Source: a virus (taxonomy: Duplodnaviria; Caudoviricetes). Taken from it: a DNA stretch of 58,099 bases. Location of the stretch: the IMG/VR virus record IMGVR_UViG_3300049043_000087, positions 1-58,099 of that record. One strand, written 5' to 3'. Every line of letters starts with the position of its first letter. Positions within the stretch are counted from its first letter, which is position 1. Shown piece by piece: positions 1-58,099 of the stretch. The position numbers and the translations under genes were made by a program. Under the pieces are notes generated by a model. The model searched no databases, was not told the DNA's origin, and was given only the letters and a program-made list of their open reading frames with translations.

Positions 1-42
1 CAATACGTAAACTAACGAAAACCAAACATCTTACGTATTGCT
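1..42. other. Nanopore adapter remnants (chimeric read junction)
   Basis: 1-20 resembles the reverse complement, and 31-42 (TTACGTATTGCT) the 3' end, of the ONT ligation adapter AATGTACTTCGTTCAGTTACGTATTGCT. Confidence 0.85.
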
Positions 43-432
43 CTGCTGTGCCGTGCTGTGCTGTGCTGTGCTGTGCTGTGCTGTGCTGTGCTGTGCTGTG
101 CTGTGCTGTGCTGTGCTGTGCTGTGCTGCGCTGTGCCTGCGCTGTGCTGTGCTGTGCTGTGCTGTGCTGTGCTGTGCTGTGCTGTGCTGTGCTGTGCTGT
201 GCTGTGCTGTGCTGCGCTGTGCTGTGCTGCGCTGTGCTGTGCTGTGCTGTGCTGCGCTGCGCTGCGCTGCGCTGCGCTGCGCTGCGCTGCGCTGCGCTGC
301 GCTGCGCTGCGCTGCGCTGCGCTGCGCTGCGCTGCGCTGCGCTGCGCTGCGCTGCGCTGCGCTGCGCTGCGCTGCGCTGCGCTGCGCTGCGCTGCGCTGC
401 GCTGCGCTGCGCTGCGCTGCGCTGCGCTGCGC
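43..432. repeat. Pentamer microsatellite (CTGTG)n grading into (CTGCG)n, not part of the phage
   Basis: Near-perfect 5-nt tandem repeat bracketed by adapter sequence on both sides. Confidence 0.95.
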
Positions 433-440
433 TCTGCCGC

Positions 441-464
441 AGCAATACGTAACTGAACGAAGTA
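441..464 (-). other. Internal Nanopore adapter
   Basis: AGCAATACGTAACTGAACGAAGTA is the reverse complement of the ONT adapter. Confidence 0.95.
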
Positions 465-1031
465 ATATCCACAAAACCATTTGCCATTGTTGAACCTGCC
501 ACCGCCCAGCATCGAACAAATTAAGCGGAACAGCTTCGACTTCGCGCTGAGTTTTCGTTGAATTTGTCGACTTGGTTGGCCTTGACCAGCAGGTGCAACA
601 ATGCATGCCACCTGCCTGAGTTTAATAAATGTCGGCTTAACAGTGCCTCTGGACTGCTGAATTTTCGTTCAGGTAGTGCAGGCAGGCGGCGGATTTCGAG
701 GTGGGAGGAGGAATGATTCCGCAAGGGAGGGAGCGCTCCAAGTGCGCGGTGTCGCAAAAATACTCCTAGGAGCAAGGATCACCGAGTAATCAAGGAAGAT
801 CCACAAATCGCTTGGGGACAGGGGGTTGAGGGCTCCCAGTGTGCGGTGTCGCGGCCCGTGGTGCATCATCCCCCGTCCTCGCCTCAAGCCGATGCCCCTG
901 ACGAGGGATGGCAGCGAGGGCGCGGGCAGGACGACGGGACATGGGAAGGGCGGTGTCGAATGTGCATGTGCGCGCGCACGCTGAGCAACACGAAAACTGA
1001 ACGCCTGCAAAAGTTTACGATTGCTGACAAG

Positions 1032-1276
1032 ATGGCGTGCAATAAACCGCAGCGCACTCCTAATCACCCGACCAAATCACATGTAGTCAAGGCGTGTGAA
1101 GGAGGACAAGAAAAGATCATTCGCTTTGGTCAGCAGGGCGTCCAGGGAAGCCCTAAGAAGGAAGGGGAGTCAGAGGCGTACCGCAAGCGTCGAGAAAGCT
1201 TTAAGGCCCGGCATGCTCAGAACATTAAAAAGGAAGAATGTCTGCTGCCTGGTGGAGCTCAACTGTAAAATGGTAG
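1032..1276 (+). CDS. Conserved small basic phage protein (frameshifted near the 3' end; start uncertain)
   Basis: KSHVVKACEGGQEKIIRFGQQG...RRESFKARH...MSAAWWSSTVKW*. Confidence 0.7.
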
Positions 1277-1299
1277 AATAAACCAAATGGTAGTTATGC

Positions 1300-1801
1300 A
1301 TGAACAGGGAAGTTGTTAAGGGTGCTGATGGTCGTTATTACAAGCCTTGCCTAGAATGCAATGAAAATACAAAGTTATTTAAGAAAAAACTATGCAGAAG
1401 AATCTCTGCGTTTGAAAAAACTTTGCAAAAAATGTAGCAATCAAAAAACTGAAAATTGCCATAGAGGGTGGCACAGAGGAATACGGATAAGCTGGTTCAA
1501 TAAATTTAAAGTATCCGCAGAAACAAGAGGCTTAGAGTGGGTTCTTTCAATGGATGATGTAGCGGATTTATATGAAAAACAAAAAGGAAAATGCGCTTTA
1601 ACAGGTTGGGATATAACTTTTCCGGAGATAGCCATCCTTCTTTCTCCTGTAGCATAGACAGAATTCAAAACAACATTGGCTACACAAAAGAAAATATTCA
1701 ATTGGTTGAGGGTAGGGTAAACATGATAAAAAACAAATATACTCAAGAATTTTTCTCGAAGTATGTAAGGCGGTAGCCGCGCACAAGAGCTAAAGTGGTG
1801 A
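1300..1801 (+). CDS. HNH-like (His-Me finger) homing endonuclease, frameshifted in read
   Basis: Pieces 1361-1657 and 1591-1776 give CxxC motifs, LYEKQKGKCALTG and SIDRIQNNIGYTKENIQLV..VNMIK; AT-rich relative to flanks. Confidence 0.75.
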
Positions 1802-1994
1802 CGCCAATTTCATTTCATCATGGCAAACCCCAAGTCATCTTCATCTGTAAAGCTCTGAGTCCAAGCCCAAGAAGACGCGTCAAGGCCAGGGTCAGAACAG
1901 CTTGCCTAACCACGGACGTAAAAAGATGCGCGGCCAAGGTAAATAACAGTTGTATTTTTAAGTTGTGTAATATGGAAGTACTTGTTGTACTCCC

Positions 1995-2649
1995 ATGTCC
2001 AATCTGAAGGAGGCTGTTGCCTTAGTTCGTAAATACGAAGGCTTCAGTGAAAAGGCATTTCCTTCAGGTGAAGATGGTATTTACACCATCGGATATGGCA
2101 CACAGTATTATCCTGACGGTTCTCCCGTCAAACAAGGCCAGTGGTGTACCAAAGAAAAAGCTCTGGGAGTATCTAATTTGTGAAGTAAAAGCAATTTGCG
2201 GCTTGCTTGCTGATCTTCAAATTCATTTGGACAACTCCGTTGAGCAGGCATTAATTTCTTTTATACATTCCATTGGCTGGAAGGCATTCCTTTACAGTAA
2301 TGTCGTTGATTGTATTCAGCATGGCGACTGGGCCGGCGTTGCAGAAGAGATCACGCACTGGATTTTTGATGAGAACCACAGGGTCATCGGTGGCCTAATC
2401 GAACGTCGGCGGGAAGAAGTTGAGCTACTTTTGCGTGAAGTTGATGACAGCCCCTGGTCCTCAACTGAAGTTTTGATCAAGGCTTTCCGTAATTACACCG
2501 CTGCTCCGCATCAAATCAAAGCTATTCGACAGCTGGAGGATAACGTCAATCCTTACGTTTTAGCCGAATTTGCTAACGCATTCAAGGTTGATGAGGATCC
2601 TTGGTCTTTAATTGGTTCAGAAGAACTTGAATCTGTATTCGCCAGCTAG
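1995..2649 (+). CDS. GH24-type phage lysozyme with extra C-terminal domain (one frameshift near 2160)
   Basis: VRKYEGF..DGIYTIGYGT, ALISF, GGLIERRREEVELL. Confidence 0.85.
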
Positions 2650-2685
2650 CATTAAAATAGTTTTAATCCGGCCATGAAGAATGCA

Positions 2686-2979
2686 ATGGAGAGATCAGTG
2701 GAACCACGGGAGTTTGAGTTGCCCCTGGAACTTCAATTCTCAATGCGTAAGGCCGAAATGGTTGCCAGGGAGATGACCTGGGATGAGTTGTATGCCGCCT
2801 GACTCAATCTCTACCATCAACGTCTGATGGAGTGGCAAGCAGTCAAAGAAATCCTGGCAGACGAAAATATCAAGCTGGACTTTGACGTTCCAACCGATCT
2901 GGAATTAGAAGAACTTGCCGCCGCCTGCGCGTTCTACGAAGACGGCGACGATGAAGATGACGAGCTTCAGCCGTTCTGA
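2686..2979 (+). CDS. nblA: NblA-like phycobilisome degradation protein with acidic C-terminal tail (in-frame TGA at 2800, likely a read error)
   Basis: LPLELQFSMRKAEMVAREMTWDELYAA*LNLYHQRLMEWQAVKEIL fits the NblA pattern LxLEQQF...MS.E.....L..LY.Q.M; absent from the ORF track because of the stop. Confidence 0.7.
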
Positions 2980-3506
2980 ATATCGTCTAACGCAATCAAA
3001 CGGTCCAGGTACCAGCGTGCCTTCTTCAGGGATTCCGTCCCACCTTTATGCTTCTCACGCCACAAGTACTTAACGACATTCCCCTTTAGATAACCTCGAA
3101 ATTCTTCTAAGGTCTGCTGGGCTTCGATTGATTCGATGCATTCGATCCCGCCATCGGTGTAGTGCGATGGGTGGTTCACAAGATCTTCTTGCACGTTAGG
3201 GCGTCCTTGGATCGTAAAGACGGGATTGTCATTGCTGGCCCAGGGTACCGGGCACATCCCGTCTTTGCAACCGCCAAAATTAAAGAGATCGGGAGAAGGA
3301 TCAGCTTCTATCGGCGCAAACCACGCCGTTTGAGCGATTCCTCCTTCATTTCCTCGCTTGGACCCTCCAGTTCCAAAACTAATGCTTTCGGTTTCGGGCT
3401 GGCTCCCATTGCTGCTCCCTCCTCCGCCGAAGGTATATACCCCGTCAAGCCCGGACGGCGACCCTCCGCTAATGACAGGTTCTGTCTCTCGTTCCCTTCT
3501 TGACAT
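2967..3506 (-). CDS. DUF3310 (SaV / T7 gp1.7-like) protein; true start probably near 3310-3350
   Basis: VNHPSHYTDGGIECIESI...GYLKGNVVKYLWREKHKGGTESLKKARWYLDRLI. Confidence 0.85.
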   Translation of the reverse strand: MSRRERETEPVISGGSPSGLDGVYTFGGGGSSNGSQPETESISFGTGGSKRGNEGGIAQTAWFAPIEADPSPDLFNFGGCKDGMCPVPWASNDNPVFTIQGRPNVQEDLVNHPSHYTDGGIECIESIEAQQTLEEFRGYLKGNVVKYLWREKHKGGTESLKKARWYLDRLIALDDIQNG

Positions 3507-3655
3507 GCCGTTAATCCACGGTTGTACATGTCATATAAGGGTACATCATTTTCTTCGTTTGCGAGAGGTTGACCAAAATCCTCTTCTGTCAAACAACGGC
3601 ACTTAACTTCATCTTGTACGAACGCATCTAAGAACGATGCTGCATTATGCATCAT
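3308..3655 (-). CDS. Hypothetical phage protein
   Basis: ORF from MMHNAASF, coupled to the DUF3310 gene. Confidence 0.6.
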   Translation of the reverse strand: MMHNAASFLDAFVQDEVKCRCLTEEDFGQPLANEENDVPLYDMYNRGLTACQEGNERQNLSLAEGRRPGLTGYIPSAEEGAAMGASPKPKALVLELEGPSEEMKEESLKRRGLRR

Positions 3656-3691
3656 TTCAAGCACTGGGACTACTTCTTTTACAATAATACT

Positions 3692-4082
3692 ATGGCAAGA
3701 TTCTTCGATCCCAACTACGATCCAAGGCAAGATTCTGGTAGCTCAGGCTCAAGAGATTACCGACCTGCATCCGGAACGTAATTACGACACGGACTTACGT
3801 CGTATCGCTGAATCTGAGCGTCCTGACATTGAAGCAATCAATAACGACCAGGGCCGTATCCGCCGTTTTTTTAAGGCTGCCAAGACAGCAAACAAATACC
3901 GCCAGGAGGCTTACATTGATGAACCCACCATTCGTGGTGAAACACCCAGGTCTCCTGCCATCATCAATGGCGCCGAAGTCCCCAGTACAGGGGATGAGTA
4001 TGGCACAGTAGGTAGCGTTGGTTACGCCAAAAAACCGCAGCCGCAATCAGGAACATTTTACGGGTTTGGTGCTTTCGGTTAG
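3692..4082 (+). CDS. Hypothetical protein (frameshifted)
   Basis: MARFFDPNYDPRQDSGSSG..ITDLHPERNYDTDLRRI; fills the gap between minus-strand genes. Confidence 0.55.
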
Positions 4083-4291
4083 TGCCAGCTGTCGCTAAAA
4101 TCTTCTAAATCCAGCGCATCTTGCATCTGGCCCAGTAGCTCCTGGAGCGTATTAAGAACCCAATTCACGTTCTCAGTACGGAATCCGGTCAACGAACCGG
4201 CCAACTCTTCGTTCTTTAGGAAGACCACCTGATCTTCCAGGATCTGCAGGATGTCAATGCGTTGCTCAAGATTTGTGCGATCCATACTCAT
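4079..4291 (-). CDS. Hypothetical protein
   Basis: 70 aa ORF overlapping the dcd stop codon. Confidence 0.6.
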   Translation of the reverse strand: MSMDRTNLEQRIDILQILEDQVVFLKNEELAGSLTGFRTENVNWVLNTLQELLGQMQDALDLEDFSDSWH

Positions 4292-4884
4292 GCCTTGGAA
4301 TACACAACTTCTTGAGCCTGGTTCTGATACTTGCCCTTCCGGTCTTGGTACGACACCTCACAGGGAGTGCCGCGCAAGAACAACAGCTGAATGATGCCTT
4401 CGTTTGCGTAGATGCGGTTGAACTGACCAGTGGCGTTACTGATCTCCAGGGTCAGGTAGCCTTCCCAACCAGCCTCTGCCGGAGTGATGTTGGCGATGAT
4501 TCCAGAGCGTGCATAGCTGCTCTTGCCCATAGCAATTACAGTCACATCCTGGGGCAGCTTGAGCCGTTCTTCTGCGACTGCCAGGCAGTAACCATAAGGA
4601 GGCAACAGGAAGTACTTGCCCTTCTCGTCTTCCAATAGTTCGGAGTCCGATAGGATTTTGGGATTGAAATCTTTAGGATCCGATACACCTTCTTGGATCC
4701 GACCAAAAATCAGACACTGCTTGGGCGACAAGCGGATGTCATAGCCATAGGAGCTGAGTCCATAGCTCAAGATTCGGCGCCCGTCCTCTTCATTGATGAG
4801 ATGATCATTGAAGGGCTCGATCATCCCTTGTTCCAGGGCAAATTTCTTGATCTCAGCGTCGCAAAGAATTCCCATGGATTCCAT
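4288..4884 (-). CDS. dcd: dCTP deaminase
   Basis: LSYGLSSYGYDIRL, GKSSYARSGI, TPAEAGWEGYLTLEISN, YQDRKGKYQNQ. Confidence 0.95.
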   Translation of the reverse strand: MESMGILCDAEIKKFALEQGMIEPFNDHLINEEDGRRILSYGLSSYGYDIRLSPKQCLIFGRIQEGVSDPKDFNPKILSDSELLEDEKGKYFLLPPYGYCLAVAEERLKLPQDVTVIAMGKSSYARSGIIANITPAEAGWEGYLTLEISNATGQFNRIYANEGIIQLLFLRGTPCEVSYQDRKGKYQNQAQEVVYSKA

Positions 4885-4908
4885 TAATCGTCTTTAACTA
4901 TACCGAAC

Positions 4909-5496
4909 TCAGTAGATAACGCGGCCAAATTGCTCGTATGTTTCAATGAATTTCATGGTTGCAGCTGCTGAGTTTGTTTTTGGTTGCAGATACACCACAA
5001 ATGAGCTGCAGGTCTTATGCTCCCCAATCCCTTCGCTGGTGTACTTGATCAAACGGGGCACTGTTTTCAAGAAACAAATGGGAAAGTCAAAAATCTTCTG
5101 TTCGTATCGAATCATGTCCGGACAGTTGGTGAAATAAATGGCCTGCTCAACTTCATCCGCCAGCCACTTCTTATACAGCTGCCGGAACCACACAGCATGG
5201 GACGACACCAGGGTTGGGGATGAAGCCCTGGTCATCTTCCATTTATCCAGGCGCTTGTCAAAGAAGTAGCAACCGCTTGGCGGGAAGAGGTACACACGGC
5301 CAAACCATTGCTGGGCATTAAGCCCATCTTGTTGTGGACCAAAGAAATGCCCAGCCTGGACATATTCCTGTGCAATTTTGGAGCTAGCGGGATCAAGGTC
5401 AATCCCACCCATCACCAGGTTGGCCGCCTGGACCAACTCTGTGGGGGTGATGAGTTCTAAATCTTCTCGCCTGCCGGTGACGCGCCGTACCGTCAT
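4909..5496 (-). CDS. Phage DNA N6-adenine methyltransferase-like protein with an atypical catalytic motif
   Basis: TP.ELV...VMGGIDLDPASS, DGL...WFGRVYLFPP, where the family has NPP(Y/F). Confidence 0.75.
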   Translation of the reverse strand: MTVRRVTGRREDLELITPTELVQAANLVMGGIDLDPASSKIAQEYVQAGHFFGPQQDGLNAQQWFGRVYLFPPSGCYFFDKRLDKWKMTRASSPTLVSSHAVWFRQLYKKWLADEVEQAIYFTNCPDMIRYEQKIFDFPICFLKTVPRLIKYTSEGIGEHKTCSSFVVYLQPKTNSAAATMKFIETYEQFGRVIY

Positions 5497-5879
5497 GCCG
5501 CGTCCACAACCTTGTTATAATCTATTTCCAAATAGCGAATGCCCTGGTCATCATTGATGATGTAACCAGCTTTTTCCTCTGGATCAATCTTTTGAGCCGC
5601 TTCCAGAATGCGGCGGAATGTTTCCACCAGATCGTGGTTATTGTCTCGTTCCATCGCTTCTTTTGCGCTGTTGAGTTCTTCCAGCGTCATGTAAACTACC
5701 CCCCGGTCTTGATTGGGTTGGAAGCACATAACCCCTGGGCCTTCTGCTTGCCAAAACTTGAAGTACATGGCGCCCATGTCGCCAAGGATGAAGTCAACCG
5801 TTTGGTTGAGCATCTTTGCCTTGGTGTCGTCTATCTCACCCTGCAAGGCGTCATGGATTAGCTTCTCTCGACGGTTCAT
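5493..5879 (-). CDS. Hypothetical protein
   Basis: 128 aa ORF in a coupled operon. Confidence 0.7.
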   Translation of the reverse strand: MNRREKLIHDALQGEIDDTKAKMLNQTVDFILGDMGAMYFKFWQAEGPGVMCFQPNQDRGVVYMTLEELNSAKEAMERDNNHDLVETFRRILEAAQKIDPEEKAGYIINDDQGIRYLEIDYNKVVDAA

Positions 5880-6336
5880 GTTCGATCAACCCCTGGCGGA
5901 CAAGGGACTCTAGGAGTTTAGGGAGCGGCTTATAGATGACAACCAACTTGCCAAGGTTGCCGCGTTTCTTTACAAGCTTACCGGTTTCGTCCCGAAGTTT
6001 GTCAAATTCTCCAGATCGGATAAGGTATTCGGCCACGCAACGGAGACGGCGTTTGAGGGGCAGCTCTGCCTGGGGAAATTTCCCACAGATTGTGTCAGGG
6101 TGCATGTCAACAAAAGCCAAACGCAACCGATTGGCTAGTGTCATACCGAAATTAACATCTTCTTCTTCATAATTCCGTACGTTTTCTAGGTATCGACGCA
6201 AGCACCCGTCATCGAAAGAACCAATCGGCGGAAGAAAATCCTCAACTTGCCGGAACAACGATTCAGGCAGCAGTTGCGAACAGTTCTCAACAGTGAGGGC
6301 AAACAGGTCCAATCCCTGGAAACGATTGGGAATCAT
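5851..6336 (-). CDS. Hypothetical protein
   Basis: 161 aa ORF in a coupled operon. Confidence 0.7.
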   Translation of the reverse strand: MIPNRFQGLDLFALTVENCSQLLPESLFRQVEDFLPPIGSFDDGCLRRYLENVRNYEEEDVNFGMTLANRLRLAFVDMHPDTICGKFPQAELPLKRRLRCVAEYLIRSGEFDKLRDETGKLVKKRGNLGKLVVIYKPLPKLLESLVRQGLIEHEPSREANP

Positions 6337-6740
6337 TCAAGTTTCTCCTGTGTTGTCTGGTATTTCCGGCCATAGAAATCAGACAAATCAATCTCTTTAT
6401 TTTTTGAGAAGGACATCACCAGTTGGTTCCAGGGGATGCGGATGACTGCTTTTTTGCCAGCATCAGGAGCGATGTTGACGTAGTGAAGACCCTCCGTCCA
6501 ACCCTTCTCAGGTTGCCTTCGGCCAACAGCAATCCAGTTCCTGATGCTTTGATCCGACACGGATAGGCGCCTGGCACACTCTTCAGTAGATATGTACTCA
6601 TCCGCAAAAGCCTGCGGATTCATGCGGTCGGTTTCTTGCGTTTGATACCGGCTATGCCACATGGAAGCCAGGATGTTTTTGACACCCTTAAGTTCATGAG
6701 CAATATCTTCTAAACCCTTACGGATTCCAAATGTTGCCAT
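6333..6740 (-). CDS. Helix-turn-helix (excisionase/MerR-like) DNA-binding protein
   Basis: EYISTEECARRLSVSDQSIRNWI. Confidence 0.7.
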   Translation of the reverse strand: MATFGIRKGLEDIAHELKGVKNILASMWHSRYQTQETDRMNPQAFADEYISTEECARRLSVSDQSIRNWIAVGRRQPEKGWTEGLHYVNIAPDAGKKAVIRIPWNQLVMSFSKNKEIDLSDFYGRKYQTTQEKLE

Positions 6741-6792
6741 CGTGTCAAACGTTTTGTTTAGATGCTAGTGTGTGGGAAAACAATTTGCATCA

Positions 6793-7169
6793 CCATGGAA
6801 GATCAGGTTCCTTCCAGTAATCCTCCTCAATTCCAAGGCTTAAAGGAGCCTCCGATTCCTGGTGGGATAACCCCTGAGTTGCTTGAGCAGATGAAAGCCC
6901 GTGCGCGGGAAGAAGCCATTCGGATGACCATTCTCCAACAGCAGGCTGAAGTTCAAAAGCAAGAGGACTATCCCATTGCACAGCCAGAGGTTCCATCCAG
7001 GTTTCAGTTTCCACCTCAGCAACCTCAAGTTGTATATGTCCGCCGGAACCTGACGGTTGCCGAGCTAATCTTGGTTTTTGTAATCTCTTGTGGTGTAGTC
7101 ACCGGGCTACAAGCAGCCTGGAACTTTGCATCCAACAACTTACCGAGGATTGAAATTAAAGCCCGGTGA
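6793..7169 (+). CDS. Hypothetical membrane-anchored protein
   Basis: Q/P-rich N-terminus and hydrophobic segment ELILVFVISCGVVTGL. Confidence 0.6.
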
Positions 7170-7222
7170 GGTTGAACACACTGCGACTATAATTCATTTT
7201 ATTGGGTTATGTGATTTAATAG

Positions 7223-9863
7223 GTGGCTAACAGACGGATATCTGAGTTACAAGAACTCGCAGGTCTCGACTTAGCCGATAACGACCTGTTTACGGTTGTA
7301 GACACCGGGGAAGTTGACCCTGCAGATTAAAAATAAGAAGCTAACAATATCCGGCACCAAGGCATATCTTAACGTTTATTACCTGCCTAGAACCGGTGGA
7401 ACCATCAGTGGTTCTATCAGTGTTCAGGAAAACGTCACTGTCACCAGTGGTCTGACGGTTTCTGGCGCCACATCCCTCAATACGCTTGCCGTTAGTGGCG
7501 GTGTAACCTTCACCAGCCTTACGGTTCAAAACAATTTAACCGTTAGCGGTAATATCAGCGGTAACACAATTACCGGTAATTCAGCAAACTTCAGCACCGT
7601 TACAGGTCTATCAGGTGTTTTTGCATCTCAGCTTTCTGGGGCAACAATCACCGGTAATACTATCAATGCAACCAGTGGTATTTTTCAGCAGGTCAACACC
7701 GTTAATGCTGTCGTCAATACAAACTTAAACATTGGCAATATCCTTGCTGTAACAGGTGTTGCCACCTTTCAGTCCAACGTTCGAGTTACTGGAACCCTTA
7801 GCGGCCCCCATAACAGGCACGAGCGCCAACTTTACCAACATCACTGGTAGTGGCATTGTCGGCACCACCCAGATCTCTGGTGCCACCATTACAGGTGACA
7901 TTGGACGTTTTGCTCAACTCACAGCTGTACCAGCATCACTGGCAGTCCGGCACTTCGGTTGGCACTCACCGCAGATGCATCCGACGTTGCTGTCGCTTAC
8001 TGGTGCAGCATTACAGGCGACACCGATACACCCAACTAACTGGAATTTCCGGAGTGTTCACCTCCCAGTTGTCTGGGGCAATCATCACTGGTGACACAGG
8101 ACGTTTTACACAACTCACTGGAATCAGTGGTGTCTTTACCAGCCAAGTTTCTGGTGCAACCGTCACCGGTAACCTGGGCCAGTTCACGAATTTAACTGGG
8201 CATTGCTGCAGGATTCACTCAGCGTCACTGGTGCAACAATTACTGGAACCCGAGTCCAAGCTGATAGCGCAAACTTCACCACCAGCTTGACCGGCGTCAC
8301 GATCACTGGCACTACAGCCAACTTCCAGTCAGGTGTGTTGCACAACCCGCGTCTCTGGCGCCACCATCACAGGTGATACAGCACTGGTTACCCAAATCAC
8401 CGGAGTCAGTGGCGTCTTTACCAGTCAGGTTTCGGGCCTTGTAATCACTGGAAATACCGCTAATTTCACAACGCTTAATGCGGTAACGGCAACGGTTGAG
8501 ACTGGAATTGTTAAGCAAAACATTACGGTCACAGGCAATATCAATACCAGTGGCACTCTCTCTGTTGCGCAAACCGCAACAATTGCGTCTGGGCTAACAG
8601 TTACTACCGGAACAATTTCTGGCGTTACCTTTACAGGAACCACAGCTCAGTTCACTCAGATCACTGGCATCTCAGGTGTTTTTACCAGTAATATCTCCGG
8701 CCAAACAATTACTGGCAACACAATCAACGCCACGACCGGTAACTTTGGCACGCTCGTCACCAGTGGCCATACGGTTCAAGGAAACCTGACCGTTAGCGGC
8801 AACCTGTCGGTTCTTGGTTCTGGTGCATTTGCTTCTGGCGTTACGGTCACAGGAACCTTAAGCGGCACCACCGTTACCGGCACTGCCGCTCAGTTTACGC
8901 AGATCACTGGCATCTCGGGTGTTTTCACAACTCAAGTTTCAGGTGCAACCGTAACCGGCAACCTGATTCAAGGCACCGATATCACGGGTATTGCTGGCGG
9001 CTTTACTACGCTCACAGGTGCAACCGTTACAGGCACAACAGCCAACTTTCAGTCCGGCGTTTTTACAACTCAAGTTTCTGGTGCAACTGTTACAGGAAAC
9101 CTTGGTCAATTCACAAACTTAACTGGTATTGCTGGTGGTTTTACAACACTGACCGGAACCACCGTTACAGGAACAACTGCCAATTTCAGTTCAGGTGTTT
9201 TTACAACTCAGATCTCTGGAGCAACAGTCACTGGCAATCTTGGCCAGTTCACCAATCTGACAGGTATTGCTGCTGGATTTACCACAATCACAGGGGCAAC
9301 AGTTACCGGTACAACAGCAAACTTCGTTGCCGGAAATTTCACAACCTCTATTACAGGTGCCACGGTTACCGGTACAACAGCCAACTTTGTTGCTGGTAAT
9401 TTCACCGACAAGTCTGACTGGTACCACCATTACCGGTACTACTGCAAACTTCAGCAGTGGCGTATTCACCACTCAGCTTTCTGGTGCCACAATCACTGGT
9501 AATAACATCGTTGCCACTTCAGGTCAGTTTGTATCTGTTTCTGGAGATACGTTCACAGCTGGAGGCGCGGTATTTGTCAGTGGCTCTGGCGATGTACGCC
9601 CCCGTGGTTTGTTCTCGTTCCCAACAACTGTTGGTACCGCTGGTTTTGTTCTTTCTACAAATGGAAATGGCACAACATCTTGGGTAGTCCAAAGCGGAGG
9701 CGGCGGTAGCTCAGTTACCACAATCATGCAAAGCAAGATTATCATTGATGTCAACTTTGGTTTAACTTCTGGGTATAACGGTTTAAGTCAAGGACCGGTG
9801 ACAATTGCCTCTGGTTTTGCAGTTGATGTCCCTTCGGGTTCTCTCTGGAACATCCTTGTGTAG
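7223..9863 (+). CDS. Long T/G/S-rich repetitive tail fibre protein (several read frameshifts)
   Basis: Starts VANRRISELQEL; many GVFTTQVSGATVTG repeats across ORF pieces 7314-9863; C-terminal NGLSQGPVTIASG..V.VPSGSLWNIL motif. Confidence 0.8.
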
Positions 9864-9905
9864 AATTGATTTAAACTAGAAAGTAAGACCAACAGGGAAA
9901 CAGTA

Positions 9906-10840
9906 ATGGCTTACGGAACCCTAAAGATTGATAATATTACGTATACCAATGCAGGCGGTTGACGCCAGCACAACTGTTAGCGGTCTTGTTCAAGGTCAAT
10001 TTCCTAACTTGACAATCACAGGCACCATCTCAGGTGCTACTATTACAGGTAATACCGGTAATTACACAACCCTTACTGCTGTTACTGGAATCTTTACCAG
10101 TACACTCAGCGGCGCTACAACAACGGGTGTTACTGCCAACTTCCAATCCGGCGTTTTTACCACTCAAGTTTCTGGCGCCACTGTTGCCGGCCCAACTCAT
10201 ACAGGTACGACAGCCAACTTTGTTGCTGGTAATTTTACAACTTCAATTACGGGTGCAACAGTAACTGGCGGTATTGCTAATTTCAACAGTGCCAACTTTA
10301 CCGGCCCGGTTACAGGTGTAACTAGTTCGCGGAACAACAGCTGACTTTTTGTTTCTGGTACGTTTACAACCCGTGTTTCTGGTGCAACCGTAACCGGCAC
10401 GAGTTTTGGTGTTGGTACTGGTGGTATTACATTCTCCGACGGAACAACGCAAACAGGGGCGGTATCTACGGCCAATCTGGCAACCCTTACAGGGGCTCAA
10501 ACCTTCACTGGTGGTCAACGGGGTTCTGTTGTTAGCGTTTCTTATGCAACCGGCATTGCACTCAACTTAAGCTCAGGGCAATAATTTCCAAATCACATTA
10601 ACAGGCAACACAACCCTTCAAAATCCCACCAACTTGGTTTCTGGTCAAGCAGGTATAGTTACTATCATTCAGGGTAGTTCAGGTAACACCATGTCCTTTG
10701 CTACGGGCTGGCAATACCCAGGGGGATCTGGAAATACACCCTCTTTAACATCTTCAAGTGGAGCTGTCGATTTGTTGGTATACTACGTTAAAGATACAGC
10801 AAGTGTTGCTTATCGTTTAGTTCAAGACATTAAGGCTTGA
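9906..10840 (+). CDS. Second tail fibre-like protein with the same repeat (frameshifted)
   Basis: MAYGTLKIDNITY..., SGATVTG repeats, C-terminal NPTNLVSGQAG..TPSLTSSSGAVDLLVYYV. Confidence 0.75.
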
Positions 10841-10846
10841 TTTTTT

Positions 10847-13364
10847 ATGTCTGTTTTAAACACTTCAGCAGCCATTGGTTTTCTTGCTGCTACGCCATCA
10901 TCTGGTGGTGGATATTCTATCTCGAGGTCGCTACGTTTCAACAGTAGTGACAGTGCCTACTTGTCTAGAAATCCTGCTTCTGCCGGAAATAGAAATACAT
11001 GGACAGTTTTCATGCTGGTTAAAACTTGGCTGGCAAATTATTAGATGGAACGTCTAGTTTTTCAGTTTCAACAACTCTAGTGGAAACACCGGATTGGCGA
11101 TTAGGCGAGCTGGAATTGACGATCCGTTGGAAATAGGTTTCTTACTCAATCTGGTGCAACAGTTCCTTTAAATTTAGTCACGACACAAGTTTTCAGGGAT
11201 CCATCTGCTTGGTATCATCTTGTTTTCTTTCTTTGATCTTGGCAATGCCACTCAAGCAGACCGCGCTCAAATTTTTATAAACGGATCACGCATAACTGCA
11301 TTTTCTACAAACACAAATACAATTAGCACATCTTCGGTTGGACGTGATATTAACAACAACAGTCGATCATTACATTGGTTTCGGTAGCATATCCAGTACG
11401 TAGATGGCTACTTAGCTGACATTTACTTTATCGACGGCCAAGCACTAACCCCCACCAGCTTCGGTGAGTTCGACGCCACCACGGCATCTGGCAGCCCAAG
11501 GCATACACCGGCAGCTACGGCACCAACGGCTTCCACCTGCCGATTTCGCGGATAACAGCAGCAACACCGCCACCACATTAGGGAAGGACACTTCTGGCAA
11601 CGGCAATAACTGGACGCCAAACAATCTCAGCGTCACCGCAGGTGCAGGCAACGACTCCCTCGTAGACTCCCCCACTAATGGCACCGCATCCAGCGGCGGC
11701 GATGCTGGTGGAACCGTGGTGGGGAATTATTGCGACGTTGAATCCGCTTGGCATAGGCAGCAAATCATGCTGTATCTAACGGCAATTTAGATCTTACAGC
11801 TAGCTGATGCAACATTGGAGCAGTACGATTAGCACTATTGGCGTTTCAGAGCGGCAAATGGTACGCAGAATTTACACTTATCCACGGTCGAATAATACCA
11901 ACCGGTTGGCGTTATTGGCATTGTTCCGCCTTAACGGTTCTAATCAAAACTGGGAAGTAAGCAGACAGTCTGTAGATGGCTACAATAGCGGCAGCTACAA
12001 TGGAACATATCTGCTAGATGGCACTCGTGTCTTACTGGCTAACCATTGCGTCCAGTAGGCGATGTTATTGGTGTTGCCGTTGACGCTGGCAAGATTTAGT
12101 GAACGTTCAACATACATAGAATGGCAAGCTGGCTGATCTTGCTACTGGACATATACACGTACACAAATGTTTCAGGCAGTTGGTACTTCATGTTGTTGCA
12201 GTGCAAGTAGTTCTCGAGTCATTGATTGCAACTTCGGCCAACGCCCCTTCGCCTACGCCGCCCCCAGCGGCTTCAAGAGTCTCAACACCGCCAACCTGCC
12301 CACGCCAACGATCCTGGCGGGCAATACGGCGTTCGACACCAAGCTCTACACCGGCAACGGCAGCACCCAGACGATTAGTGGGCTTGCCTTCTCGCCTGAC
12401 TTTGTGTGGATTAAAGCAAGAAGCGGTGCTACATCGCGCATCATCAGCTTACGATGCTGTTCGTGGCGCCAGCTAACGTTCTTAGTCAAATCCAACAAAC
12501 GCAGAGGCATATAATGCTACAGATACTGTTACAGCATTTAACAGCGACGGATTTAACTTCGGCGGTGAACGCTGATCAACAAATGGTTAATGGCATCACC
12601 TACGCCGCCTGGTGCTGGGACGCGGTGGCAGTCCAACGGTCCACCAACACCCAGCAGGCAGCATCACTTCTACGGTGAGGGCGAACGCTAGTGCGGGGTT
12701 CAGTGTTGTTACTTGATACCGCGCAGCAGGTCTCAATGCTACCATTGGCCACGGACTTAGGAGTTGCTACCCTGCTTTGATTATTACTAAAAGCAGAGAG
12801 CTAGTGCGGACAAACTGGGTTGTTTATCATCAAGTCTTGGCGGAAACTACAGCATTTGCTTTAATTACTACAACGACGCTACCAGTTCTAGCGTATTAAG
12901 TTTGGGGTCATCGGCTCGCCTACCTCAACTGTATTTAGCTACAACAGACAGCTATCGTCATATGATCAGACTGGCAACTATGGTCGCCTACTGCTTCGCC
13001 CCAGTATCCGGGTACTCTACTGCGTTTGCAGCTAGACCGGCAATGGATCAACGCAGATGGACCCGTTTGTGTATTTCGGGTTTACGTCCGAGGCTGGATT
13101 ATTGTCAAGGCGAAGATATGCAACTGGATCGATTGGATACTGTTGCGATTACAGCCAGGATACCTATAACGCGTGTCAATAAACTCTTAGGCTGCATAAC
13201 TTGCTAGCGTTGCAGAAGACACAACTATTGACGCAAGTGGACTTTCTTAGCAACGGCTTTAAGAATTAGATGTAGTTAGCAGATCTAAGGCATCAAACGC
13301 GGTCAGACTTATATTGGTTTTGCCTGTGGCAGAGAACCCCTTCTCCATCGCCCGCGCCCGATGA
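10847..13364 (+). CDS. Tail/receptor-binding protein with ConA/LamG-like and SPRY-like modules (heavily frameshifted)
   Basis: YSISRSLRFNSSDSAYLSR, FRDPSAWYHLV, LGKDTSGNGNNWTPNN, NFGQRPFAY..PSGFKSL, LYTGNGSTQTISGLAFSPDFVWIKAR, C-terminal AENPFSIARAR*. Confidence 0.75.
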
Positions 13365-13473
13365 CCCCACTAGTGAACAAGACCAGTGGGCAGGGCTTGA
13401 CACCGTGGTAATGTGGGAGGGCAGCGGCAGCGCCAACTGCCCTGCCCCATGACCGCCGATTGGAGGATCGACG

Positions 13474-13823
13474 ATGACCCAAGATTACACGCATCCCATT
13501 GCGCCACCGCCGGAGCTGGTGCGAGCAGTGGTGTGCCTAAGCCATAGAGGACCCATGCGGCCCAATTGAACTGGATTGTCGTTACGGTTGCTGCTCAGTG
13601 GGGCGCCGACACAGGAGCTGGAGGCATGTTGCAACCGTTACGTTCTCACGATATGCGCCAGAGTCTTGCGTTAGATCGCATTCGCGACCTGCCCGCCGCC
13701 CGAAGCCCGCCGAGCCTGGAAAAGGAGCAGGCACTTGAATAGTTCTGGCATGATGTTGCTACGTGGACTTGGACGCGAGCGCGGTCACACCATCCGCCGC
13801 GCACTGGAGCAGCTTCCCGATGA
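13474..13823 (+). CDS. PPPELV-family small phage protein, copy 1 (frameshifted)
   Basis: HPIAPPPELV..W...AAQWGAD.ELEA...KPPSL.EQAL...IRRALEQLP. Confidence 0.65.
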
Positions 13824-13890
13824 CAATTAGTTTGCTTGCCTTGGTTTATCTCTTTGCTTTCACTCGCTTTGGCCATTTACAATGCAACCA

Positions 13891-14214
13891 ATGACTGACC
13901 ACAACACAATCACCCCACCGCCAGAGCTGGTGGACAAGTGGAATAACGCGGAGGCCAACACAGGATTATTACAATTGCTTGGCGGCATGGCGCAGACCAG
14001 GAGCTGGAGGCAGTTCTTGACTTCTGCAAGAATGGCTGACACCTGGGAAGTCGATAACCTCCGCGCCATCCGCCGCCCGAAGCCGCCGAACTTGAAGGAG
14101 CAGGCGCTGGAGGCACTTGACGATGTTGAGTTTAATTTCTGCACAGGAAAAACAACGGACATCATCCGCCGCGCCTTGGAACAACTCCCCGACCCCACTA
14201 GCGAAACACACTAA
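13891..14214 (+). CDS. PPPELV-family small phage protein, copy 2
   Basis: TITPPPELVDKW...LRAIRRPKPPNLKEQAL...IIRRALEQLPD. Confidence 0.7.
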   Translation: MTDHNTITPPPELVDKWNNAEANTGLLQLLGGMAQTRSWRQFLTSARMADTWEVDNLRAIRRPKPPNLKEQALEALDDVEFNFCTGKTTDIIRRALEQLPDPTSETH

Positions 14215-14475
14215 TGACTGAACCTTTCATCCCCAGCAGCGCCAGGGCATGTTGCGGAAGCGTTCAACGAATGATGAATTGCTGGCGTCTTTGTTGACTA
14301 CAGCGACGACAAGATTGGCCGTCGCCTCTGAGGCGCTGGCGGATCAGCGTAGGTGCCTGCTACCGCAGCCTTCCGACACATGGACTGGCGCTGCTGCTGA
14401 TTGTTCACGACAGCCAGCAAATCCTCACCATCGCCGCCGAACTGCGTGGCACACCCTCGTAGACGCTTCCCCTAC
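14214..14475 (+). CDS. Small hypothetical protein (frameshifted)
   Basis: ATG overlaps the preceding TAA; alanine-rich ..ALADQ..; boundaries approximate. Confidence 0.4.
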
Positions 14476-15319
14476 AAGACCGGCATCTCATAATCTTTGG
14501 TTACATTTACGTAATGTTTCCAGATCACTTCTGAGCTATTGCCAGCCCACTTGGCTGCCTGGGCAACGGGAATTCCCGCTTCTATCCAGCGGCTGATTGC
14601 AGTGTGCCGCAGATCGTACGGCCTGTAGCGATTATTTATCAGCCCCGCAGAATGCAATTCCTTGGTGCGATCATAAAAGAAAGATTGGAATGCAAATCTG
14701 TTATATGGAAAAACAAATTCATCATCCTGTGGTAATGAATTAAAGATCTCCTGGCACCGAGCATTGACAGGAACTTGTCTTTTTTTGTTTGTTTTGGTTG
14801 AGTTTTTCAGGCCGTGGGTCAGTGTGTAATTTGAATGCACCAAAATTTTGTTATCTTTAATGTCTGACCACTTGATGGCCCTGACCTCCCAGTTCGCATT
14901 GCGGTCTGAAGCATTATTTCTGAATATGCTGACCAATTAAATTTCTGTTGCTTAGCTTTGAATGCTGCTAACAACAACGTTACTTCGTTTTTAGGAATGA
15001 CAATAATTTCCTCATCGGATTGAGGGGGCTTTGGCATCCTAAAAGTGCTGATGGGATTTTTGGGAAGATAAGCAATGTCTTCACTAGAAGCCCATCGGTA
15101 TAAGGATTTAACATACATGGCAACACGGCGGCTTGCTTTGATCGGTTGCTGCGTTAATACCCATGTCATGACCTGACGCCCCTCGCTCAGGTCGGTGATC
15201 GGGCACTTGTTGATCCACTTGGTTACTTGCTTATAGTCCGCTGCCATGGTCGTGGCGTAGACCGTGGTGCTGCGCTCCAACTTGAACTCATCCCAGGTCT
15301 GCTGAAGGGTGCGTGACAT
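14472..15319 (-). CDS. Tyrosine recombinase/integrase (one frameshift near 14890)
   Basis: MLQTAMRTG(E)VRAI.W, PYDLRHTAISRW, AKWAGNS..VIWKHY. Confidence 0.9.
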
Positions 15320-15417
15320 GGTAGTGGCAGGAAAACAAGTCCATCCAGCTTACACTATTACCCAAATGCAGAAAGCTTAGAGTTGGGTTAAACTAGAAGA
15401 ACTGAAAGAAGTTAGCT

Positions 15418-16042
15418 GTGTTTATTCTCGACGGGAAGCCCCTTTCTCCTGATGCGCCATTTTCTCATAATGGTGTTGTTTATCCTGCCAATTGGCTAAG
15501 GCTTAGTACGTGGGAAGAAAAGAACAAGCAATTGGAATCCAAGAAATCCCGGATCCCCAACTTGGGATCAGCGGTTTTATTGGGGATATGATCAAGATGG
15601 ACATTTAATTCCCAAAGATCATGCTCAATTAGTTGAAAGTTGGTCCAATCAGACAAGCCAAACTGCGTACACGATCCTTTTGCCGACAGATTGGATGATT
15701 GTACGTGAAGCGGATGACGGCACTCCTGCTGATGCAGATACAAAAACCTGGCGGCAATCTATCCGTAATTCTTGCGCAGGAAAAATTAGTGCAATCGAAG
15801 CTACGGCTACAACTGACGAATTAGCAACGTTTATTACAGGACCTGAATATCCTATTTGGCCGACGAAAGAAGATATTACAAGCCCTCACCCAAGTTGGCT
15901 TCTTAATGCTGTAACAGGTAAATGGGAAGCGCCAGTTGCATATCCAACTGATGGTCAGACTTACGAATGGAATGAAGCAAACCAGTCCTGGATATTAGTT
16001 CCTGAAATGCTTCCTGTAGAAGTACCTCCCATTGTTGGCTGA
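15418..16042 (+). CDS. Tail fibre assembly-like protein (frameshifted)
   Basis: FILDGKPLSPD..YPANWLRLST..DQRFYWG..PTDWMIVR..WRQSIR..WEAPVAYPTDG..YEWNEANQSW. Confidence 0.7.
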
Positions 16043-16044
16043 TA

Positions 16045-17165
16045 ATGACCATTAAATTCGTTGATGCTGCAGAGAACTTTAAAAACCTTCCGCATCAACA
16101 AGATGCATGGGAGTGGCTGCAAACTGTGGTCACTCCTAATGTTTTAGATACGTTTGCAACTAAATACCGTAACGAACAAAAAGAAGAGTTCTCTAATACC
16201 TGGGCAGGTGTTGTCGCAGCTGCCAAAAAAGCTGGAGCCAAGTTCCCTGAATGCGTTGCAGCACAGTGGGCACTTGAGTCGTCTTATGGGAAGCACACTG
16301 CATGCACGACATAACTACTTTGGTATCAAATCCAAAGATGGAGAAGGTTGCTTTGTTGAAACCAAAGAAGTTGTTGGCAGTCAAGAAAGTAACAATTAAA
16401 GACTGGTTTCAACGTTTCCCGATCTGTATTCCTGCATTGAATACCTGGTTAATCGCTGGTACAAGGACTTCAATAGCTACAAGGGTGTCAATCAGAGCCA
16501 ACAGCCGGAACGAATGCGCCAACCTCCTCGAAGCAGGAAAGTTACGCAACAGATCCGAACTACAGCACCAAGCTGATCCAGATCATGGATCGGGAGTTAA
16601 AGGTTCCCGATGCCAACGAACCCGGTGTTGTACTGGAAAAAGTACTGCCGGTTCCTTATGAGTACCAGCTAGATAACCAGTCTGGTACTGGATACCGGGA
16701 GTGTTTTTCATCTACCTGCGCCATGATCTGCCGTTACTACGGCAAGGTAAAAAGTGATGATGAGTACAACAAGATACGTGCGGAATACGGAGATAGCAAC
16801 AGACCGAAATGCTCAGCTACAAGCCATTCGTTTTCTAGGACTGCAAGCCAAGTTTGTTACCAATGGAAATGCAGCCTTGCTTAGAAAATGAAATCCGCAA
16901 CGGCAGGCCAATTGCAGTCGGTTGGTTACATAAAGGCAGCGCCAACTATCCCACTGGTGGAGGGCACTGGACCTGTTGCATAGGGTTTACGCAAGATTCA
17001 TTTATATTCCACGATCCCAACGGAGAAGCTGACATGGTAAATGGCGGTTATGTCAGTCATGACCGCAAAGCAGGTACTGCAGTTAAGTACAGCAAGAAAA
17101 ATTGGTTGCGACGCTGGGAATGTGACGGAAAAAACACAGGCTGGGCAATAATTGTCACAAAGTGA
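16045..17165 (+). CDS. Modular endolysin: N-terminal PHQ domain, GH73 glucosaminidase-like and C39-like peptidase domains (frameshifted)
   Basis: VAAQWALESSYG..HNYFGIK, YATDPNY, YQLDN..GYRECFSSTCAM, GGGHW, HDPNG. Confidence 0.8.
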
Positions 17166-17323
17166 AAAAGTATAAAGAGCCCCATATCAGGGTTAATATT
17201 TGCTGGAAAATTGGAAATGAAAGAAAATGCGCCACCCTAGACAAGAGTGACGCATATAAAACCCGTGAATGGGTTGAAAATAATGACGGTATTGTGTACT
17301 GGTTTCAGGCGTTGCCTGATTGA
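17162..17323 (+). CDS. Small hypothetical protein
   Basis: 53 aa ORF overlapping the endolysin stop (GTGA). Confidence 0.55.
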   Translation: MKKYKEPHIRVNICWKIGNERKCATLDKSDAYKTREWVENNDGIVYWFQALPD

Positions 17324-17488
17324 TCAGCGTTGCTTAGCGCGACCAATCACCAGGGCGCCAATTTCAATGATGCGGTAGAGCTTACGGACCAGCGCGTCAT
17401 CCTTTGGCGTGGGGGTCAGGGCTGTGATGGCCGAGCAGGCGGCGTGGATGGCAAGTGCCACTTCCAGGTATTCGTTGAGTTTGTGCAT
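17324..17488 (-). CDS. Small holin-like membrane protein
   Basis: MHKLNEYLEVALAIHAACSAITALTPTPKDDALVRKLYRIIEIGALVIGRAKQR; adjacent to endolysin. Confidence 0.55.
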   Translation of the reverse strand: MHKLNEYLEVALAIHAACSAITALTPTPKDDALVRKLYRIIEIGALVIGRAKQR

Positions 17489-17506
17489 GGGTATATCCCG
17501 TTTCTT

Positions 17507-17998
17507 TTATTCTATGTCGTGTGGTTTATAGATATAGAAAGATTTCGTTTCTTCATCAATGGAATACAAAAGATTGGGATGATGGCGATTAATCCATTTC
17601 TTCCAAATCACCATCTGACGCTCGGCTTCTGCTGATTCGCAGTAAAACATCACCATATCTCCTGGTGGAATCACAGCCAGCCATGCGTACAAATGACGCA
17701 GTGCAATGGCATGTCCAGTATTACCGCCTAATCCAGTCAGATTGTTGTCTAATTGCTTGACGCGTTTACGCCTAGTGCGACGCATTAACCAATCGTTAAT
17801 CTGTCGCCGGCTTTTGCCCACGGCTAAACTGGCCATCCATGCGTAGCTTTTCCCAATACGAATCCATGGGATCAAACGAGTCACTGCTATTGCACCGTTC
17901 TTTAGATGCAGTGTTTTTACCAGCTTTTTTCTTTTGATCCGTTTGCATTGTTTCTTTTTAACTAAGGAAGAAAACGTTAGCTGTCGTACATCCGACAC
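17507..17998 (-). CDS. Hypothetical basic protein
   Basis: 163 aa ORF. Confidence 0.55.
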   Translation of the reverse strand: MSDVRQLTFSSLVKKKQCKRIKRKKLVKTLHLKNGAIAVTRLIPWIRIGKSYAWMASLAVGKSRRQINDWLMRRTRRKRVKQLDNNLTGLGGNTGHAIALRHLYAWLAVIPPGDMVMFYCESAEAERQMVIWKKWINRHHPNLLYSIDEETKSFYIYKPHDIE

Positions 17999-18120
17999 TG
18001 GACCGCACCAGGATTTTCCTCACAATAGCGACGGAATTGTTCAGTCGGTGTTTCGATATAAATTTGGCAACGTTTCAAAAGCTTGCAAACAATCCAGTTA
18101 TAAAAACTAATCATGGCCTA

Positions 18121-19033
18121 TTAGTTAAAGCAACAAAGATTTCTGGGAACTTCTCGTCTGGATGGTGTTGGGTGCTCCAAGCTTCTTTCCATTCTGACAA
18201 GGTATGGTCGTGAACGGTATTGATAAATTCAGGATCTCCAAACTAGAGTAAGAAGAAGTTGTCATCTGTTGCTGCGGGACCACTACCAGATTGACTGCCA
18301 ATCAACCATTCAGATCCGCTCAATACAGTGACGGTGACTCCAGCATTGATCGCACATTCTGTTTCAGTAAACCCGTTCGGCTTCCCTGGTACTGTCGAAA
18401 TGCTGGTGTCAACTGTAATCGGTGAGTTGTACGTAACGGTTGTAACATCATCAATTGTTGTTTCCCGGAGGTAAAGGGTGAAATCTTCCAGGGCCAGCAG
18501 ATACTCAACAGCGGCAAACTCAACGATGACGCCAACGTTGTAGTCAAGCCGCTCGTTACGTGTTGTTGAAATGCACAGGAGATAATTACCAGCGTTAAGC
18601 GGGTAGTAGCGGTCATCTCCACGATCAAGACGCAACCTGGAGTAGGTGTTGTAAAGATCTGACTGGGCACTCATGGTGGTGTCCAGATATGGGAAGTACA
18701 CCTCACCTGTTGTCAGGCTTGTGCCTTGATGGATGGAATCCTCTTGGAAGATTGGTAGACCAACAATCGGAGTGTGATTGAGGTCATACATTGATGTTTG
18801 GATGTAGTTAGGCCGTGGCCCATCCTTTACAACAAGTATCCAACCCGGTTCAGTTAAATTAATTTGAAACCAATGGTTATAAGTACCGCCGCCATAACCA
18901 TTAAGACCAACCTGATTTAAAGGCCCAAGAGTACCCCTCAAATAACGCAACGACAGCTGCGAAAAGTAACCCAGATCCAGGGGTTTTCTTTTGTACGTTG
19001 ACGTTGTCCTGCTTGAGCTGAATTACGGGACAC
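18121..19033 (-). CDS. Hypothetical, probably virion-associated protein (frameshifted)
   Basis: Core ORF 18243-18950; contains INAGVTVTVLSGSEWLI, like the tail fibre C-terminus. Confidence 0.6.
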
Positions 19034-19171
19034 TTTTATACAACTACCTTTTCACTCATTGTACTCGGGGCGATCTTTCACGTATTCAGGATGTGCAATC
19101 ACATTCTTGTACTCCTTTTCAATCACTGGTCTAATACCAGACTCACGTTGAGACTTGACGATTGAAGAGCA

Positions 19172-19744
19172 TTAGCTTCTCAGCTTTGAAGTCCACCTCC
19201 AGGGAGTCACGCTCGCAGGCGGATAGCTGCGGTTAAAGCTGGAAACCATGTGCAAAGGGTTGGCACACGTGGGGTTACTGCACAGGCGCGTCACCACCAA
19301 GTTCCCCACGTCTCCCCAGGCACACTGGTAGATCGCCTTATGGATGTTGACGTTTTCGGATTTGTTCCTGCTGTAGCCCGACCTGTAGGAAGGCAGACAC
19401 ACCCTCTTGGGGGTTGTGCCACCAGGAGCTTCCATCTCCCAGCAGTCCTCAGGGAAACCAATGGTTACCTTCTTCCAGAGCTTGGCGTATTTGTGTTTGT
19501 AGTCGGGATGCAAGTAGTTGATATCGAAGCCACACACGTTGCTCAAGATCTTCTTCGCGCACTCGTAACACCAGTGTCCTTCTGAGTCTCGAATGAGATG
19601 GCCGTGAGGGCAAGCGAAGCCCCGGTAGTAGCCCAGCTTCTGGAGCTGATCCTCCTCCAGTGCCTCGATCCCTCCGACATGACGGAAGTTGGGCTGCCCG
19701 AACTCTTTCTCGACCTGCTGGAGCTTCTTAACCACGCTTGCCAC
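19172..19744 (-). CDS. Zn-binding HNH-like endonuclease-domain protein (3' end probably frameshifted)
   Basis: CPHGH..CYEC, EDCWE, VVTRLCSNPTCANPLHM. Confidence 0.65.
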   Translation of the reverse strand: MASVVKKLQQVEKEFGQPNFRHVGGIEALEEDQLQKLGYYRGFACPHGHLIRDSEGHWCYECAKKILSNVCGFDINYLHPDYKHKYAKLWKKVTIGFPEDCWEMEAPGGTTPKRVCLPSYRSGYSRNKSENVNIHKAIYQCAWGDVGNLVVTRLCSNPTCANPLHMVSSFNRSYPPASVTPWRWTSKLRS

Positions 19745-19988
19745 GGACTACCGGCGGGTAACTCATGACATTCTAAGGGGCAGTTTTGTAATGGGCCACT
19801 GCAGACTTGCAGACTTTGACCCCCTTTTTACCTTTATATAAGCTACATAACACTCTTACCCCTAACAATGTAATGTACGTCACGTAAGGATTGAAACCCC
19901 CCAAAGTCTGCATCTCTGCACCGACATCTGAGTCTCAGCCTGGGATTTCAGTACTTTGTATTCGTGCCTTCGTGCCTTCGTGCGGCAC

Positions 19989-20017
19989 AAAAAAAGACCC
20001 CTGCCGAAGCAGAGGCC
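19989..20017 (-). terminator. Intrinsic terminator after the glycosyltransferase
   Basis: Minus strand GGCCTCTGC-TTCG-GCAGGGGTC followed by a T run. Confidence 0.85.
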
Positions 20018-20046
20018 TTCTCCCACAGGACTTCACCCGCAGCACC

Positions 20047-21336
20047 TTAGGCCGGTACCAGCTCCCGCTCCTTCTTCTTCGCTTTCTTTTTAGGAGTCAC
20101 CAGCGCCTCAGCCTCGATCACAGGGTTGAGTGCCTCCTGGAACACCCCATCGAACTGAGCAGCGATGGTGTCCCATGCAAACTGCTCGTCAGTGGCCCGC
20201 AGGTAACAGAGTTCGGCAACGGCATCGAGCTTCTCGCGGTCCTCGTACAGTTCGTTGAGGATCTCCGTCAGGTGCTTGGCGGAGGGGCAGGGCATCTCCC
20301 GTGCAAAGTTGGTATCCACGTCAACGTGGTCGCAGCGGATGAGCTTGCCGTAGCCCTCGAAGATCTCCTTGCAGGACGTGTGATCGGGCACCACCTGGGC
20401 CACACGGCAGGCTGCGTGCTCGAAGTTCACCAGTCCCCAGCCTTCCCCTTTGCAGGTGTTGACGCCCACGTCAGCGGCCTGGTAGATCGTCTCCAGCATG
20501 TCCACCGGAACGGAAGGTGGGTTGGCCGTATTGGCGGTCATGATGATGCGACCGTTGGGATCGAGTCCCCGCTTCTGCATCTCCCGCGCAAAGACGGCCA
20601 TCACATCCCAGCCCTGGTCCTTGGTACCCATGTGCAGGTACAGGTAGGCATCCGGCTTACCAACAGCGAAATCAGCAAAGGCATCAATGGTGATGTCGAT
20701 CCGTTTGCGGAACTGATTCCGGTTGCCATTGAAGACGATGAATGCGTCCTCCTTAATCCCCAGCTTCTTACGAGCTGCAATCTTGTCCCCTGGCTTGAAC
20801 TGACCAGGAGTCACGCCATGGGGGATGACGGTGATGGGCTTCTGAACCCCACCTTTAATGAATTCGTGCGCCCCAAATTCGGTGTAGGACACCACTGCAT
20901 CCCAGGCGTTGGCGGTATCGGAGAGGGCACCAACCCAGTTGTAGGAGTCCATGGGCATGTAACCCACAAACTTGAAGTTCAGTTTCTGGCGCAGCTCGTG
21001 GATCTGGGAGTACTGGGTGTTGATGATCCAGCAGTCGTTAATTGTGAAGATGATGTCCGGCTTTTCGATCTCAACAATCTCCCGAATCCGCTCCTCACCA
21101 AAGGGAGCCTGCTGGAAGCGGTTGGATGCCGGGTAGATCTTGTATTCCTGTTGCAGAGGATCCGGATCACCGTGCCAGTTACAACCCAGGATCACAATCT
21201 CGTACTTATCTTTCAGTTTATCAATGACGTTGTGGGTTACACGCGCAAAACCGGTGGTGGCAATTACGTCACCAACCCATAGAAGCTTTGGTTTTTTTGT
21301 CACGGAAGATCGGATATTCTCCGATTTACTATACAC
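20047..21336 (-). CDS. GT-B fold (family 4-like) glycosyltransferase
   Basis: TGFARVT, IPHGV, NRNQFRKRIDITI, GEGWGLVNFEHAAC (E-x7-E motif). Confidence 0.9.
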   Translation of the reverse strand: MYSKSENIRSSVTKKPKLLWVGDVIATTGFARVTHNVIDKLKDKYEIVILGCNWHGDPDPLQQEYKIYPASNRFQQAPFGEERIREIVEIEKPDIIFTINDCWIINTQYSQIHELRQKLNFKFVGYMPMDSYNWVGALSDTANAWDAVVSYTEFGAHEFIKGGVQKPITVIPHGVTPGQFKPGDKIAARKKLGIKEDAFIVFNGNRNQFRKRIDITIDAFADFAVGKPDAYLYLHMGTKDQGWDVMAVFAREMQKRGLDPNGRIIMTANTANPPSVPVDMLETIYQAADVGVNTCKGEGWGLVNFEHAACRVAQVVPDHTSCKEIFEGYGKLIRCDHVDVDTNFAREMPCPSAKHLTEILNELYEDREKLDAVAELCYLRATDEQFAWDTIAAQFDGVFQEALNPVIEAEALVTPKKKAKKKERELVPA

Positions 21337-21688
21337 AAACTGACGGAGTAATAGAACGGGTTAATTCCCGTTCCTCTGCAGTCTTGGCTTTGAGCTTGTA
21401 CTTCAGGAACTCAGCAGCCTTATGGGTGTTTGTCGTATCCCCACAGGTATAAAGATCGATGGCGGCGTACCCAATCTCAGGCCAGGTATGGATTGATGCG
21501 TGCGATTCAGCCAGGAGCGCCAGTAATGTCACGCCCTGCGGCTCAAACTTCTCGCCAAAGATCCTAAGGATCGTGGCCTTGGACATCAGGAGGGCAGCTT
21601 CCAGCCACTCCTCCAGTAGATCGTAGTTATTCAGTGCCTCTGGATCGCAGTCATACAGGTCCAGAATTAAGTGCCGCCCATTAGACAT
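21329..21688 (-). CDS. speD: S-adenosylmethionine decarboxylase proenzyme family
   Basis: GRHLILDLYDC, FEPQGVT..LLAESHASIHTWPE.GYAAIDLYTCG. Confidence 0.93.
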   Translation of the reverse strand: MSNGRHLILDLYDCDPEALNNYDLLEEWLEAALLMSKATILRIFGEKFEPQGVTLLALLAESHASIHTWPEIGYAAIDLYTCGDTTNTHKAAEFLKYKLKAKTAEERELTRSITPSVCV

Positions 21689-24320
21689 CTGTAATTTCTA
21701 GTTCATCCTCCATTGTCGCATCAGTTTTTGCATCCAGCTTCATTCCATAAAACTCTTTGTACTTTTCCTTATCAGATGACACCTCAACAATGGAGGGCCA
21801 ACCTTCATACTTCGGGCTGGACTCCCGCACTGCCACATTCACGACCCGCATGCCCCTGGTATTACGCACAGGGAAGACATCAATCTTCAGCTGGTGCCGG
21901 CACACGTCAATAAATAGGGGTTCAAAGCGGTTACGCGACATGATGCCAACGTTGCACTGACGGCAGAACTCGGCGTAGCTGGCGTACAACCACTTGTCCT
22001 GGTTGGCATAGATATGGGATGAACCCATCGGTGCGTTCTTGGTGAAGCCCACAGCTGAGCTGATGCCTGGATCAAAGATGATCTTGTGCTCCATCCAGTC
22101 CAGCAGCGGGTTGGAGCGGAGGTTCTGCATCTTCTCGTACTTCTTGAAGAACTTCACCTTCTTGGCGGTCTCCATCAGGTACTCGCGCATCTCCTCTTCA
22201 CTCATGTCCAGCAGCCAGTTCACCAGCCCTGGCAGCAACGGCGAGAACACACCTTGCGGCTCACCCTTGGAGTTGAACTTGATCAGCTCCTTTTGTTCGT
22301 TTGGCCCACCCGTGAACGGGCGGTCGAAAGGAATGGTGAGGCGACGACGGGCCAGACCAGAGGTGTAGTCCGTGGACTGAATAGCTTCGTTGGCGGTGAT
22401 CATCACCATCCCGTGGTACTGGAATGGATCCAGAGCTTCGCCCTGATACTTGCGTTCACTACGAATCCAGTCGTTACCGGTGATGGCCTTCAGGCGAGAG
22501 ACCGAACCACCCCAGCGGTCGGCATCCTGGAACAACAGAAGTTTCTTGCCCATGTAGGCAGCCGCCTCAAAGCGGTTCTTCTCCATGTTCTCGAAGTCGG
22601 TGGAGTAGGTATTACTCTTACCAACCAGTGCCACCGCCAGGTTTGCGTAGGTGGACTTACCCGACTTACCCGGACCCACAATCTCAACGAACTTCTGGAT
22701 CTCGTAGCGCCCGAGCAGGGTTGCCCGCAGCCAAGCCCGCAGAACCTGAGTGCGTTCCCAGCTGTCGTGCTGTGTGTTCTTCAGCCACTTAACAATCTCT
22801 TCACAGGTAGCAGCCGGATCGTATTGGTATGGCATCTGCTGAATCAGGTGCATCTCCCGGTTAAACGGCAGCAGTTCCCTAGCCCCCACATTCAGAACAC
22901 CATTGGTGAACAGGAGCAGATCGGTGCCGTCATACCACTCCTCAAAGGCCAGTACTGACTGCAGCTGAGTGCAAACATCGTTCATCAGGTTGGTGCTGAA
23001 GCCATTTGGCAGGAAGTCACCAAGCAGTTGCAGTTTGTTACGGATGTCACCAAGGATTTCGATCTTGGTTAATGGCGACCACAGACCACGAGCCTTCTTC
23101 TCATACTGGAAGAACTGGCCGTGCGGTTGACTAAAAAGGAGATTGCCCTTATACAGGTCCAGAACAACGTCGGTAACTACGTTTGATGAAGGGTTCCTTG
23201 TTCGTTGGTCTTTGCCTGGCTTGCCTTCAGGCACCGGCTTTTGCCGCATCTTCCACCCCGGCTCCTTTGGAGTTGGAGCGGTGGTTTCCACGAGAGCTTC
23301 AGGCGCCATTTGCAGATCCTCTTCTAATTCAGCAAGCAGTTTGGAAACGTGATCTAGCGTGTCATCATCAACGTTCATCGCACGGTGTTCTTGGGAAGGC
23401 TTCCATCCATGTTCCTGTGCAATATGAATGAGGGAGCCAAGGCCGCGACCCCCATTCTTCGAGAAGGAACGCCACCGTTTGTGGCACTCACCATCTTTGT
23501 ACTTCTCTGATTGCTTTGACCATTCATCCCAGTTATCGAGCAGGGATTCATCCAAGCTGTGGAGCGTCTGACCAATCGTGATCCAAATGTCGTAGTCATC
23601 CGCTGCTTCCGGCGGCAGAGCCCACATGGCTTCTGTTGCCAGCTTCATGTCCCGCTCTAGGGACACCTCAGCGTTGATAGCAAAGCCCGGCCCCACAATC
23701 CGGGTGCGTTCCCGAGCCGGAGTCCCTTGGCGCACGTTCTTATTGATGATGGCGTTCATCAGCCATTCCGGCAGCTCAGGCAGCTCATCAACCCACTCAA
23801 AACCCTGGCCCTCAGCTGTGTAGTAACCTTCAGTCTCAGGGTGCAGACCCATGAGAACACCCTGGTGCCGCTGCCACAGAATCTCAAGTTTTTCTTTATC
23901 GGCTTCTGCGTGCCAGGTGTATTTGTTGCGGACGAAATGCTTGTGCTTCTCCCGGTCTAGCTTGTACAGTTTCCGTTCACGTCCGATCTTGCCACTCAGA
24001 ATCGTCAGTGTTGGCGGCAGTGCTTCCTGGAAGGGAAGGTCAGAGATGCCCTCGATCAGCTGGTAGACGGTTGGCCCATCGACATCAACCCATACCAAAC
24101 CAAAGGGGTGGTTATAGACAGGACCCCCGAGCAGACCAATAGCGCGGCAATCACCCGATACAATTTCTTGCTCGATTTCGCGGACGCTGAACGGTTTGTT
24201 CTGCCAGCTGTTGATATACGGATCCTTCTTGGCACCAAGGGGAGTAAGGGGCCAGTCAATGGGGATGTAGCCGAGGTTGATCTCCCCAGGACGAAGAGCC
24301 TGTTGGTTCCGACTGGTCAT
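21681..24320 (-). CDS. Primase-helicase (Prim-Pol, PriCT-2, D5/P4-type SF3 helicase)
   Basis: VDVDG; DYDIWITIGQTLH..WDEWSKQSEKY; Walker A GPGKSGKST; LKAITGND; MITAN; ARRRLTIPF. Confidence 0.92.
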   Translation of the reverse strand: MTSRNQQALRPGEINLGYIPIDWPLTPLGAKKDPYINSWQNKPFSVREIEQEIVSGDCRAIGLLGGPVYNHPFGLVWVDVDGPTVYQLIEGISDLPFQEALPPTLTILSGKIGRERKLYKLDREKHKHFVRNKYTWHAEADKEKLEILWQRHQGVLMGLHPETEGYYTAEGQGFEWVDELPELPEWLMNAIINKNVRQGTPARERTRIVGPGFAINAEVSLERDMKLATEAMWALPPEAADDYDIWITIGQTLHSLDESLLDNWDEWSKQSEKYKDGECHKRWRSFSKNGGRGLGSLIHIAQEHGWKPSQEHRAMNVDDDTLDHVSKLLAELEEDLQMAPEALVETTAPTPKEPGWKMRQKPVPEGKPGKDQRTRNPSSNVVTDVVLDLYKGNLLFSQPHGQFFQYEKKARGLWSPLTKIEILGDIRNKLQLLGDFLPNGFSTNLMNDVCTQLQSVLAFEEWYDGTDLLLFTNGVLNVGARELLPFNREMHLIQQMPYQYDPAATCEEIVKWLKNTQHDSWERTQVLRAWLRATLLGRYEIQKFVEIVGPGKSGKSTYANLAVALVGKSNTYSTDFENMEKNRFEAAAYMGKKLLLFQDADRWGGSVSRLKAITGNDWIRSERKYQGEALDPFQYHGMVMITANEAIQSTDYTSGLARRRLTIPFDRPFTGGPNEQKELIKFNSKGEPQGVFSPLLPGLVNWLLDMSEEEMREYLMETAKKVKFFKKYEKMQNLRSNPLLDWMEHKIIFDPGISSAVGFTKNAPMGSSHIYANQDKWLYASYAEFCRQCNVGIMSRNRFEPLFIDVCRHQLKIDVFPVRNTRGMRVVNVAVRESSPKYEGWPSIVEVSSDKEKYKEFYGMKLDAKTDATMEDELEITDV

Positions 24321-24572
24321 ACCTTACTTTCTTCTTGAAGTTCTACTCTAAAGTTTCGATCAGGAAACGAAGCATCCTTAACCAGTTGATACGCATGAAG
24401 ATGCATCCGAGAGGGCAGATAAAAACAATCCCCATCCACCGCATTGGTCATGCGGATCTGGAGAGTATTTATCCACTCTCCCAGGGAAATATGAATTTCC
24501 ATCTGGGGTGGAGCTGAGTGTTTTCTTATCCTACGGCGACCAATCCGAGAGACCCTTACGCCTTTTCGCAAA

Positions 24573-24788
24573 TTATTGCGACTCATTAGACTCATCTAGA
24601 GTCGTGTGATCCGTACAGTGTTTATCTGCTTGAAATTTCTCCAACATCCTGTTGTAGATGTCGATTGGATTCTCACCTGTCTCAATTGCACACGAAGTTG
24701 CGACAGACCAAGCTGTCCTCCGGCGCCGCTCCTCAGGATCCGTTTTGCTCCAGGGGACCTTCTGGTTATCAGGAGTCCATTCCGTCAT
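24573..24788 (-). CDS. Hypothetical protein
   Basis: 71 aa ORF in operon. Confidence 0.55.
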   Translation of the reverse strand: MTEWTPDNQKVPWSKTDPEERRRRTAWSVATSCAIETGENPIDIYNRMLEKFQADKHCTDHTTLDESNESQ

Positions 24789-25032
24789 TTTTGTACCAGG
24801 GTGCAGTTAATTGCATCGCGCCACCAAGCTCTTGCGACTCTCCCGTCTGCAGCTCAGGGTCAATCGGGTGCGCTGTATAGACAGGCTTGGCCGCCTCCTC
24901 CCGCTCAATCTCTGACTCAATTTGATTCTCAAGCTCAATCATCTTGAGACGAGCCTCCAGCTTGGATTCAAACCAAAGCTTCTTCCACCAGCGGACCAGC
25001 TCCGCCCACAGTTGTCCAAGGAATGCGCTCAT
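24769..25032 (-). CDS. Hypothetical protein
   Basis: 87 aa ORF in operon. Confidence 0.6.
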   Translation of the reverse strand: MSAFLGQLWAELVRWWKKLWFESKLEARLKMIELENQIESEIEREEAAKPVYTAHPIDPELQTGESQELGGAMQLTAPWYKNDGMDS

Positions 25033-25223
25033 GTTTCGCTTATTTCGTTTAGCGCGGCTTCCGTTTTATGCAGCATCCTTTCCATGTAAGGTTGCCAAAA
25101 GCTGTATCCCCACTTCTCGCCATACGGAATATAAATTTGCCGTGCGCCAAGAGAAGCTTTGAATCAGCTCTAACTCTTGCTGGGTGAAGTAAATCTTTAT
25201 TGTGGGTTGCCCTTCGGTCATGG

Positions 25224-26078
25224 TTAGATCAGATTAGGATCATAGACATTGCAATTCTCCACCTGTTCATAGTACTCAGCCACAATCTTGTACCAATCCT
25301 CATGCAACATATCGAGGAAGCGCCTGGAGATCTTGAAGACCTGAGTGCGAACAGGAGTTGATACCAGGATTGCCCCCTGCTGGACCTTCATACCCAGGGT
25401 CTGCTGGATGGCAATGTCATAAGCCGCCAGCTGCTTGCAGGTCTTTTTGAACTTCATGTGACCACCCAAAAGGTCCCGCCATTCCGGCGAACCTTTATCC
25501 AAATCCTTAGGCCACTTACGGCTATAGGGTTTGACCGAGGTCTTCAAGTCAGCAAGCGTGAGCTTATTATTAGCCACACCAATGATATCGGGAGCACCAG
25601 CCCAACTTCTCCCGTCATTATCGCAACCCCACACACGAGCCACGTCATCAGCACCGATAGTAAAATTAAACCTGTCAAGTACCGGTGATTCAGCCCAAAG
25701 GACCTCCTGGAACTGGTCCAATATTGGCGGCATGCCCGACCAAAAATCCTTGTAATCATCAGGGATCTCAGGCGTTTTATTACCTTTAAGATACTGCTCC
25801 ATCCCATAGTGAATGGCCGTTCCCCTTTCCGCAGCAGCTTCTTTAACACCTGGATTTGCTTTCGACCACATCTCCAACTTCCGCTTGTTTGCTTCGGAAG
25901 CGGTTTCACCAATGATAGTGGTTACGGACGGTGCAGGTCCAGTGGGTAACGGAGTTGTGTAATGCCGTTTTCCGTTAAGCGTAATTCTGGCTGCGGTCCT
26001 GTTCAGGTCCCGCATCATCTCTGGTTGCTCGTCCCTGGCTTGAATCCAAGGATCAGATGTATTAACTTTAGCAACCAT
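25224..26078 (-). CDS. PD-(D/E)XK exonuclease (Cas4/MGME1-like phage nuclease)
   Basis: PSVTTII, RGTAIH, AGAPD, ADLKTS, QLAAY. Confidence 0.88.
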   Translation of the reverse strand: MVAKVNTSDPWIQARDEQPEMMRDLNRTAARITLNGKRHYTTPLPTGPAPSVTTIIGETASEANKRKLEMWSKANPGVKEAAAERGTAIHYGMEQYLKGNKTPEIPDDYKDFWSGMPPILDQFQEVLWAESPVLDRFNFTIGADDVARVWGCDNDGRSWAGAPDIIGVANNKLTLADLKTSVKPYSRKWPKDLDKGSPEWRDLLGGHMKFKKTCKQLAAYDIAIQQTLGMKVQQGAILVSTPVRTQVFKISRRFLDMLHEDWYKIVAEYYEQVENCNVYDPNLI

Positions 26079-26231
26079 TGAAGGTTTTGTATATTATTTA
26101 TAGCTTACTTAAAGTGTCAACAAACTGCGAATGAAAGATTTTACGTACGCGATCTTCGCCATCTTGGGCGCTATGCTTATTGTTGTAGGTATTGATACTT
26201 ACCTGGTTTTCTCAGGTCACCTTCTGAAATA

Positions 26232-26501
26232 ATGAACAAGTTTTGGTTAGGCTTTCAAGGCTACTGGTCTTGCTTTAGCTGGATGCTTTCCGCACTGTTC
26301 ACCTGGATACTAGAAACGTGTCCTGACTTAAAATTCTGGGAAGGACATACGGACATCGACGATCATCTTTGGTACGCCGAGCGGGTGAACGGTCGTATCG
26401 CAATGCTGGTCCTAAGTGCCGTACTCCTATACGAATTCACAACCCATACCAGTATTTGGAGTCTGATCGATGGCATCAAATCTCACGCGCTTCTACCTTG
26501 A
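26232..26501 (+). CDS. hli: High-light-inducible protein-like
   Basis: AERVNGRIAML chlorophyll-binding helix motif followed by a hydrophobic segment. Confidence 0.75.
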   Translation: MNKFWLGFQGYWSCFSWMLSALFTWILETCPDLKFWEGHTDIDDHLWYAERVNGRIAMLVLSAVLLYEFTTHTSIWSLIDGIKSHALLP

Positions 26502-26631
26502 TGTAGATGACGATTGTCGTACCGGCTGCCTGAATGGCAAGGTATTTGAAGATGTTGAAACAAATAAAGCCGACAAATTCGAGAAGCGTTTACAAGAACG
26601 TGAAATCTCCTATATTCGGGTAGATCTGTAA
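26470..26631 (+). CDS. Small hypothetical protein
   Basis: 53 aa ORF MASNLTRFYLDVDDDC... Confidence 0.5.
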   Translation: MASNLTRFYLDVDDDCRTGCLNGKVFEDVETNKADKFEKRLQEREISYIRVDL

Positions 26632-26638
26632 ATCTTCA

Positions 26639-28188
26639 ATGTCAGGCAAGCGCATTGCAGTACTCACACTGTGGCGGGATAGTAGTGAAATTATTAGTCA
26701 CGCGCTTGCCCAGTACGAATGGATGGAGAATGAACTGATCCCTCGTGGATACCGGTTTATCTACGCTTTCCTGGAGAACGATTCCCAGGACATGACAGCC
26801 GGAATGCTGTTGCGTTGGATGGAGGATCGCAAGGGATTCTTGATGTCTGAGAAGACCGGATCCCGTAAATGGGGTAGCGTTCAGTCCACAGAACGCACCA
26901 AATGGCTGGCCCGTTATCGCAACGTGTGCCTCAGCTCCCTGGACTTCTGGGCGTTTGACTACCTGCTGGTTGCAGATAGCGACGTTCATTACCGCCCTGA
27001 CCTGATCGAAACGATGGTCATGGAGCTGGAGAATGACCCAACCCTGGGGATGATTACCCCCAATACGGTGCAGGATGTCACCGATGCCATTGATGATACC
27101 GGGCTTCCCGTCCTACTACGACAGCTGGGCGCTCGTTGATACGAATGGAAAGCAGGGGATGACCTTTGCTGCCAACCCATTCCTTGACAAACGTGATCGT
27201 GCCAACTTGGGACGAAGGTTTCCCGGTGGACGTATCGAGTGCGTTCGGCTCGATTGCCATGATCCGGCGCTCAATCCTGGAGGAGAATGACATTGCATGG
27301 GACGGCGAGAACGGTTGCGAGCACTGGGGTTTGTGCAAGGGCATCCGTGATGCGGGCTATGACATCATCGTGGACCCCGAGCTGCACGCCGAGATCAAAC
27401 ACCAAAGAGCCCGTCATCCCCAACGCGGACGTCGTTACGTTCCACAAGAACCGCCTGAAGGAAGCGCAGCGCCAGTTCCTCAGCAAAGGTGATGACGAAT
27501 TCACCATGACCTTTGGCATTTGCACTGGTTATGACAATGCCGAGCATCTGATCAAGTGCGTTGATTCCATCCGCAACCAGCAGCTGGATGACTACCAGAT
27601 CCTGGTGGTTGGCCCCGAGGTTCCCGACCTGATCTATGACGAGCTGGCAGGCAATGACATTGAGTTCATCGAGTTTGATGAAACTACCCGGCCCCTTTGG
27701 ATCACCAAGAAAAAGAATTTGATTGCACAGAAAGCAGACTTTGACCGCCTGTGTCTGATGCACGATTACATGTGGCTGACACCCAAGTGGGCAAAGGAGC
27801 TGCGTGAGTTTGAGAAAGTCCACCCCTGGTCTGTGCTTGCGTTCCCACAACAGCGTTCAGATGGCGGCAGGTTCTGGTACGACTGGAGCGGCTTTCCGTG
27901 GCCCCCGCCATCTGGATGACCGGCAGTTCTATAGGTACACCGACTGGACGCACAACGACGAGGTCTACATCTCAGGCAACATCTTCTGCGTCAATCGCCA
28001 CCTGCTGCTTGACCACCCATTCGATGAAAGCCTGGGGCACATGCAAGAAGAAGATCTTGAATGGAGCCGCCGGTATTGCTCCGTATGTGCAGTTCAAGTG
28101 CGCCTTTAATTCAATGGTGTGCCACCAGAAGGAGCACCGTGATCAACATTTCTTTGATAAGTTAGATTCCACAGGTGGCATCAAATGA
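26639..28188 (+). CDS. Two-domain GT-A glycosyltransferase (frameshifted)
   Basis: ENDSQD..LARYRN..VADSD..YYDSWA..VSSAFGS..CEH, then TFGICT..WITKKKN..LMHDY..EEDLEWS. Confidence 0.75.
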
Positions 28189-28788
28189 TTATCTTTGACG
28201 TTGGCGCAAACGTAGGCCAGGACTCTAAGCACTACGCAGAAGATCCTGACAATACGGTCTACGCATTTGAACCCACCCCTCAACTCCTGCGTGATCACCT
28301 GTATCCGTTTGCCAAGGAGCACCCGAATTACATTGTGATTCCCAAAGCCGTCACTGATTACGACGGCACAGTCACGTTCCACATTGCAGGGCAGCACGAC
28401 TGGGGTTGCAGTTCCATCCATAAGTTTAACGACGACTTGGATAAGAGCTGGCCTGGCCGCACTGACTTCAAAACAACAGAAGAAATTGAGGTTGAGTGCA
28501 TCACCATGCGTACGTTTCTCCTTGAAAACGGCATTGATCAGATTGATTACATGCACTGCGACACTCAAGGAAATGATCTTGTTGTCCTCCGTTCTTTTGG
28601 AGACTGTATGCAACCGGTTTAATGAGTGGGAAAGTTGAGTGTATAACCAGAATCCGCTGTATAAAGGTATTGATAACAGTTGCAATAACGTCACGCGTTT
28701 CTTGAAGGCCAATAGCTTTCACGTCAAGCGCTTGGAAAGCGACGATCCGTTTAACAACGAGCTGAACATTACGTTTGCCCGGCTATGA
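28185..28788 (+). CDS. FkbM-family SAM-dependent methyltransferase (frameshifted)
   Basis: IFDVGANVG, VYAFEP, IDYMHCDTQGNDL. Confidence 0.88.
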
Positions 28789-29440
28789 ATAAGCTCATCT
28801 GTTTTGATCTTGACGGTGTCCTGGTTGACAGCAAAGAGATCCACTTTCAGGCGCTGAATGAAGCCCTGGCAGCAGTCCACCCCAAGTATGTGATCTCCCG
28901 TGAGGAGCACCTCAAGACGTACGACGGCCTACCCACCAGCGTGAAGCTGGACATGCTGACCCAAACCAAAGGCCTCCCCAGCCAGGAGCACCAACGAATC
29001 TGGGAGCTAAAGCAGCAGCTGACGACTGACTACTTCAATGAGTTTGAAATGGATTGGCAGTTAATTCAGCTGTTGATTGAGATCAAGTCTCGGGGTATCA
29101 GAGGTTGCCGTTGCGTCTAACTGCATCCGCAAGTCGGTACAGAATGCGCTGTACTCTCTGCACTTGTTCCCGTTTATTGATTATTTCGTCAGTGCAGACG
29201 AAGTGCCGCGCAAGAAACCATCCCCTGATTTGTACTGGCAGTGCATGATCCAGTGCAATGCAACTCCATCAAATACGGTGGTGTTCGAGGATTCCCACGT
29301 CGGCCAACAAGCAGCTTTGGACTCCGGCGCCCATGTGATCTGCGTCAAGAACCGCCTGGATCTAACCGCAGAAAAAATTCAAAAAGGTATTAACATTCTC
29401 ACAGAACAAGTGCTCAGCGAAACCCAAACCACATATGGAA
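28785..29440 (+). CDS. HAD-family phosphatase (frameshifted; may be fused to the next gene)
   Basis: FDLDGVLVDS, VASN, KPSPD, VFEDSHVG. Confidence 0.88.
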
Positions 29441-30157
29441 GATCTCAATGTATTGATCCCTATGGCGGGTCGAGGCTCCAGGTTTGCAGCTGCTGGCTAC
29501 ACCTTTCCCAAACCATTGATTGATGTGCGTGGCAAGCCCATGATTCAGTGGGTGGTTGAGAATGTGGGCATCAAAGCCAAGTACACGTTCATTGCTCAGC
29601 AAGATCACATTGAGCAGTACAGTCTGCCCAGCTTGATGAATCTGATCGCCCCTGGCTCTACTGTGATTCCAGTCAATGGCGTCACCGAGGGTGCTGCATG
29701 CACAGCCCTACTGGCGTGGGATCTGATTGACAATGACAGCCCCCTGCTGATTCTTAACAGCGACCAGTACCTGGAGTGGGATCCGATCCATAGCCTGTAC
29801 CAACTGGAGAACAGCGATGTTGATGGTGCGATCTTTACTTTCCACAGCACCCACCCGAAGTGGAGCTACGTCAAGCGCAAGCCTGGTACCACTGACATCG
29901 TTGAGGTAGCCGAGAAGAAACCCATCAGTCACGATGCAACCTGCGGTGTGTACTGGTGGCGCAAGGGATCTGACTTTGTCAGGTACGTTAATCAGATGAT
30001 CGAAGCAGATGATCGAACCCTTGGTGAGTTTTATATTTGCCCTGCGTACAATTACGCCATTAAGGACGGTAAAAAAATTTCTGCAGTCCCAGTTCGGGCC
30101 ATGCACGGGCTCGGCACACCAGAAGATCTTGATGTGTTTCTGAAGGAGTTTGCATGA
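29435..30157 (+). CDS. Sugar-phosphate nucleotidyltransferase-like protein
   Basis: LIPMAGRGSRF..YTFPKPLI, TEGAACT, VAEKKPIS, GLGTPEDL. Confidence 0.88.
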   Translation: MEDLNVLIPMAGRGSRFAAAGYTFPKPLIDVRGKPMIQWVVENVGIKAKYTFIAQQDHIEQYSLPSLMNLIAPGSTVIPVNGVTEGAACTALLAWDLIDNDSPLLILNSDQYLEWDPIHSLYQLENSDVDGAIFTFHSTHPKWSYVKRKPGTTDIVEVAEKKPISHDATCGVYWWRKGSDFVRYVNQMIEADDRTLGEFYICPAYNYAIKDGKKISAVPVRAMHGLGTPEDLDVFLKEFA

Positions 30158-30636
30158 TTACCTTTCTTAGCACCATCGCCCATCGCGGCAACTTGCGTGG
30201 CCCAGAGCCGGAGAACGAAAACAATCCAGACTATATCGATAAAGCAATTGAAGAGTTGTTCTTAGTTGAAGTTGATATCCGCTTCGTTGAGGGCAGCTTC
30301 TACCTGGGGCACGACAGCCCCGAGCACTTTGTTGATCTGCACTGGCTCAAGGAACGGAGTGAATTTCTGATCCTCCACTGCAAGAACTTGCCCTGCCTGT
30401 ATCTTCTTAAGGATCAGTTCCATTGTTTCTGGCATGACAATGACAGCTACACACTGACTACCGAGAAAAAGATCTGGACATATCCAAATCAGGCAGTTGG
30501 CCCTGACTGCATCATTGTTGACCTGGAGCCACCGATCAAAGAAAAGATTGACACCTGGAAGGCCAAAGGTTGTTATGGAGTTTGCAGCGATTATGCTGAC
30601 GTGATAGGTACGGACTTTATTACTGGTATTGTTTAG
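30154..30636 (+). CDS. Glycerophosphodiester phosphodiesterase-like protein
   Basis: IAHRGN..EN..VEVDI..LGHD..GVCSDY. Confidence 0.8.
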   Translation: MITFLSTIAHRGNLRGPEPENENNPDYIDKAIEELFLVEVDIRFVEGSFYLGHDSPEHFVDLHWLKERSEFLILHCKNLPCLYLLKDQFHCFWHDNDSYTLTTEKKIWTYPNQAVGPDCIIVDLEPPIKEKIDTWKAKGCYGVCSDYADVIGTDFITGIV

Positions 30637-30799
30637 TTAACCGCACATTGAATTGTTATGGCCCTGCAAGAATACGAAGACGCCCTGGTTGCTGGTTACG
30701 ATTTCCTCAACAACCACAATCAATTACTCCACAGTTTGAAACTGTCTCGACTCAATGCTGATAATCGCACCTATACTGAGAACACCCAAGGAATCGGAA

Positions 30800-31000
30800 A
30801 TGGCCCTATCGAATCAAGTGAGGGAGTCAGTGAAGCAGGCGACGGATTCGTTGCGTGATGCACTGGCTTTTGCTGCACGGGCCAAACATCCGGTCACAAT
30901 CACGATGCTTTCCGACATTCTTTCCAGGCTTGATTCCCTGGAGCATGTAGATGAAATCATGGAACGGTTTGGAGCTAATGCCGCAAAACGAGAAGTTTAG
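30800..31000 (+). CDS. Hypothetical protein
   Basis: MALSNQVRESVKQATDSLRDALAFAAR. Confidence 0.6.
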   Translation: MALSNQVRESVKQATDSLRDALAFAARAKHPVTITMLSDILSRLDSLEHVDEIMERFGANAAKREV

Positions 31001-31140
31001 GCAGCCAACCGAACAAGAACGGTTAGAAGAATACTTTTGGAAGCTGGAAAGCCTGATCCCTAATCCACCAAGGGATTGGGCTAAGGCGTCTAAACCATGT
31101 AAGTGGGATAAAATATTAAAAGAAAGAATGAATAATCCAG

Positions 31141-31426
31141 ATGGCTCAGGACGATAGTAAGTATACAAAACCAGGGTTACGCGAGAGCATCAAAGATCGC
31201 GTGATGGCTGGATCAAAGGGCGGTAAGCCAGCGGCAGTGGAGCGCACGCAAGGCCCAGCTTGTTGCACAGGAGTATGAGAAATCAGGTGGGGGATATAAG
31301 GGAGGTAAGGGAGAGAAGCAAAAATCCCTGGAGGAATGGGGGAAGGAGAAGTGGATGACCAAAGATGAATATGAAAAGCGCAGTAAAGCCAAAGCTGCCG
31401 CCAAGAAATATCAGGAAAACAAATAA
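31141..31426 (+). CDS. DUF5872-like protein, N-terminal half (one frameshift)
   Basis: YTKPGLRESIK..GSKGGKP.QWSARKAQLVAQEYEKSGGGYKG..QKSLEEWGKEKW. Confidence 0.7.
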
Positions 31427-31443
31427 GACGGTAATTATCGGGA

Positions 31444-32546
31444 ATGGAACTATTTCAACGTTTTCTTAATGCATATAAGCAAGCAGATAAAAAGCTTGGA
31501 GGATTTCTTCCGGGAGGAGGAACAGGTAATGTTTTAAGTAACGCAGTTCGTTCTGTAAATCCTTCCGAGGTTGCAGCTTTTTATGGTGCAAATATATTAA
31601 ATGCAGCACACAGACGAGCAAGTGAAGTTTTGCAGGCGCGGATTAATTCTGCATCAGAAGCAACAACCCTGCAGGAATTACCACGGTTAATGGATGCTGC
31701 ATCTAAACGAATGACAGCTGCAGGTTTTCCAGGAGCCTGGAGCCCTTTCGTACCGGGTTATGAAACAGGAGAAATTCGCGGAAATCGCGCAGGCACAAAA
31801 ATTGATTTAAACCAAGGGTTTGCAGAGATTGTTTGGAGGGCCTGCATTTAGCAATGCCAATGTTTTAATGGGAGAGACAGAGCCAACTGTTTATGCAACA
31901 ACTAAAACACCAGGTTGGGTAATTGCCCATGAATTAGGGCATGCTGTTGATGCAATAAAGCGTCCTTATGATTATTCGCTTCCAAGAGAATATGATCTTA
32001 CGGGTGGAGACAAAGAACTCATGGAAGGAGTCAAAAAATTTCAAGCCAGAGATGCTATTCGCGCTTCTAGTCCTGGCGCCGTAGTCCTTGGTTTTGGGAG
32101 TTAAAAACCAACGAAGATAAATCTTTATTAGGAGCAGGAATCGAAGGGGCGCTTAGCGGACTCGGAGCTAATCAACAATTGTTAAGAAAAGAAATAATGG
32201 CAGATAGGTTTGGCATACCTATTGCAAAAGAAGCAGGAGTGCCTTGGAGCGCACGAGGAAATGCCTTGGCAAAAAGTACTTATGCACTTGGTGCAACAAC
32301 TCCAGGTTTTGCTCAAGGTGTGATTGGAGAATTGCTTAATCGAGGCGTTAATGCACTTACTGGTTTAACAGGAGCAGGCATGCGTGCAGCACAGAACAAT
32401 CAATTAAATAAAACAGAAGCTGCACTAGCAAAATATGGATACAATCCTGAACAGATACAGCATGACACCAACAGGCAATGAAATAAAAATTGAAAAAGAA
32501 ATGAAGCCGAAAAAGCCCTTTATAATTTTATTAGAAATCTAAAATA
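31444..32546 (+). CDS. Hypothetical protein with HEXXH zinc-peptidase motif (frameshifted)
   Basis: Pieces 31444-31851, 31820-32104, 32179-32481; WVIAHELGHAVD and downstream EIMAD. Confidence 0.6.
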
Positions 32547-33255
32547 ATGGACCCACGTCAAGCAGCTAAACAGTTTTTAAAAAAACTTTAACCTAGAAGG
32601 AGCGCAAGATAAAATTATTAGCTCAAGGCAATTAGCCCGAGATAGTGGAGGATACGAACTCCCAGGTGCAGCGTGGAGAAGTGTCAACAAAGAAATTGAA
32701 GAAGAACAAAAACAAATTCCATTAATCACTAAAAATAATATTGTCAACAAACCAAGCCTACAAGCATTAAAACGACAGCAATTAGATGGAAAAATTGCTG
32801 CACAAAAACAAGAGTTAAGAGTTCAAGCTCATGAAGCTTTATCTTCTAATCCTGCAGTCAATTTAAACACTGATCAAGTTATCAGTGATAGTTGATTACC
32901 AGGTCAAGCCAGTGCGGCGGCACATGCTTATAAAGAAAACATTCTTTCTTATGCAATTGAAGCATCTAGGATAAGAAAAATTTCAATTCAAGATGCAGTA
33001 GGAGAAGCTGTAAAAAATGTATCTCCTGCTCAATATTTAGGAAACGTTCCTTTAAATGCAGGAGAAACTACCCAGATTGCAACAGCAGCAAGCAATCCAT
33101 ATTTCCAAAGATTGATTGAATCAGACGAGCTTGGATATAGCCCAAGAGAAGCCTTGGAAGAATACAATCGAATTGATCCTAGATTTTTACATGGTTCAGA
33201 TAATTTACGTAGACAAGCAAGACAAGATGAGTGGGATGAGTGGGAGATGTTCTAA
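32547..33255 (+). CDS. Hypothetical AT-rich protein (frameshifted)
   Basis: MDPRQAAKQFLK... with long open stretches up to the TAATG junction. Confidence 0.5.
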
Positions 33256-33461
33256 TGGCGGACAAGGCTATACAAAAGGGATATACAAAGCGGTACTTAC
33301 CGGAATCCGCCTGGGCATCCCTGTCAAAAGAAGAACGGCAAGAGACAGACCAGAAGAAACGCTCTGGTAGCCGAGAAGGTAAACAGTTTGTGAAGAACAC
33401 AGAAGCGGCAGAGAAAGCAGGACGTGCAGCGCGTGCAGCCAAACGTTACAAGAACAAATAA
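33255..33461 (+). CDS. DUF5872-like protein, C-terminal half
   Basis: TKRYLPESAWASLSKEERQETDQKKRSGSREGKQFVKNT. Confidence 0.7.
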   Translation: MADKAIQKGYTKRYLPESAWASLSKEERQETDQKKRSGSREGKQFVKNTEAAEKAGRAARAAKRYKNK

Positions 33462-33495
33462 AACCTCTATAATCAATAAAGAAATATTTTCTATC

Positions 33496-33645
33496 ATGGC
33501 TGACGGTAAAAAGTTTGTCCCTGGCAAAGGCATGGTTTCCGGTGGCAAGGCAGCCCCTGAAAAAGGCGCCAAGAAAGAAGCGGTTCCCCCAAAGAAAGGA
33601 GCAATGCCTCCCAAAAAGGGTGCGGCCCCCAAGAAGAAGAAGTGA
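33496..33645 (+). CDS. Small Lys/Pro/Ala-rich basic peptide
   Basis: MADGKKFVPGKG...PPKKGAMPPKKGAAPKKKK; preceded by TATAAT. Confidence 0.6.
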   Translation: MADGKKFVPGKGMVSGGKAAPEKGAKKEAVPPKKGAMPPKKGAAPKKKK

Positions 33646-33709
33646 TTTCACACCAACTTCTAATTTGCTCCTAATTTGAAATAGATTAGGAGTTCATTCA
33701 GGAGTTGGC

Positions 33710-34384
33710 GTGACCACACTTGTTGCAAACGTTCCGCCCGTCAAGGTGTGGGTGCGGCGCGAGTATTTGCGTGACCTGCGTGACGGCCATGGGGAATACA
33801 CCCCTGGCTACTGGGTCACCTGCAAATCACTGACGGGCCGTGCCCTGTACTTTGAGACGTACCTGACGGAGTACGGAGCGTTGTATGACAAGCTGCCCAT
33901 CAGTGCGTTTTTGTCCTGGGATCCTGACCACCCGGACAAACCCGTGGCACCTACCCCAGATCTAGAGCTGACTGACCTGCAGTTCTGGAATGGGTTTGAC
34001 CATGGGCTTACGGTCATTGAAAAGAACTTGATCTTCAACATGGAGTTTCAGGTGATGACACGAAGCCAAGGTGTAATGAAGGGCACATACCTATTTACGG
34101 TTGACAATTATCATCCTCACAGGAACGAACCCGATTTCTACTTTGCGGAGTTTCCAGATGAGCACAAATCCCATAACATCGTGGCTCTGGACAACGGTCA
34201 AATTGGTGCTTATCCCAATAACCGTTGTCGCATGTGCGATCCATCATTGACCAACCACACCCTGAAGAACCCTGACTTCAAGGTATCCACTCGTTATTTT
34301 GACGTGGAGCATGCACCAAAGTGGGGACGCCTTGGAGAAACAGACGATTACTTTTGGAAAACTCCAAATGAAGCTGTAAAATAA
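33710..34384 (+). CDS. Conserved hypothetical phage protein
   Basis: Intact 224 aa ORF (GALYDKLPISAF, EHKSHN, AYPNNR). Confidence 0.8.
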   Translation: MTTLVANVPPVKVWVRREYLRDLRDGHGEYTPGYWVTCKSLTGRALYFETYLTEYGALYDKLPISAFLSWDPDHPDKPVAPTPDLELTDLQFWNGFDHGLTVIEKNLIFNMEFQVMTRSQGVMKGTYLFTVDNYHPHRNEPDFYFAEFPDEHKSHNIVALDNGQIGAYPNNRCRMCDPSLTNHTLKNPDFKVSTRYFDVEHAPKWGRLGETDDYFWKTPNEAVK

Positions 34385-34410
34385 TTTTAGTTCCCGCTCT
34401 CTTTTGATCG

Positions 34411-34588
34411 GGCAGCTGGGGTGACTCGTTAGGCAGATAGCCTAGAAGGAGAGCCAAGATAGAGATCAGGTCCCTGCTTGCACACCTGATCCATCTACTT
34501 AAAGGGTACAACAAGGAACGTTGTATTAAACGAAGAGTCCCTTAGGCCACACCGTAGATTATTGTAGGTGGACACTCTCGCCCTGCTT
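34411..34588 (+). ncRNA. Highly structured RNA, possibly of the manA motif class
   Basis: Hairpins TAGGC/GCCTA, GATCAGG/CCTGATC, TACAAC/GTTGTA, AAGGG/CCCTT, CACC/GGTG; long-range GGGTGA/TCGCCC, GAGAG/CTCTC, GACTC/GAGTC; class assignment from memory only. Confidence 0.6.
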
Positions 34589-34618
34589 CAAAGTTAGTTA
34601 TATTTATTACAGCAACAT

Positions 34619-34876
34619 TTGGTTTTAGTGCCCAGCTCCAAAGATAAGTTGCTGGAAAACAGACAAAAGCTTTTGGAGTACAAAAAAGCTTTGCAGTGCG
34701 AGCAGTGTGGTATATCCGATCATCGTCTTCTTGAGTTTCACCACGTTGGAGATAAAGATCACAATATTTCAAACATGGTGAATCACGGTTACGGCTGGAA
34801 TCGTATAGAAGAAGAGATTAAGAAGTGCATTCCACTCTGCTGCAACTGCCACCGCCTGGAGCATTGGAATGATTAA
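34619..34876 (+). CDS. HNH endonuclease
   Basis: CEQCG..LEFHH..EIKKCIPLCCNCHRLEH. Confidence 0.88.
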   Translation: MVLVPSSKDKLLENRQKLLEYKKALQCEQCGISDHRLLEFHHVGDKDHNISNMVNHGYGWNRIEEEIKKCIPLCCNCHRLEHWND

Positions 34877-35762
34877 TACGGAATAGTTATATTTATATCA
34901 TAAGGTGTTGGTTTAATAGGTAATGCATATAACAAAGCACGACCTAAAGCTGTAGCTGGGCTTTTGAATTGAGATTTGGTTTCTTTCATTTGACCGTACT
35001 GACCAGACGGGGTCGTAGAAGTTGGCGCTTTAGACGCAAAATATCCTTTAGTTGGATTCCAAATACTTTGTATTTCCTCAATTGCTTTAACCGGTTGAAA
35101 TTTACCAGACACAAGATCTGGATCTTCAGATGGATTTACCATGTCATAGGTATCTTTAAAAGTAATAGATTTACCTGGATCAACATTTACGTTATAAGAA
35201 CCAAGCGTATTAGTAACACTTGTGCCGACATCAGGGCGATTATAAGGTCGTCAGACCAGATATCAACCAACCCTGGTCCATATGCAGGGACAGACCCCAT
35301 TACGAAATCAGGCAAGTTTCTATTTTTAATACCCTTTGCAACTGTTTGTTTTAAAAAGTTTTCAAGAGGAGTATTAATATTTTTTGGGTCACCTGTTTTA
35401 ATTTGTTGTTGCATACTTGCAATTATTTCTTCCGGTACTTTTAGTGGGTTTGGAATCATTGCTTTTGCTAAAGGTTGTTGAGTAGCAGCGGCTCTCAAAT
35501 CCATTAATGTTGATGGATCTAACTGTAAGTTTGTATTACCAACTCCAGTAAGATAACGAGCAAATAGATTAACTCGATCTGGCAGCTGATTTAACGCAGC
35601 ACCAACCATATTTTTTGTAGCCGCATTTATTTTTTCTTTTGTGGACTCAACAGCGCTTGCAGCACCCCCTGGCAATAAACCTCCAAACACATTTTTATCT
35701 ACTTGACCATAACCACGACCAACTTTATTTAAAAATTGTTGAAAGATATTTGGGTCAGCCAT
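34873..35762 (-). CDS. Hypothetical AT-rich protein (frameshifted)
   Basis: Pieces 35187-35762 and 34873-35142; N-terminus resembles the 31444 protein. Confidence 0.55.
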
Positions 35763-36312
35763 TACCCATTCCTCAGGGTAGCTTTTATAAACCAAGCTGC
35801 TTTAAAGGCCTGACCAACAAGGTCAGCAAGGTAATTAGCAATATCAATGGCACCAACTTTTTGTGCAATAGGTTCAAGCTTTTTGCACTTTATACCCAGC
35901 TCTTCCAAGTTCTTATAGTACACAGCAAGCATTTCTGTTCCCTTGTAGCTGGTAACGTGCTGAATACCAGGGCCTGCATCAGCGAGCCCACGGGCGCACA
36001 TGGGCAGCAGATAGTCCATGGAGCGAATGAACTCAGCTAACGTATCAAACTGTTCCAGATGAGCCTCGTACTGGTCCTTAAGGAACCCATGCACCCCGAG
36101 GAAGTTAGACCCCTCGTAGTTCAGGTGAATGAGATGGATTGTGTCTCAAGTTCCTTGAGGTAGGAGCAGAGGGAGATGCACTGCTGAATGAAGGCCCCGA
36201 CATCACCATTCTTTGATTTACCAGGAGCTTTGGGTTTGTCCTGGGGCTGAGGCGCCGCTTGAGTAGGTTCAGGTTGAGGCGCAGGAACCGCTTGAGTACC
36301 AGGAGTATACAT
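35762..36312 (-). CDS. dps: Dps/ferritin-like protein (one frameshift)
   Basis: H(L)NYEGSNFLGVHGFLKDQYE..EQFDTLAEFIRSM..KAAWFIKA. Confidence 0.75.
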
Positions 36313-36388
36313 AATCTTTATGGTCTTGGTTTTAGTTTACCATTCCTAAAATCTATGAAATTAAAATAAAACTAACAACAATAACCAA

Positions 36389-36727
36389 ATGAAAAGCCAA
36401 GAAAACTTTTTTGTAAATTACACATCCCTGGACGCCCCAGCATCAGGAGTATCAACCCTGGTTCAATTGGCACCCAGTTTAAATACAAAAAACTACGTAT
36501 TGTTTGTGACAGTTGCCAACATCAACACCAACGTTATCATTGCGTTAAATGGTTCAATTGATGGCAGTAACTGGTCAAAGATTATTGCCAACCAAACAAT
36601 TACAAGCAACGGCACTACTCATTACAACGTAGCGAACCATCCAGTTAAATACGTACAACCAGTGTTTGTTTCGGAATCAGGCGGTACCGCTGCCACCGTG
36701 TTATTCAGTCTTGGCGCTGGAGATTAA
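36389..36727 (+). CDS. Hypothetical beta-rich protein, possibly a virion component
   Basis: 112 aa ORF with GSIDGSNW. Confidence 0.6.
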   Translation: MKSQENFFVNYTSLDAPASGVSTLVQLAPSLNTKNYVLFVTVANINTNVIIALNGSIDGSNWSKIIANQTITSNGTTHYNVANHPVKYVQPVFVSESGGTAATVLFSLGAGD

Positions 36728-36945
36728 AGTGCGGGTTGCGTAATCCAACCTTCAATCAAATGCCCATAATCCCTGGGCTCAGTAACAGGTATTTGTGTTG
36801 ATTTGCACACATCACAAGTACCGTAGTGGTAGGTGGCACAGTGTTGTTTAGGTGCAATTACATCACACTGATACCACCTGCCGTACTTGGTACCGCACTT
36901 ATCACAGACCCAGGTGGGATAGTCAGCTTTCTTTTTCCGCGCCAT
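36724..36945 (-). CDS. Small Zn-finger protein
   Basis: CDKCG...CDVC..VTEPRDYG. Confidence 0.65.
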   Translation of the reverse strand: MARKKKADYPTWVCDKCGTKYGRWYQCDVIAPKQHCATYHYGTCDVCKSTQIPVTEPRDYGHLIEGWITQPAL

Positions 36946-37294
36946 TGATTAGGTCCAAGAACTGCTTGGCTTTATCGTACTCACGTTTTGTGTAGTTGTA
37001 GTTATCGGTTGCAGCTTGCAACAGTGCTTTAAACAATTGATCACCAGAAAGATCACAGCTGAATTCAGCCAAGGTGTCAGCAAAATACTGAGTTGCTTTT
37101 TCAAAAGCCAACAACTCAGTTTCACTTACAAGTTGAGTTACTGCGTTGGATGTGTCGTGCAAGTTCTCACGACTGTCTTTGGTAGCCATGGGTTTGTTTA
37201 AAGAAGCAACGGGTTGATGAGCTTTGTACCATTTCTGCCATTCTTTTATGGCTTCGATGGGAGTGCCGTCATGCCAATTTTGGTCAATGTCCAT
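36923..37294 (-). CDS. Hypothetical protein
   Basis: 123 aa ORF. Confidence 0.6.
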   Translation of the reverse strand: MDIDQNWHDGTPIEAIKEWQKWYKAHQPVASLNKPMATKDSRENLHDTSNAVTQLVSETELLAFEKATQYFADTLAEFSCDLSGDQLFKALLQAATDNYNYTKREYDKAKQFLDLINGAEKES

Positions 37295-37299
37295 GATTA

Positions 37300-37330
37300 G
37301 AAAGGACGCCCCACCAGTGTGGGACGCCCT
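37300..37330 (-). terminator. Probable intrinsic terminator
   Basis: Minus strand AGGGCGTCCCAC-ACTG-GTGGGGCGTCCT followed by TTCT. Confidence 0.6.
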
Positions 37331-37345
37331 AGGAGTTTTGTGTGT

Positions 37346-37600
37346 TTACTGTAAACCTTCAGAAATAAATGTGGGCTGCAGTTCACCAGCTTCCACACGT
37401 CTGATAGCTTCTTTCATTTCAAACCAGCGATCACGCATAACATAACCGGCTTCTTTAATGCAGAAGTCCTGCCACAAACCAGTGTACCGATGGTGCAAAG
37501 GATGAATTGGATCCTGGCGACCAGAGCATGCGTACATGTGTTCCATGAAGATCACACGTTTTTCTTGCTCTTTCAGATCCCAGTCAACAAGGTTATTCAT
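37346..37600 (-). CDS. Hypothetical protein
   Basis: MNNLVDWD...HPLHHRYTGLWQ. Confidence 0.6.
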   Translation of the reverse strand: MNNLVDWDLKEQEKRVIFMEHMYACSGRQDPIHPLHHRYTGLWQDFCIKEAGYVMRDRWFEMKEAIRRVEAGELQPTFISEGLQ

Positions 37601-37790
37601 TGTGAGCGATTGAAGTGACGGAAGTAAAGACGCCAACCACATCAGGGCTGGCTTCAAAGAGTAGCTCATCCAGCTCGTCCTGGAGTGCGGCTGCAACCTG
37701 TGTTGGTGTTTTGCCGACAAACGGATCGTAATCCACTTCCAAGTCCACCGCAAAAGACACGGTTAACTTTGGCACTGCAATCGGGTTCAT
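37593..37790 (-). CDS. Hypothetical protein
   Basis: 65 aa ORF. Confidence 0.6.
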   Translation of the reverse strand: MNPIAVPKLTVSFAVDLEVDYDPFVGKTPTQVAAALQDELDELLFEASPDVVGVFTSVTSIAHNE

Positions 37791-37861
37791 TGATAGCTAT
37801 AAAGACCTGTCCAGATTAGCAGGAAATTAAATTTGCTTCCATCAGATCTGCCCTGATGAAT

Positions 37862-38332
37862 TCAAAATGTGTTTCCTTTTTGAAGTAAAGTGACAACACG
37901 TAGCGCGTGTCCACCAAGGTTGGCCACGCAATGCTCAATCTGATTATTAAATAAGTAGAAAGTTCGTGGTTGATAGCGCAGCTCTAGTACATCTTTATTG
38001 TGATCATCAGCCTGGTAACCAAACAAGGTATGGCTAGGGTGATCTAAGTTTAGTTGCATGTTGATACATGACTGCCTGTAAGCATCTACATGCCAGTCAT
38101 AAAACGTAAACGGCGGAATCCGTAGTAGTCCTAGCCGATCAATAGGGTGGATTGCGTCTACTTCTGATAACGCTGGTTCTGCATCAATCCAAATTGGACT
38201 GATCCTCAACGCAATCAAAACCAAAGTGTTTTTGCCAGTCCTGTGGTTCACGGACTAAGGTTCTTGCAGATATTTAAAGAGCCTGGCAGATTTTGTTTTA
38301 AGCGGTGCGTAACAATCTTCTGGCAGGATCAT
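37862..38332 (-). CDS. Cupin / 2OG-Fe(II) oxygenase-like protein (frameshifted)
   Basis: YDWHVD...YLFNNQIEHCVAN (HxD...H triad). Confidence 0.55.
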
Positions 38333-38629
38333 TGGTTGTTAATTAGGCGTTCCAGGGAATGGGCTTGCTGTTGCTGGTAAAAACCAAGCCGTTCTTGAAT
38401 CACATTGTAATAGTTGATGGCAGCATCAACCATTTCTTCTGCTGTCATCTGAGATGCCAAGTTTTCATTTTGAAAGCATAGCGGCCGTCAGTATCGTGAC
38501 ACCCCACTCCTGCTTGCTACCAACAATGGCAGAAAGAGGAGTCCCATCATGCGCTGAACCCAGCCAGTAACTTGGAAACGTTCCCGTCAATCATGGGACT
38601 CCTTACGTATTTATTAATTGTATGGTGTG

Positions 38630-38959
38630 TTATTTATCAGCCCGCATCATGTAGTACCAGTAGGCACGAGCAGCGTTCTGATGGAAACGTTTGCCTTGTA
38701 GCAGCTTTAGTTTCTTGTATTCAAGATCATCAGCATTGCTGTTCTGGTACGCAGGCATCTGATCACCGTCGTACAACATGGAGGTTTCCAGCTCATTGAT
38801 CTGCAGTTGTAAGTTGCAGTCATCAACGGCATGGTTGTGGCAGCTCATTTTGATGTGAGCATCCTCCAGGTCAGTCGGAGGTTCCAGCTTCTCGTAGAAC
38901 TTCTCCCAAATGTTCGGGTGCTTCCAAGGCAACCAAGCCTTTATCCACTCCTGGTTCAC
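38630..38959 (-). CDS. Hypothetical protein
   Basis: 109 aa ORF. Confidence 0.6.
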   Translation of the reverse strand: MNQEWIKAWLPWKHPNIWEKFYEKLEPPTDLEDAHIKMSCHNHAVDDCNLQLQINELETSMLYDGDQMPAYQNSNADDLEYKKLKLLQGKRFHQNAARAYWYYMMRADK

Positions 38960-39600
38960 AGAAGATTCGTTTGGTGCGGATGCTGTATTCCTGGTAAGAC
39001 TTTGACTCCATGAGGGAGGCGGCGACCGGCTTTGTACCAGTTGCGGATGGCATCTAAATTCGGAATGATTTCAGTTTTGGTTTTGGGTTCGATCTTCTCT
39101 TCGAGGATCTTTCCACTCAAAGAACGTACCACGGTTTGTTTGGTTGTGGTTACTTCTTGTTCCACGCAGTAGGACTGCCGTTCTTCTTTTGTCCAGTCAT
39201 CCAACTCAGATGAAATTTCAACAGTGAAGTCGCGTTTTTTTATCAACACAAACTGATAGTTGCGCCCTGTTATTTTGTTTTCATCTTTAGGCAGTGCCCG
39301 CCTAAGCCAACTCAACAATCCCTTCAGTCCACGGAGCTGGGATTCGTGGTGACGCTTGGCTTGGGCCAGGAGTTCCGATTCCCTTTTGATGTGCTCAAGA
39401 GCTTGCTCATGAGATTCCATGGCGTAGTGGACACGATCCACTTTCTCAGAGCGTAAGGAAGCGCAATTTTCCAGCTCTGCTCGCGCCAAGTCCTGAGATT
39501 CAGGAGTGAGGAGAGGAAGAGAGCGCTCCAAGGCACCATAGTGTTCGTACAGCTGAATGATGGTGAGTTCGTTCAGCTTAGTTTGCGTGGCTTGAGCCAT
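38956..39600 (-). CDS. Siphovirus Gp157-like coiled-coil protein
   Basis: EKVDRV..AKRHHESQLRGLK..L, PNLDAIR..G..LPHGVK. Confidence 0.6.
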   Translation of the reverse strand: MAQATQTKLNELTIIQLYEHYGALERSLPLLTPESQDLARAELENCASLRSEKVDRVHYAMESHEQALEHIKRESELLAQAKRHHESQLRGLKGLLSWLRRALPKDENKITGRNYQFVLIKKRDFTVEISSELDDWTKEERQSYCVEQEVTTTKQTVVRSLSGKILEEKIEPKTKTEIIPNLDAIRNWYKAGRRLPHGVKVLPGIQHPHQTNLL

Positions 39601-39743
39601 GATCAGATGGTGTTGAAATGGGATTGAAATTTGTTGAGTGTGTAGGCCAGCAGCGCTGCGGCTGCTGTCCAAAGTAAATCTTTCAGTACAGGAAGTACGT
39701 AAGAAAGAAGTGCTTCAAACATGAGTTGAGATGTAGTGGAAAG

Positions 39744-39772
39744 CTGGTCAGTTTAACGTCGTGACCAGGACG
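39744..39772 (-). promoter_or_regulatory. Pseudoknot leader element, copy 1
   Basis: CGTC-CTGGTCAC-GACG-TTAAAC-TGACCAG; 21 nt before ATG at 39722. Confidence 0.8.
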
Positions 39773-40196
39773 GCCCTCGGCTACTGGAGATTGTTTAGTC
39801 TACGGACTCTGTCAAGTCCTCAGGCCAGTCAGGCATGTCATTGCCTAACGCTTCAGCACAGGCAGCATAAAGGGCATCCATCACAAAAGACTTCTGCCCT
39901 CCTCTTCTCCCCAGCTGTTCCAGAGTTCTAGATCAGGATCGGTTTCGTCCCATTCGATGTGAATGGTGCAGCTACCGTCTTCCTCATCAATCACTTCCAG
40001 ATTTAGCTTTTCGATCCAGTTCTTGTTCGACATGGCCAATCAGTACGTTTTGGGCGTAGTCTCATGATGCATCTTAAGGTCTGCAGCTAGCTTGACCAGC
40101 TCCCAGTGGGTGTCTTCTGGGACTTCAAGGTCATAGCGTGTGTGAGTAGTCATGCGTGATTTGAGTGCAAGTTGACGTGCGTAATCAAGAATGTCG

Positions 40197-40556
40197 TCAG
40201 TCATCAGGAAGCTGCTCCAGTGCTCGTCGGATGATTTGTTCATGTGCAGGTTGGTAGCACTGGTTTTCGCCTATGGCGGCAAAGTGCATTTTTAGTGCAT
40301 CCAGTGCCTGCTCCTTCAAGTTCGGTGGTTTTGGACGGCGGATGGCGCGGAGGTTATCGACCTCCCAAGGTGTCAGCCATTTTTTACAAAAGTCGAGAAC
40401 TGCCTCCAGCTCCTGGTCAGCTCCCCATTGGGCGGCGCGTATGGACAAATCCATATCACTTTCACCTAATAATGATGGTTTGCCATCGTTCCAGAATTGA
40501 GAAATCCACTGCTGCACCAGTTCCGGCGGTGGGGTGATGGGATGTTGTTGTGTCAT
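40197..40556 (-). CDS. PPPELV-family small phage protein, copy 3
   Basis: HPITPPPELVQQW..AAQWGADQELEA..LRAIRRPKPPNLKEQAL..IIRRALEQLPD. Confidence 0.8.
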   Translation of the reverse strand: MTQQHPITPPPELVQQWISQFWNDGKPSLLGESDMDLSIRAAQWGADQELEAVLDFCKKWLTPWEVDNLRAIRRPKPPNLKEQALDALKMHFAAIGENQCYQPAHEQIIRRALEQLPDD

Positions 40557-41492
40557 TTCTTGACGGCTGCTTGGAGTTGAGGCAAAGCTGTACCAGGAAA
40601 TGGCACGTAGCCTGCGTCCATCATGTTAAAGAACAAATCCCAGGCGTCATGCTGGGTAAACACCTCCCTTGGTTTGTAAGTACGCCAATGAGTCAGCGGC
40701 GCTTGTGATCCTGACTTGGTATGCAGCAGGACAAAACGTCCATTACTGGTGGCATCAGAAGGGGGTGCGTACCACCAGGCCACACACCTATCAGGCGTAC
40801 CACTGGGGCTGGCATTCCTGGCTTCCGTGCGTTTGCACAGCAGCTCCTGTACTTCTGAATCCAGGTCAGGTGGATGCACCAAGGTCTGAAGCCCTGCGAT
40901 TTCTTGTTGGAACAAAGCCACATTGTTGAGCTGACGCTGAAAGGACCCGCATGAACACCAAGGTTCAGATGCCGGAGCGGTGCTTTCGTTGTCCACCAAC
41001 TCAGCGTCCAGATCAACGGGCCGATTTGGAAGCCGCATCCCGTCCGGCGCAACCAGATGGCCCAGGTCCGTTTGGTCAGATTTGGAGCAAGGCTGTGAGT
41101 TTGTTGATGTCTGATAAGTGTATAAAACGGTCTGCCCAGTGCTTTTGAAGCTGAGCGTTTGGGGTGATGTGTCCGAGGGAGTGTCCATAGGTCCAGCCTT
41201 TGTAAAGGATATACGCGTTGTATCTCCACATCCCCGGACCCCGGTAGTCAGGTCCCAGGTATGCAAAGAAGTTTTTAAGACGCGTGGTGTAATCGTTAAA
41301 CGCGTGTTGGATCAGTGGCCGGTTGTAAGTTTGCTCACTACCATCCAAGCGCACCACAAGGCAAGAATCATCTCGGAGATAAATGCCGGCGACACCAGTG
41401 TCATCAAAGTCCTGGAACGCACGGCGTAGGTTCGACCGCGTGTAGATACAAGTTTGTGCGGCGTTAAGTTCTTGTTGAGTTTGGGTTGACAT
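40553..41492 (-). CDS. SWIM-type Zn-finger protein (frameshifted)
   Basis: WCSCGSF...PWCIHL across ORF pieces. Confidence 0.6.
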
Positions 41493-41757
41493 GGGCTGAG
41501 TTGAGTTGGGATGAGATCAGATGAAGAGGTCCTTGTTTGGATCTTCTTGCGTTTTGGTTTGTTTTGCATTGGAGTAAGCACTCTTTGCAACACGGTAGGT
41601 GGCATAAGCCAAAGCACCCCAGGCAACGGGATTCCCTACAACTGCAAGGATCACCAGCTCCTACCAAACCAAAGGTGCCAGCGGTAGCAATTGCCGCTTT
41701 TTCTTTAGGATTCATTTGTTTGACTAGAATTAAAATAAATTGTTCAGTGGTGTACAA

Positions 41758-42024
41758 ATGGAAATCAAGTACGTTCCACTCAGTAAGTTCCAGATCGAAC
41801 CTTCAATGGAGGATAAGTTCTGGGAAGAGAAAGTCAAAAGGTCAATAGAAGAATGCAATTCAGTCAGTACCTTGAAAGAAATGGCGACCCTGCTTGCGCG
41901 GATCGCCACTCAACGTCAAGGTGTGATTCGTGGGCTAGTGCAGGATATGTTCATCTTCAACAATGTTGCAGTTGAACAAGAAGATCTGACCAACCCAGAG
42001 ATCCCGAACGGGAATAAACTTTAG
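41758..42024 (+). CDS. Small helical protein, possibly a divergent NblA
   Basis: PSMEDKFWEEKVKRSIEECNSVSTLKEMATLLARIATQRQGVIRGLV; lone plus-strand gene with upstream TAGAAT/TAAAAT. Confidence 0.5.
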   Translation: MEIKYVPLSKFQIEPSMEDKFWEEKVKRSIEECNSVSTLKEMATLLARIATQRQGVIRGLVQDMFIFNNVAVEQEDLTNPEIPNGNKL

Positions 42025-43121
42025 AGGGAGTCGTCCTCACCAGTCATTTCATCCCGAGCGGGAAGAGCTTTGACATCTACAGGATCCGTGGTGCGGGACA
42101 CAGGAAGAATCTCAACACCCGGCTTGATACCGTAGGCACCACCCAGCTTGTCAGCATCTTGCTTGGCATGGATGTTGATGTAATCATTGAACAGTTCCTG
42201 GAACTTCCAGGTGGACTCACGATCCTCATCGGGAATCGAAAGCTTGTTCAGTGATTCGATTGCGTCTTCCTGAGTGCTGTAATCAGGGATGTCAAAAGAT
42301 TCAATTGCGCAGATCTCAACGTTGTTGGCGCCGCGCATCTCATTGGCAAGTATTGGAGCAAATACGGTAGTGGCGTAGAACTTTTCATTAAAGCTCAGAG
42401 GGACTTCAGCATCCAATGCTTTGCTTAGGCACTTGGACATTTCCTTTTCATACAGGCGCACCTTCTCAGATACGTCAGTGCCATTAAGACCTTTGAGGGT
42501 CAGCACCATCGGAATCTTGTGGGCACGCTTATTATCCTGGGTCAGGATGTATACCAGGTATTTGGTACGCACGCTGTAGCGGCGCTTGTACATTTCACCT
42601 TTGCTGTTAGCCAGATCAGCAGCCACCTTGTCGTCATCGAACAAGGCCTTGACTTCTGGATTCTCAAAGGTGCCAATGGTCTGACGCATGCCGCTGGTTT
42701 CTTCCACCATCAGGGGAGAACGCAGCAGGATCTGGAGGCGAGGCTCAGTAAAGTTCAGACCTTCTTCAATGGAAGTGTTGGGTGCCATGCCAAAGGTCTG
42801 CTTGTAGTTCCAGATGACAGAACCTTTAGCAAAGTCAGATTCCTCTGCAGTCCAACCGCAGGTATCCAGATCGGACTTACGTACAAACCAACCACGGGTT
42901 TTGGACTTGTTAAGCGGTTGGATGGTCACCAGGTTCTGGTAACCCGATACAAATTCTTTGGACTGGAACATCTTGAAAGATTCCAGGCCACGGGTAGCAA
43001 GTGCCGAAGTTTTCTTCACAGTCATTTTGTTGGTGGTTTTCAGAGAGGGTGCAGAAGTGGTTTCAGATTCGAGTTCTTCCATCCAGGATTCACTCATCAT
43101 GTCAGTCGGAGCCGTAGTCAT
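42021..43121 (-). CDS. DUF5895-like protein (possible ssDNA-annealing or recombination role)
   Basis: Intact 366 aa ORF with GWFV..CGW, PRLQILLRSPL and an acidic tail; downstream of SSB. Confidence 0.55.
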   Translation of the reverse strand: MTTAPTDMMSESWMEELESETTSAPSLKTTNKMTVKKTSALATRGLESFKMFQSKEFVSGYQNLVTIQPLNKSKTRGWFVRKSDLDTCGWTAEESDFAKGSVIWNYKQTFGMAPNTSIEEGLNFTEPRLQILLRSPLMVEETSGMRQTIGTFENPEVKALFDDDKVAADLANSKGEMYKRRYSVRTKYLVYILTQDNKRAHKIPMVLTLKGLNGTDVSEKVRLYEKEMSKCLSKALDAEVPLSFNEKFYATTVFAPILANEMRGANNVEICAIESFDIPDYSTQEDAIESLNKLSIPDEDRESTWKFQELFNDYINIHAKQDADKLGGAYGIKPGVEILPVSRTTDPVDVKALPARDEMTGEDDSL

Positions 43122-43143
43122 GGTTGGTTCTGAGTTGGAACAC

Positions 43144-43170
43144 GGATGCTTTTAACGTCATCCCAGGACG
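43144..43170 (-). promoter_or_regulatory. Pseudoknot leader element, copy 2
   Basis: CGTC-CTGGGAT-GACG-TTAAAAGC-ATCC; 22 nt before ATG at 43121. Confidence 0.7.
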
Positions 43171-43175
43171 GGTGC

Positions 43176-43460
43176 TTACTCTAATTCGTCTTGTTGCAAT
43201 GGCAAAGACGTTTGTTTCTTTTCTTGACATTGGAAGTGTTCTTCCGCAATGTCACGCATGCAGCCATAGATTACATCATCGTAATGACCACATCCCCGCA
43301 GAAAATCTACAATGTGTCGAATGATGTTATCTGTAAACACCTCCTGGAATGTTGTTAGGTTTTGGCTATTGCCATCCTGGTGCAACAAATAGAAAGTGTC
43401 ATGAGGAAGTTCTTTATCCAGAGGAAGAACAAACTCAAACTCAGGTTTTTGATTTTCCAT
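43176..43460 (-). CDS. Hypothetical protein
   Basis: 94 aa ORF with VDFLRGCG. Confidence 0.65.
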   Translation of the reverse strand: MENQKPEFEFVLPLDKELPHDTFYLLHQDGNSQNLTTFQEVFTDNIIRHIVDFLRGCGHYDDVIYGCMRDIAEEHFQCQEKKQTSLPLQQDELE

Positions 43461-44266
43461 TAGAAAGGTGCCTCCTCTAGTTCAGGTGCAGCGCCGTATC
43501 GACCAGGCAACTCGGGCAGGCCCGAATTAACAGACCAAGGATCCCCCTCCTCTTCCGAGCCACGCCCGCCCCACAGGGGAGCTGCTGTATCCGACGACAA
43601 GGTAGTCGACGGTTTGATCTCCTGCGTGTTCGGTGTTTGATTCCCCTTGGGAGCCAAGGTCATAGAGATTAGCTGGATCTTGGTCTGGCTTTTCTTTTCA
43701 CCACTGGTATTATCCTTCCAGGAATCAGTGACCAGCCTGCCCTGGATTGTAAGACCAGTTCCCTTGCGTGTGAAATTAACCAGGAGTTCTGCGTTGTTTA
43801 ACTTATCCTCTGCCGTATTAATGGCATAGAAGTTAAACAGATCAGCTTGGTTACGCCCAGTGTTTACAGACAGTGTTTGATTACAGATCATCAACCCACT
43901 TTCCGTAGTTTTAAACACCCTGGCATCGTCCGTAGCAATGTCTTTAACGCAACGGCCGCTGAGGATGACGGTGTTAAGCATCGGGAACTGATCGTTGACC
44001 TGTACAGCAGTGCCGCCATGGAGCGAGTGTGTTCTGCTGTCGACATCAAAGCGTAGCTTGGCGCCGTGAATGTAGATGTAGTTTCCTTTACGGAGCCTAG
44101 AGAAACGCTCGGCGTTCTTTCCATAGATGTTGAGATCAAGTTGAGTTTGAGCTTTGTTACCCACGGGCGGCAGGATGACCGTGCAGCGCATGGCAGTTGA
44201 TGAAGCTGAGGTAAAAACCTCGCGCGGATCTTCGGACAGATACGCGTATATAGAAGCAAAGTTCAT
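43460..44266 (-). CDS. ssb: Single-stranded DNA-binding protein with two OB folds
   Basis: NTVILSGR..D, RKGTGLTIQGRL..DSWKD..GEKKS, acidic EEAPF C-terminus. Confidence 0.85.
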   Translation of the reverse strand: MNFASIYAYLSEDPREVFTSASSTAMRCTVILPPVGNKAQTQLDLNIYGKNAERFSRLRKGNYIYIHGAKLRFDVDSRTHSLHGGTAVQVNDQFPMLNTVILSGRCVKDIATDDARVFKTTESGLMICNQTLSVNTGRNQADLFNFYAINTAEDKLNNAELLVNFTRKGTGLTIQGRLVTDSWKDNTSGEKKSQTKIQLISMTLAPKGNQTPNTQEIKPSTTLSSDTAAPLWGGRGSEEEGDPWSVNSGLPELPGRYGAAPELEEAPF

Positions 44267-44286
44267 GTGTTCGGAAGTTAGGTAAA

Positions 44287-44313
44287 AGGCAGTTTAACGT
44301 CGTACCTGGGACG
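44287..44313 (-). promoter_or_regulatory. Pseudoknot leader element, copy 3
   Basis: CGTC-CCAGGTAC-GACG-TTAAAC-TGCCT; 20 nt before the ssb ATG. Confidence 0.8.
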
Positions 44314-44318
44314 TGGCA

Positions 44319-46176
44319 TCAGTGCGTGTTAGCCCAGCTACACCGACCCTTGAGTCGCCGTCAATCTTACAGCGAAATCCAAAAAATTCCTGTGCTTGCG
44401 GAAACGCACGCAAAGCTTGCTCTTGAATCACGGGCGTTAGATCCTTAGGACAGGACAGTTGGATCTCATCGTGAATCATGGCGTGTTGAATCCAATCATG
44501 CTCATGTCTTAATCCCAGTTCCATTAAGTTGTTATGTAAGTTAATGACAACTTGTTTCATGATGAGTGCGCCTGCAGCTTGCAGTAGAAGATTTAATCCT
44601 TTGAATTCAGACCTACAGAACAATGCACGCTATCCAAACCCCGTAGAAATCCACGGGATTGGATTGTTAATGCAATGTTTTCCTTCAAAGATTTAAGAGC
44701 TGGTACACCCTTCATGAATGAATTGATTGCAGCACTTCCTTTCTGACGTAATGTATCTGCATCTTTTTCATTCGGATCAATGATGGTTCCTGCTTTCATA
44801 GCGCCACATCCATAGAGCATTCCATACAGCAAACGCTTGCTTACGTCTCTGTTATCCACACCAAACTGCTGCTGGTTGTAAGTATGAATGTCAATAGATT
44901 CATCTGTTACCAGACGAGCGTATTCACCGTCATCCCAGATGGCTAGGTATCCGGCCAAGCAACGTAACTCAAGAGCCTTAGCATCGACCCCAATAAGGTC
45001 CCAATTATGAGGAGCGTGGAAAAGGTTTCGACATTCTTTTCCATATGGGGAGTAAGATGCTGGGACCTGACCCATATTTGGATTGCGGTGTGCGCAGCGC
45101 CCGCTAATGCAACCGTTAGTAACCAGATCGCCGTGCATACATAGGTCATTGTTGTTGACAAGCTTGAGCCAGGCATTGTTTCCATCAGCAATTTGACCAA
45201 GGCGTTTCTTGACCAGCATGTATTCAGCTAAGGGTCCAGCTTCGGGGTAGGGCAAAGCCGCGAGTATATCGTCATCAAGTATTGGATTTCCTTTTTCCGT
45301 TGTTTTGTCCGGCGTCCATCCGTACTTTTGTTTAAGTCGGTCAGCAATCTAGTACGAGATCCCGGATTGAATTCCTCAAAGCGAACCTTCGTGAAGGGCT
45401 GACCTTTAACATAGCCTCGTGTTTTGTTATTGACCTTAGGGATAAAGGTATCTTCATGCCGTATTGGCGGAAACAGTTCCTTTAGGCGGCTCTCAAGTTC
45501 CGCTTGCTTTGTTCTAAGGTCATCCACAAGATCAAGGCATGCATCAACATCAAAAGGAAAACCTGCTCGCACTTGTCGGTTAATTGCCAAGGCAAAGTCA
45601 TGCTCCAGTTTGAGCGCGGGTTCCGGATAGTTTTGGTTAACAATGAACTGCCAAAGCTTGCGAGTAACTGCAACGTCCTGGACGCAGTAGTCCAACATCT
45701 CTTGAGAATATGAGGAGAAGTCCTTGAACTCGATCTTATGATCGGCCAAGCGCCATCCCCATGCCTCAAGAGATGCGGTACCACGCCGCTTCGCTGGAAC
45801 TTGCGGATATTGTTCACTGTCTAATATCCTCTAAAACTTCTTTTGGCCAGATCAATCTGGTACAAATAAGCGTGTCGATAATGCGGCATTTGACGGAGAA
45901 TGAATGTAGTTTTTGTAGAACAGGGATGTCATAAAAAATTATGTTGTGCCCAATGAGAACATCAGCGGTTGCCAGATGAGCAAGAGCAGCATCAATGCTG
46001 TCAGGCCCATAAGTAAAAGTTTTTGCTCGTGTAATGTCATGGAGGACAATGCAAAAAACTTCTGTAGCTTGGTCATAAAGCCCATTGGTTTCGATGTCAA
46101 AAATCAACCAGGTTTCATTTTCTGAACCGGGCTTCATCTTGAATTGAGAGTTCTTCACCGGCAAGAGTTTTGTCAT
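44319..46176 (-). CDS. polA: Family A (T7-like) DNA polymerase with 3'-5' exonuclease (several read frameshifts)
   Basis: FDIETNGL, GHNIIFYD, YCVQDV, GVDAKALELR, KRLLYGMLYG, LLQAAGA, IHDEIQ. Confidence 0.93.
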
Positions 46177-46348
46177 TGTTGTTAATCCACGCCAAGATCG
46201 ACTGAGCCCCTGCCCTGTAGGGATGGGAGAAAATCCTGTTCAGAGCTACTTCTGAATCTAACGGAATTAACAGAAATTGTTTGTCAGAAGGACAGGCAGT
46301 AATGGCGTACGGCCTGCCCTCTTTCCACGTAGCAATAACGTAAGACAT
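46115..46348 (-). CDS. Hypothetical protein
   Basis: 77 aa ORF. Confidence 0.55.
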   Translation of the reverse strand: MSYVIATWKEGRPYAITACPSDKQFLLIPLDSEVALNRIFSHPYRAGAQSILAWINNNDKTLAGEELSIQDEARFRK

Positions 46349-46404
46349 ACAAAAGATGAAAGACGGACAGATAATATCTAATCCATCAAGACATGCAAGG
46401 TGTT

Positions 46405-47172
46405 TTACGTTATCTCCTGATTTGATTTGCCGTATCCCACAAATCCACCTTCTTTCTTGCGTTGAGAGATAGCTTTGCTTGCGTCAGAGCCAGCACGCTG
46501 GGAGCCATGAACCAGCAATGCAAACGGTTTGTCACCTAAGCAATGACTGTCATCATGGTCAATTTCTAAACCACGTTTAACAGCTTCTGCTTCTGTGTAA
46601 ACAACGTAAGCAATACGTTGAAATACCTTTGGATGTTTAGGAATTAAGTAGTCAAGCGTACCACCACAAGATGCAGTGAAATAAAAGTTAGCTGGAATCT
46701 GATCAACTAGGTTTAACCACATGCCAAGGGATTTGGTGTAAGCATAAAACTTTTGTTGAGGCCTTGTTTGTGCAGCCATAAGCCAAGCCTTCATGTAGTT
46801 CTCAGTCCAGAAATCGCCAGCTTCATGGACCCGCACCAAATCTTTGGGTGGCATCATGGTCAACGACACATCAATAAGTTTGCAAAGCAAAGCAGCCTGG
46901 TCTTCACCGGAATACATGACTTCTCGCAACAAATCCCAGTTGTGCCAACGAGCATCACGTACGTTAGGCCTAACTTCTGCCATAGCAGAAAAACAACGGA
47001 ACTCATCTGCAATAGTGCCAGTGAGCTGCGGTAAATCTGTAATAGCACCTGTGGTTCTATCTGCAAATGTTTTGCAAACGCCAGCGTTTGGGCATGAGTA
47101 ACCAGATGGCAAGCTAAAGATCAAACGATTCTTGAGCTTACCGTTACCGGTAGAAAACTTAAGGAGTTTCAT
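46405..47172 (-). CDS. Gp88-like protein (radical-SAM-like Cys pattern)
   Basis: GNGKL..FSLPSGYSCP.AG.C..CF, VRVHEAGDF, FYAYTKS. Confidence 0.75.
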   Translation of the reverse strand: MKLLKFSTGNGKLKNRLIFSLPSGYSCPNAGVCKTFADRTTGAITDLPQLTGTIADEFRCFSAMAEVRPNVRDARWHNWDLLREVMYSGEDQAALLCKLIDVSLTMMPPKDLVRVHEAGDFWTENYMKAWLMAAQTRPQQKFYAYTKSLGMWLNLVDQIPANFYFTASCGGTLDYLIPKHPKVFQRIAYVVYTEAEAVKRGLEIDHDDSHCLGDKPFALLVHGSQRAGSDASKAISQRKKEGGFVGYGKSNQEIT

Positions 47173-47193
47173 GAGTTGAATTGAATTGAATGA

Positions 47194-47220
47194 AAGCAGT
47201 TTAACGTCATACTCAGGACG
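47194..47220 (-). promoter_or_regulatory. Pseudoknot leader element, copy 4
   Basis: CGTC-CTGAGTAT-GACG-TTAAAC-TGCTT; 21 nt before ATG at 47172. Confidence 0.8.
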
Positions 47221-47483
47221 ATAAACATGTGATTGTATGGGGTGCAGAAGAGCAGCGTTAACCCCAAAGGAATCAGGGTTTCTGGAGGCTGCACCTTCTT
47301 GTGGTTATGTTACCGCATGAACAACATCATTTACAGATGTTGACATATAGTTTTGGTATCAATAAATACCAAAATGAAACAAGCATTGATTGTTTATTTA
47401 ATAGATAAAAAGAAAAAAATAACACGCAAAGAAACTGAATCTAAACGCGCCATCAAAGAACTAGAAAAACATAAAGCTGCAAT

Positions 47484-48125
47484 TTACTGATTCATTGAAC
47501 ACACAGTTTCTCCAATGATTGGGAACTGTTCACAGAAAATAGTTCTAATTTGTTCTGCAATTTGTCGGTGTTCGAGTTGGGTTCCTGGGTCACAGCGTAG
47601 TTGGATGTAATGAATCCATGAGCGGAGTGTACCGTTCATGTAGAGTTTAGTTTGAGTGCCTAGCGGAAGAATGTTCCTAGCGCACTCTTTGGCAATGCCA
47701 GTGCTGATCATCTCCTTGTAGAGGTGCTCAGCATCTTCAAACAACTGGCTGATACGCCGGTAATAACCAGCGATCTCTTCGGGGGACAGATCATCAATAC
47801 TGTTCTGTCTGTTCTTGTGGTCTTGCCTACGCAGATGCGGGATTTCAGCAGAGCCAAGCTCCCTGGTATCTGCATAACGTTGACTGAATTCCTGGAAACT
47901 AAATGAACGATGTCTCAGGATTTGCGCCGAGATTGAACGAGTTGTTTCAATTTCAACACACATGTTTGCCATTTCAAATGGCGACCAATGTTTATGGTTG
48001 ATCAGGTATTGCAACAGCTTGGGTGCTGTGTCCATGTTGTCCTGATTTCTTGGAGCACTGACGCGTGCCATGTAAACAATCAGTTCTTCTGCATTGGGCG
48101 TAGCAGAGATGAGTTCAACCTTCAT
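47484..48125 (-). CDS. thyX: Flavin-dependent thymidylate synthase
   Basis: HWSPFE, QILRHRSFSFQEFSQRY, KECARNILP, TQLEHR. Confidence 0.96.
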   Translation of the reverse strand: MKVELISATPNAEELIVYMARVSAPRNQDNMDTAPKLLQYLINHKHWSPFEMANMCVEIETTRSISAQILRHRSFSFQEFSQRYADTRELGSAEIPHLRRQDHKNRQNSIDDLSPEEIAGYYRRISQLFEDAEHLYKEMISTGIAKECARNILPLGTQTKLYMNGTLRSWIHYIQLRCDPGTQLEHRQIAEQIRTIFCEQFPIIGETVCSMNQ

Positions 48126-48325
48126 AGTGAATTGCAATGTAGGAAGTAATGATACTTGGCACCCCAAGGATCTGTGTACTGAACCACGTCACAGTTGTTG
48201 TATTTATCTACAACCTTGAACTTAGGTTCAGCTTCAATTGTTTTACCAAACATTGCATAAAACAAAAGAAGAAAAACTAATGAAGCAATTACTGCAACAA
48301 CAACCATTTGAGTACGGTCGTCCAT
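48122..48325 (-). CDS. Small membrane-anchored protein
   Basis: N-terminal hydrophobic helix. Confidence 0.6.
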   Translation of the reverse strand: MDDRTQMVVVAVIASLVFLLLFYAMFGKTIEAEPKFKVVDKYNNCDVVQYTDPWGAKYHYFLHCNSL

Positions 48326-48621
48326 TATTCTCCTGGCACCGATACATTTTTCATCATGCTCTCAAGATCACGTTCGTGACAGATACGAAATGATGCGTGT
48401 TCTCTTGGTGACTTGAGATGATCCCATTGAATTACCAACATGTTTTGCTTGGCCTTGCGTGTAGTAAGTTTGGTTTTAAATCCAACGACCACACCATACC
48501 GTTGTGTACGGTATTGAGCAGTACGCTCTTTGCTTTCTTTTCGGGTAGCAATAATCCCATGGGTCTTGGGGCGTTCCGCAACGCGATCACCAACCCGAAA
48601 GACAACAGGTTTTCGTTTCAT
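48325..48621 (-). CDS. Hypothetical protein
   Basis: 98 aa ORF in a coupled operon. Confidence 0.6.
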   Translation of the reverse strand: MKRKPVVFRVGDRVAERPKTHGIIATRKESKERTAQYRTQRYGVVVGFKTKLTTRKAKQNMLVIQWDHLKSPREHASFRICHERDLESMMKNVSVPGE

Positions 48622-48968
48622 GATTCGTACCAGGTGCAGTCAGAGGATTCAGAAGTGTCGTATTCAGGGAAATCATATGCACACTGTTCGCCATTGTTGT
48701 GTTTGCAATCAGTACACATATATGGTTCCTGTTGTGTTTGAGCTGGCGTAGTGTTAAGCAGTTTATAAAACTGACTAACCAAAAACAAATTCCGCTTTGC
48801 TTCCTCAAAGAAGTCAGATGTAACTTCATGGGTAGTAAAGCGTTCCTTGCAATAATCACATTGTTTACGCCGACGCGTAGAAAAATGTGTTTGCCTGCTT
48901 TCGATAACACGCAAACCAGGTTGTTTGCAGTGTGGACATTCAGGAAGAAGAGTCTTCTGAAACGCCAT
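48618..48968 (-). CDS. NrdR-like Zn-ribbon protein
   Basis: CPHC..RVIESR..TRRRKQCDYCKERFTTHE. Confidence 0.7.
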   Translation of the reverse strand: MAFQKTLLPECPHCKQPGLRVIESRQTHFSTRRRKQCDYCKERFTTHEVTSDFFEEAKRNLFLVSQFYKLLNTTPAQTQQEPYMCTDCKHNNGEQCAYDFPEYDTSESSDCTWYES

Positions 48969-49384
48969 TAGTTTGGATCAATAGAACAAGGTGTGTTATC
49001 AGTAGCTTCCTGTTCTTCTGCTTCTCGTTTCTCTTTAGGAACAGGAATCTTATCCAGTTGCAGTGAATCCAAGATATACAAAGTGGATTCTTCTCCTTTA
49101 ATGCGGAACATATCTGGAATAATCTCCATTGGATTTTGGAGATAGTAATCAATTAGATACAGTTCACACATTTTGAACATAGTTTCCATTGGCAACTCAT
49201 CAACGATGTTTGCCACGGAAGCTTCAAGGACGGCAGGCCATGTATGCCTGGGAATCATGTCGCATACTTTAAGGACAAGATCCATGTCCACCTCAGCAGG
49301 CTGAGGGATTTCTTCCTGTTGTGTTAATACATCTTTATAAGCTTGAGGCAGTTGACTTTCCATTGTTTCTGGGTTGAGTTTCAT
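48968..49384 (-). CDS. Hypothetical protein
   Basis: 138 aa ORF. Confidence 0.6.
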   Translation of the reverse strand: MKLNPETMESQLPQAYKDVLTQQEEIPQPAEVDMDLVLKVCDMIPRHTWPAVLEASVANIVDELPMETMFKMCELYLIDYYLQNPMEIIPDMFRIKGEESTLYILDSLQLDKIPVPKEKREAEEQEATDNTPCSIDPN

Positions 49385-49415
49385 AAGAAAGAGCCCCCGC
49401 TTATAGCAGGGGCTT
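49385..49415 (-). terminator. Probable intrinsic terminator
   Basis: Minus strand AGCCCCTGC-TATAA-GCGGGGGCT followed by CTTTCTT. Confidence 0.7.
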
Positions 49416-49433
49416 GAACATTCCGGCTTGATA

Positions 49434-49796
49434 TTAGGCGGGTTGAGCGGATGTGTCCACTACCTGCTCCATCAAGCCAGCTTCTTTAAGGCGATCGAGC
49501 ATGCCGCACATAATGTTGGCATGGGTATGGGTTTGTTCCATGAACATGCGTGCTCGGTCTGCTGACATAGTGTGGACCCTACCGTCGGGTTCCACATACT
49601 TCCAGCTGCCATCAGGCTGGGGATCACCCTGGAGGGCAAGACGTTCTGAGTTTCGAACGTACCGTAGCTCGAGGTTGTGATAGTCCTTAAGACCGTCAGC
49701 CGCTGTCCAGGTTGCGCCAATGTTGTAGCGTTGCTCATCATCAGAATACGCGTGGAACTCTGGAATGAGATGACGAAAAGCAGAAAGGAATTCCAT
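49434..49796 (-). CDS. Hypothetical protein
   Basis: 120 aa ORF. Confidence 0.65.
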   Translation of the reverse strand: MEFLSAFRHLIPEFHAYSDDEQRYNIGATWTAADGLKDYHNLELRYVRNSERLALQGDPQPDGSWKYVEPDGRVHTMSADRARMFMEQTHTHANIMCGMLDRLKEAGLMEQVVDTSAQPA

Positions 49797-49815
49797 CGTC
49801 GTAATAAGTTGTAGT

Positions 49816-49891
49816 TGGTACCCGAGGTGAGATTCGAACTCACGCTAGAGCGATTTTAAGTCGCTTGCCTCTTCCGCTTGGGCTACTGGGC
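49816..49891 (-). tRNA. trnL: tRNA-Leu (anticodon TAA) with encoded CCA
   Basis: D arm TAGCCCAAGCGGAAGAGGC, anticodon arm AGCGA-CTTAAAA-TCGCT, T arm GTGAG-TTCGAAT-CTCAC, 3' ACCA; one acceptor-stem base apparently missing in the read. Confidence 0.9.
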
Positions 49892-50104
49892 GTACCTGGA
49901 CTTACCTCTACATCAATGGATGTTGAGTGCCAGGTATGGTCATGGGGTAACGGCTCAGTGCCATAATCCCATGTGTACGTGAGTCTTCCTCATCTGCGAG
50001 GATCTTCTTCAATCAGATATGTGCTGGTGGTGAATTGTCATGGATAAATTCACCAATGTTTGCCATGGCCATAGCCGAAGAGCTGGCTTATCGGTGTAGC
50101 TCGG

Positions 50105-51916
50105 TCATATTAAAAGGGGATCCTGTAGCGAGGATAGGATCCCCCAATGCTGTATGGTCAGCCCACAGAGCTTAGCGCCTTGTCTCGGGTTTTGCAACGC
50201 TACCCGGAAGGCTTCTGTGTACTGCTGCTTGAGATGATCAGAGAGAACAGAGTTGGACAAGCCACGGATCTGTTCTACTGACATGAAGCCATTGTTGACC
50301 TTGAGCTGGATGGTAAACTGAGGTTTGCCATCAATCATGCAGAGCACAATAAAGTGCTGTTTTCTGCGGACGCCCTCAGCATATCCAGAGGCAGAGCCCG
50401 ACGCAGTTGCGTCACGGCCTGACCCCAAAGGGCAAGCTGATGGGTGTCATGGGGCTGGAAGAATGTCCAGATCTCCTGGCCCTGCTCAACCTTGATAGGT
50501 TCTGGAAACAGATCTTGAGGCAAGCCCTCGTTGGGATTACTGATCTTCCAGGATTCTGCTTGAACATAATCATGGAACTCAGCAATACGCCAACGTTTGG
50601 GAGGCTCAGAGTGTTTCCTTGTTATGAGAGGATGCGAGCAAGCATGGATACAGTGTCATTCCAATCACTGAAGTGATGAACATGACAGTTGAGGTCTTGA
50701 CTCCAGTTGTATCTGTCTCTGTTTGATTCCTGTTGTTTCTCATGGAACTTGGCAAGCATGCCAAAGAATGAACCAACAGGACATATGCTGACGCAGCCAT
50801 TCTGCCGCCTTGTCAGAACTATAGTTCCTGAACCTGGCACGCAGGCCCAGGTCATACATCTGTTTCTGATAGCAAATCGACAGGGCAGTCCAGGCCAGAT
50901 GCGTCTGAACATGTAGGACGTCCCCAGCGAGTCGCACCTGACCGGCGTCCGACACCGCACATCGATCTCCCGTCTGATAACCGACAGGCAGGCTATTGCT
51001 GATGCAGCAATGGATAGCTGAAGTTCTTCCTGCATCCATTTACGGAAGTATGGAGTATTAAAGATATGGCTGTCTTGCACTTTATCGATGTATCGCAGTT
51101 CATGAGTCCAGTTGACATAACTGGCATAGTGAGTTGCTGCTTTAGCAACAGACAAACAAGTTGTCAACTGGTCTAATTGCCAGCCAACTCTGCTTATCTT
51201 CTGGGATGTGCTTGTTAGAAGTTTCAACAGCTTTCCAGATCTCGTTGGCATTGCATGCGTGCAAATGTCTCACGCGAATCTTTCCCAAGTAGGGATACTT
51301 TCTTCTAATGCTTTACGGAATTCGTCTACCGCTTGGTGAGACTTCACGGCTCTTCTCAGTAGTAAGAAGCAAGGTGATCAGCACGCACCTTGGCCCTGGT
51401 GTAACCATTAAAAATATCTGGTTCGGTTAACTGTAGTTCTGGTGTACACATAAAATGTGGCTACGGCCTACCTGTACCGGCGTGCATTCATCAATCTTGT
51501 CCGGCGTCGAGCGACTAAGAACCTTACGTGCAGAAGCCGTATCTTTAAAACGCAGGTAGCGAAACCATAAACATAATCTTCGCCCTGCGGCGGTAGCCAC
51601 ACGCAGCGTACCAACACTGTTCGGTAGTGGTAGAGGATTGCTTTTGTAAGTAAGCGAGCACGGAGTTGCAACATCCACAGGCGTAGTAAATTTCTGAAAT
51701 CGATAACGTGCCTCATTGCCATTGATGTTATCGATTGCGTCTTGTCTGTAATGATTCTCTTATAACTGAATGTGGAATGAGATGAGGAATGTTTCCTGAA
51801 CTGGATACTTAGATTTCTTGGCAGGATTCTGTTTGCGTTGTTGACGAGCCAGTGCTTTGAGCTGGGTCATACGCCAACAGTTCAGTTTGTAGGTTGGAAG
51901 GTAGTTGGAATTGCAT
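50105..51916 (-). CDS. PcfJ-like protein (heavily frameshifted)
   Basis: C-terminal QPHDTHQLALWGQAV..C..GYA..V..FTIQL..VEQIRGLSN. Confidence 0.6.
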
Positions 51917-51947
51917 GGTAAGTTTGGAGTTGAGTTCGGAGTTCGGC

Positions 51948-51975
51948 GAGCAGTTTAATGCTCATGCTCAGGACA
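51948..51975 (-). promoter_or_regulatory. Pseudoknot leader element, copy 5
   Basis: TGTC-CTGAGCAT-GA(G)CA-TTAAAC-TGCTC; 31 nt before ATG at 51916. Confidence 0.7.
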
Positions 51976-52069
51976 GCTGATCAGTTCATGAACCCAGTGG
52001 CCAGGTAAACTCTGCCCTTAGGTCCACGAACAATGATGTACCAGCGTTTGAATTCGATAGAGAATCCAA

Positions 52070-52330
52070 TCATGGATCTAGATTCCAATCGGATGTGTCG
52101 ACAAGTTGCCAGTTAAGATCGAGTGAATGGAGATAGCTACAGAACCCATCTTCGTCAGTAGGGATCTGTTCGCCATCATCCAATTTGAAAGATGCTGAGC
52201 GAAGAGCTGGAGCCCATTCCTCAGGATCAAAATATGATCCTCGATAAAGGAGGCGCATATCCTCCACAACCGCTGTAACTGTGACATTAGTTCCGTTGAC
52301 TGAAGTGTCTTCAATAGCAAGGACTGACAT
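52070..52330 (-). CDS. Hypothetical acidic protein
   Basis: 86 aa ORF. Confidence 0.6.
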   Translation of the reverse strand: MSVLAIEDTSVNGTNVTVTAVVEDMRLLYRGSYFDPEEWAPALRSASFKLDDGEQIPTDEDGFCSYLHSLDLNWQLVDTSDWNLDP

Positions 52331-52555
52331 AAGTCATACCTCAGTAAGCTGACGTGGTTTCATAAATTCAGAATCAGGTCCAAGTACTTTTCAACAAGAT
52401 CAGGAAATGCATCAAGCAAACGCTGACGATTTACTGGATCTGCAAATTGCAAAGTTTGTGCCGAATGCACTAACGAATGAACCGCCACTAGCCTGCATGA
52501 GACAGAGCATGGCAAAAAACTGTGTTTGATTCATGGATTGAATTGCAATGTGATG

Positions 52556-52583
52556 TGAGCAGTTTAACGTCATACTCAGGACG
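52556..52583 (-). promoter_or_regulatory. Pseudoknot leader element, copy 6
   Basis: CGTC-CTGAGTAT-GACG-TTAAAC-TGCTCA; 21 nt before ATG at 52534. Confidence 0.8.
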
Positions 52584-52588
52584 GATCT

Positions 52589-52813
52589 TCAGAATAATTT
52601 AATATTCCGTTTACTCAATCCTGTGCCAGGCAATGACACAGAGCCAAGCAGGCCGCTAGGGCGAGCGTTGACTGTGAATTGAAATGGTCCAAGTTTGAAT
52701 GACTTGGTATAACTTTTGATGCCACGCTCGGGGGTGATGTTGACACCAGCAATGGTGCGATCAAAGTTAATGCTGATTTCTTTTGAGTCATTAGTCAAGG
52801 AGTTTGATTGCAA
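52589..52813 (-). CDS. DUF4236-like small protein
   Basis: KSFKLGPFQFTVN..SVSLPGTGLS. Confidence 0.55.
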   Translation of the reverse strand: MQSNSLTNDSKEISINFDRTIAGVNITPERGIKSYTKSFKLGPFQFTVNARPSGLLGSVSLPGTGLSKRNIKLF

Positions 52814-54268
52814 TGATTGTGAAACAGATCAGTGCTGTTACTAGGACTAAAGCTTCTGCCATGCTCATCGAAGTTCGTCAGGCAGGAGCATGTTGGTGTC
52901 TTTCTCGTTCATGTTGGACATGACGAATGTTTCAGCCGTCAGGTGAAATAAATCCACCAACAAATCCCATACCGTATTTATCTGCAGACTCACGCATCTT
53001 GGCAGTGAGTTGCATGAAGGCAAGCTTCTGTGAATCTAATGAATTAGGAATGGTTGGTTTGTTGGATGACATGAGTTGAGATGGTGATAGGTGAATGGAG
53101 TCTACCAGTAATGTCAAGGACGTACTACTGGTATGTAATAAATCCTTCTTATCGAATAAAGGATTTCTCCCTGGTACTCCCCTTCGGGGGTCTGGGGGCT
53201 GCTCACATCGGATACGCTCCTCCTGCAGGGACTCACTGGGCCAATGATTGTTTAGGGGATTCCGCTTGGTTCAGGCCCAACCGGAAACACCGACCATTTT
53301 GTTGAAGCAAACAAAATGGTTAGCAACGATGAAGCAAGGGGCGCCTGGCCGCACCAGGCTTAGGTTCTAATGCGAACCAGCCCTTTGCTTTACCAACAAT
53401 CACTTGTGTGCTTCCTGGTGTTCTTTCCATGCAGCAGTGTGCATTTCATCCATAGTTATGGGTGGTTCACCAGTCAGATCATCATCTGATGGTTCGTCCC
53501 ACCTCAGTTGCTCTTTCGAGCAGACCAATAGCTTCCAAGATCAGCTCTGGAGCTTCATAAGGAAGTGTTTTGTCTGGCCAATCGCGTTTGTCTTCGCGTT
53601 GGTAGATAGCACTGAGTTCTTTAAGGATGAGATAAATGCGACGTTCTTCACGCATGGCAAAAGGTTATCTGTGTACCGTCTGAGCGTTGGTACACAGTTG
53701 TTATTCAAAGTGCAGTTCAGTTTGTGACATGAGTTGAATTGCAGTGGGGTTAAAGCAAAGCCTGGTATTCATCCACGAAGTTTGCTACGATACATAAGTA
53801 AAACTTATATGCTGATTGGTGCTTTAATCATTAGATTAAGCCAAGGATTGAAAGCCACGAGTCAGGGTGGTCCGGTTCGACCTTCTTCGTCGTCTGGCGT
53901 GAAGCAGACGCTGTCGAACGACCACTCCTCGATGTCTTCGTTGGTTGGGACATCGTACCAACCTTCGAGTTTCTCTTCGGTGTGGACTGGTTTCCAGTAG
54001 CAGCGCAGGGTTCCTCGCTTGTTTCTGTAGACACAACCAGTGGTTGGTGCTCCAGGTTTGTCTGGATCCCAGTTGATGTCAGCTTGAAATTGTTCTTGGG
54101 CTTCCTCTTCGGAGAAGGGGACGTAGCCAAAGCTTTCTGCAATGGCTTGGAGCTTGTTGGATGAAGCATGAGATGAACTCCGTGATAATAATTAGAGATG
54201 ATTGTGATAATGATAATGATGATGTCTGGTTCTTGATTAGCTTTCGTCATCGTATTCCTCAGCATTAA

Positions 54269-54409
54269 TTACGTTGAATCCAATGAACTGTACCATTGTC
54301 GTTCGACGAGGGTCCATTCGGATTGATCTGATTCACGCATAGCCTGCTCTTGTTCATATGCCATGTCAGCCATGGCATCTAGCAAGTCAGCGTTGTAGTT
54401 GTTGTCCAT
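54269..54409 (-). CDS. Small hypothetical protein
   Basis: MDNNYNADLLDAMADMAYEQE; preceded by pseudoknot copy 7. Confidence 0.55.
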   Translation of the reverse strand: MDNNYNADLLDAMADMAYEQEQAMRESDQSEWTLVERQWYSSLDST

Positions 54410-54436
54410 GGGTTGAATTGAATTGATAAAAGGAAC

Positions 54437-54463
54437 GAGCAGTTTAACGTCATACTCAGGACG
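54437..54463 (-). promoter_or_regulatory. Pseudoknot leader element, copy 7
   Basis: CGTC-CTGAGTAT-GACG-TTAAAC-TGCTC; 27 nt before ATG at 54409. Confidence 0.8.
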
Positions 54464-54500
54464 GGGTGATACCACCCCAGATTTGAGTGAATTCAATAAA

Positions 54501-54773
54501 TTAATTCACATCTCTCCATGCAATGCCACGGGCAATGTTGGAGATACTGCAACCAGTAACACCAAACTTCTTACCGATAACGTTATAGAAGTTAGTAACT
54601 GTGCCGCAGGAACGCCTGAGGTTCTCATCCTTCAAGATCATCTTGATTTCCTTGACGGATTGAGGGTTGAGTTTAGAGGGTCCATCCCAATTACGAAAGC
54701 TACGCTTGGGATAACGCTTGATTGCTTCCTGTCCACTCCCCCGATCATCCCTGGCACCTATAACAGCCTTCAT
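54501..54773 (-). CDS. HTH-containing protein (C-terminal part; start probably upstream)
   Basis: SKLNPQSVKEIK..IGKKFGVTGCSISNIARGIAW. Confidence 0.55.
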   Translation of the reverse strand: MKAVIGARDDRGSGQEAIKRYPKRSFRNWDGPSKLNPQSVKEIKMILKDENLRRSCGTVTNFYNVIGKKFGVTGCSISNIARGIAWRDVN

Positions 54774-55018
54774 CTGTGGTGCTGGCTGTTGGATGGGGGA
54801 TAGGGGGAGTTGAGTGGGAAGCCAAGAGTTACAGAGGTACCGTCTTTTATGACGGAGATCGTGACCTCGTTATCCCTGGTAATAACCGAGACGTGGTCCG
54901 GTTGTTGGATGTCCAGTTGGCTGAGAGCTTCCATGAGTTGTAGTGGTTAGCAAATAGAGAGTAGCTAGTCCCTGCAAGAATGCAAGCACTAGCTGTGGTT
55001 TGTTAGATCGACGAGACA

Positions 55019-55240
55019 CTAGGGGTGTGGCACAAAGTCCGAGTGGGTTAGCAGTTGGTGGACTGACAGGCAGTCCTCAGCAATCTCGTCTTTGGTGCAG
55101 CCGTCCCAGTCATCAGTTTGGTTCTCGATCACCTCGCAGCCAAGGTCTTCGAGTTGGTCGATGAACTGATTCCAGTTATGGGCTTCACCCCATACGTGGG
55201 CGTAGCGCCCAGTACAGTCAGTGACTAATGCGATGAACAT
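55019..55240 (-). CDS. Small hypothetical protein
   Basis: MFIALVTDCTGRY... Confidence 0.5.
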   Translation of the reverse strand: MFIALVTDCTGRYAHVWGEAHNWNQFIDQLEDLGCEVIENQTDDWDGCTKDEIAEDCLSVHQLLTHSDFVPHP

Positions 55241-55530
55241 TAGTAGGCTCCGATATATTTGGTGATGTCGACGCCCATAGCTGCGCCAACCGTCATGGCA
55301 GCAATTGCTACGCAAAAGATGCCGACGAAGAGATTGGACAGGGGCGTCTCACCGTGTGTCTCATATGAGTCAAGGTGTATGTAACGATTGACTCCAAGTT
55401 TGATGATGTGTTTCATGTGATGAGATGTTGGGTAGTAAATAGTGTGCAGGATGTGAGTCCTGCTGGTGCTCTTCTATACAAAAGAGCAAGAGCAGAAATC
55501 AATTGTTTAAAAGAAATGCATTTACATTGG

Positions 55531-56020
55531 CTAACGTTTGAGGATCTCTAAGTTTCGAATTGGAATCCGATAAGTTTGAGCCATTCTTAACGCTTGTCCT
55601 GTTCCTCCTGTAATTTGTCCTCCAGGCGTATATGCAACAACCATCTTTACGGGATCATTCATGTTTGAACCTAGAAGTTGCATTGCGTTCCTTGCCATTA
55701 AAGAACGAGCAAATTCAGACAGTCGTTCAGGAGCTGGATGGAATTGGTTAACGGTAGCAATTGCTTGATTCCAGCTAGGCAGTTTGCTTGAATCTATGTA
55801 AGAAATATGATCTGCATAACGAGAATTAAAACTATTTGAAGGAAGATAAATCTGTTTAGATAAAGGATTAAGAAACACCGCGTTCAAAAGCCGTGTCTGC
55901 TCCTGCAGCACCTCCTGATCTTAACGTGTATCCCATTCCTTCTAACTTAGAAGCTAAACGTGTCATAACACTTAAGATTTGAGGCGGTGTTGAACGAGCA
56001 CCGATTCCTGCGTAATACAT
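55531..56020 (-). CDS. SLOG/DprA-like Rossmann-fold protein (frameshifted)
   Basis: YAGIGARSTP..LRSGGAAGADTAFE..ARNAMQLLG..GGTGQALRMA. Confidence 0.75.
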
Positions 56021-56114
56021 GCTTACTGAAATAAATTAATTTTAACAAAGGAAAGGACACGTCCATATAAATACGAACGTGTCCTAAATGTCCGTACGTT
56101 GTCCGTACGTTAGA

Positions 56115-56543
56115 TCAGAGTGCGATCTCCTCCAGTGTGGGCTGAACCACGCCAGAGGTTTCTGCCTTTGATGCAGGCTTACGACCGAACTCGTAATCCT
56201 TCACAAGCAGCTGGATCTCTGGACGTTTCAGTACCTGGAGTTGGTTCTGATCATCCATGTAGGTAGTACGAATACCATTGATACGGCCGTAAACCCGAAG
56301 CTCCTGACCGACAACGAGGTTGCCGTTGGAGTATGCGGTGTTGAGGCCGTTGTTATTCGTGAAAGTGAGAGTGATGCTGACCATGGAGTTCAGGTTGTGA
56401 ATCATCTTCACACCAATGAACTGGCTGTTGTCCTCTTCGTTGGTGAATTGCTTGATGAAAGCAATCCGACCTTGGAACTGGACATGAGCCGAGTCAGCAT
56501 ACTGCTTGAGGTCAGCAGTGTCAGTAGCAGGAGTAGTAGCCAT
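56115..56543 (-). CDS. Hypothetical protein, possible OB fold
   Basis: VQFQGRI...LVVGQELRVYGRI; acidic-hydrophobic end LEEIAL. Confidence 0.55.
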   Translation of the reverse strand: MATTPATDTADLKQYADSAHVQFQGRIAFIKQFTNEEDNSQFIGVKMIHNLNSMVSITLTFTNNNGLNTAYSNGNLVVGQELRVYGRINGIRTTYMDDQNQLQVLKRPEIQLLVKDYEFGRKPASKAETSGVVQPTLEEIAL

Positions 56544-57159
56544 TGGGTTGAACTGAGTTGAGTTGAAGTACAGGATAGTAAGTCCTGCAGTAAACCCACC
56601 ACCGATACGAATTCGTATCAATGGAAGGGTTAAGTGCAAGCTTCACTTGCCTAGGTACGAATCCTTGATGCAGTAGTACGTGTCACCAAAGGATGGTCTG
56701 GCTGTAAGATGAGACTGTGCTTAGGTAAATCGTTACATGTGCGTTGGTAGTGATTGTTCAGTAGCTTCTGTCCGCCTACGGACAGCAACATACCGGCACC
56801 AATGCCCATCACGATTGCAAGCACGGAATCAATCATGTGATTGTTAGTCATTGTAGTTAGGAAATGAAATGTGATCTGAGCTGTAGCAGTATGAGTAGAA
56901 CTCCTGCATTTCTGCATGCAGTTCTTTCACATGACGGAAATACCGTGGCCGAGAGTACGTGTCTCGATGTCGATCCACTTCTCGTGATGCCACGGTGTTG
57001 GAAATGAAGCTGAGTTGATTGCGCCGCCGTACCACACAATGCGGGTACGGTCGTCGCACTCAGGTTGATAGGTGAGCATGGTCTTGAAGCAAGTAATGCC
57101 ATTCTGATGAATGGCAATTGCTGGAGGAGGGTTTGCACCTCCTCTCCCGCTTTAACGGA

Positions 57160-57312
57160 TCAGCTGTGAACCTGTTCCTTACGAATAAGGAAACGTTCAC
57201 CTTCCTCTGGTTCCTGGGATTGAACGTATTTGTCAGCCGCTTCACGGCTACCAAACACACCCATAAAGTGATCCTGGTACAGATCACAGAGGATAACGAC
57301 GTAAACCGACAT
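57160..57312 (-). CDS. Small hypothetical protein
   Basis: 50 aa, GVFGSREAADKY; GGAG ribosome-binding site. Confidence 0.6.
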   Translation of the reverse strand: MSVYVVILCDLYQDHFMGVFGSREAADKYVQSQEPEEGERFLIRKEQVHS

Positions 57313-57325
57313 GGCTTACTCCAGT

Positions 57326-57352
57326 TGTGCGGTGCCCATCTCCGCTGGGGGC
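57326..57352 (-). repeat. 27-nt leader repeat, copy A
   Basis: Minus strand GCCCCCAGCGGAGATGGGCACCGCACA. Confidence 0.85.
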
Positions 57353-57392
57353 TAGGAGTTGTTTGGCAGGCCTGAAGCCTGTTGGAGGATTA

Positions 57393-57548
57393 TCAATGTT
57401 TGACAGGAGAAATGTTAGGCATGATTGCATTGGCCAACTTGATGCGACCAATGGTAATCAATGCACTGATCTTCTCCTTGCTCTTATCATTGTCCAACGC
57501 CTTGGCGGCGTTGTTAAGTTGTTGAGCAATGCCCTTACGGATGCCCAT
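57393..57548 (-). CDS. Small basic hypothetical protein
   Basis: 51 aa, MGIRKGIAQQL...; GGAG ribosome-binding site. Confidence 0.55.
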   Translation of the reverse strand: MGIRKGIAQQLNNAAKALDNDKSKEKISALITIGRIKLANAIMPNISPVKH

Positions 57549-57559
57549 GTTGTCTCCGA

Positions 57560-57586
57560 TGTGCGGTGCCCATTTCCGCTGGGGGC
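57560..57586 (-). repeat. 27-nt leader repeat, copy B
   Basis: Minus strand GCCCCCAGCGGAAATGGGCACCGCACA (26/27 identical to copy A). Confidence 0.85.
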
Positions 57587-57630
57587 AATACTGAGTGGGG
57601 GATTCGATCCCCCGGCATCACGCCTGGTAC

Positions 57631-57813
57631 TCAGAAAGGAATGAAATCAACTTCAAGAAGCTCTTGCTCCCATTCTTCAAAGGTCTTGAAGTATGCGGTC
57701 GCATCTTCTTCAGTTTCAAAATCTTGTTCGCATCCTTGGAAGTATGCGTCTGCAAATGTGTAGTCTGTGTTGGGTTCAAACGGTGAACGTTTGATCTGAA
57801 CGAAGTAAGTCAT
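57631..57813 (-). CDS. Small acidic hypothetical protein
   Basis: 60 aa ORF. Confidence 0.6.
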   Translation of the reverse strand: MTYFVQIKRSPFEPNTDYTFADAYFQGCEQDFETEEDATAYFKTFEEWEQELLEVDFIPF

Positions 57814-58067
57814 TAGAATGAATTGAATAATTGATTCGTGAGAATCAAGGCTGTTCAGTGTAACTCCTGTTAACTTCAGCAGTTCACTGTTCTATACCGC
57901 AGCTCCATCGGGGAGAGCGAAACCTAGTTTCAGGCGCGATAAGAGTTCGTATCACGGCTGATTTAGGCAAGGAATGTCAGGGTTCGCTAACATTTCATGG
58001 TAAATGAAATGTGACGACCCCGCAGTTCTTTTTTTCTCCCCACATACTCAGTCGCGTGGCGGGTGGG

Positions 58068-58099
58068 AGCAATACTGTAACTGAACGAAGACATTACAA
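58068..58099 (-). other. Terminal Nanopore adapter
   Basis: AGCAATAC(T)GTAACTGAACGAAG(T)ACATT, reverse complement of the ONT adapter. Confidence 0.9.

Follow-up and report, generated by a model that had tools for sequence, protein, structure and literature searches.

Seven copies of a knotted RNA element in a cyanophage genome

The window analysed here, the whole 58,099-nt stretch of a cyanophage (record IMGVR_UViG_3300049043_000087), carries a 27-base knotted RNA fold seven times on its minus strand, each copy just 5′ of early genes. The layout comprises a 4-bp stem 1 (S1, CGUC/GACG), a 2-nt loop 1 (L1, C-Y), a 5-bp stem 2 (S2), a 1-nt loop 2 (L2) and a loop 3 (L3) of sequence UUAAAC. Copy 1 (39746–39772, minus strand; CGUC-CU-GGUCA-C-GACG-UUAAAC-UGACC; 42.7 bits with our covariance model R1) is separated by a 23-nt leader from the ATG at 39722 of a 39-aa ORF, after which comes an ORF weakly matching Sipho_Gp157. 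Copy 2 (43144–43170, minus strand) is a variant, CGUC-CUG-GGAU-GACG-UUAAAAGC-AUCC (26.3 bits), in which S2 has 4 bp, L2 is absent and L3 is 8 nt long; the upstream ORF stops 5 nt before S1, a 22-nt leader runs to the ATG at 43121 of a DUF5895 protein, and the same variant form precedes the homologous gene at L054:4791. Copy 3 (44287–44313, minus strand; CGUC-CC-AGGUA-C-GACG-UUAAAC-UGCCU; 43.1 bits) has a 20-nt leader to the ATG at 44266 of the SSB gene, and copy 4 (47194–47220, minus strand; CGUC-CU-GAGUA-U-GACG-UUAAAC-UGCUU; 45.8 bits) a 21-nt leader to the ATG at 47172 of a GP88-family gene. A promoter-like TTAACG-18-TACAAT lies upstream of copy 4, ending 11 nt away.

The remaining copies precede short ORFs. 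Copy 5 (51948–51975, minus strand; UGUC-CU-GAGCA-U-GA(G)CA-UUAAAC-UGCUC; 34.9 bits) is 28 nt long, with a U-A outer S1 pair and one bulged G in S1 that its homologues at L045:2223 and L039:12895 lack; an upstream stop lies 5 nt before S1, and a 31-nt leader leads to the ATG at 51916 of a 35-aa ORF. Copy 6 (52557–52583, minus strand; CGUC-CU-GAGUA-U-GACG-UUAAAC-UGCUC; 50 bits) also has a stop 5 nt before S1, with a 22-nt leader to the ATG at 52534 of a 40-aa ORF. Copy 7 (54437–54463, minus strand; CGUC-CU-GAGUA-U-GACG-UUAAAC-UGCUC; 49.2 bits) lies 27 nt from the ATG at 54409 of a 46-aa ORF.

A preliminary description of this DNA had reported seven minus-strand copies, and all are present at the positions given, except that the 3′ ends of copies 1 and 6 overran the core by 2 and 1 nt. 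Its spacers to the ATG (21, 22, 20, 21, 31, 21 and 27 nt) were measured from its own 3′ ends; counted from the 27-nt core, those of copies 1–7 are 23, 22, 20, 21, 31, 22 and 27 nt. The S2 pairings that it listed are correct, including G-U pairs that work solely on the minus strand, and we confirm the following of its downstream genes: DUF5895 (copy 2), SSB (copy 3), GP88 (copy 4) and the small ORF ahead of the Gp157-like gene (copy 1).

Allowing at most one mismatch, GTTTAACGTC matches 10 times in the window against 2.31 expected, a count reached in none of 100 shuffles, and six of the seven knots fall within these 10 matches. An IUPAC version of the core matches five times on the reverse strand and never on the forward strand, and its reversed-pattern control gives 0 and 0 on the two strands. 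With filters off, R1 recovers exactly the seven copies (E ≤ 1.3e-5), the next-best match in the window scoring 14.3 bits (E 0.05). A covariance model search also finds six copies in the related Synechococcus phage S-EIVl.

Covariation in both stems of an H-type pseudoknot

The assignment of the element as an H-type RNA pseudoknot with a covarying S2 on the sense strand is strongly supported, and covariation in both stems bears out the fold originally suggested. The pattern used to scan a wider collection placed no constraint on S2, and all five S2 pairs nevertheless form in 115 of 139 viral matches. Across 121 distinct rows S2 is 95% paired, a level reached in 0/500 shuffles and compared with 22–43% in slid controls, and each of the five pairs varies on both sides. 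The stem ranges from 4 to 7 bp and occurs in 49 sequence combinations. In S1, three of the four pairs covary among 42 selected rows: the outer pair is CG in 16, UA in 9, AU in 6, UG in 4, GC in 2 and unpaired in 5, and the inner pairs flip once (second pair) and twice (third pair). By contrast, the loop-closing C-G pair is invariant (42/42). A sixth S2 pair, between the second L1 position and the base after S2, was considered and rejected; it would be U-A in 61 of 122 rows, with no compensation when the L1 base is C.

GUCC, GAC and AAAC-U never vary, a constancy beyond what pairing demands. At the first loop position all rows (122/122) have C and at the second U or C, whereas the L2 junction base may be U, C or A. 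Within the conserved UUAAACU, AAAC is near-invariant and the first two positions vary; among phage copies, the two leading U's are variable and tolerate insertions, with AAAC-U fixed. The 6-nt, A-rich L3 may occupy the minor groove of S1.

These patterns bear directly on whether the element acts as DNA, either as a promoter or as a hairpin recognised on single-stranded DNA. Promoter-like hexamers do lie upstream of copies 2 and 4, ending 7 and 11 nt away, but promoter-like sites are fewer in the region (13) than in shuffles (22.1), and the sequences ahead of 118 viral and 44 genome copies show no enrichment of a −10 box, their only conserved signal being a T-A/G-A at −8 to −6 that corresponds to the upstream stop codon. 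Moreover, S2 is free in sequence, S1 swaps would abolish any fixed hexamer, and G-U pairs, present in 64 of 605 S2 cells, become C-A mismatches on the opposite strand, implying that the pairing is functional on the sense strand only. Action as DNA is thus hardly credible.

Distribution and gene contexts

The preliminary description had envisaged a phage-wide regulon, but the knot is not private to this phage and forms a module common to phages of many phyla. Copies are found in phages of Staphylococcus, Lactobacillus, Geobacillus, Mycobacterium, Arthrobacter, Paracoccus and Vibrio, as well as in many bacterial genomes, with hosts spanning cyanobacteria, Bacillota, Actinobacteria, Alpha- and Gammaproteobacteria and candidate phyla. 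One family of Vibrio phages has a good copy, and a single phage contig (L069) has as many as 10. Two subfamilies have additional features: in Erysipelotrichaceae an enclosing helix around the knot pairs with the Shine-Dalgarno region, and in another subfamily the knot overlaps a conserved tiny ORF.

An exact-pattern scan of all species genomes gave 43 matches in which all five S2 pairs form, none of them carrying a Gammaproteobacteria label, although this pattern would miss S1 variants such as that of the Vibrio phage. Class-level sampling with R1 found copies in 0/151 genomes from the class of a gammaproteobacterial MAG and in 2/151 from that of an Enterococcus, one being the centre itself, numbers too sparse to inform a link to RNase J. 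BLAST of an Enterococcus leader against GenBank phages returned only two Latilactobacillus phages, matched through the scaffold gene; in one, TMW 1.591 P1, the 39-nt gap before that gene leaves, judged from its length, little room for a 27-nt knot and a leader. A clostridial leader gave no matches to GenBank phages.

The placement of the knot between genes is highly regular. The upstream stop codon never falls 0–4 nt from S1 in 104 viral copies and lies exactly 5 nt away in 26 of them, and start codons have a 20-nt floor and lie 20–23 nt from the knot in 44. Viral leaders contain 9.5% G against a background of 22.4%, and the leaders in the window, 20–31 nt long, contain 0–3 G each. This spacing and the G-poor leaders fit a structure that must stay folded. 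The spacing also bears on a role in stimulating −1 frameshifting or read-through, for which a slippery heptamer or leaky stop should stand at a fixed upstream distance with the reading frame running on; we rejected this role, as upstream conservation is limited to the stop codon at −8 to −6 and the next gene restarts 20–31 nt downstream.

The same regularities could reflect a translation insulator or enhancer, in which the knot keeps a G-poor leader lacking a Shine-Dalgarno sequence single-stranded for 30S/S1 or stops upstream ribosomes from sliding or re-initiating; coremin, a plant-virus RNA discussed below, is reported to block scanning ribosomes and stimulate frameshifting. Other contexts argue against this role. 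In three contigs (L208, L079 and L096), the same knot lies ahead of a tRNA cluster, 3 nt from its first tRNA. In Bacillota, knots lie 17–106 nt before starts, with Shine-Dalgarno-like sequences in the leaders (judged by eye). The knot is also often found after a terminator-like site, a place that no upstream ribosome would reach, as in two of three loci scanned, the exception being L209. An insulator or enhancer is therefore rather unlikely, and the enhancer suggested in the preliminary description fails as a general function because of the tRNA clusters and of Bacillota copies 50–100 nt before Shine-Dalgarno-like leaders (again by eye).

Those terminator-like sites, together with a U-rich run directly after S2 in Bacillota phages, could instead indicate that the nascent RNA acts through the knot on transcription, for example by pausing, termination or antitermination. 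However, cyanophage copies have no U run, the element is located after terminators and not before them, and a terminator would make little sense ahead of SSB genes or of head scaffolding genes, which the knot precedes in 7/7 Bacillota copies examined and in phages D6E, phiEF-1.1 and StauST398-3. We consider a transcriptional role very improbable. What the SSB, scaffolding and tRNA-cluster contexts have in common is not translation but a demand for RNA that is abundant or protected.

Likeness to coremin and other known RNAs

The motif had not been recognised as a named one, and our check against Rfam 15 agrees. The window has no match at the gathering score; at E ≤ 10, nothing relevant appears on 39600–54600, on 54400–54480 or on a Staphylococcus phage copy; and the knot matches none of the Rfam 15 preQ1, SAM-II, fluoride and small-ribozyme families. 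Literature searches with core 10–12-mers returned only coremin papers and unrelated primers, searches combining xrRNA, RNase J or pseudoknot with bacteriophage found no phage elements, and we found no paper linking the knot, or the coremin motif, to phages.

At the level of sequence, the invariant core of the phage knot equals the coremin Xrn1-resistant motif of plant viruses, GUCCGAAGACGUUAAACUAC, sharing its hp1 stem CGUC/GACG, its first loop nucleotide C and its spacer UUAAACU. Coremin (xrRNA_C) occurs in beny-, cucumo- and other plant, fungal and insect RNA viruses, and Dilweg 2019 (PMC6546385) and Dilweg 2023 (PMC10520033) describe it as stalling Xrn1 without proteins and without cleavage, blocking scanning ribosomes and promoting −1 frameshifting. 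Both RNAs have a 4-bp hairpin with an obligatory C-G loop-closing pair and a pyrimidine (C) as first loop base, a loop-to-spacer pairing has been proposed, and some RNA viruses also carry coremin intergenically. The natural tolerances of the phage knot mirror coremin mutagenesis: the loop-closing C-G is fixed, other hp1 pairs can be swapped and the outer pair is dispensable, so that the phage S1 agrees with the requirement for 3–5 bp with a C-G or pyrimidine–purine loop-closing pair and exchangeable remaining pairs. In the coremin spacer UUAAACUAC, A16–A20 are reported as essential and U13/U14 as tolerant (PMC6546385, PMC10520033); the phage spacer resembles it in part, its first two U's being tolerant and AAAC-U fixed.

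There are also differences. Coremin resides in RNA virus genomes, whereas the knot is part of mRNAs made by dsDNA phages and bacteria. The published hp1 loop consensus is YGAD or YGNNAD, with G second and CCGAAA failing (PMC6546385, PMC10520033), whereas the phage loop is 8 nt, C-(U/C)-N5-(U/C/A) in the form C-Y-NNNYA-Y, and lacks the second-position G; a CGAAAU loop occurs only at L082:1471-1503 and 2539-2571. The same sources report that Xrn1 resistance requires an hp2 hairpin directly after the spacer (PMC6546385, PMC10520033), but the window copies carry no hairpin there and their leaders are G-poor. The phage S2 is an explicit Watson–Crick helix of 5 bp (4–7 bp) that starts one base later, after C18, and the equivalents of coremin A20 and C21 belong to its covarying strand. 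In the Watson–Crick-type coremin xrRNA_WCC, the loop-to-spacer pseudoknot was demonstrated experimentally and frameshifting is stimulated without hp2, yet Xrn1 resistance needs it (Dilweg 2023 RNA Biol, PMC10321173). Its S2 has just 3 bp (loop bases 6–8 with spacer bases 18–20) and its L1 is a single G (PMC10321173). The phage S2 is longer and shifted by one base in register. Since H-type pseudoknots commonly have an A-rich L3, part of the likeness may be generic.

The invariant bases could alternatively be contacts in an operator that binds a protein or small ligand, such as a riboswitch or translational repressor site. The excess of GUCC, GAC and AAAC-U conservation over pairing needs, the Erysipelotrichaceae helix and the subfamily overlapping a tiny ORF are all compatible with this role, but the multiplicity of copies (7 in the window, up to 10 per contig) before unrelated genes, the breadth of host phyla with no common partner evident, the variable junction base and the lack of any Rfam 15 riboswitch family match argue against it. 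Moreover, the same invariants are reported to be required for a cofactor-free function in coremin. An operator is unlikely.

An RNA processing signal or very small self-cleaving element, generating defined ends between cistrons or ahead of tRNAs, would suit the intergenic location, the proximity to tRNA 5′ ends and the strongly conserved core, and many phage ribozymes occupy similar places. Nevertheless, no ribozyme family matches 81 nt even at E ≤ 10, and natural ribozymes are not known to be as small as 27 nt. Coremin is reported to work without cleavage. We regard processing or self-cleavage as decidedly unlikely.

A possible barrier to 5′-to-3′ decay

We propose, with a probability of roughly 45%, that the knot is a protein-free 5′-to-3′ roadblock that protects downstream RNA from 5′-end-dependent decay. 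The preliminary description offered three functions, and the core held in common with coremin lends independent support to one of them, the exonuclease roadblock. Each copy would be transcribed within an mRNA, fold without cofactors into a compact H-type pseudoknot and, like coremin, mechanically block machines coming from the 5′ side. In the cyanobacterial host, we infer, the blocked enzymes would be the 5′–3′ exonuclease RNase J and possibly 5′-end-dependent RNase E. Decay initiated upstream would halt at the knot, leaving a stable RNA consisting of the knot, a 20–31-nt G-poor unstructured leader and the cistron. The spacing could keep the knot folded, as an upstream ribosome would terminate and a downstream ribosome initiate without either entering it.

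RNase J scores above its family cut-off in three of five host MAGs tested; of these five, one Bacteroidetes MAG that carries copies has no RNase J above the cut-off. The host class of the Vibrio phage is not known to have RNase J. Counting against a roadblock are the copies in Vibrio phages and in this Bacteroidetes MAG, the missing hp2 and the missing second-loop G.

The principle proposed for the knot, a protein-independent directional block, is that of flaviviral and dianthovirus-type xrRNAs, and bacterial RNase J1 is halted by a flaviviral Xrn1-resistant RNA as well (PMC5760640). Those RNAs are larger, form ring-like three-way-junction or stem-loop folds and are unlike the knot in sequence (PMC5760640). 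The knot is one conserved, portable 27-nt module, present many times per genome and across phyla. In contrast, the 5′-terminal mRNA stabilisers of bacteria and phages and the T4 gene 32 leader pseudoknot, 5′-side structures that prolong message life or control translation, are gene-specific hairpins or protein operators. Tentatively, and at somewhat less than even odds, the knot may represent the first natural class of exoribonuclease-resistant RNA from bacteria and DNA phages, a portable 27-nt decay barrier with a coremin core, which phages of at least six bacterial phyla would place before messages needed in abundance and before tRNA clusters.

Whatever its function, the knot constitutes a widespread family of structured RNAs, strongly covarying and absent from Rfam. 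Its more than 150 natural variants provide covariation data missing from coremin studies and separate structural from free bases; if the relationship is true, natural covariation would also decide which pseudoknot register coremin adopts, a matter of long debate. As a nuclease roadblock, should it prove to be one, the knot would supply a portable 27-nt mRNA-stabilising part for bacteria with RNase J and would explain how phages set differing protein levels within compact multi-gene transcripts. More broadly, structure-based protection from 5′–3′ decay would then be a common solution across virus realms rather than an invention of eukaryotic RNA viruses.

Seven copies of one RNA fold in the window

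The knot, a 27-nt H-type RNA pseudoknot, was read at all seven minus-strand places reported in the preliminary description (copies 1-7, at 39746-39772, 43144-43170, 44287-44313, 47194-47220, 51948-51975, 52557-52583 and 54437-54463). The consensus in the window is CGUC-CU-GAGUA-U-GACG-UUAAAC-UGCUC, in which stem 1 (S1) pairs CGUC with GACG, the second stem (S2) pairs the loop with the 3′ end, and the single-stranded segments are loops L1, L2 and L3. A mechanical pseudoknot descriptor recovered six of the seven, the exception being copy 5, which carries one bulged G in S1, and a covariance model run on the window without filters returned exactly the seven (E ≤ 1.3e-5, with all else at ≤14.3 bits). 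With up to one mismatch allowed, the 10-mer core occurs 10 times in the window against 2.31 expected, and the IUPAC core occurs five times on the reverse strand and not at all on the forward strand or in the reversed-pattern control. The copy number is far above chance.

The intergenic, co-oriented and near-fixed placement first described also holds: each copy lies between minus-strand ORFs, with an ATG 20-31 nt 3′ of the core. Three of the genes that follow encode DUF5895, SSB and GP88; the others are three small ORFs and a 39-aa ORF that stands before a weak Sipho_Gp157 match. N-termini of the small ORFs (MFE..., MQF...) are seen again behind copies in related contigs. The IMG/VR virus record (58,099 bp) has an estimated completeness of 73%. 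Its minus-strand gene block also contains a tRNA-Leu (anticodon TAA; 49816-49891, minus strand) without an adjoining knot, and a terminator-like hairpin lies at 49414-49392 (minus strand).

Covariation and strand

Our IMG/VR scan used a pattern with S1, L1, L2 and L3 fixed, the five loop-side S2 bases left as N and the 3′ S2 strand omitted. At least 113 loci were found, and among the 139 matches listed S2 has five of five pairs in 115, four in 19 and three or fewer in five. When the seven window copies were aligned with 115 distinct others from the matches listed (121 distinct rows), S2 was 95% paired and both sides changed at all five pairs, with 49 distinct S2 combinations in this first alignment; none of 500 shuffles reached the observed values, and slid controls were 22-43% paired. 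The covariation between loop and downstream bases proposed from the seven copies is thus borne out. G-U pairs fill 64 of 605 S2 cells and would be C-A mismatches on the opposite strand, so the structure belongs to the sense-strand RNA, as had been argued from the window alone; this weighs against a rival reading in which the conserved element is a DNA-level site.

L1 consists of a C, present in 122 of 122 rows, and then U or C; L2 is a single base (U in 101 rows and C in 21 in the first alignment; A or missing in other copies). L3 reads N-U-A-A-A-C, with a free first base, a second that is mostly U, and tolerance of insertions on the 5′ side; the length of S2 is 4-7 bp. Because S1 was fixed in the IMG/VR pattern, its variants were taken from the covariance model, in which the S1 positions were modelled as unpaired, and from BLAST against GenBank phages. 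Among 42 rows chosen so as to include such variants, the outer pair is CG in 16, UA in 9, AU in 6, UG in 4, GC in 2 and unpaired in 5; the second pair is flipped once (Vibrio phage, UCUC/GAGA) and the third twice (Staphylococcus and Lactobacillus phages, CGAC/GUCG), and the loop-closing C-G is constant throughout. A covariance-model search of Rfam 15 gave no family matching the knot.

Distribution in phages and prokaryote genomes

Synechococcus phage S-EIVl, a distant relative of the window (77% identity over one 1-kb stretch), has six copies within the 41 kb that were examined, all of them a few bases past one annotated stop codon and close in front of an annotated start codon, that of ssb included, and related contigs hold up to ten copies within 7 kb (contig L069). 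A 35-nt copy matched 139 GenBank phage records by BLAST (E ≤ 10), with hosts led by Staphylococcus (83), Vibrio (27) and Synechococcus (5) and also including Microcystis, Nostoc, Lactobacillus, Moorella, Mycobacterium, Arthrobacter, Paracoccus and Bacillus, together with Geobacillus phage D6E and gut phages; ten of the 139 records were inspected, and in every one a knot with both S1 and S2 can be recognised. When one genome per prokaryote species was scanned for the exact pattern, there were 84 matches at 80 loci (S2 with five of five pairs in 43 and four in 19), mostly in Bacillota but also in Saccharibacteria, Anaerolineae, Desulfobacterota, Zixibacteria, Spirochaetes and alphaproteobacterial MAGs.

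A good copy, UCUC-CC-GAGCA-U-GAGA-UUAAAC-UGCUC, occurs in Vibrio phage D456 (L202:1495-1529) and in 26 near-identical records; the stretch around it is annotated with small minus-strand ORFs, and those ORF calls may therefore be wrong. In six alphaproteobacterial MAGs (L149, L155, L157, L188, L195 and L198) the copies are nearly identical to one another, the outer S2 pair is a U-C mismatch, and the flanks are conserved as well (upstream, ...CCCUGGCCGGGUGGCUUAUCGGCU).

Two further subfamilies occur in genomes. In Desulfobacterota, Anaerolineae, Zixibacteria, Spirochaetes and Bacillota MAGs (loci L126, L130, L132, L136, L169, L175, L180, L185 and L194), the knot comes linked to a tiny, conserved ORF with, by eye, a Shine-Dalgarno-like sequence and a peptide of the type MKRF-x-IPR-V/I-AHC-xx-GC, which ends either 4 nt before S1 or at a UGA formed within the knot by L2 and the 3′ strand of S1, giving ...SRA and stop. 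A second, degenerate knot lies in tandem at L132 and L175, and the next gene in L132 begins MTQCPVCGM, resembling a metal-binding domain. The tiny ORF and knot together look like a leader-peptide device. In an Erysipelotrichaceae/Bacilli subfamily (loci L122, L138, L141, L145, L158, L163, L171 and L193; also L123, L148 and L181), S2 has 3-4 pairs only, and a helix, uACCU ... AGGUa, encloses the knot, its 3′ strand overlapping the Shine-Dalgarno region; the conserved 74-aa protein that follows (MKYYTLTAV...) has no Pfam or PHROG match.

Spacing to stop and start codons

Spacing was measured in 104 distinct viral copies with long flanks, counting upstream ORFs of at least 60 codons. No upstream stop codon lies 0-4 nt from S1 (0/104), and the gap is exactly 5 nt in 26 copies, 6 nt in 10 and 7 nt in 6; copies 2, 5 and 6 of the window have the 5-nt gap. 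The first start 3′ of the knot lies at 20-23 nt in 44 of the 104 and at 28-29 nt in 12, and the 20 nt 3′ of the knot contain 9.5% G versus 22.4% in the same loci. A ribosome with a stop codon in its A site reaches downstream to a floor distance of about 5 nt, and an initiating ribosome covers ~20 nt upstream of the AUG. We infer that the 5-nt and 20-nt floors are ribosome footprints, in which case the knot would be so placed that neither ribosome must melt it.

A second leader class, of 28-31 nt, carries ahead of the ATG a tandem repeat resembling CUACGAAC/CUCCGAAC and differs from the 20-23-nt leaders of CAAUUCAAC type. Copy 5 is an example (51917-51947, minus strand; ...CGAACUCCGAACUCAACUCC...), and the class is also found in loci L009, L016, L017, L019, L042, L045, L062, L066 and L085. 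Knot and leader seem to form a cassette that moves as a unit.

Genes and tRNAs behind the knot

In Bacillota, a head scaffolding protein of one of two Pfam families is encoded 3′ of the knot in seven of seven copies with the downstream protein scanned, and by annotation or position also in phages D6E, phiEF-1.1 and StauST398-3. Such Bacillota phage and prophage loci include L120:144-201, L210:1154-1230 and L201:2501-2526, and further L133, L162, L168, L182, L183, L190, L196 and L199. Terminator-like sites end just 5′ of the knot in two of three loci scanned, a setting that bears on a rival reading of the knot as a transcriptional element. The scaffold-leader knots often stand directly 3′ of a terminator-like hairpin and T run, and a U-rich stretch of UUUUAUUAU type lies 3′ of the knot itself.

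Elsewhere the knot precedes tRNAs. In Arthrobacter phage Molivia (L208:1201-1230, the knot standing right after ssb) and in two IMG/VR contigs (L079:520-546 and L096:8001-8027; cluster Ser-Gly-Lys-Arg), only 3 nt separate its end from the first tRNA of the cluster; in Nostoc phage NMeng1 (L206:1201-1226) an annotated pseudo-tRNA follows at 5 nt. In viral contig L082 (1471-1539), a canonical knot stands in tandem with a CGAAAU-loop copy directly before a tRNA-like sequence. The tRNA-cluster and pseudo-tRNA contexts indicate that the knot is not tied to translation starts; they count against one rival, a translation insulator, which the ribosome spacing would suit, and fit another, a processing signal.

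Relation to coremin

Coremin (xrRNA_C) is an Xrn1-resistant motif of plant and fungal RNA viruses comprising hp1, a spacer and hp2. Common to it and the phage knot are, in coremin numbering, C1-G2-U3-C4, the first loop base C5, G9-A10-C11-G12 and U13-U14-A15-A16-A17-C18-U19. Coremin mutagenesis is reported to require a pyrimidine-purine loop-closing pair, to allow swaps of the other hp1 pairs, to find the outer pair dispensable, and to tolerate change and insertion at U13 and U14, with A16-A20 essential (PMC6546385, PMC10520033). Natural variation in the phage knot follows the same pattern save at A20, whose counterpart in the knot belongs to the covarying S2 strand. For coremin itself a pseudoknot between loop and spacer has been proposed, and in the Watson-Crick-type variant it is reported as proven by compensatory mutants, with S2 joining loop bases 6-8 to spacer 18-20 (PMC10321173); compared with that variant, the phage knot, a natural version, is longer, its 5-bp S2 starting after C18. 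However, the second loop base of the phage knot is not G and hp2 is absent. Because these are two defining features of coremin, we rejected filing the knot as a member and regard it as a related variant built on that architecture. The CGAAAU loop of the L082 tandem copy fits coremin YGNNAD. Our literature searches found nothing tying the coremin motif to phage and nothing on phage exonuclease-resistant RNAs.

A possible directional roadblock

Coremin is reported to stall Xrn1 without protein, to block scanning ribosomes and to promote −1 frameshifting, and a flaviviral Xrn1-resistant RNA reportedly also halts bacterial RNase J1 (PMC5760640), which argues for a general mechanical block. The simplest reading of the phage knot, to which we assign a probability of roughly 45%, is a directional roadblock that would protect the RNA 3′ of it; a protein- or ligand-binding operator is another rival. 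Candidate enzymes that the knot might stop are RNase J and 5′-end-dependent RNase E. Of five host MAGs tested, three have an RNase J match over the family cut-off and a fourth a sub-threshold one; the Bacteroidetes MAG among the five has none. Several points count against the roadblock, among them that coremin is reported to need hp2 for Xrn1 resistance and that a Vibrio phage family carries the knot. The host class of the Vibrio phages is not known to have RNase J.

If the knot is such a roadblock, the RNA it protects in the window would be the SSB message and other early messages; in Bacillota phages it would be the messages for scaffold and capsid, and elsewhere tRNA precursors.
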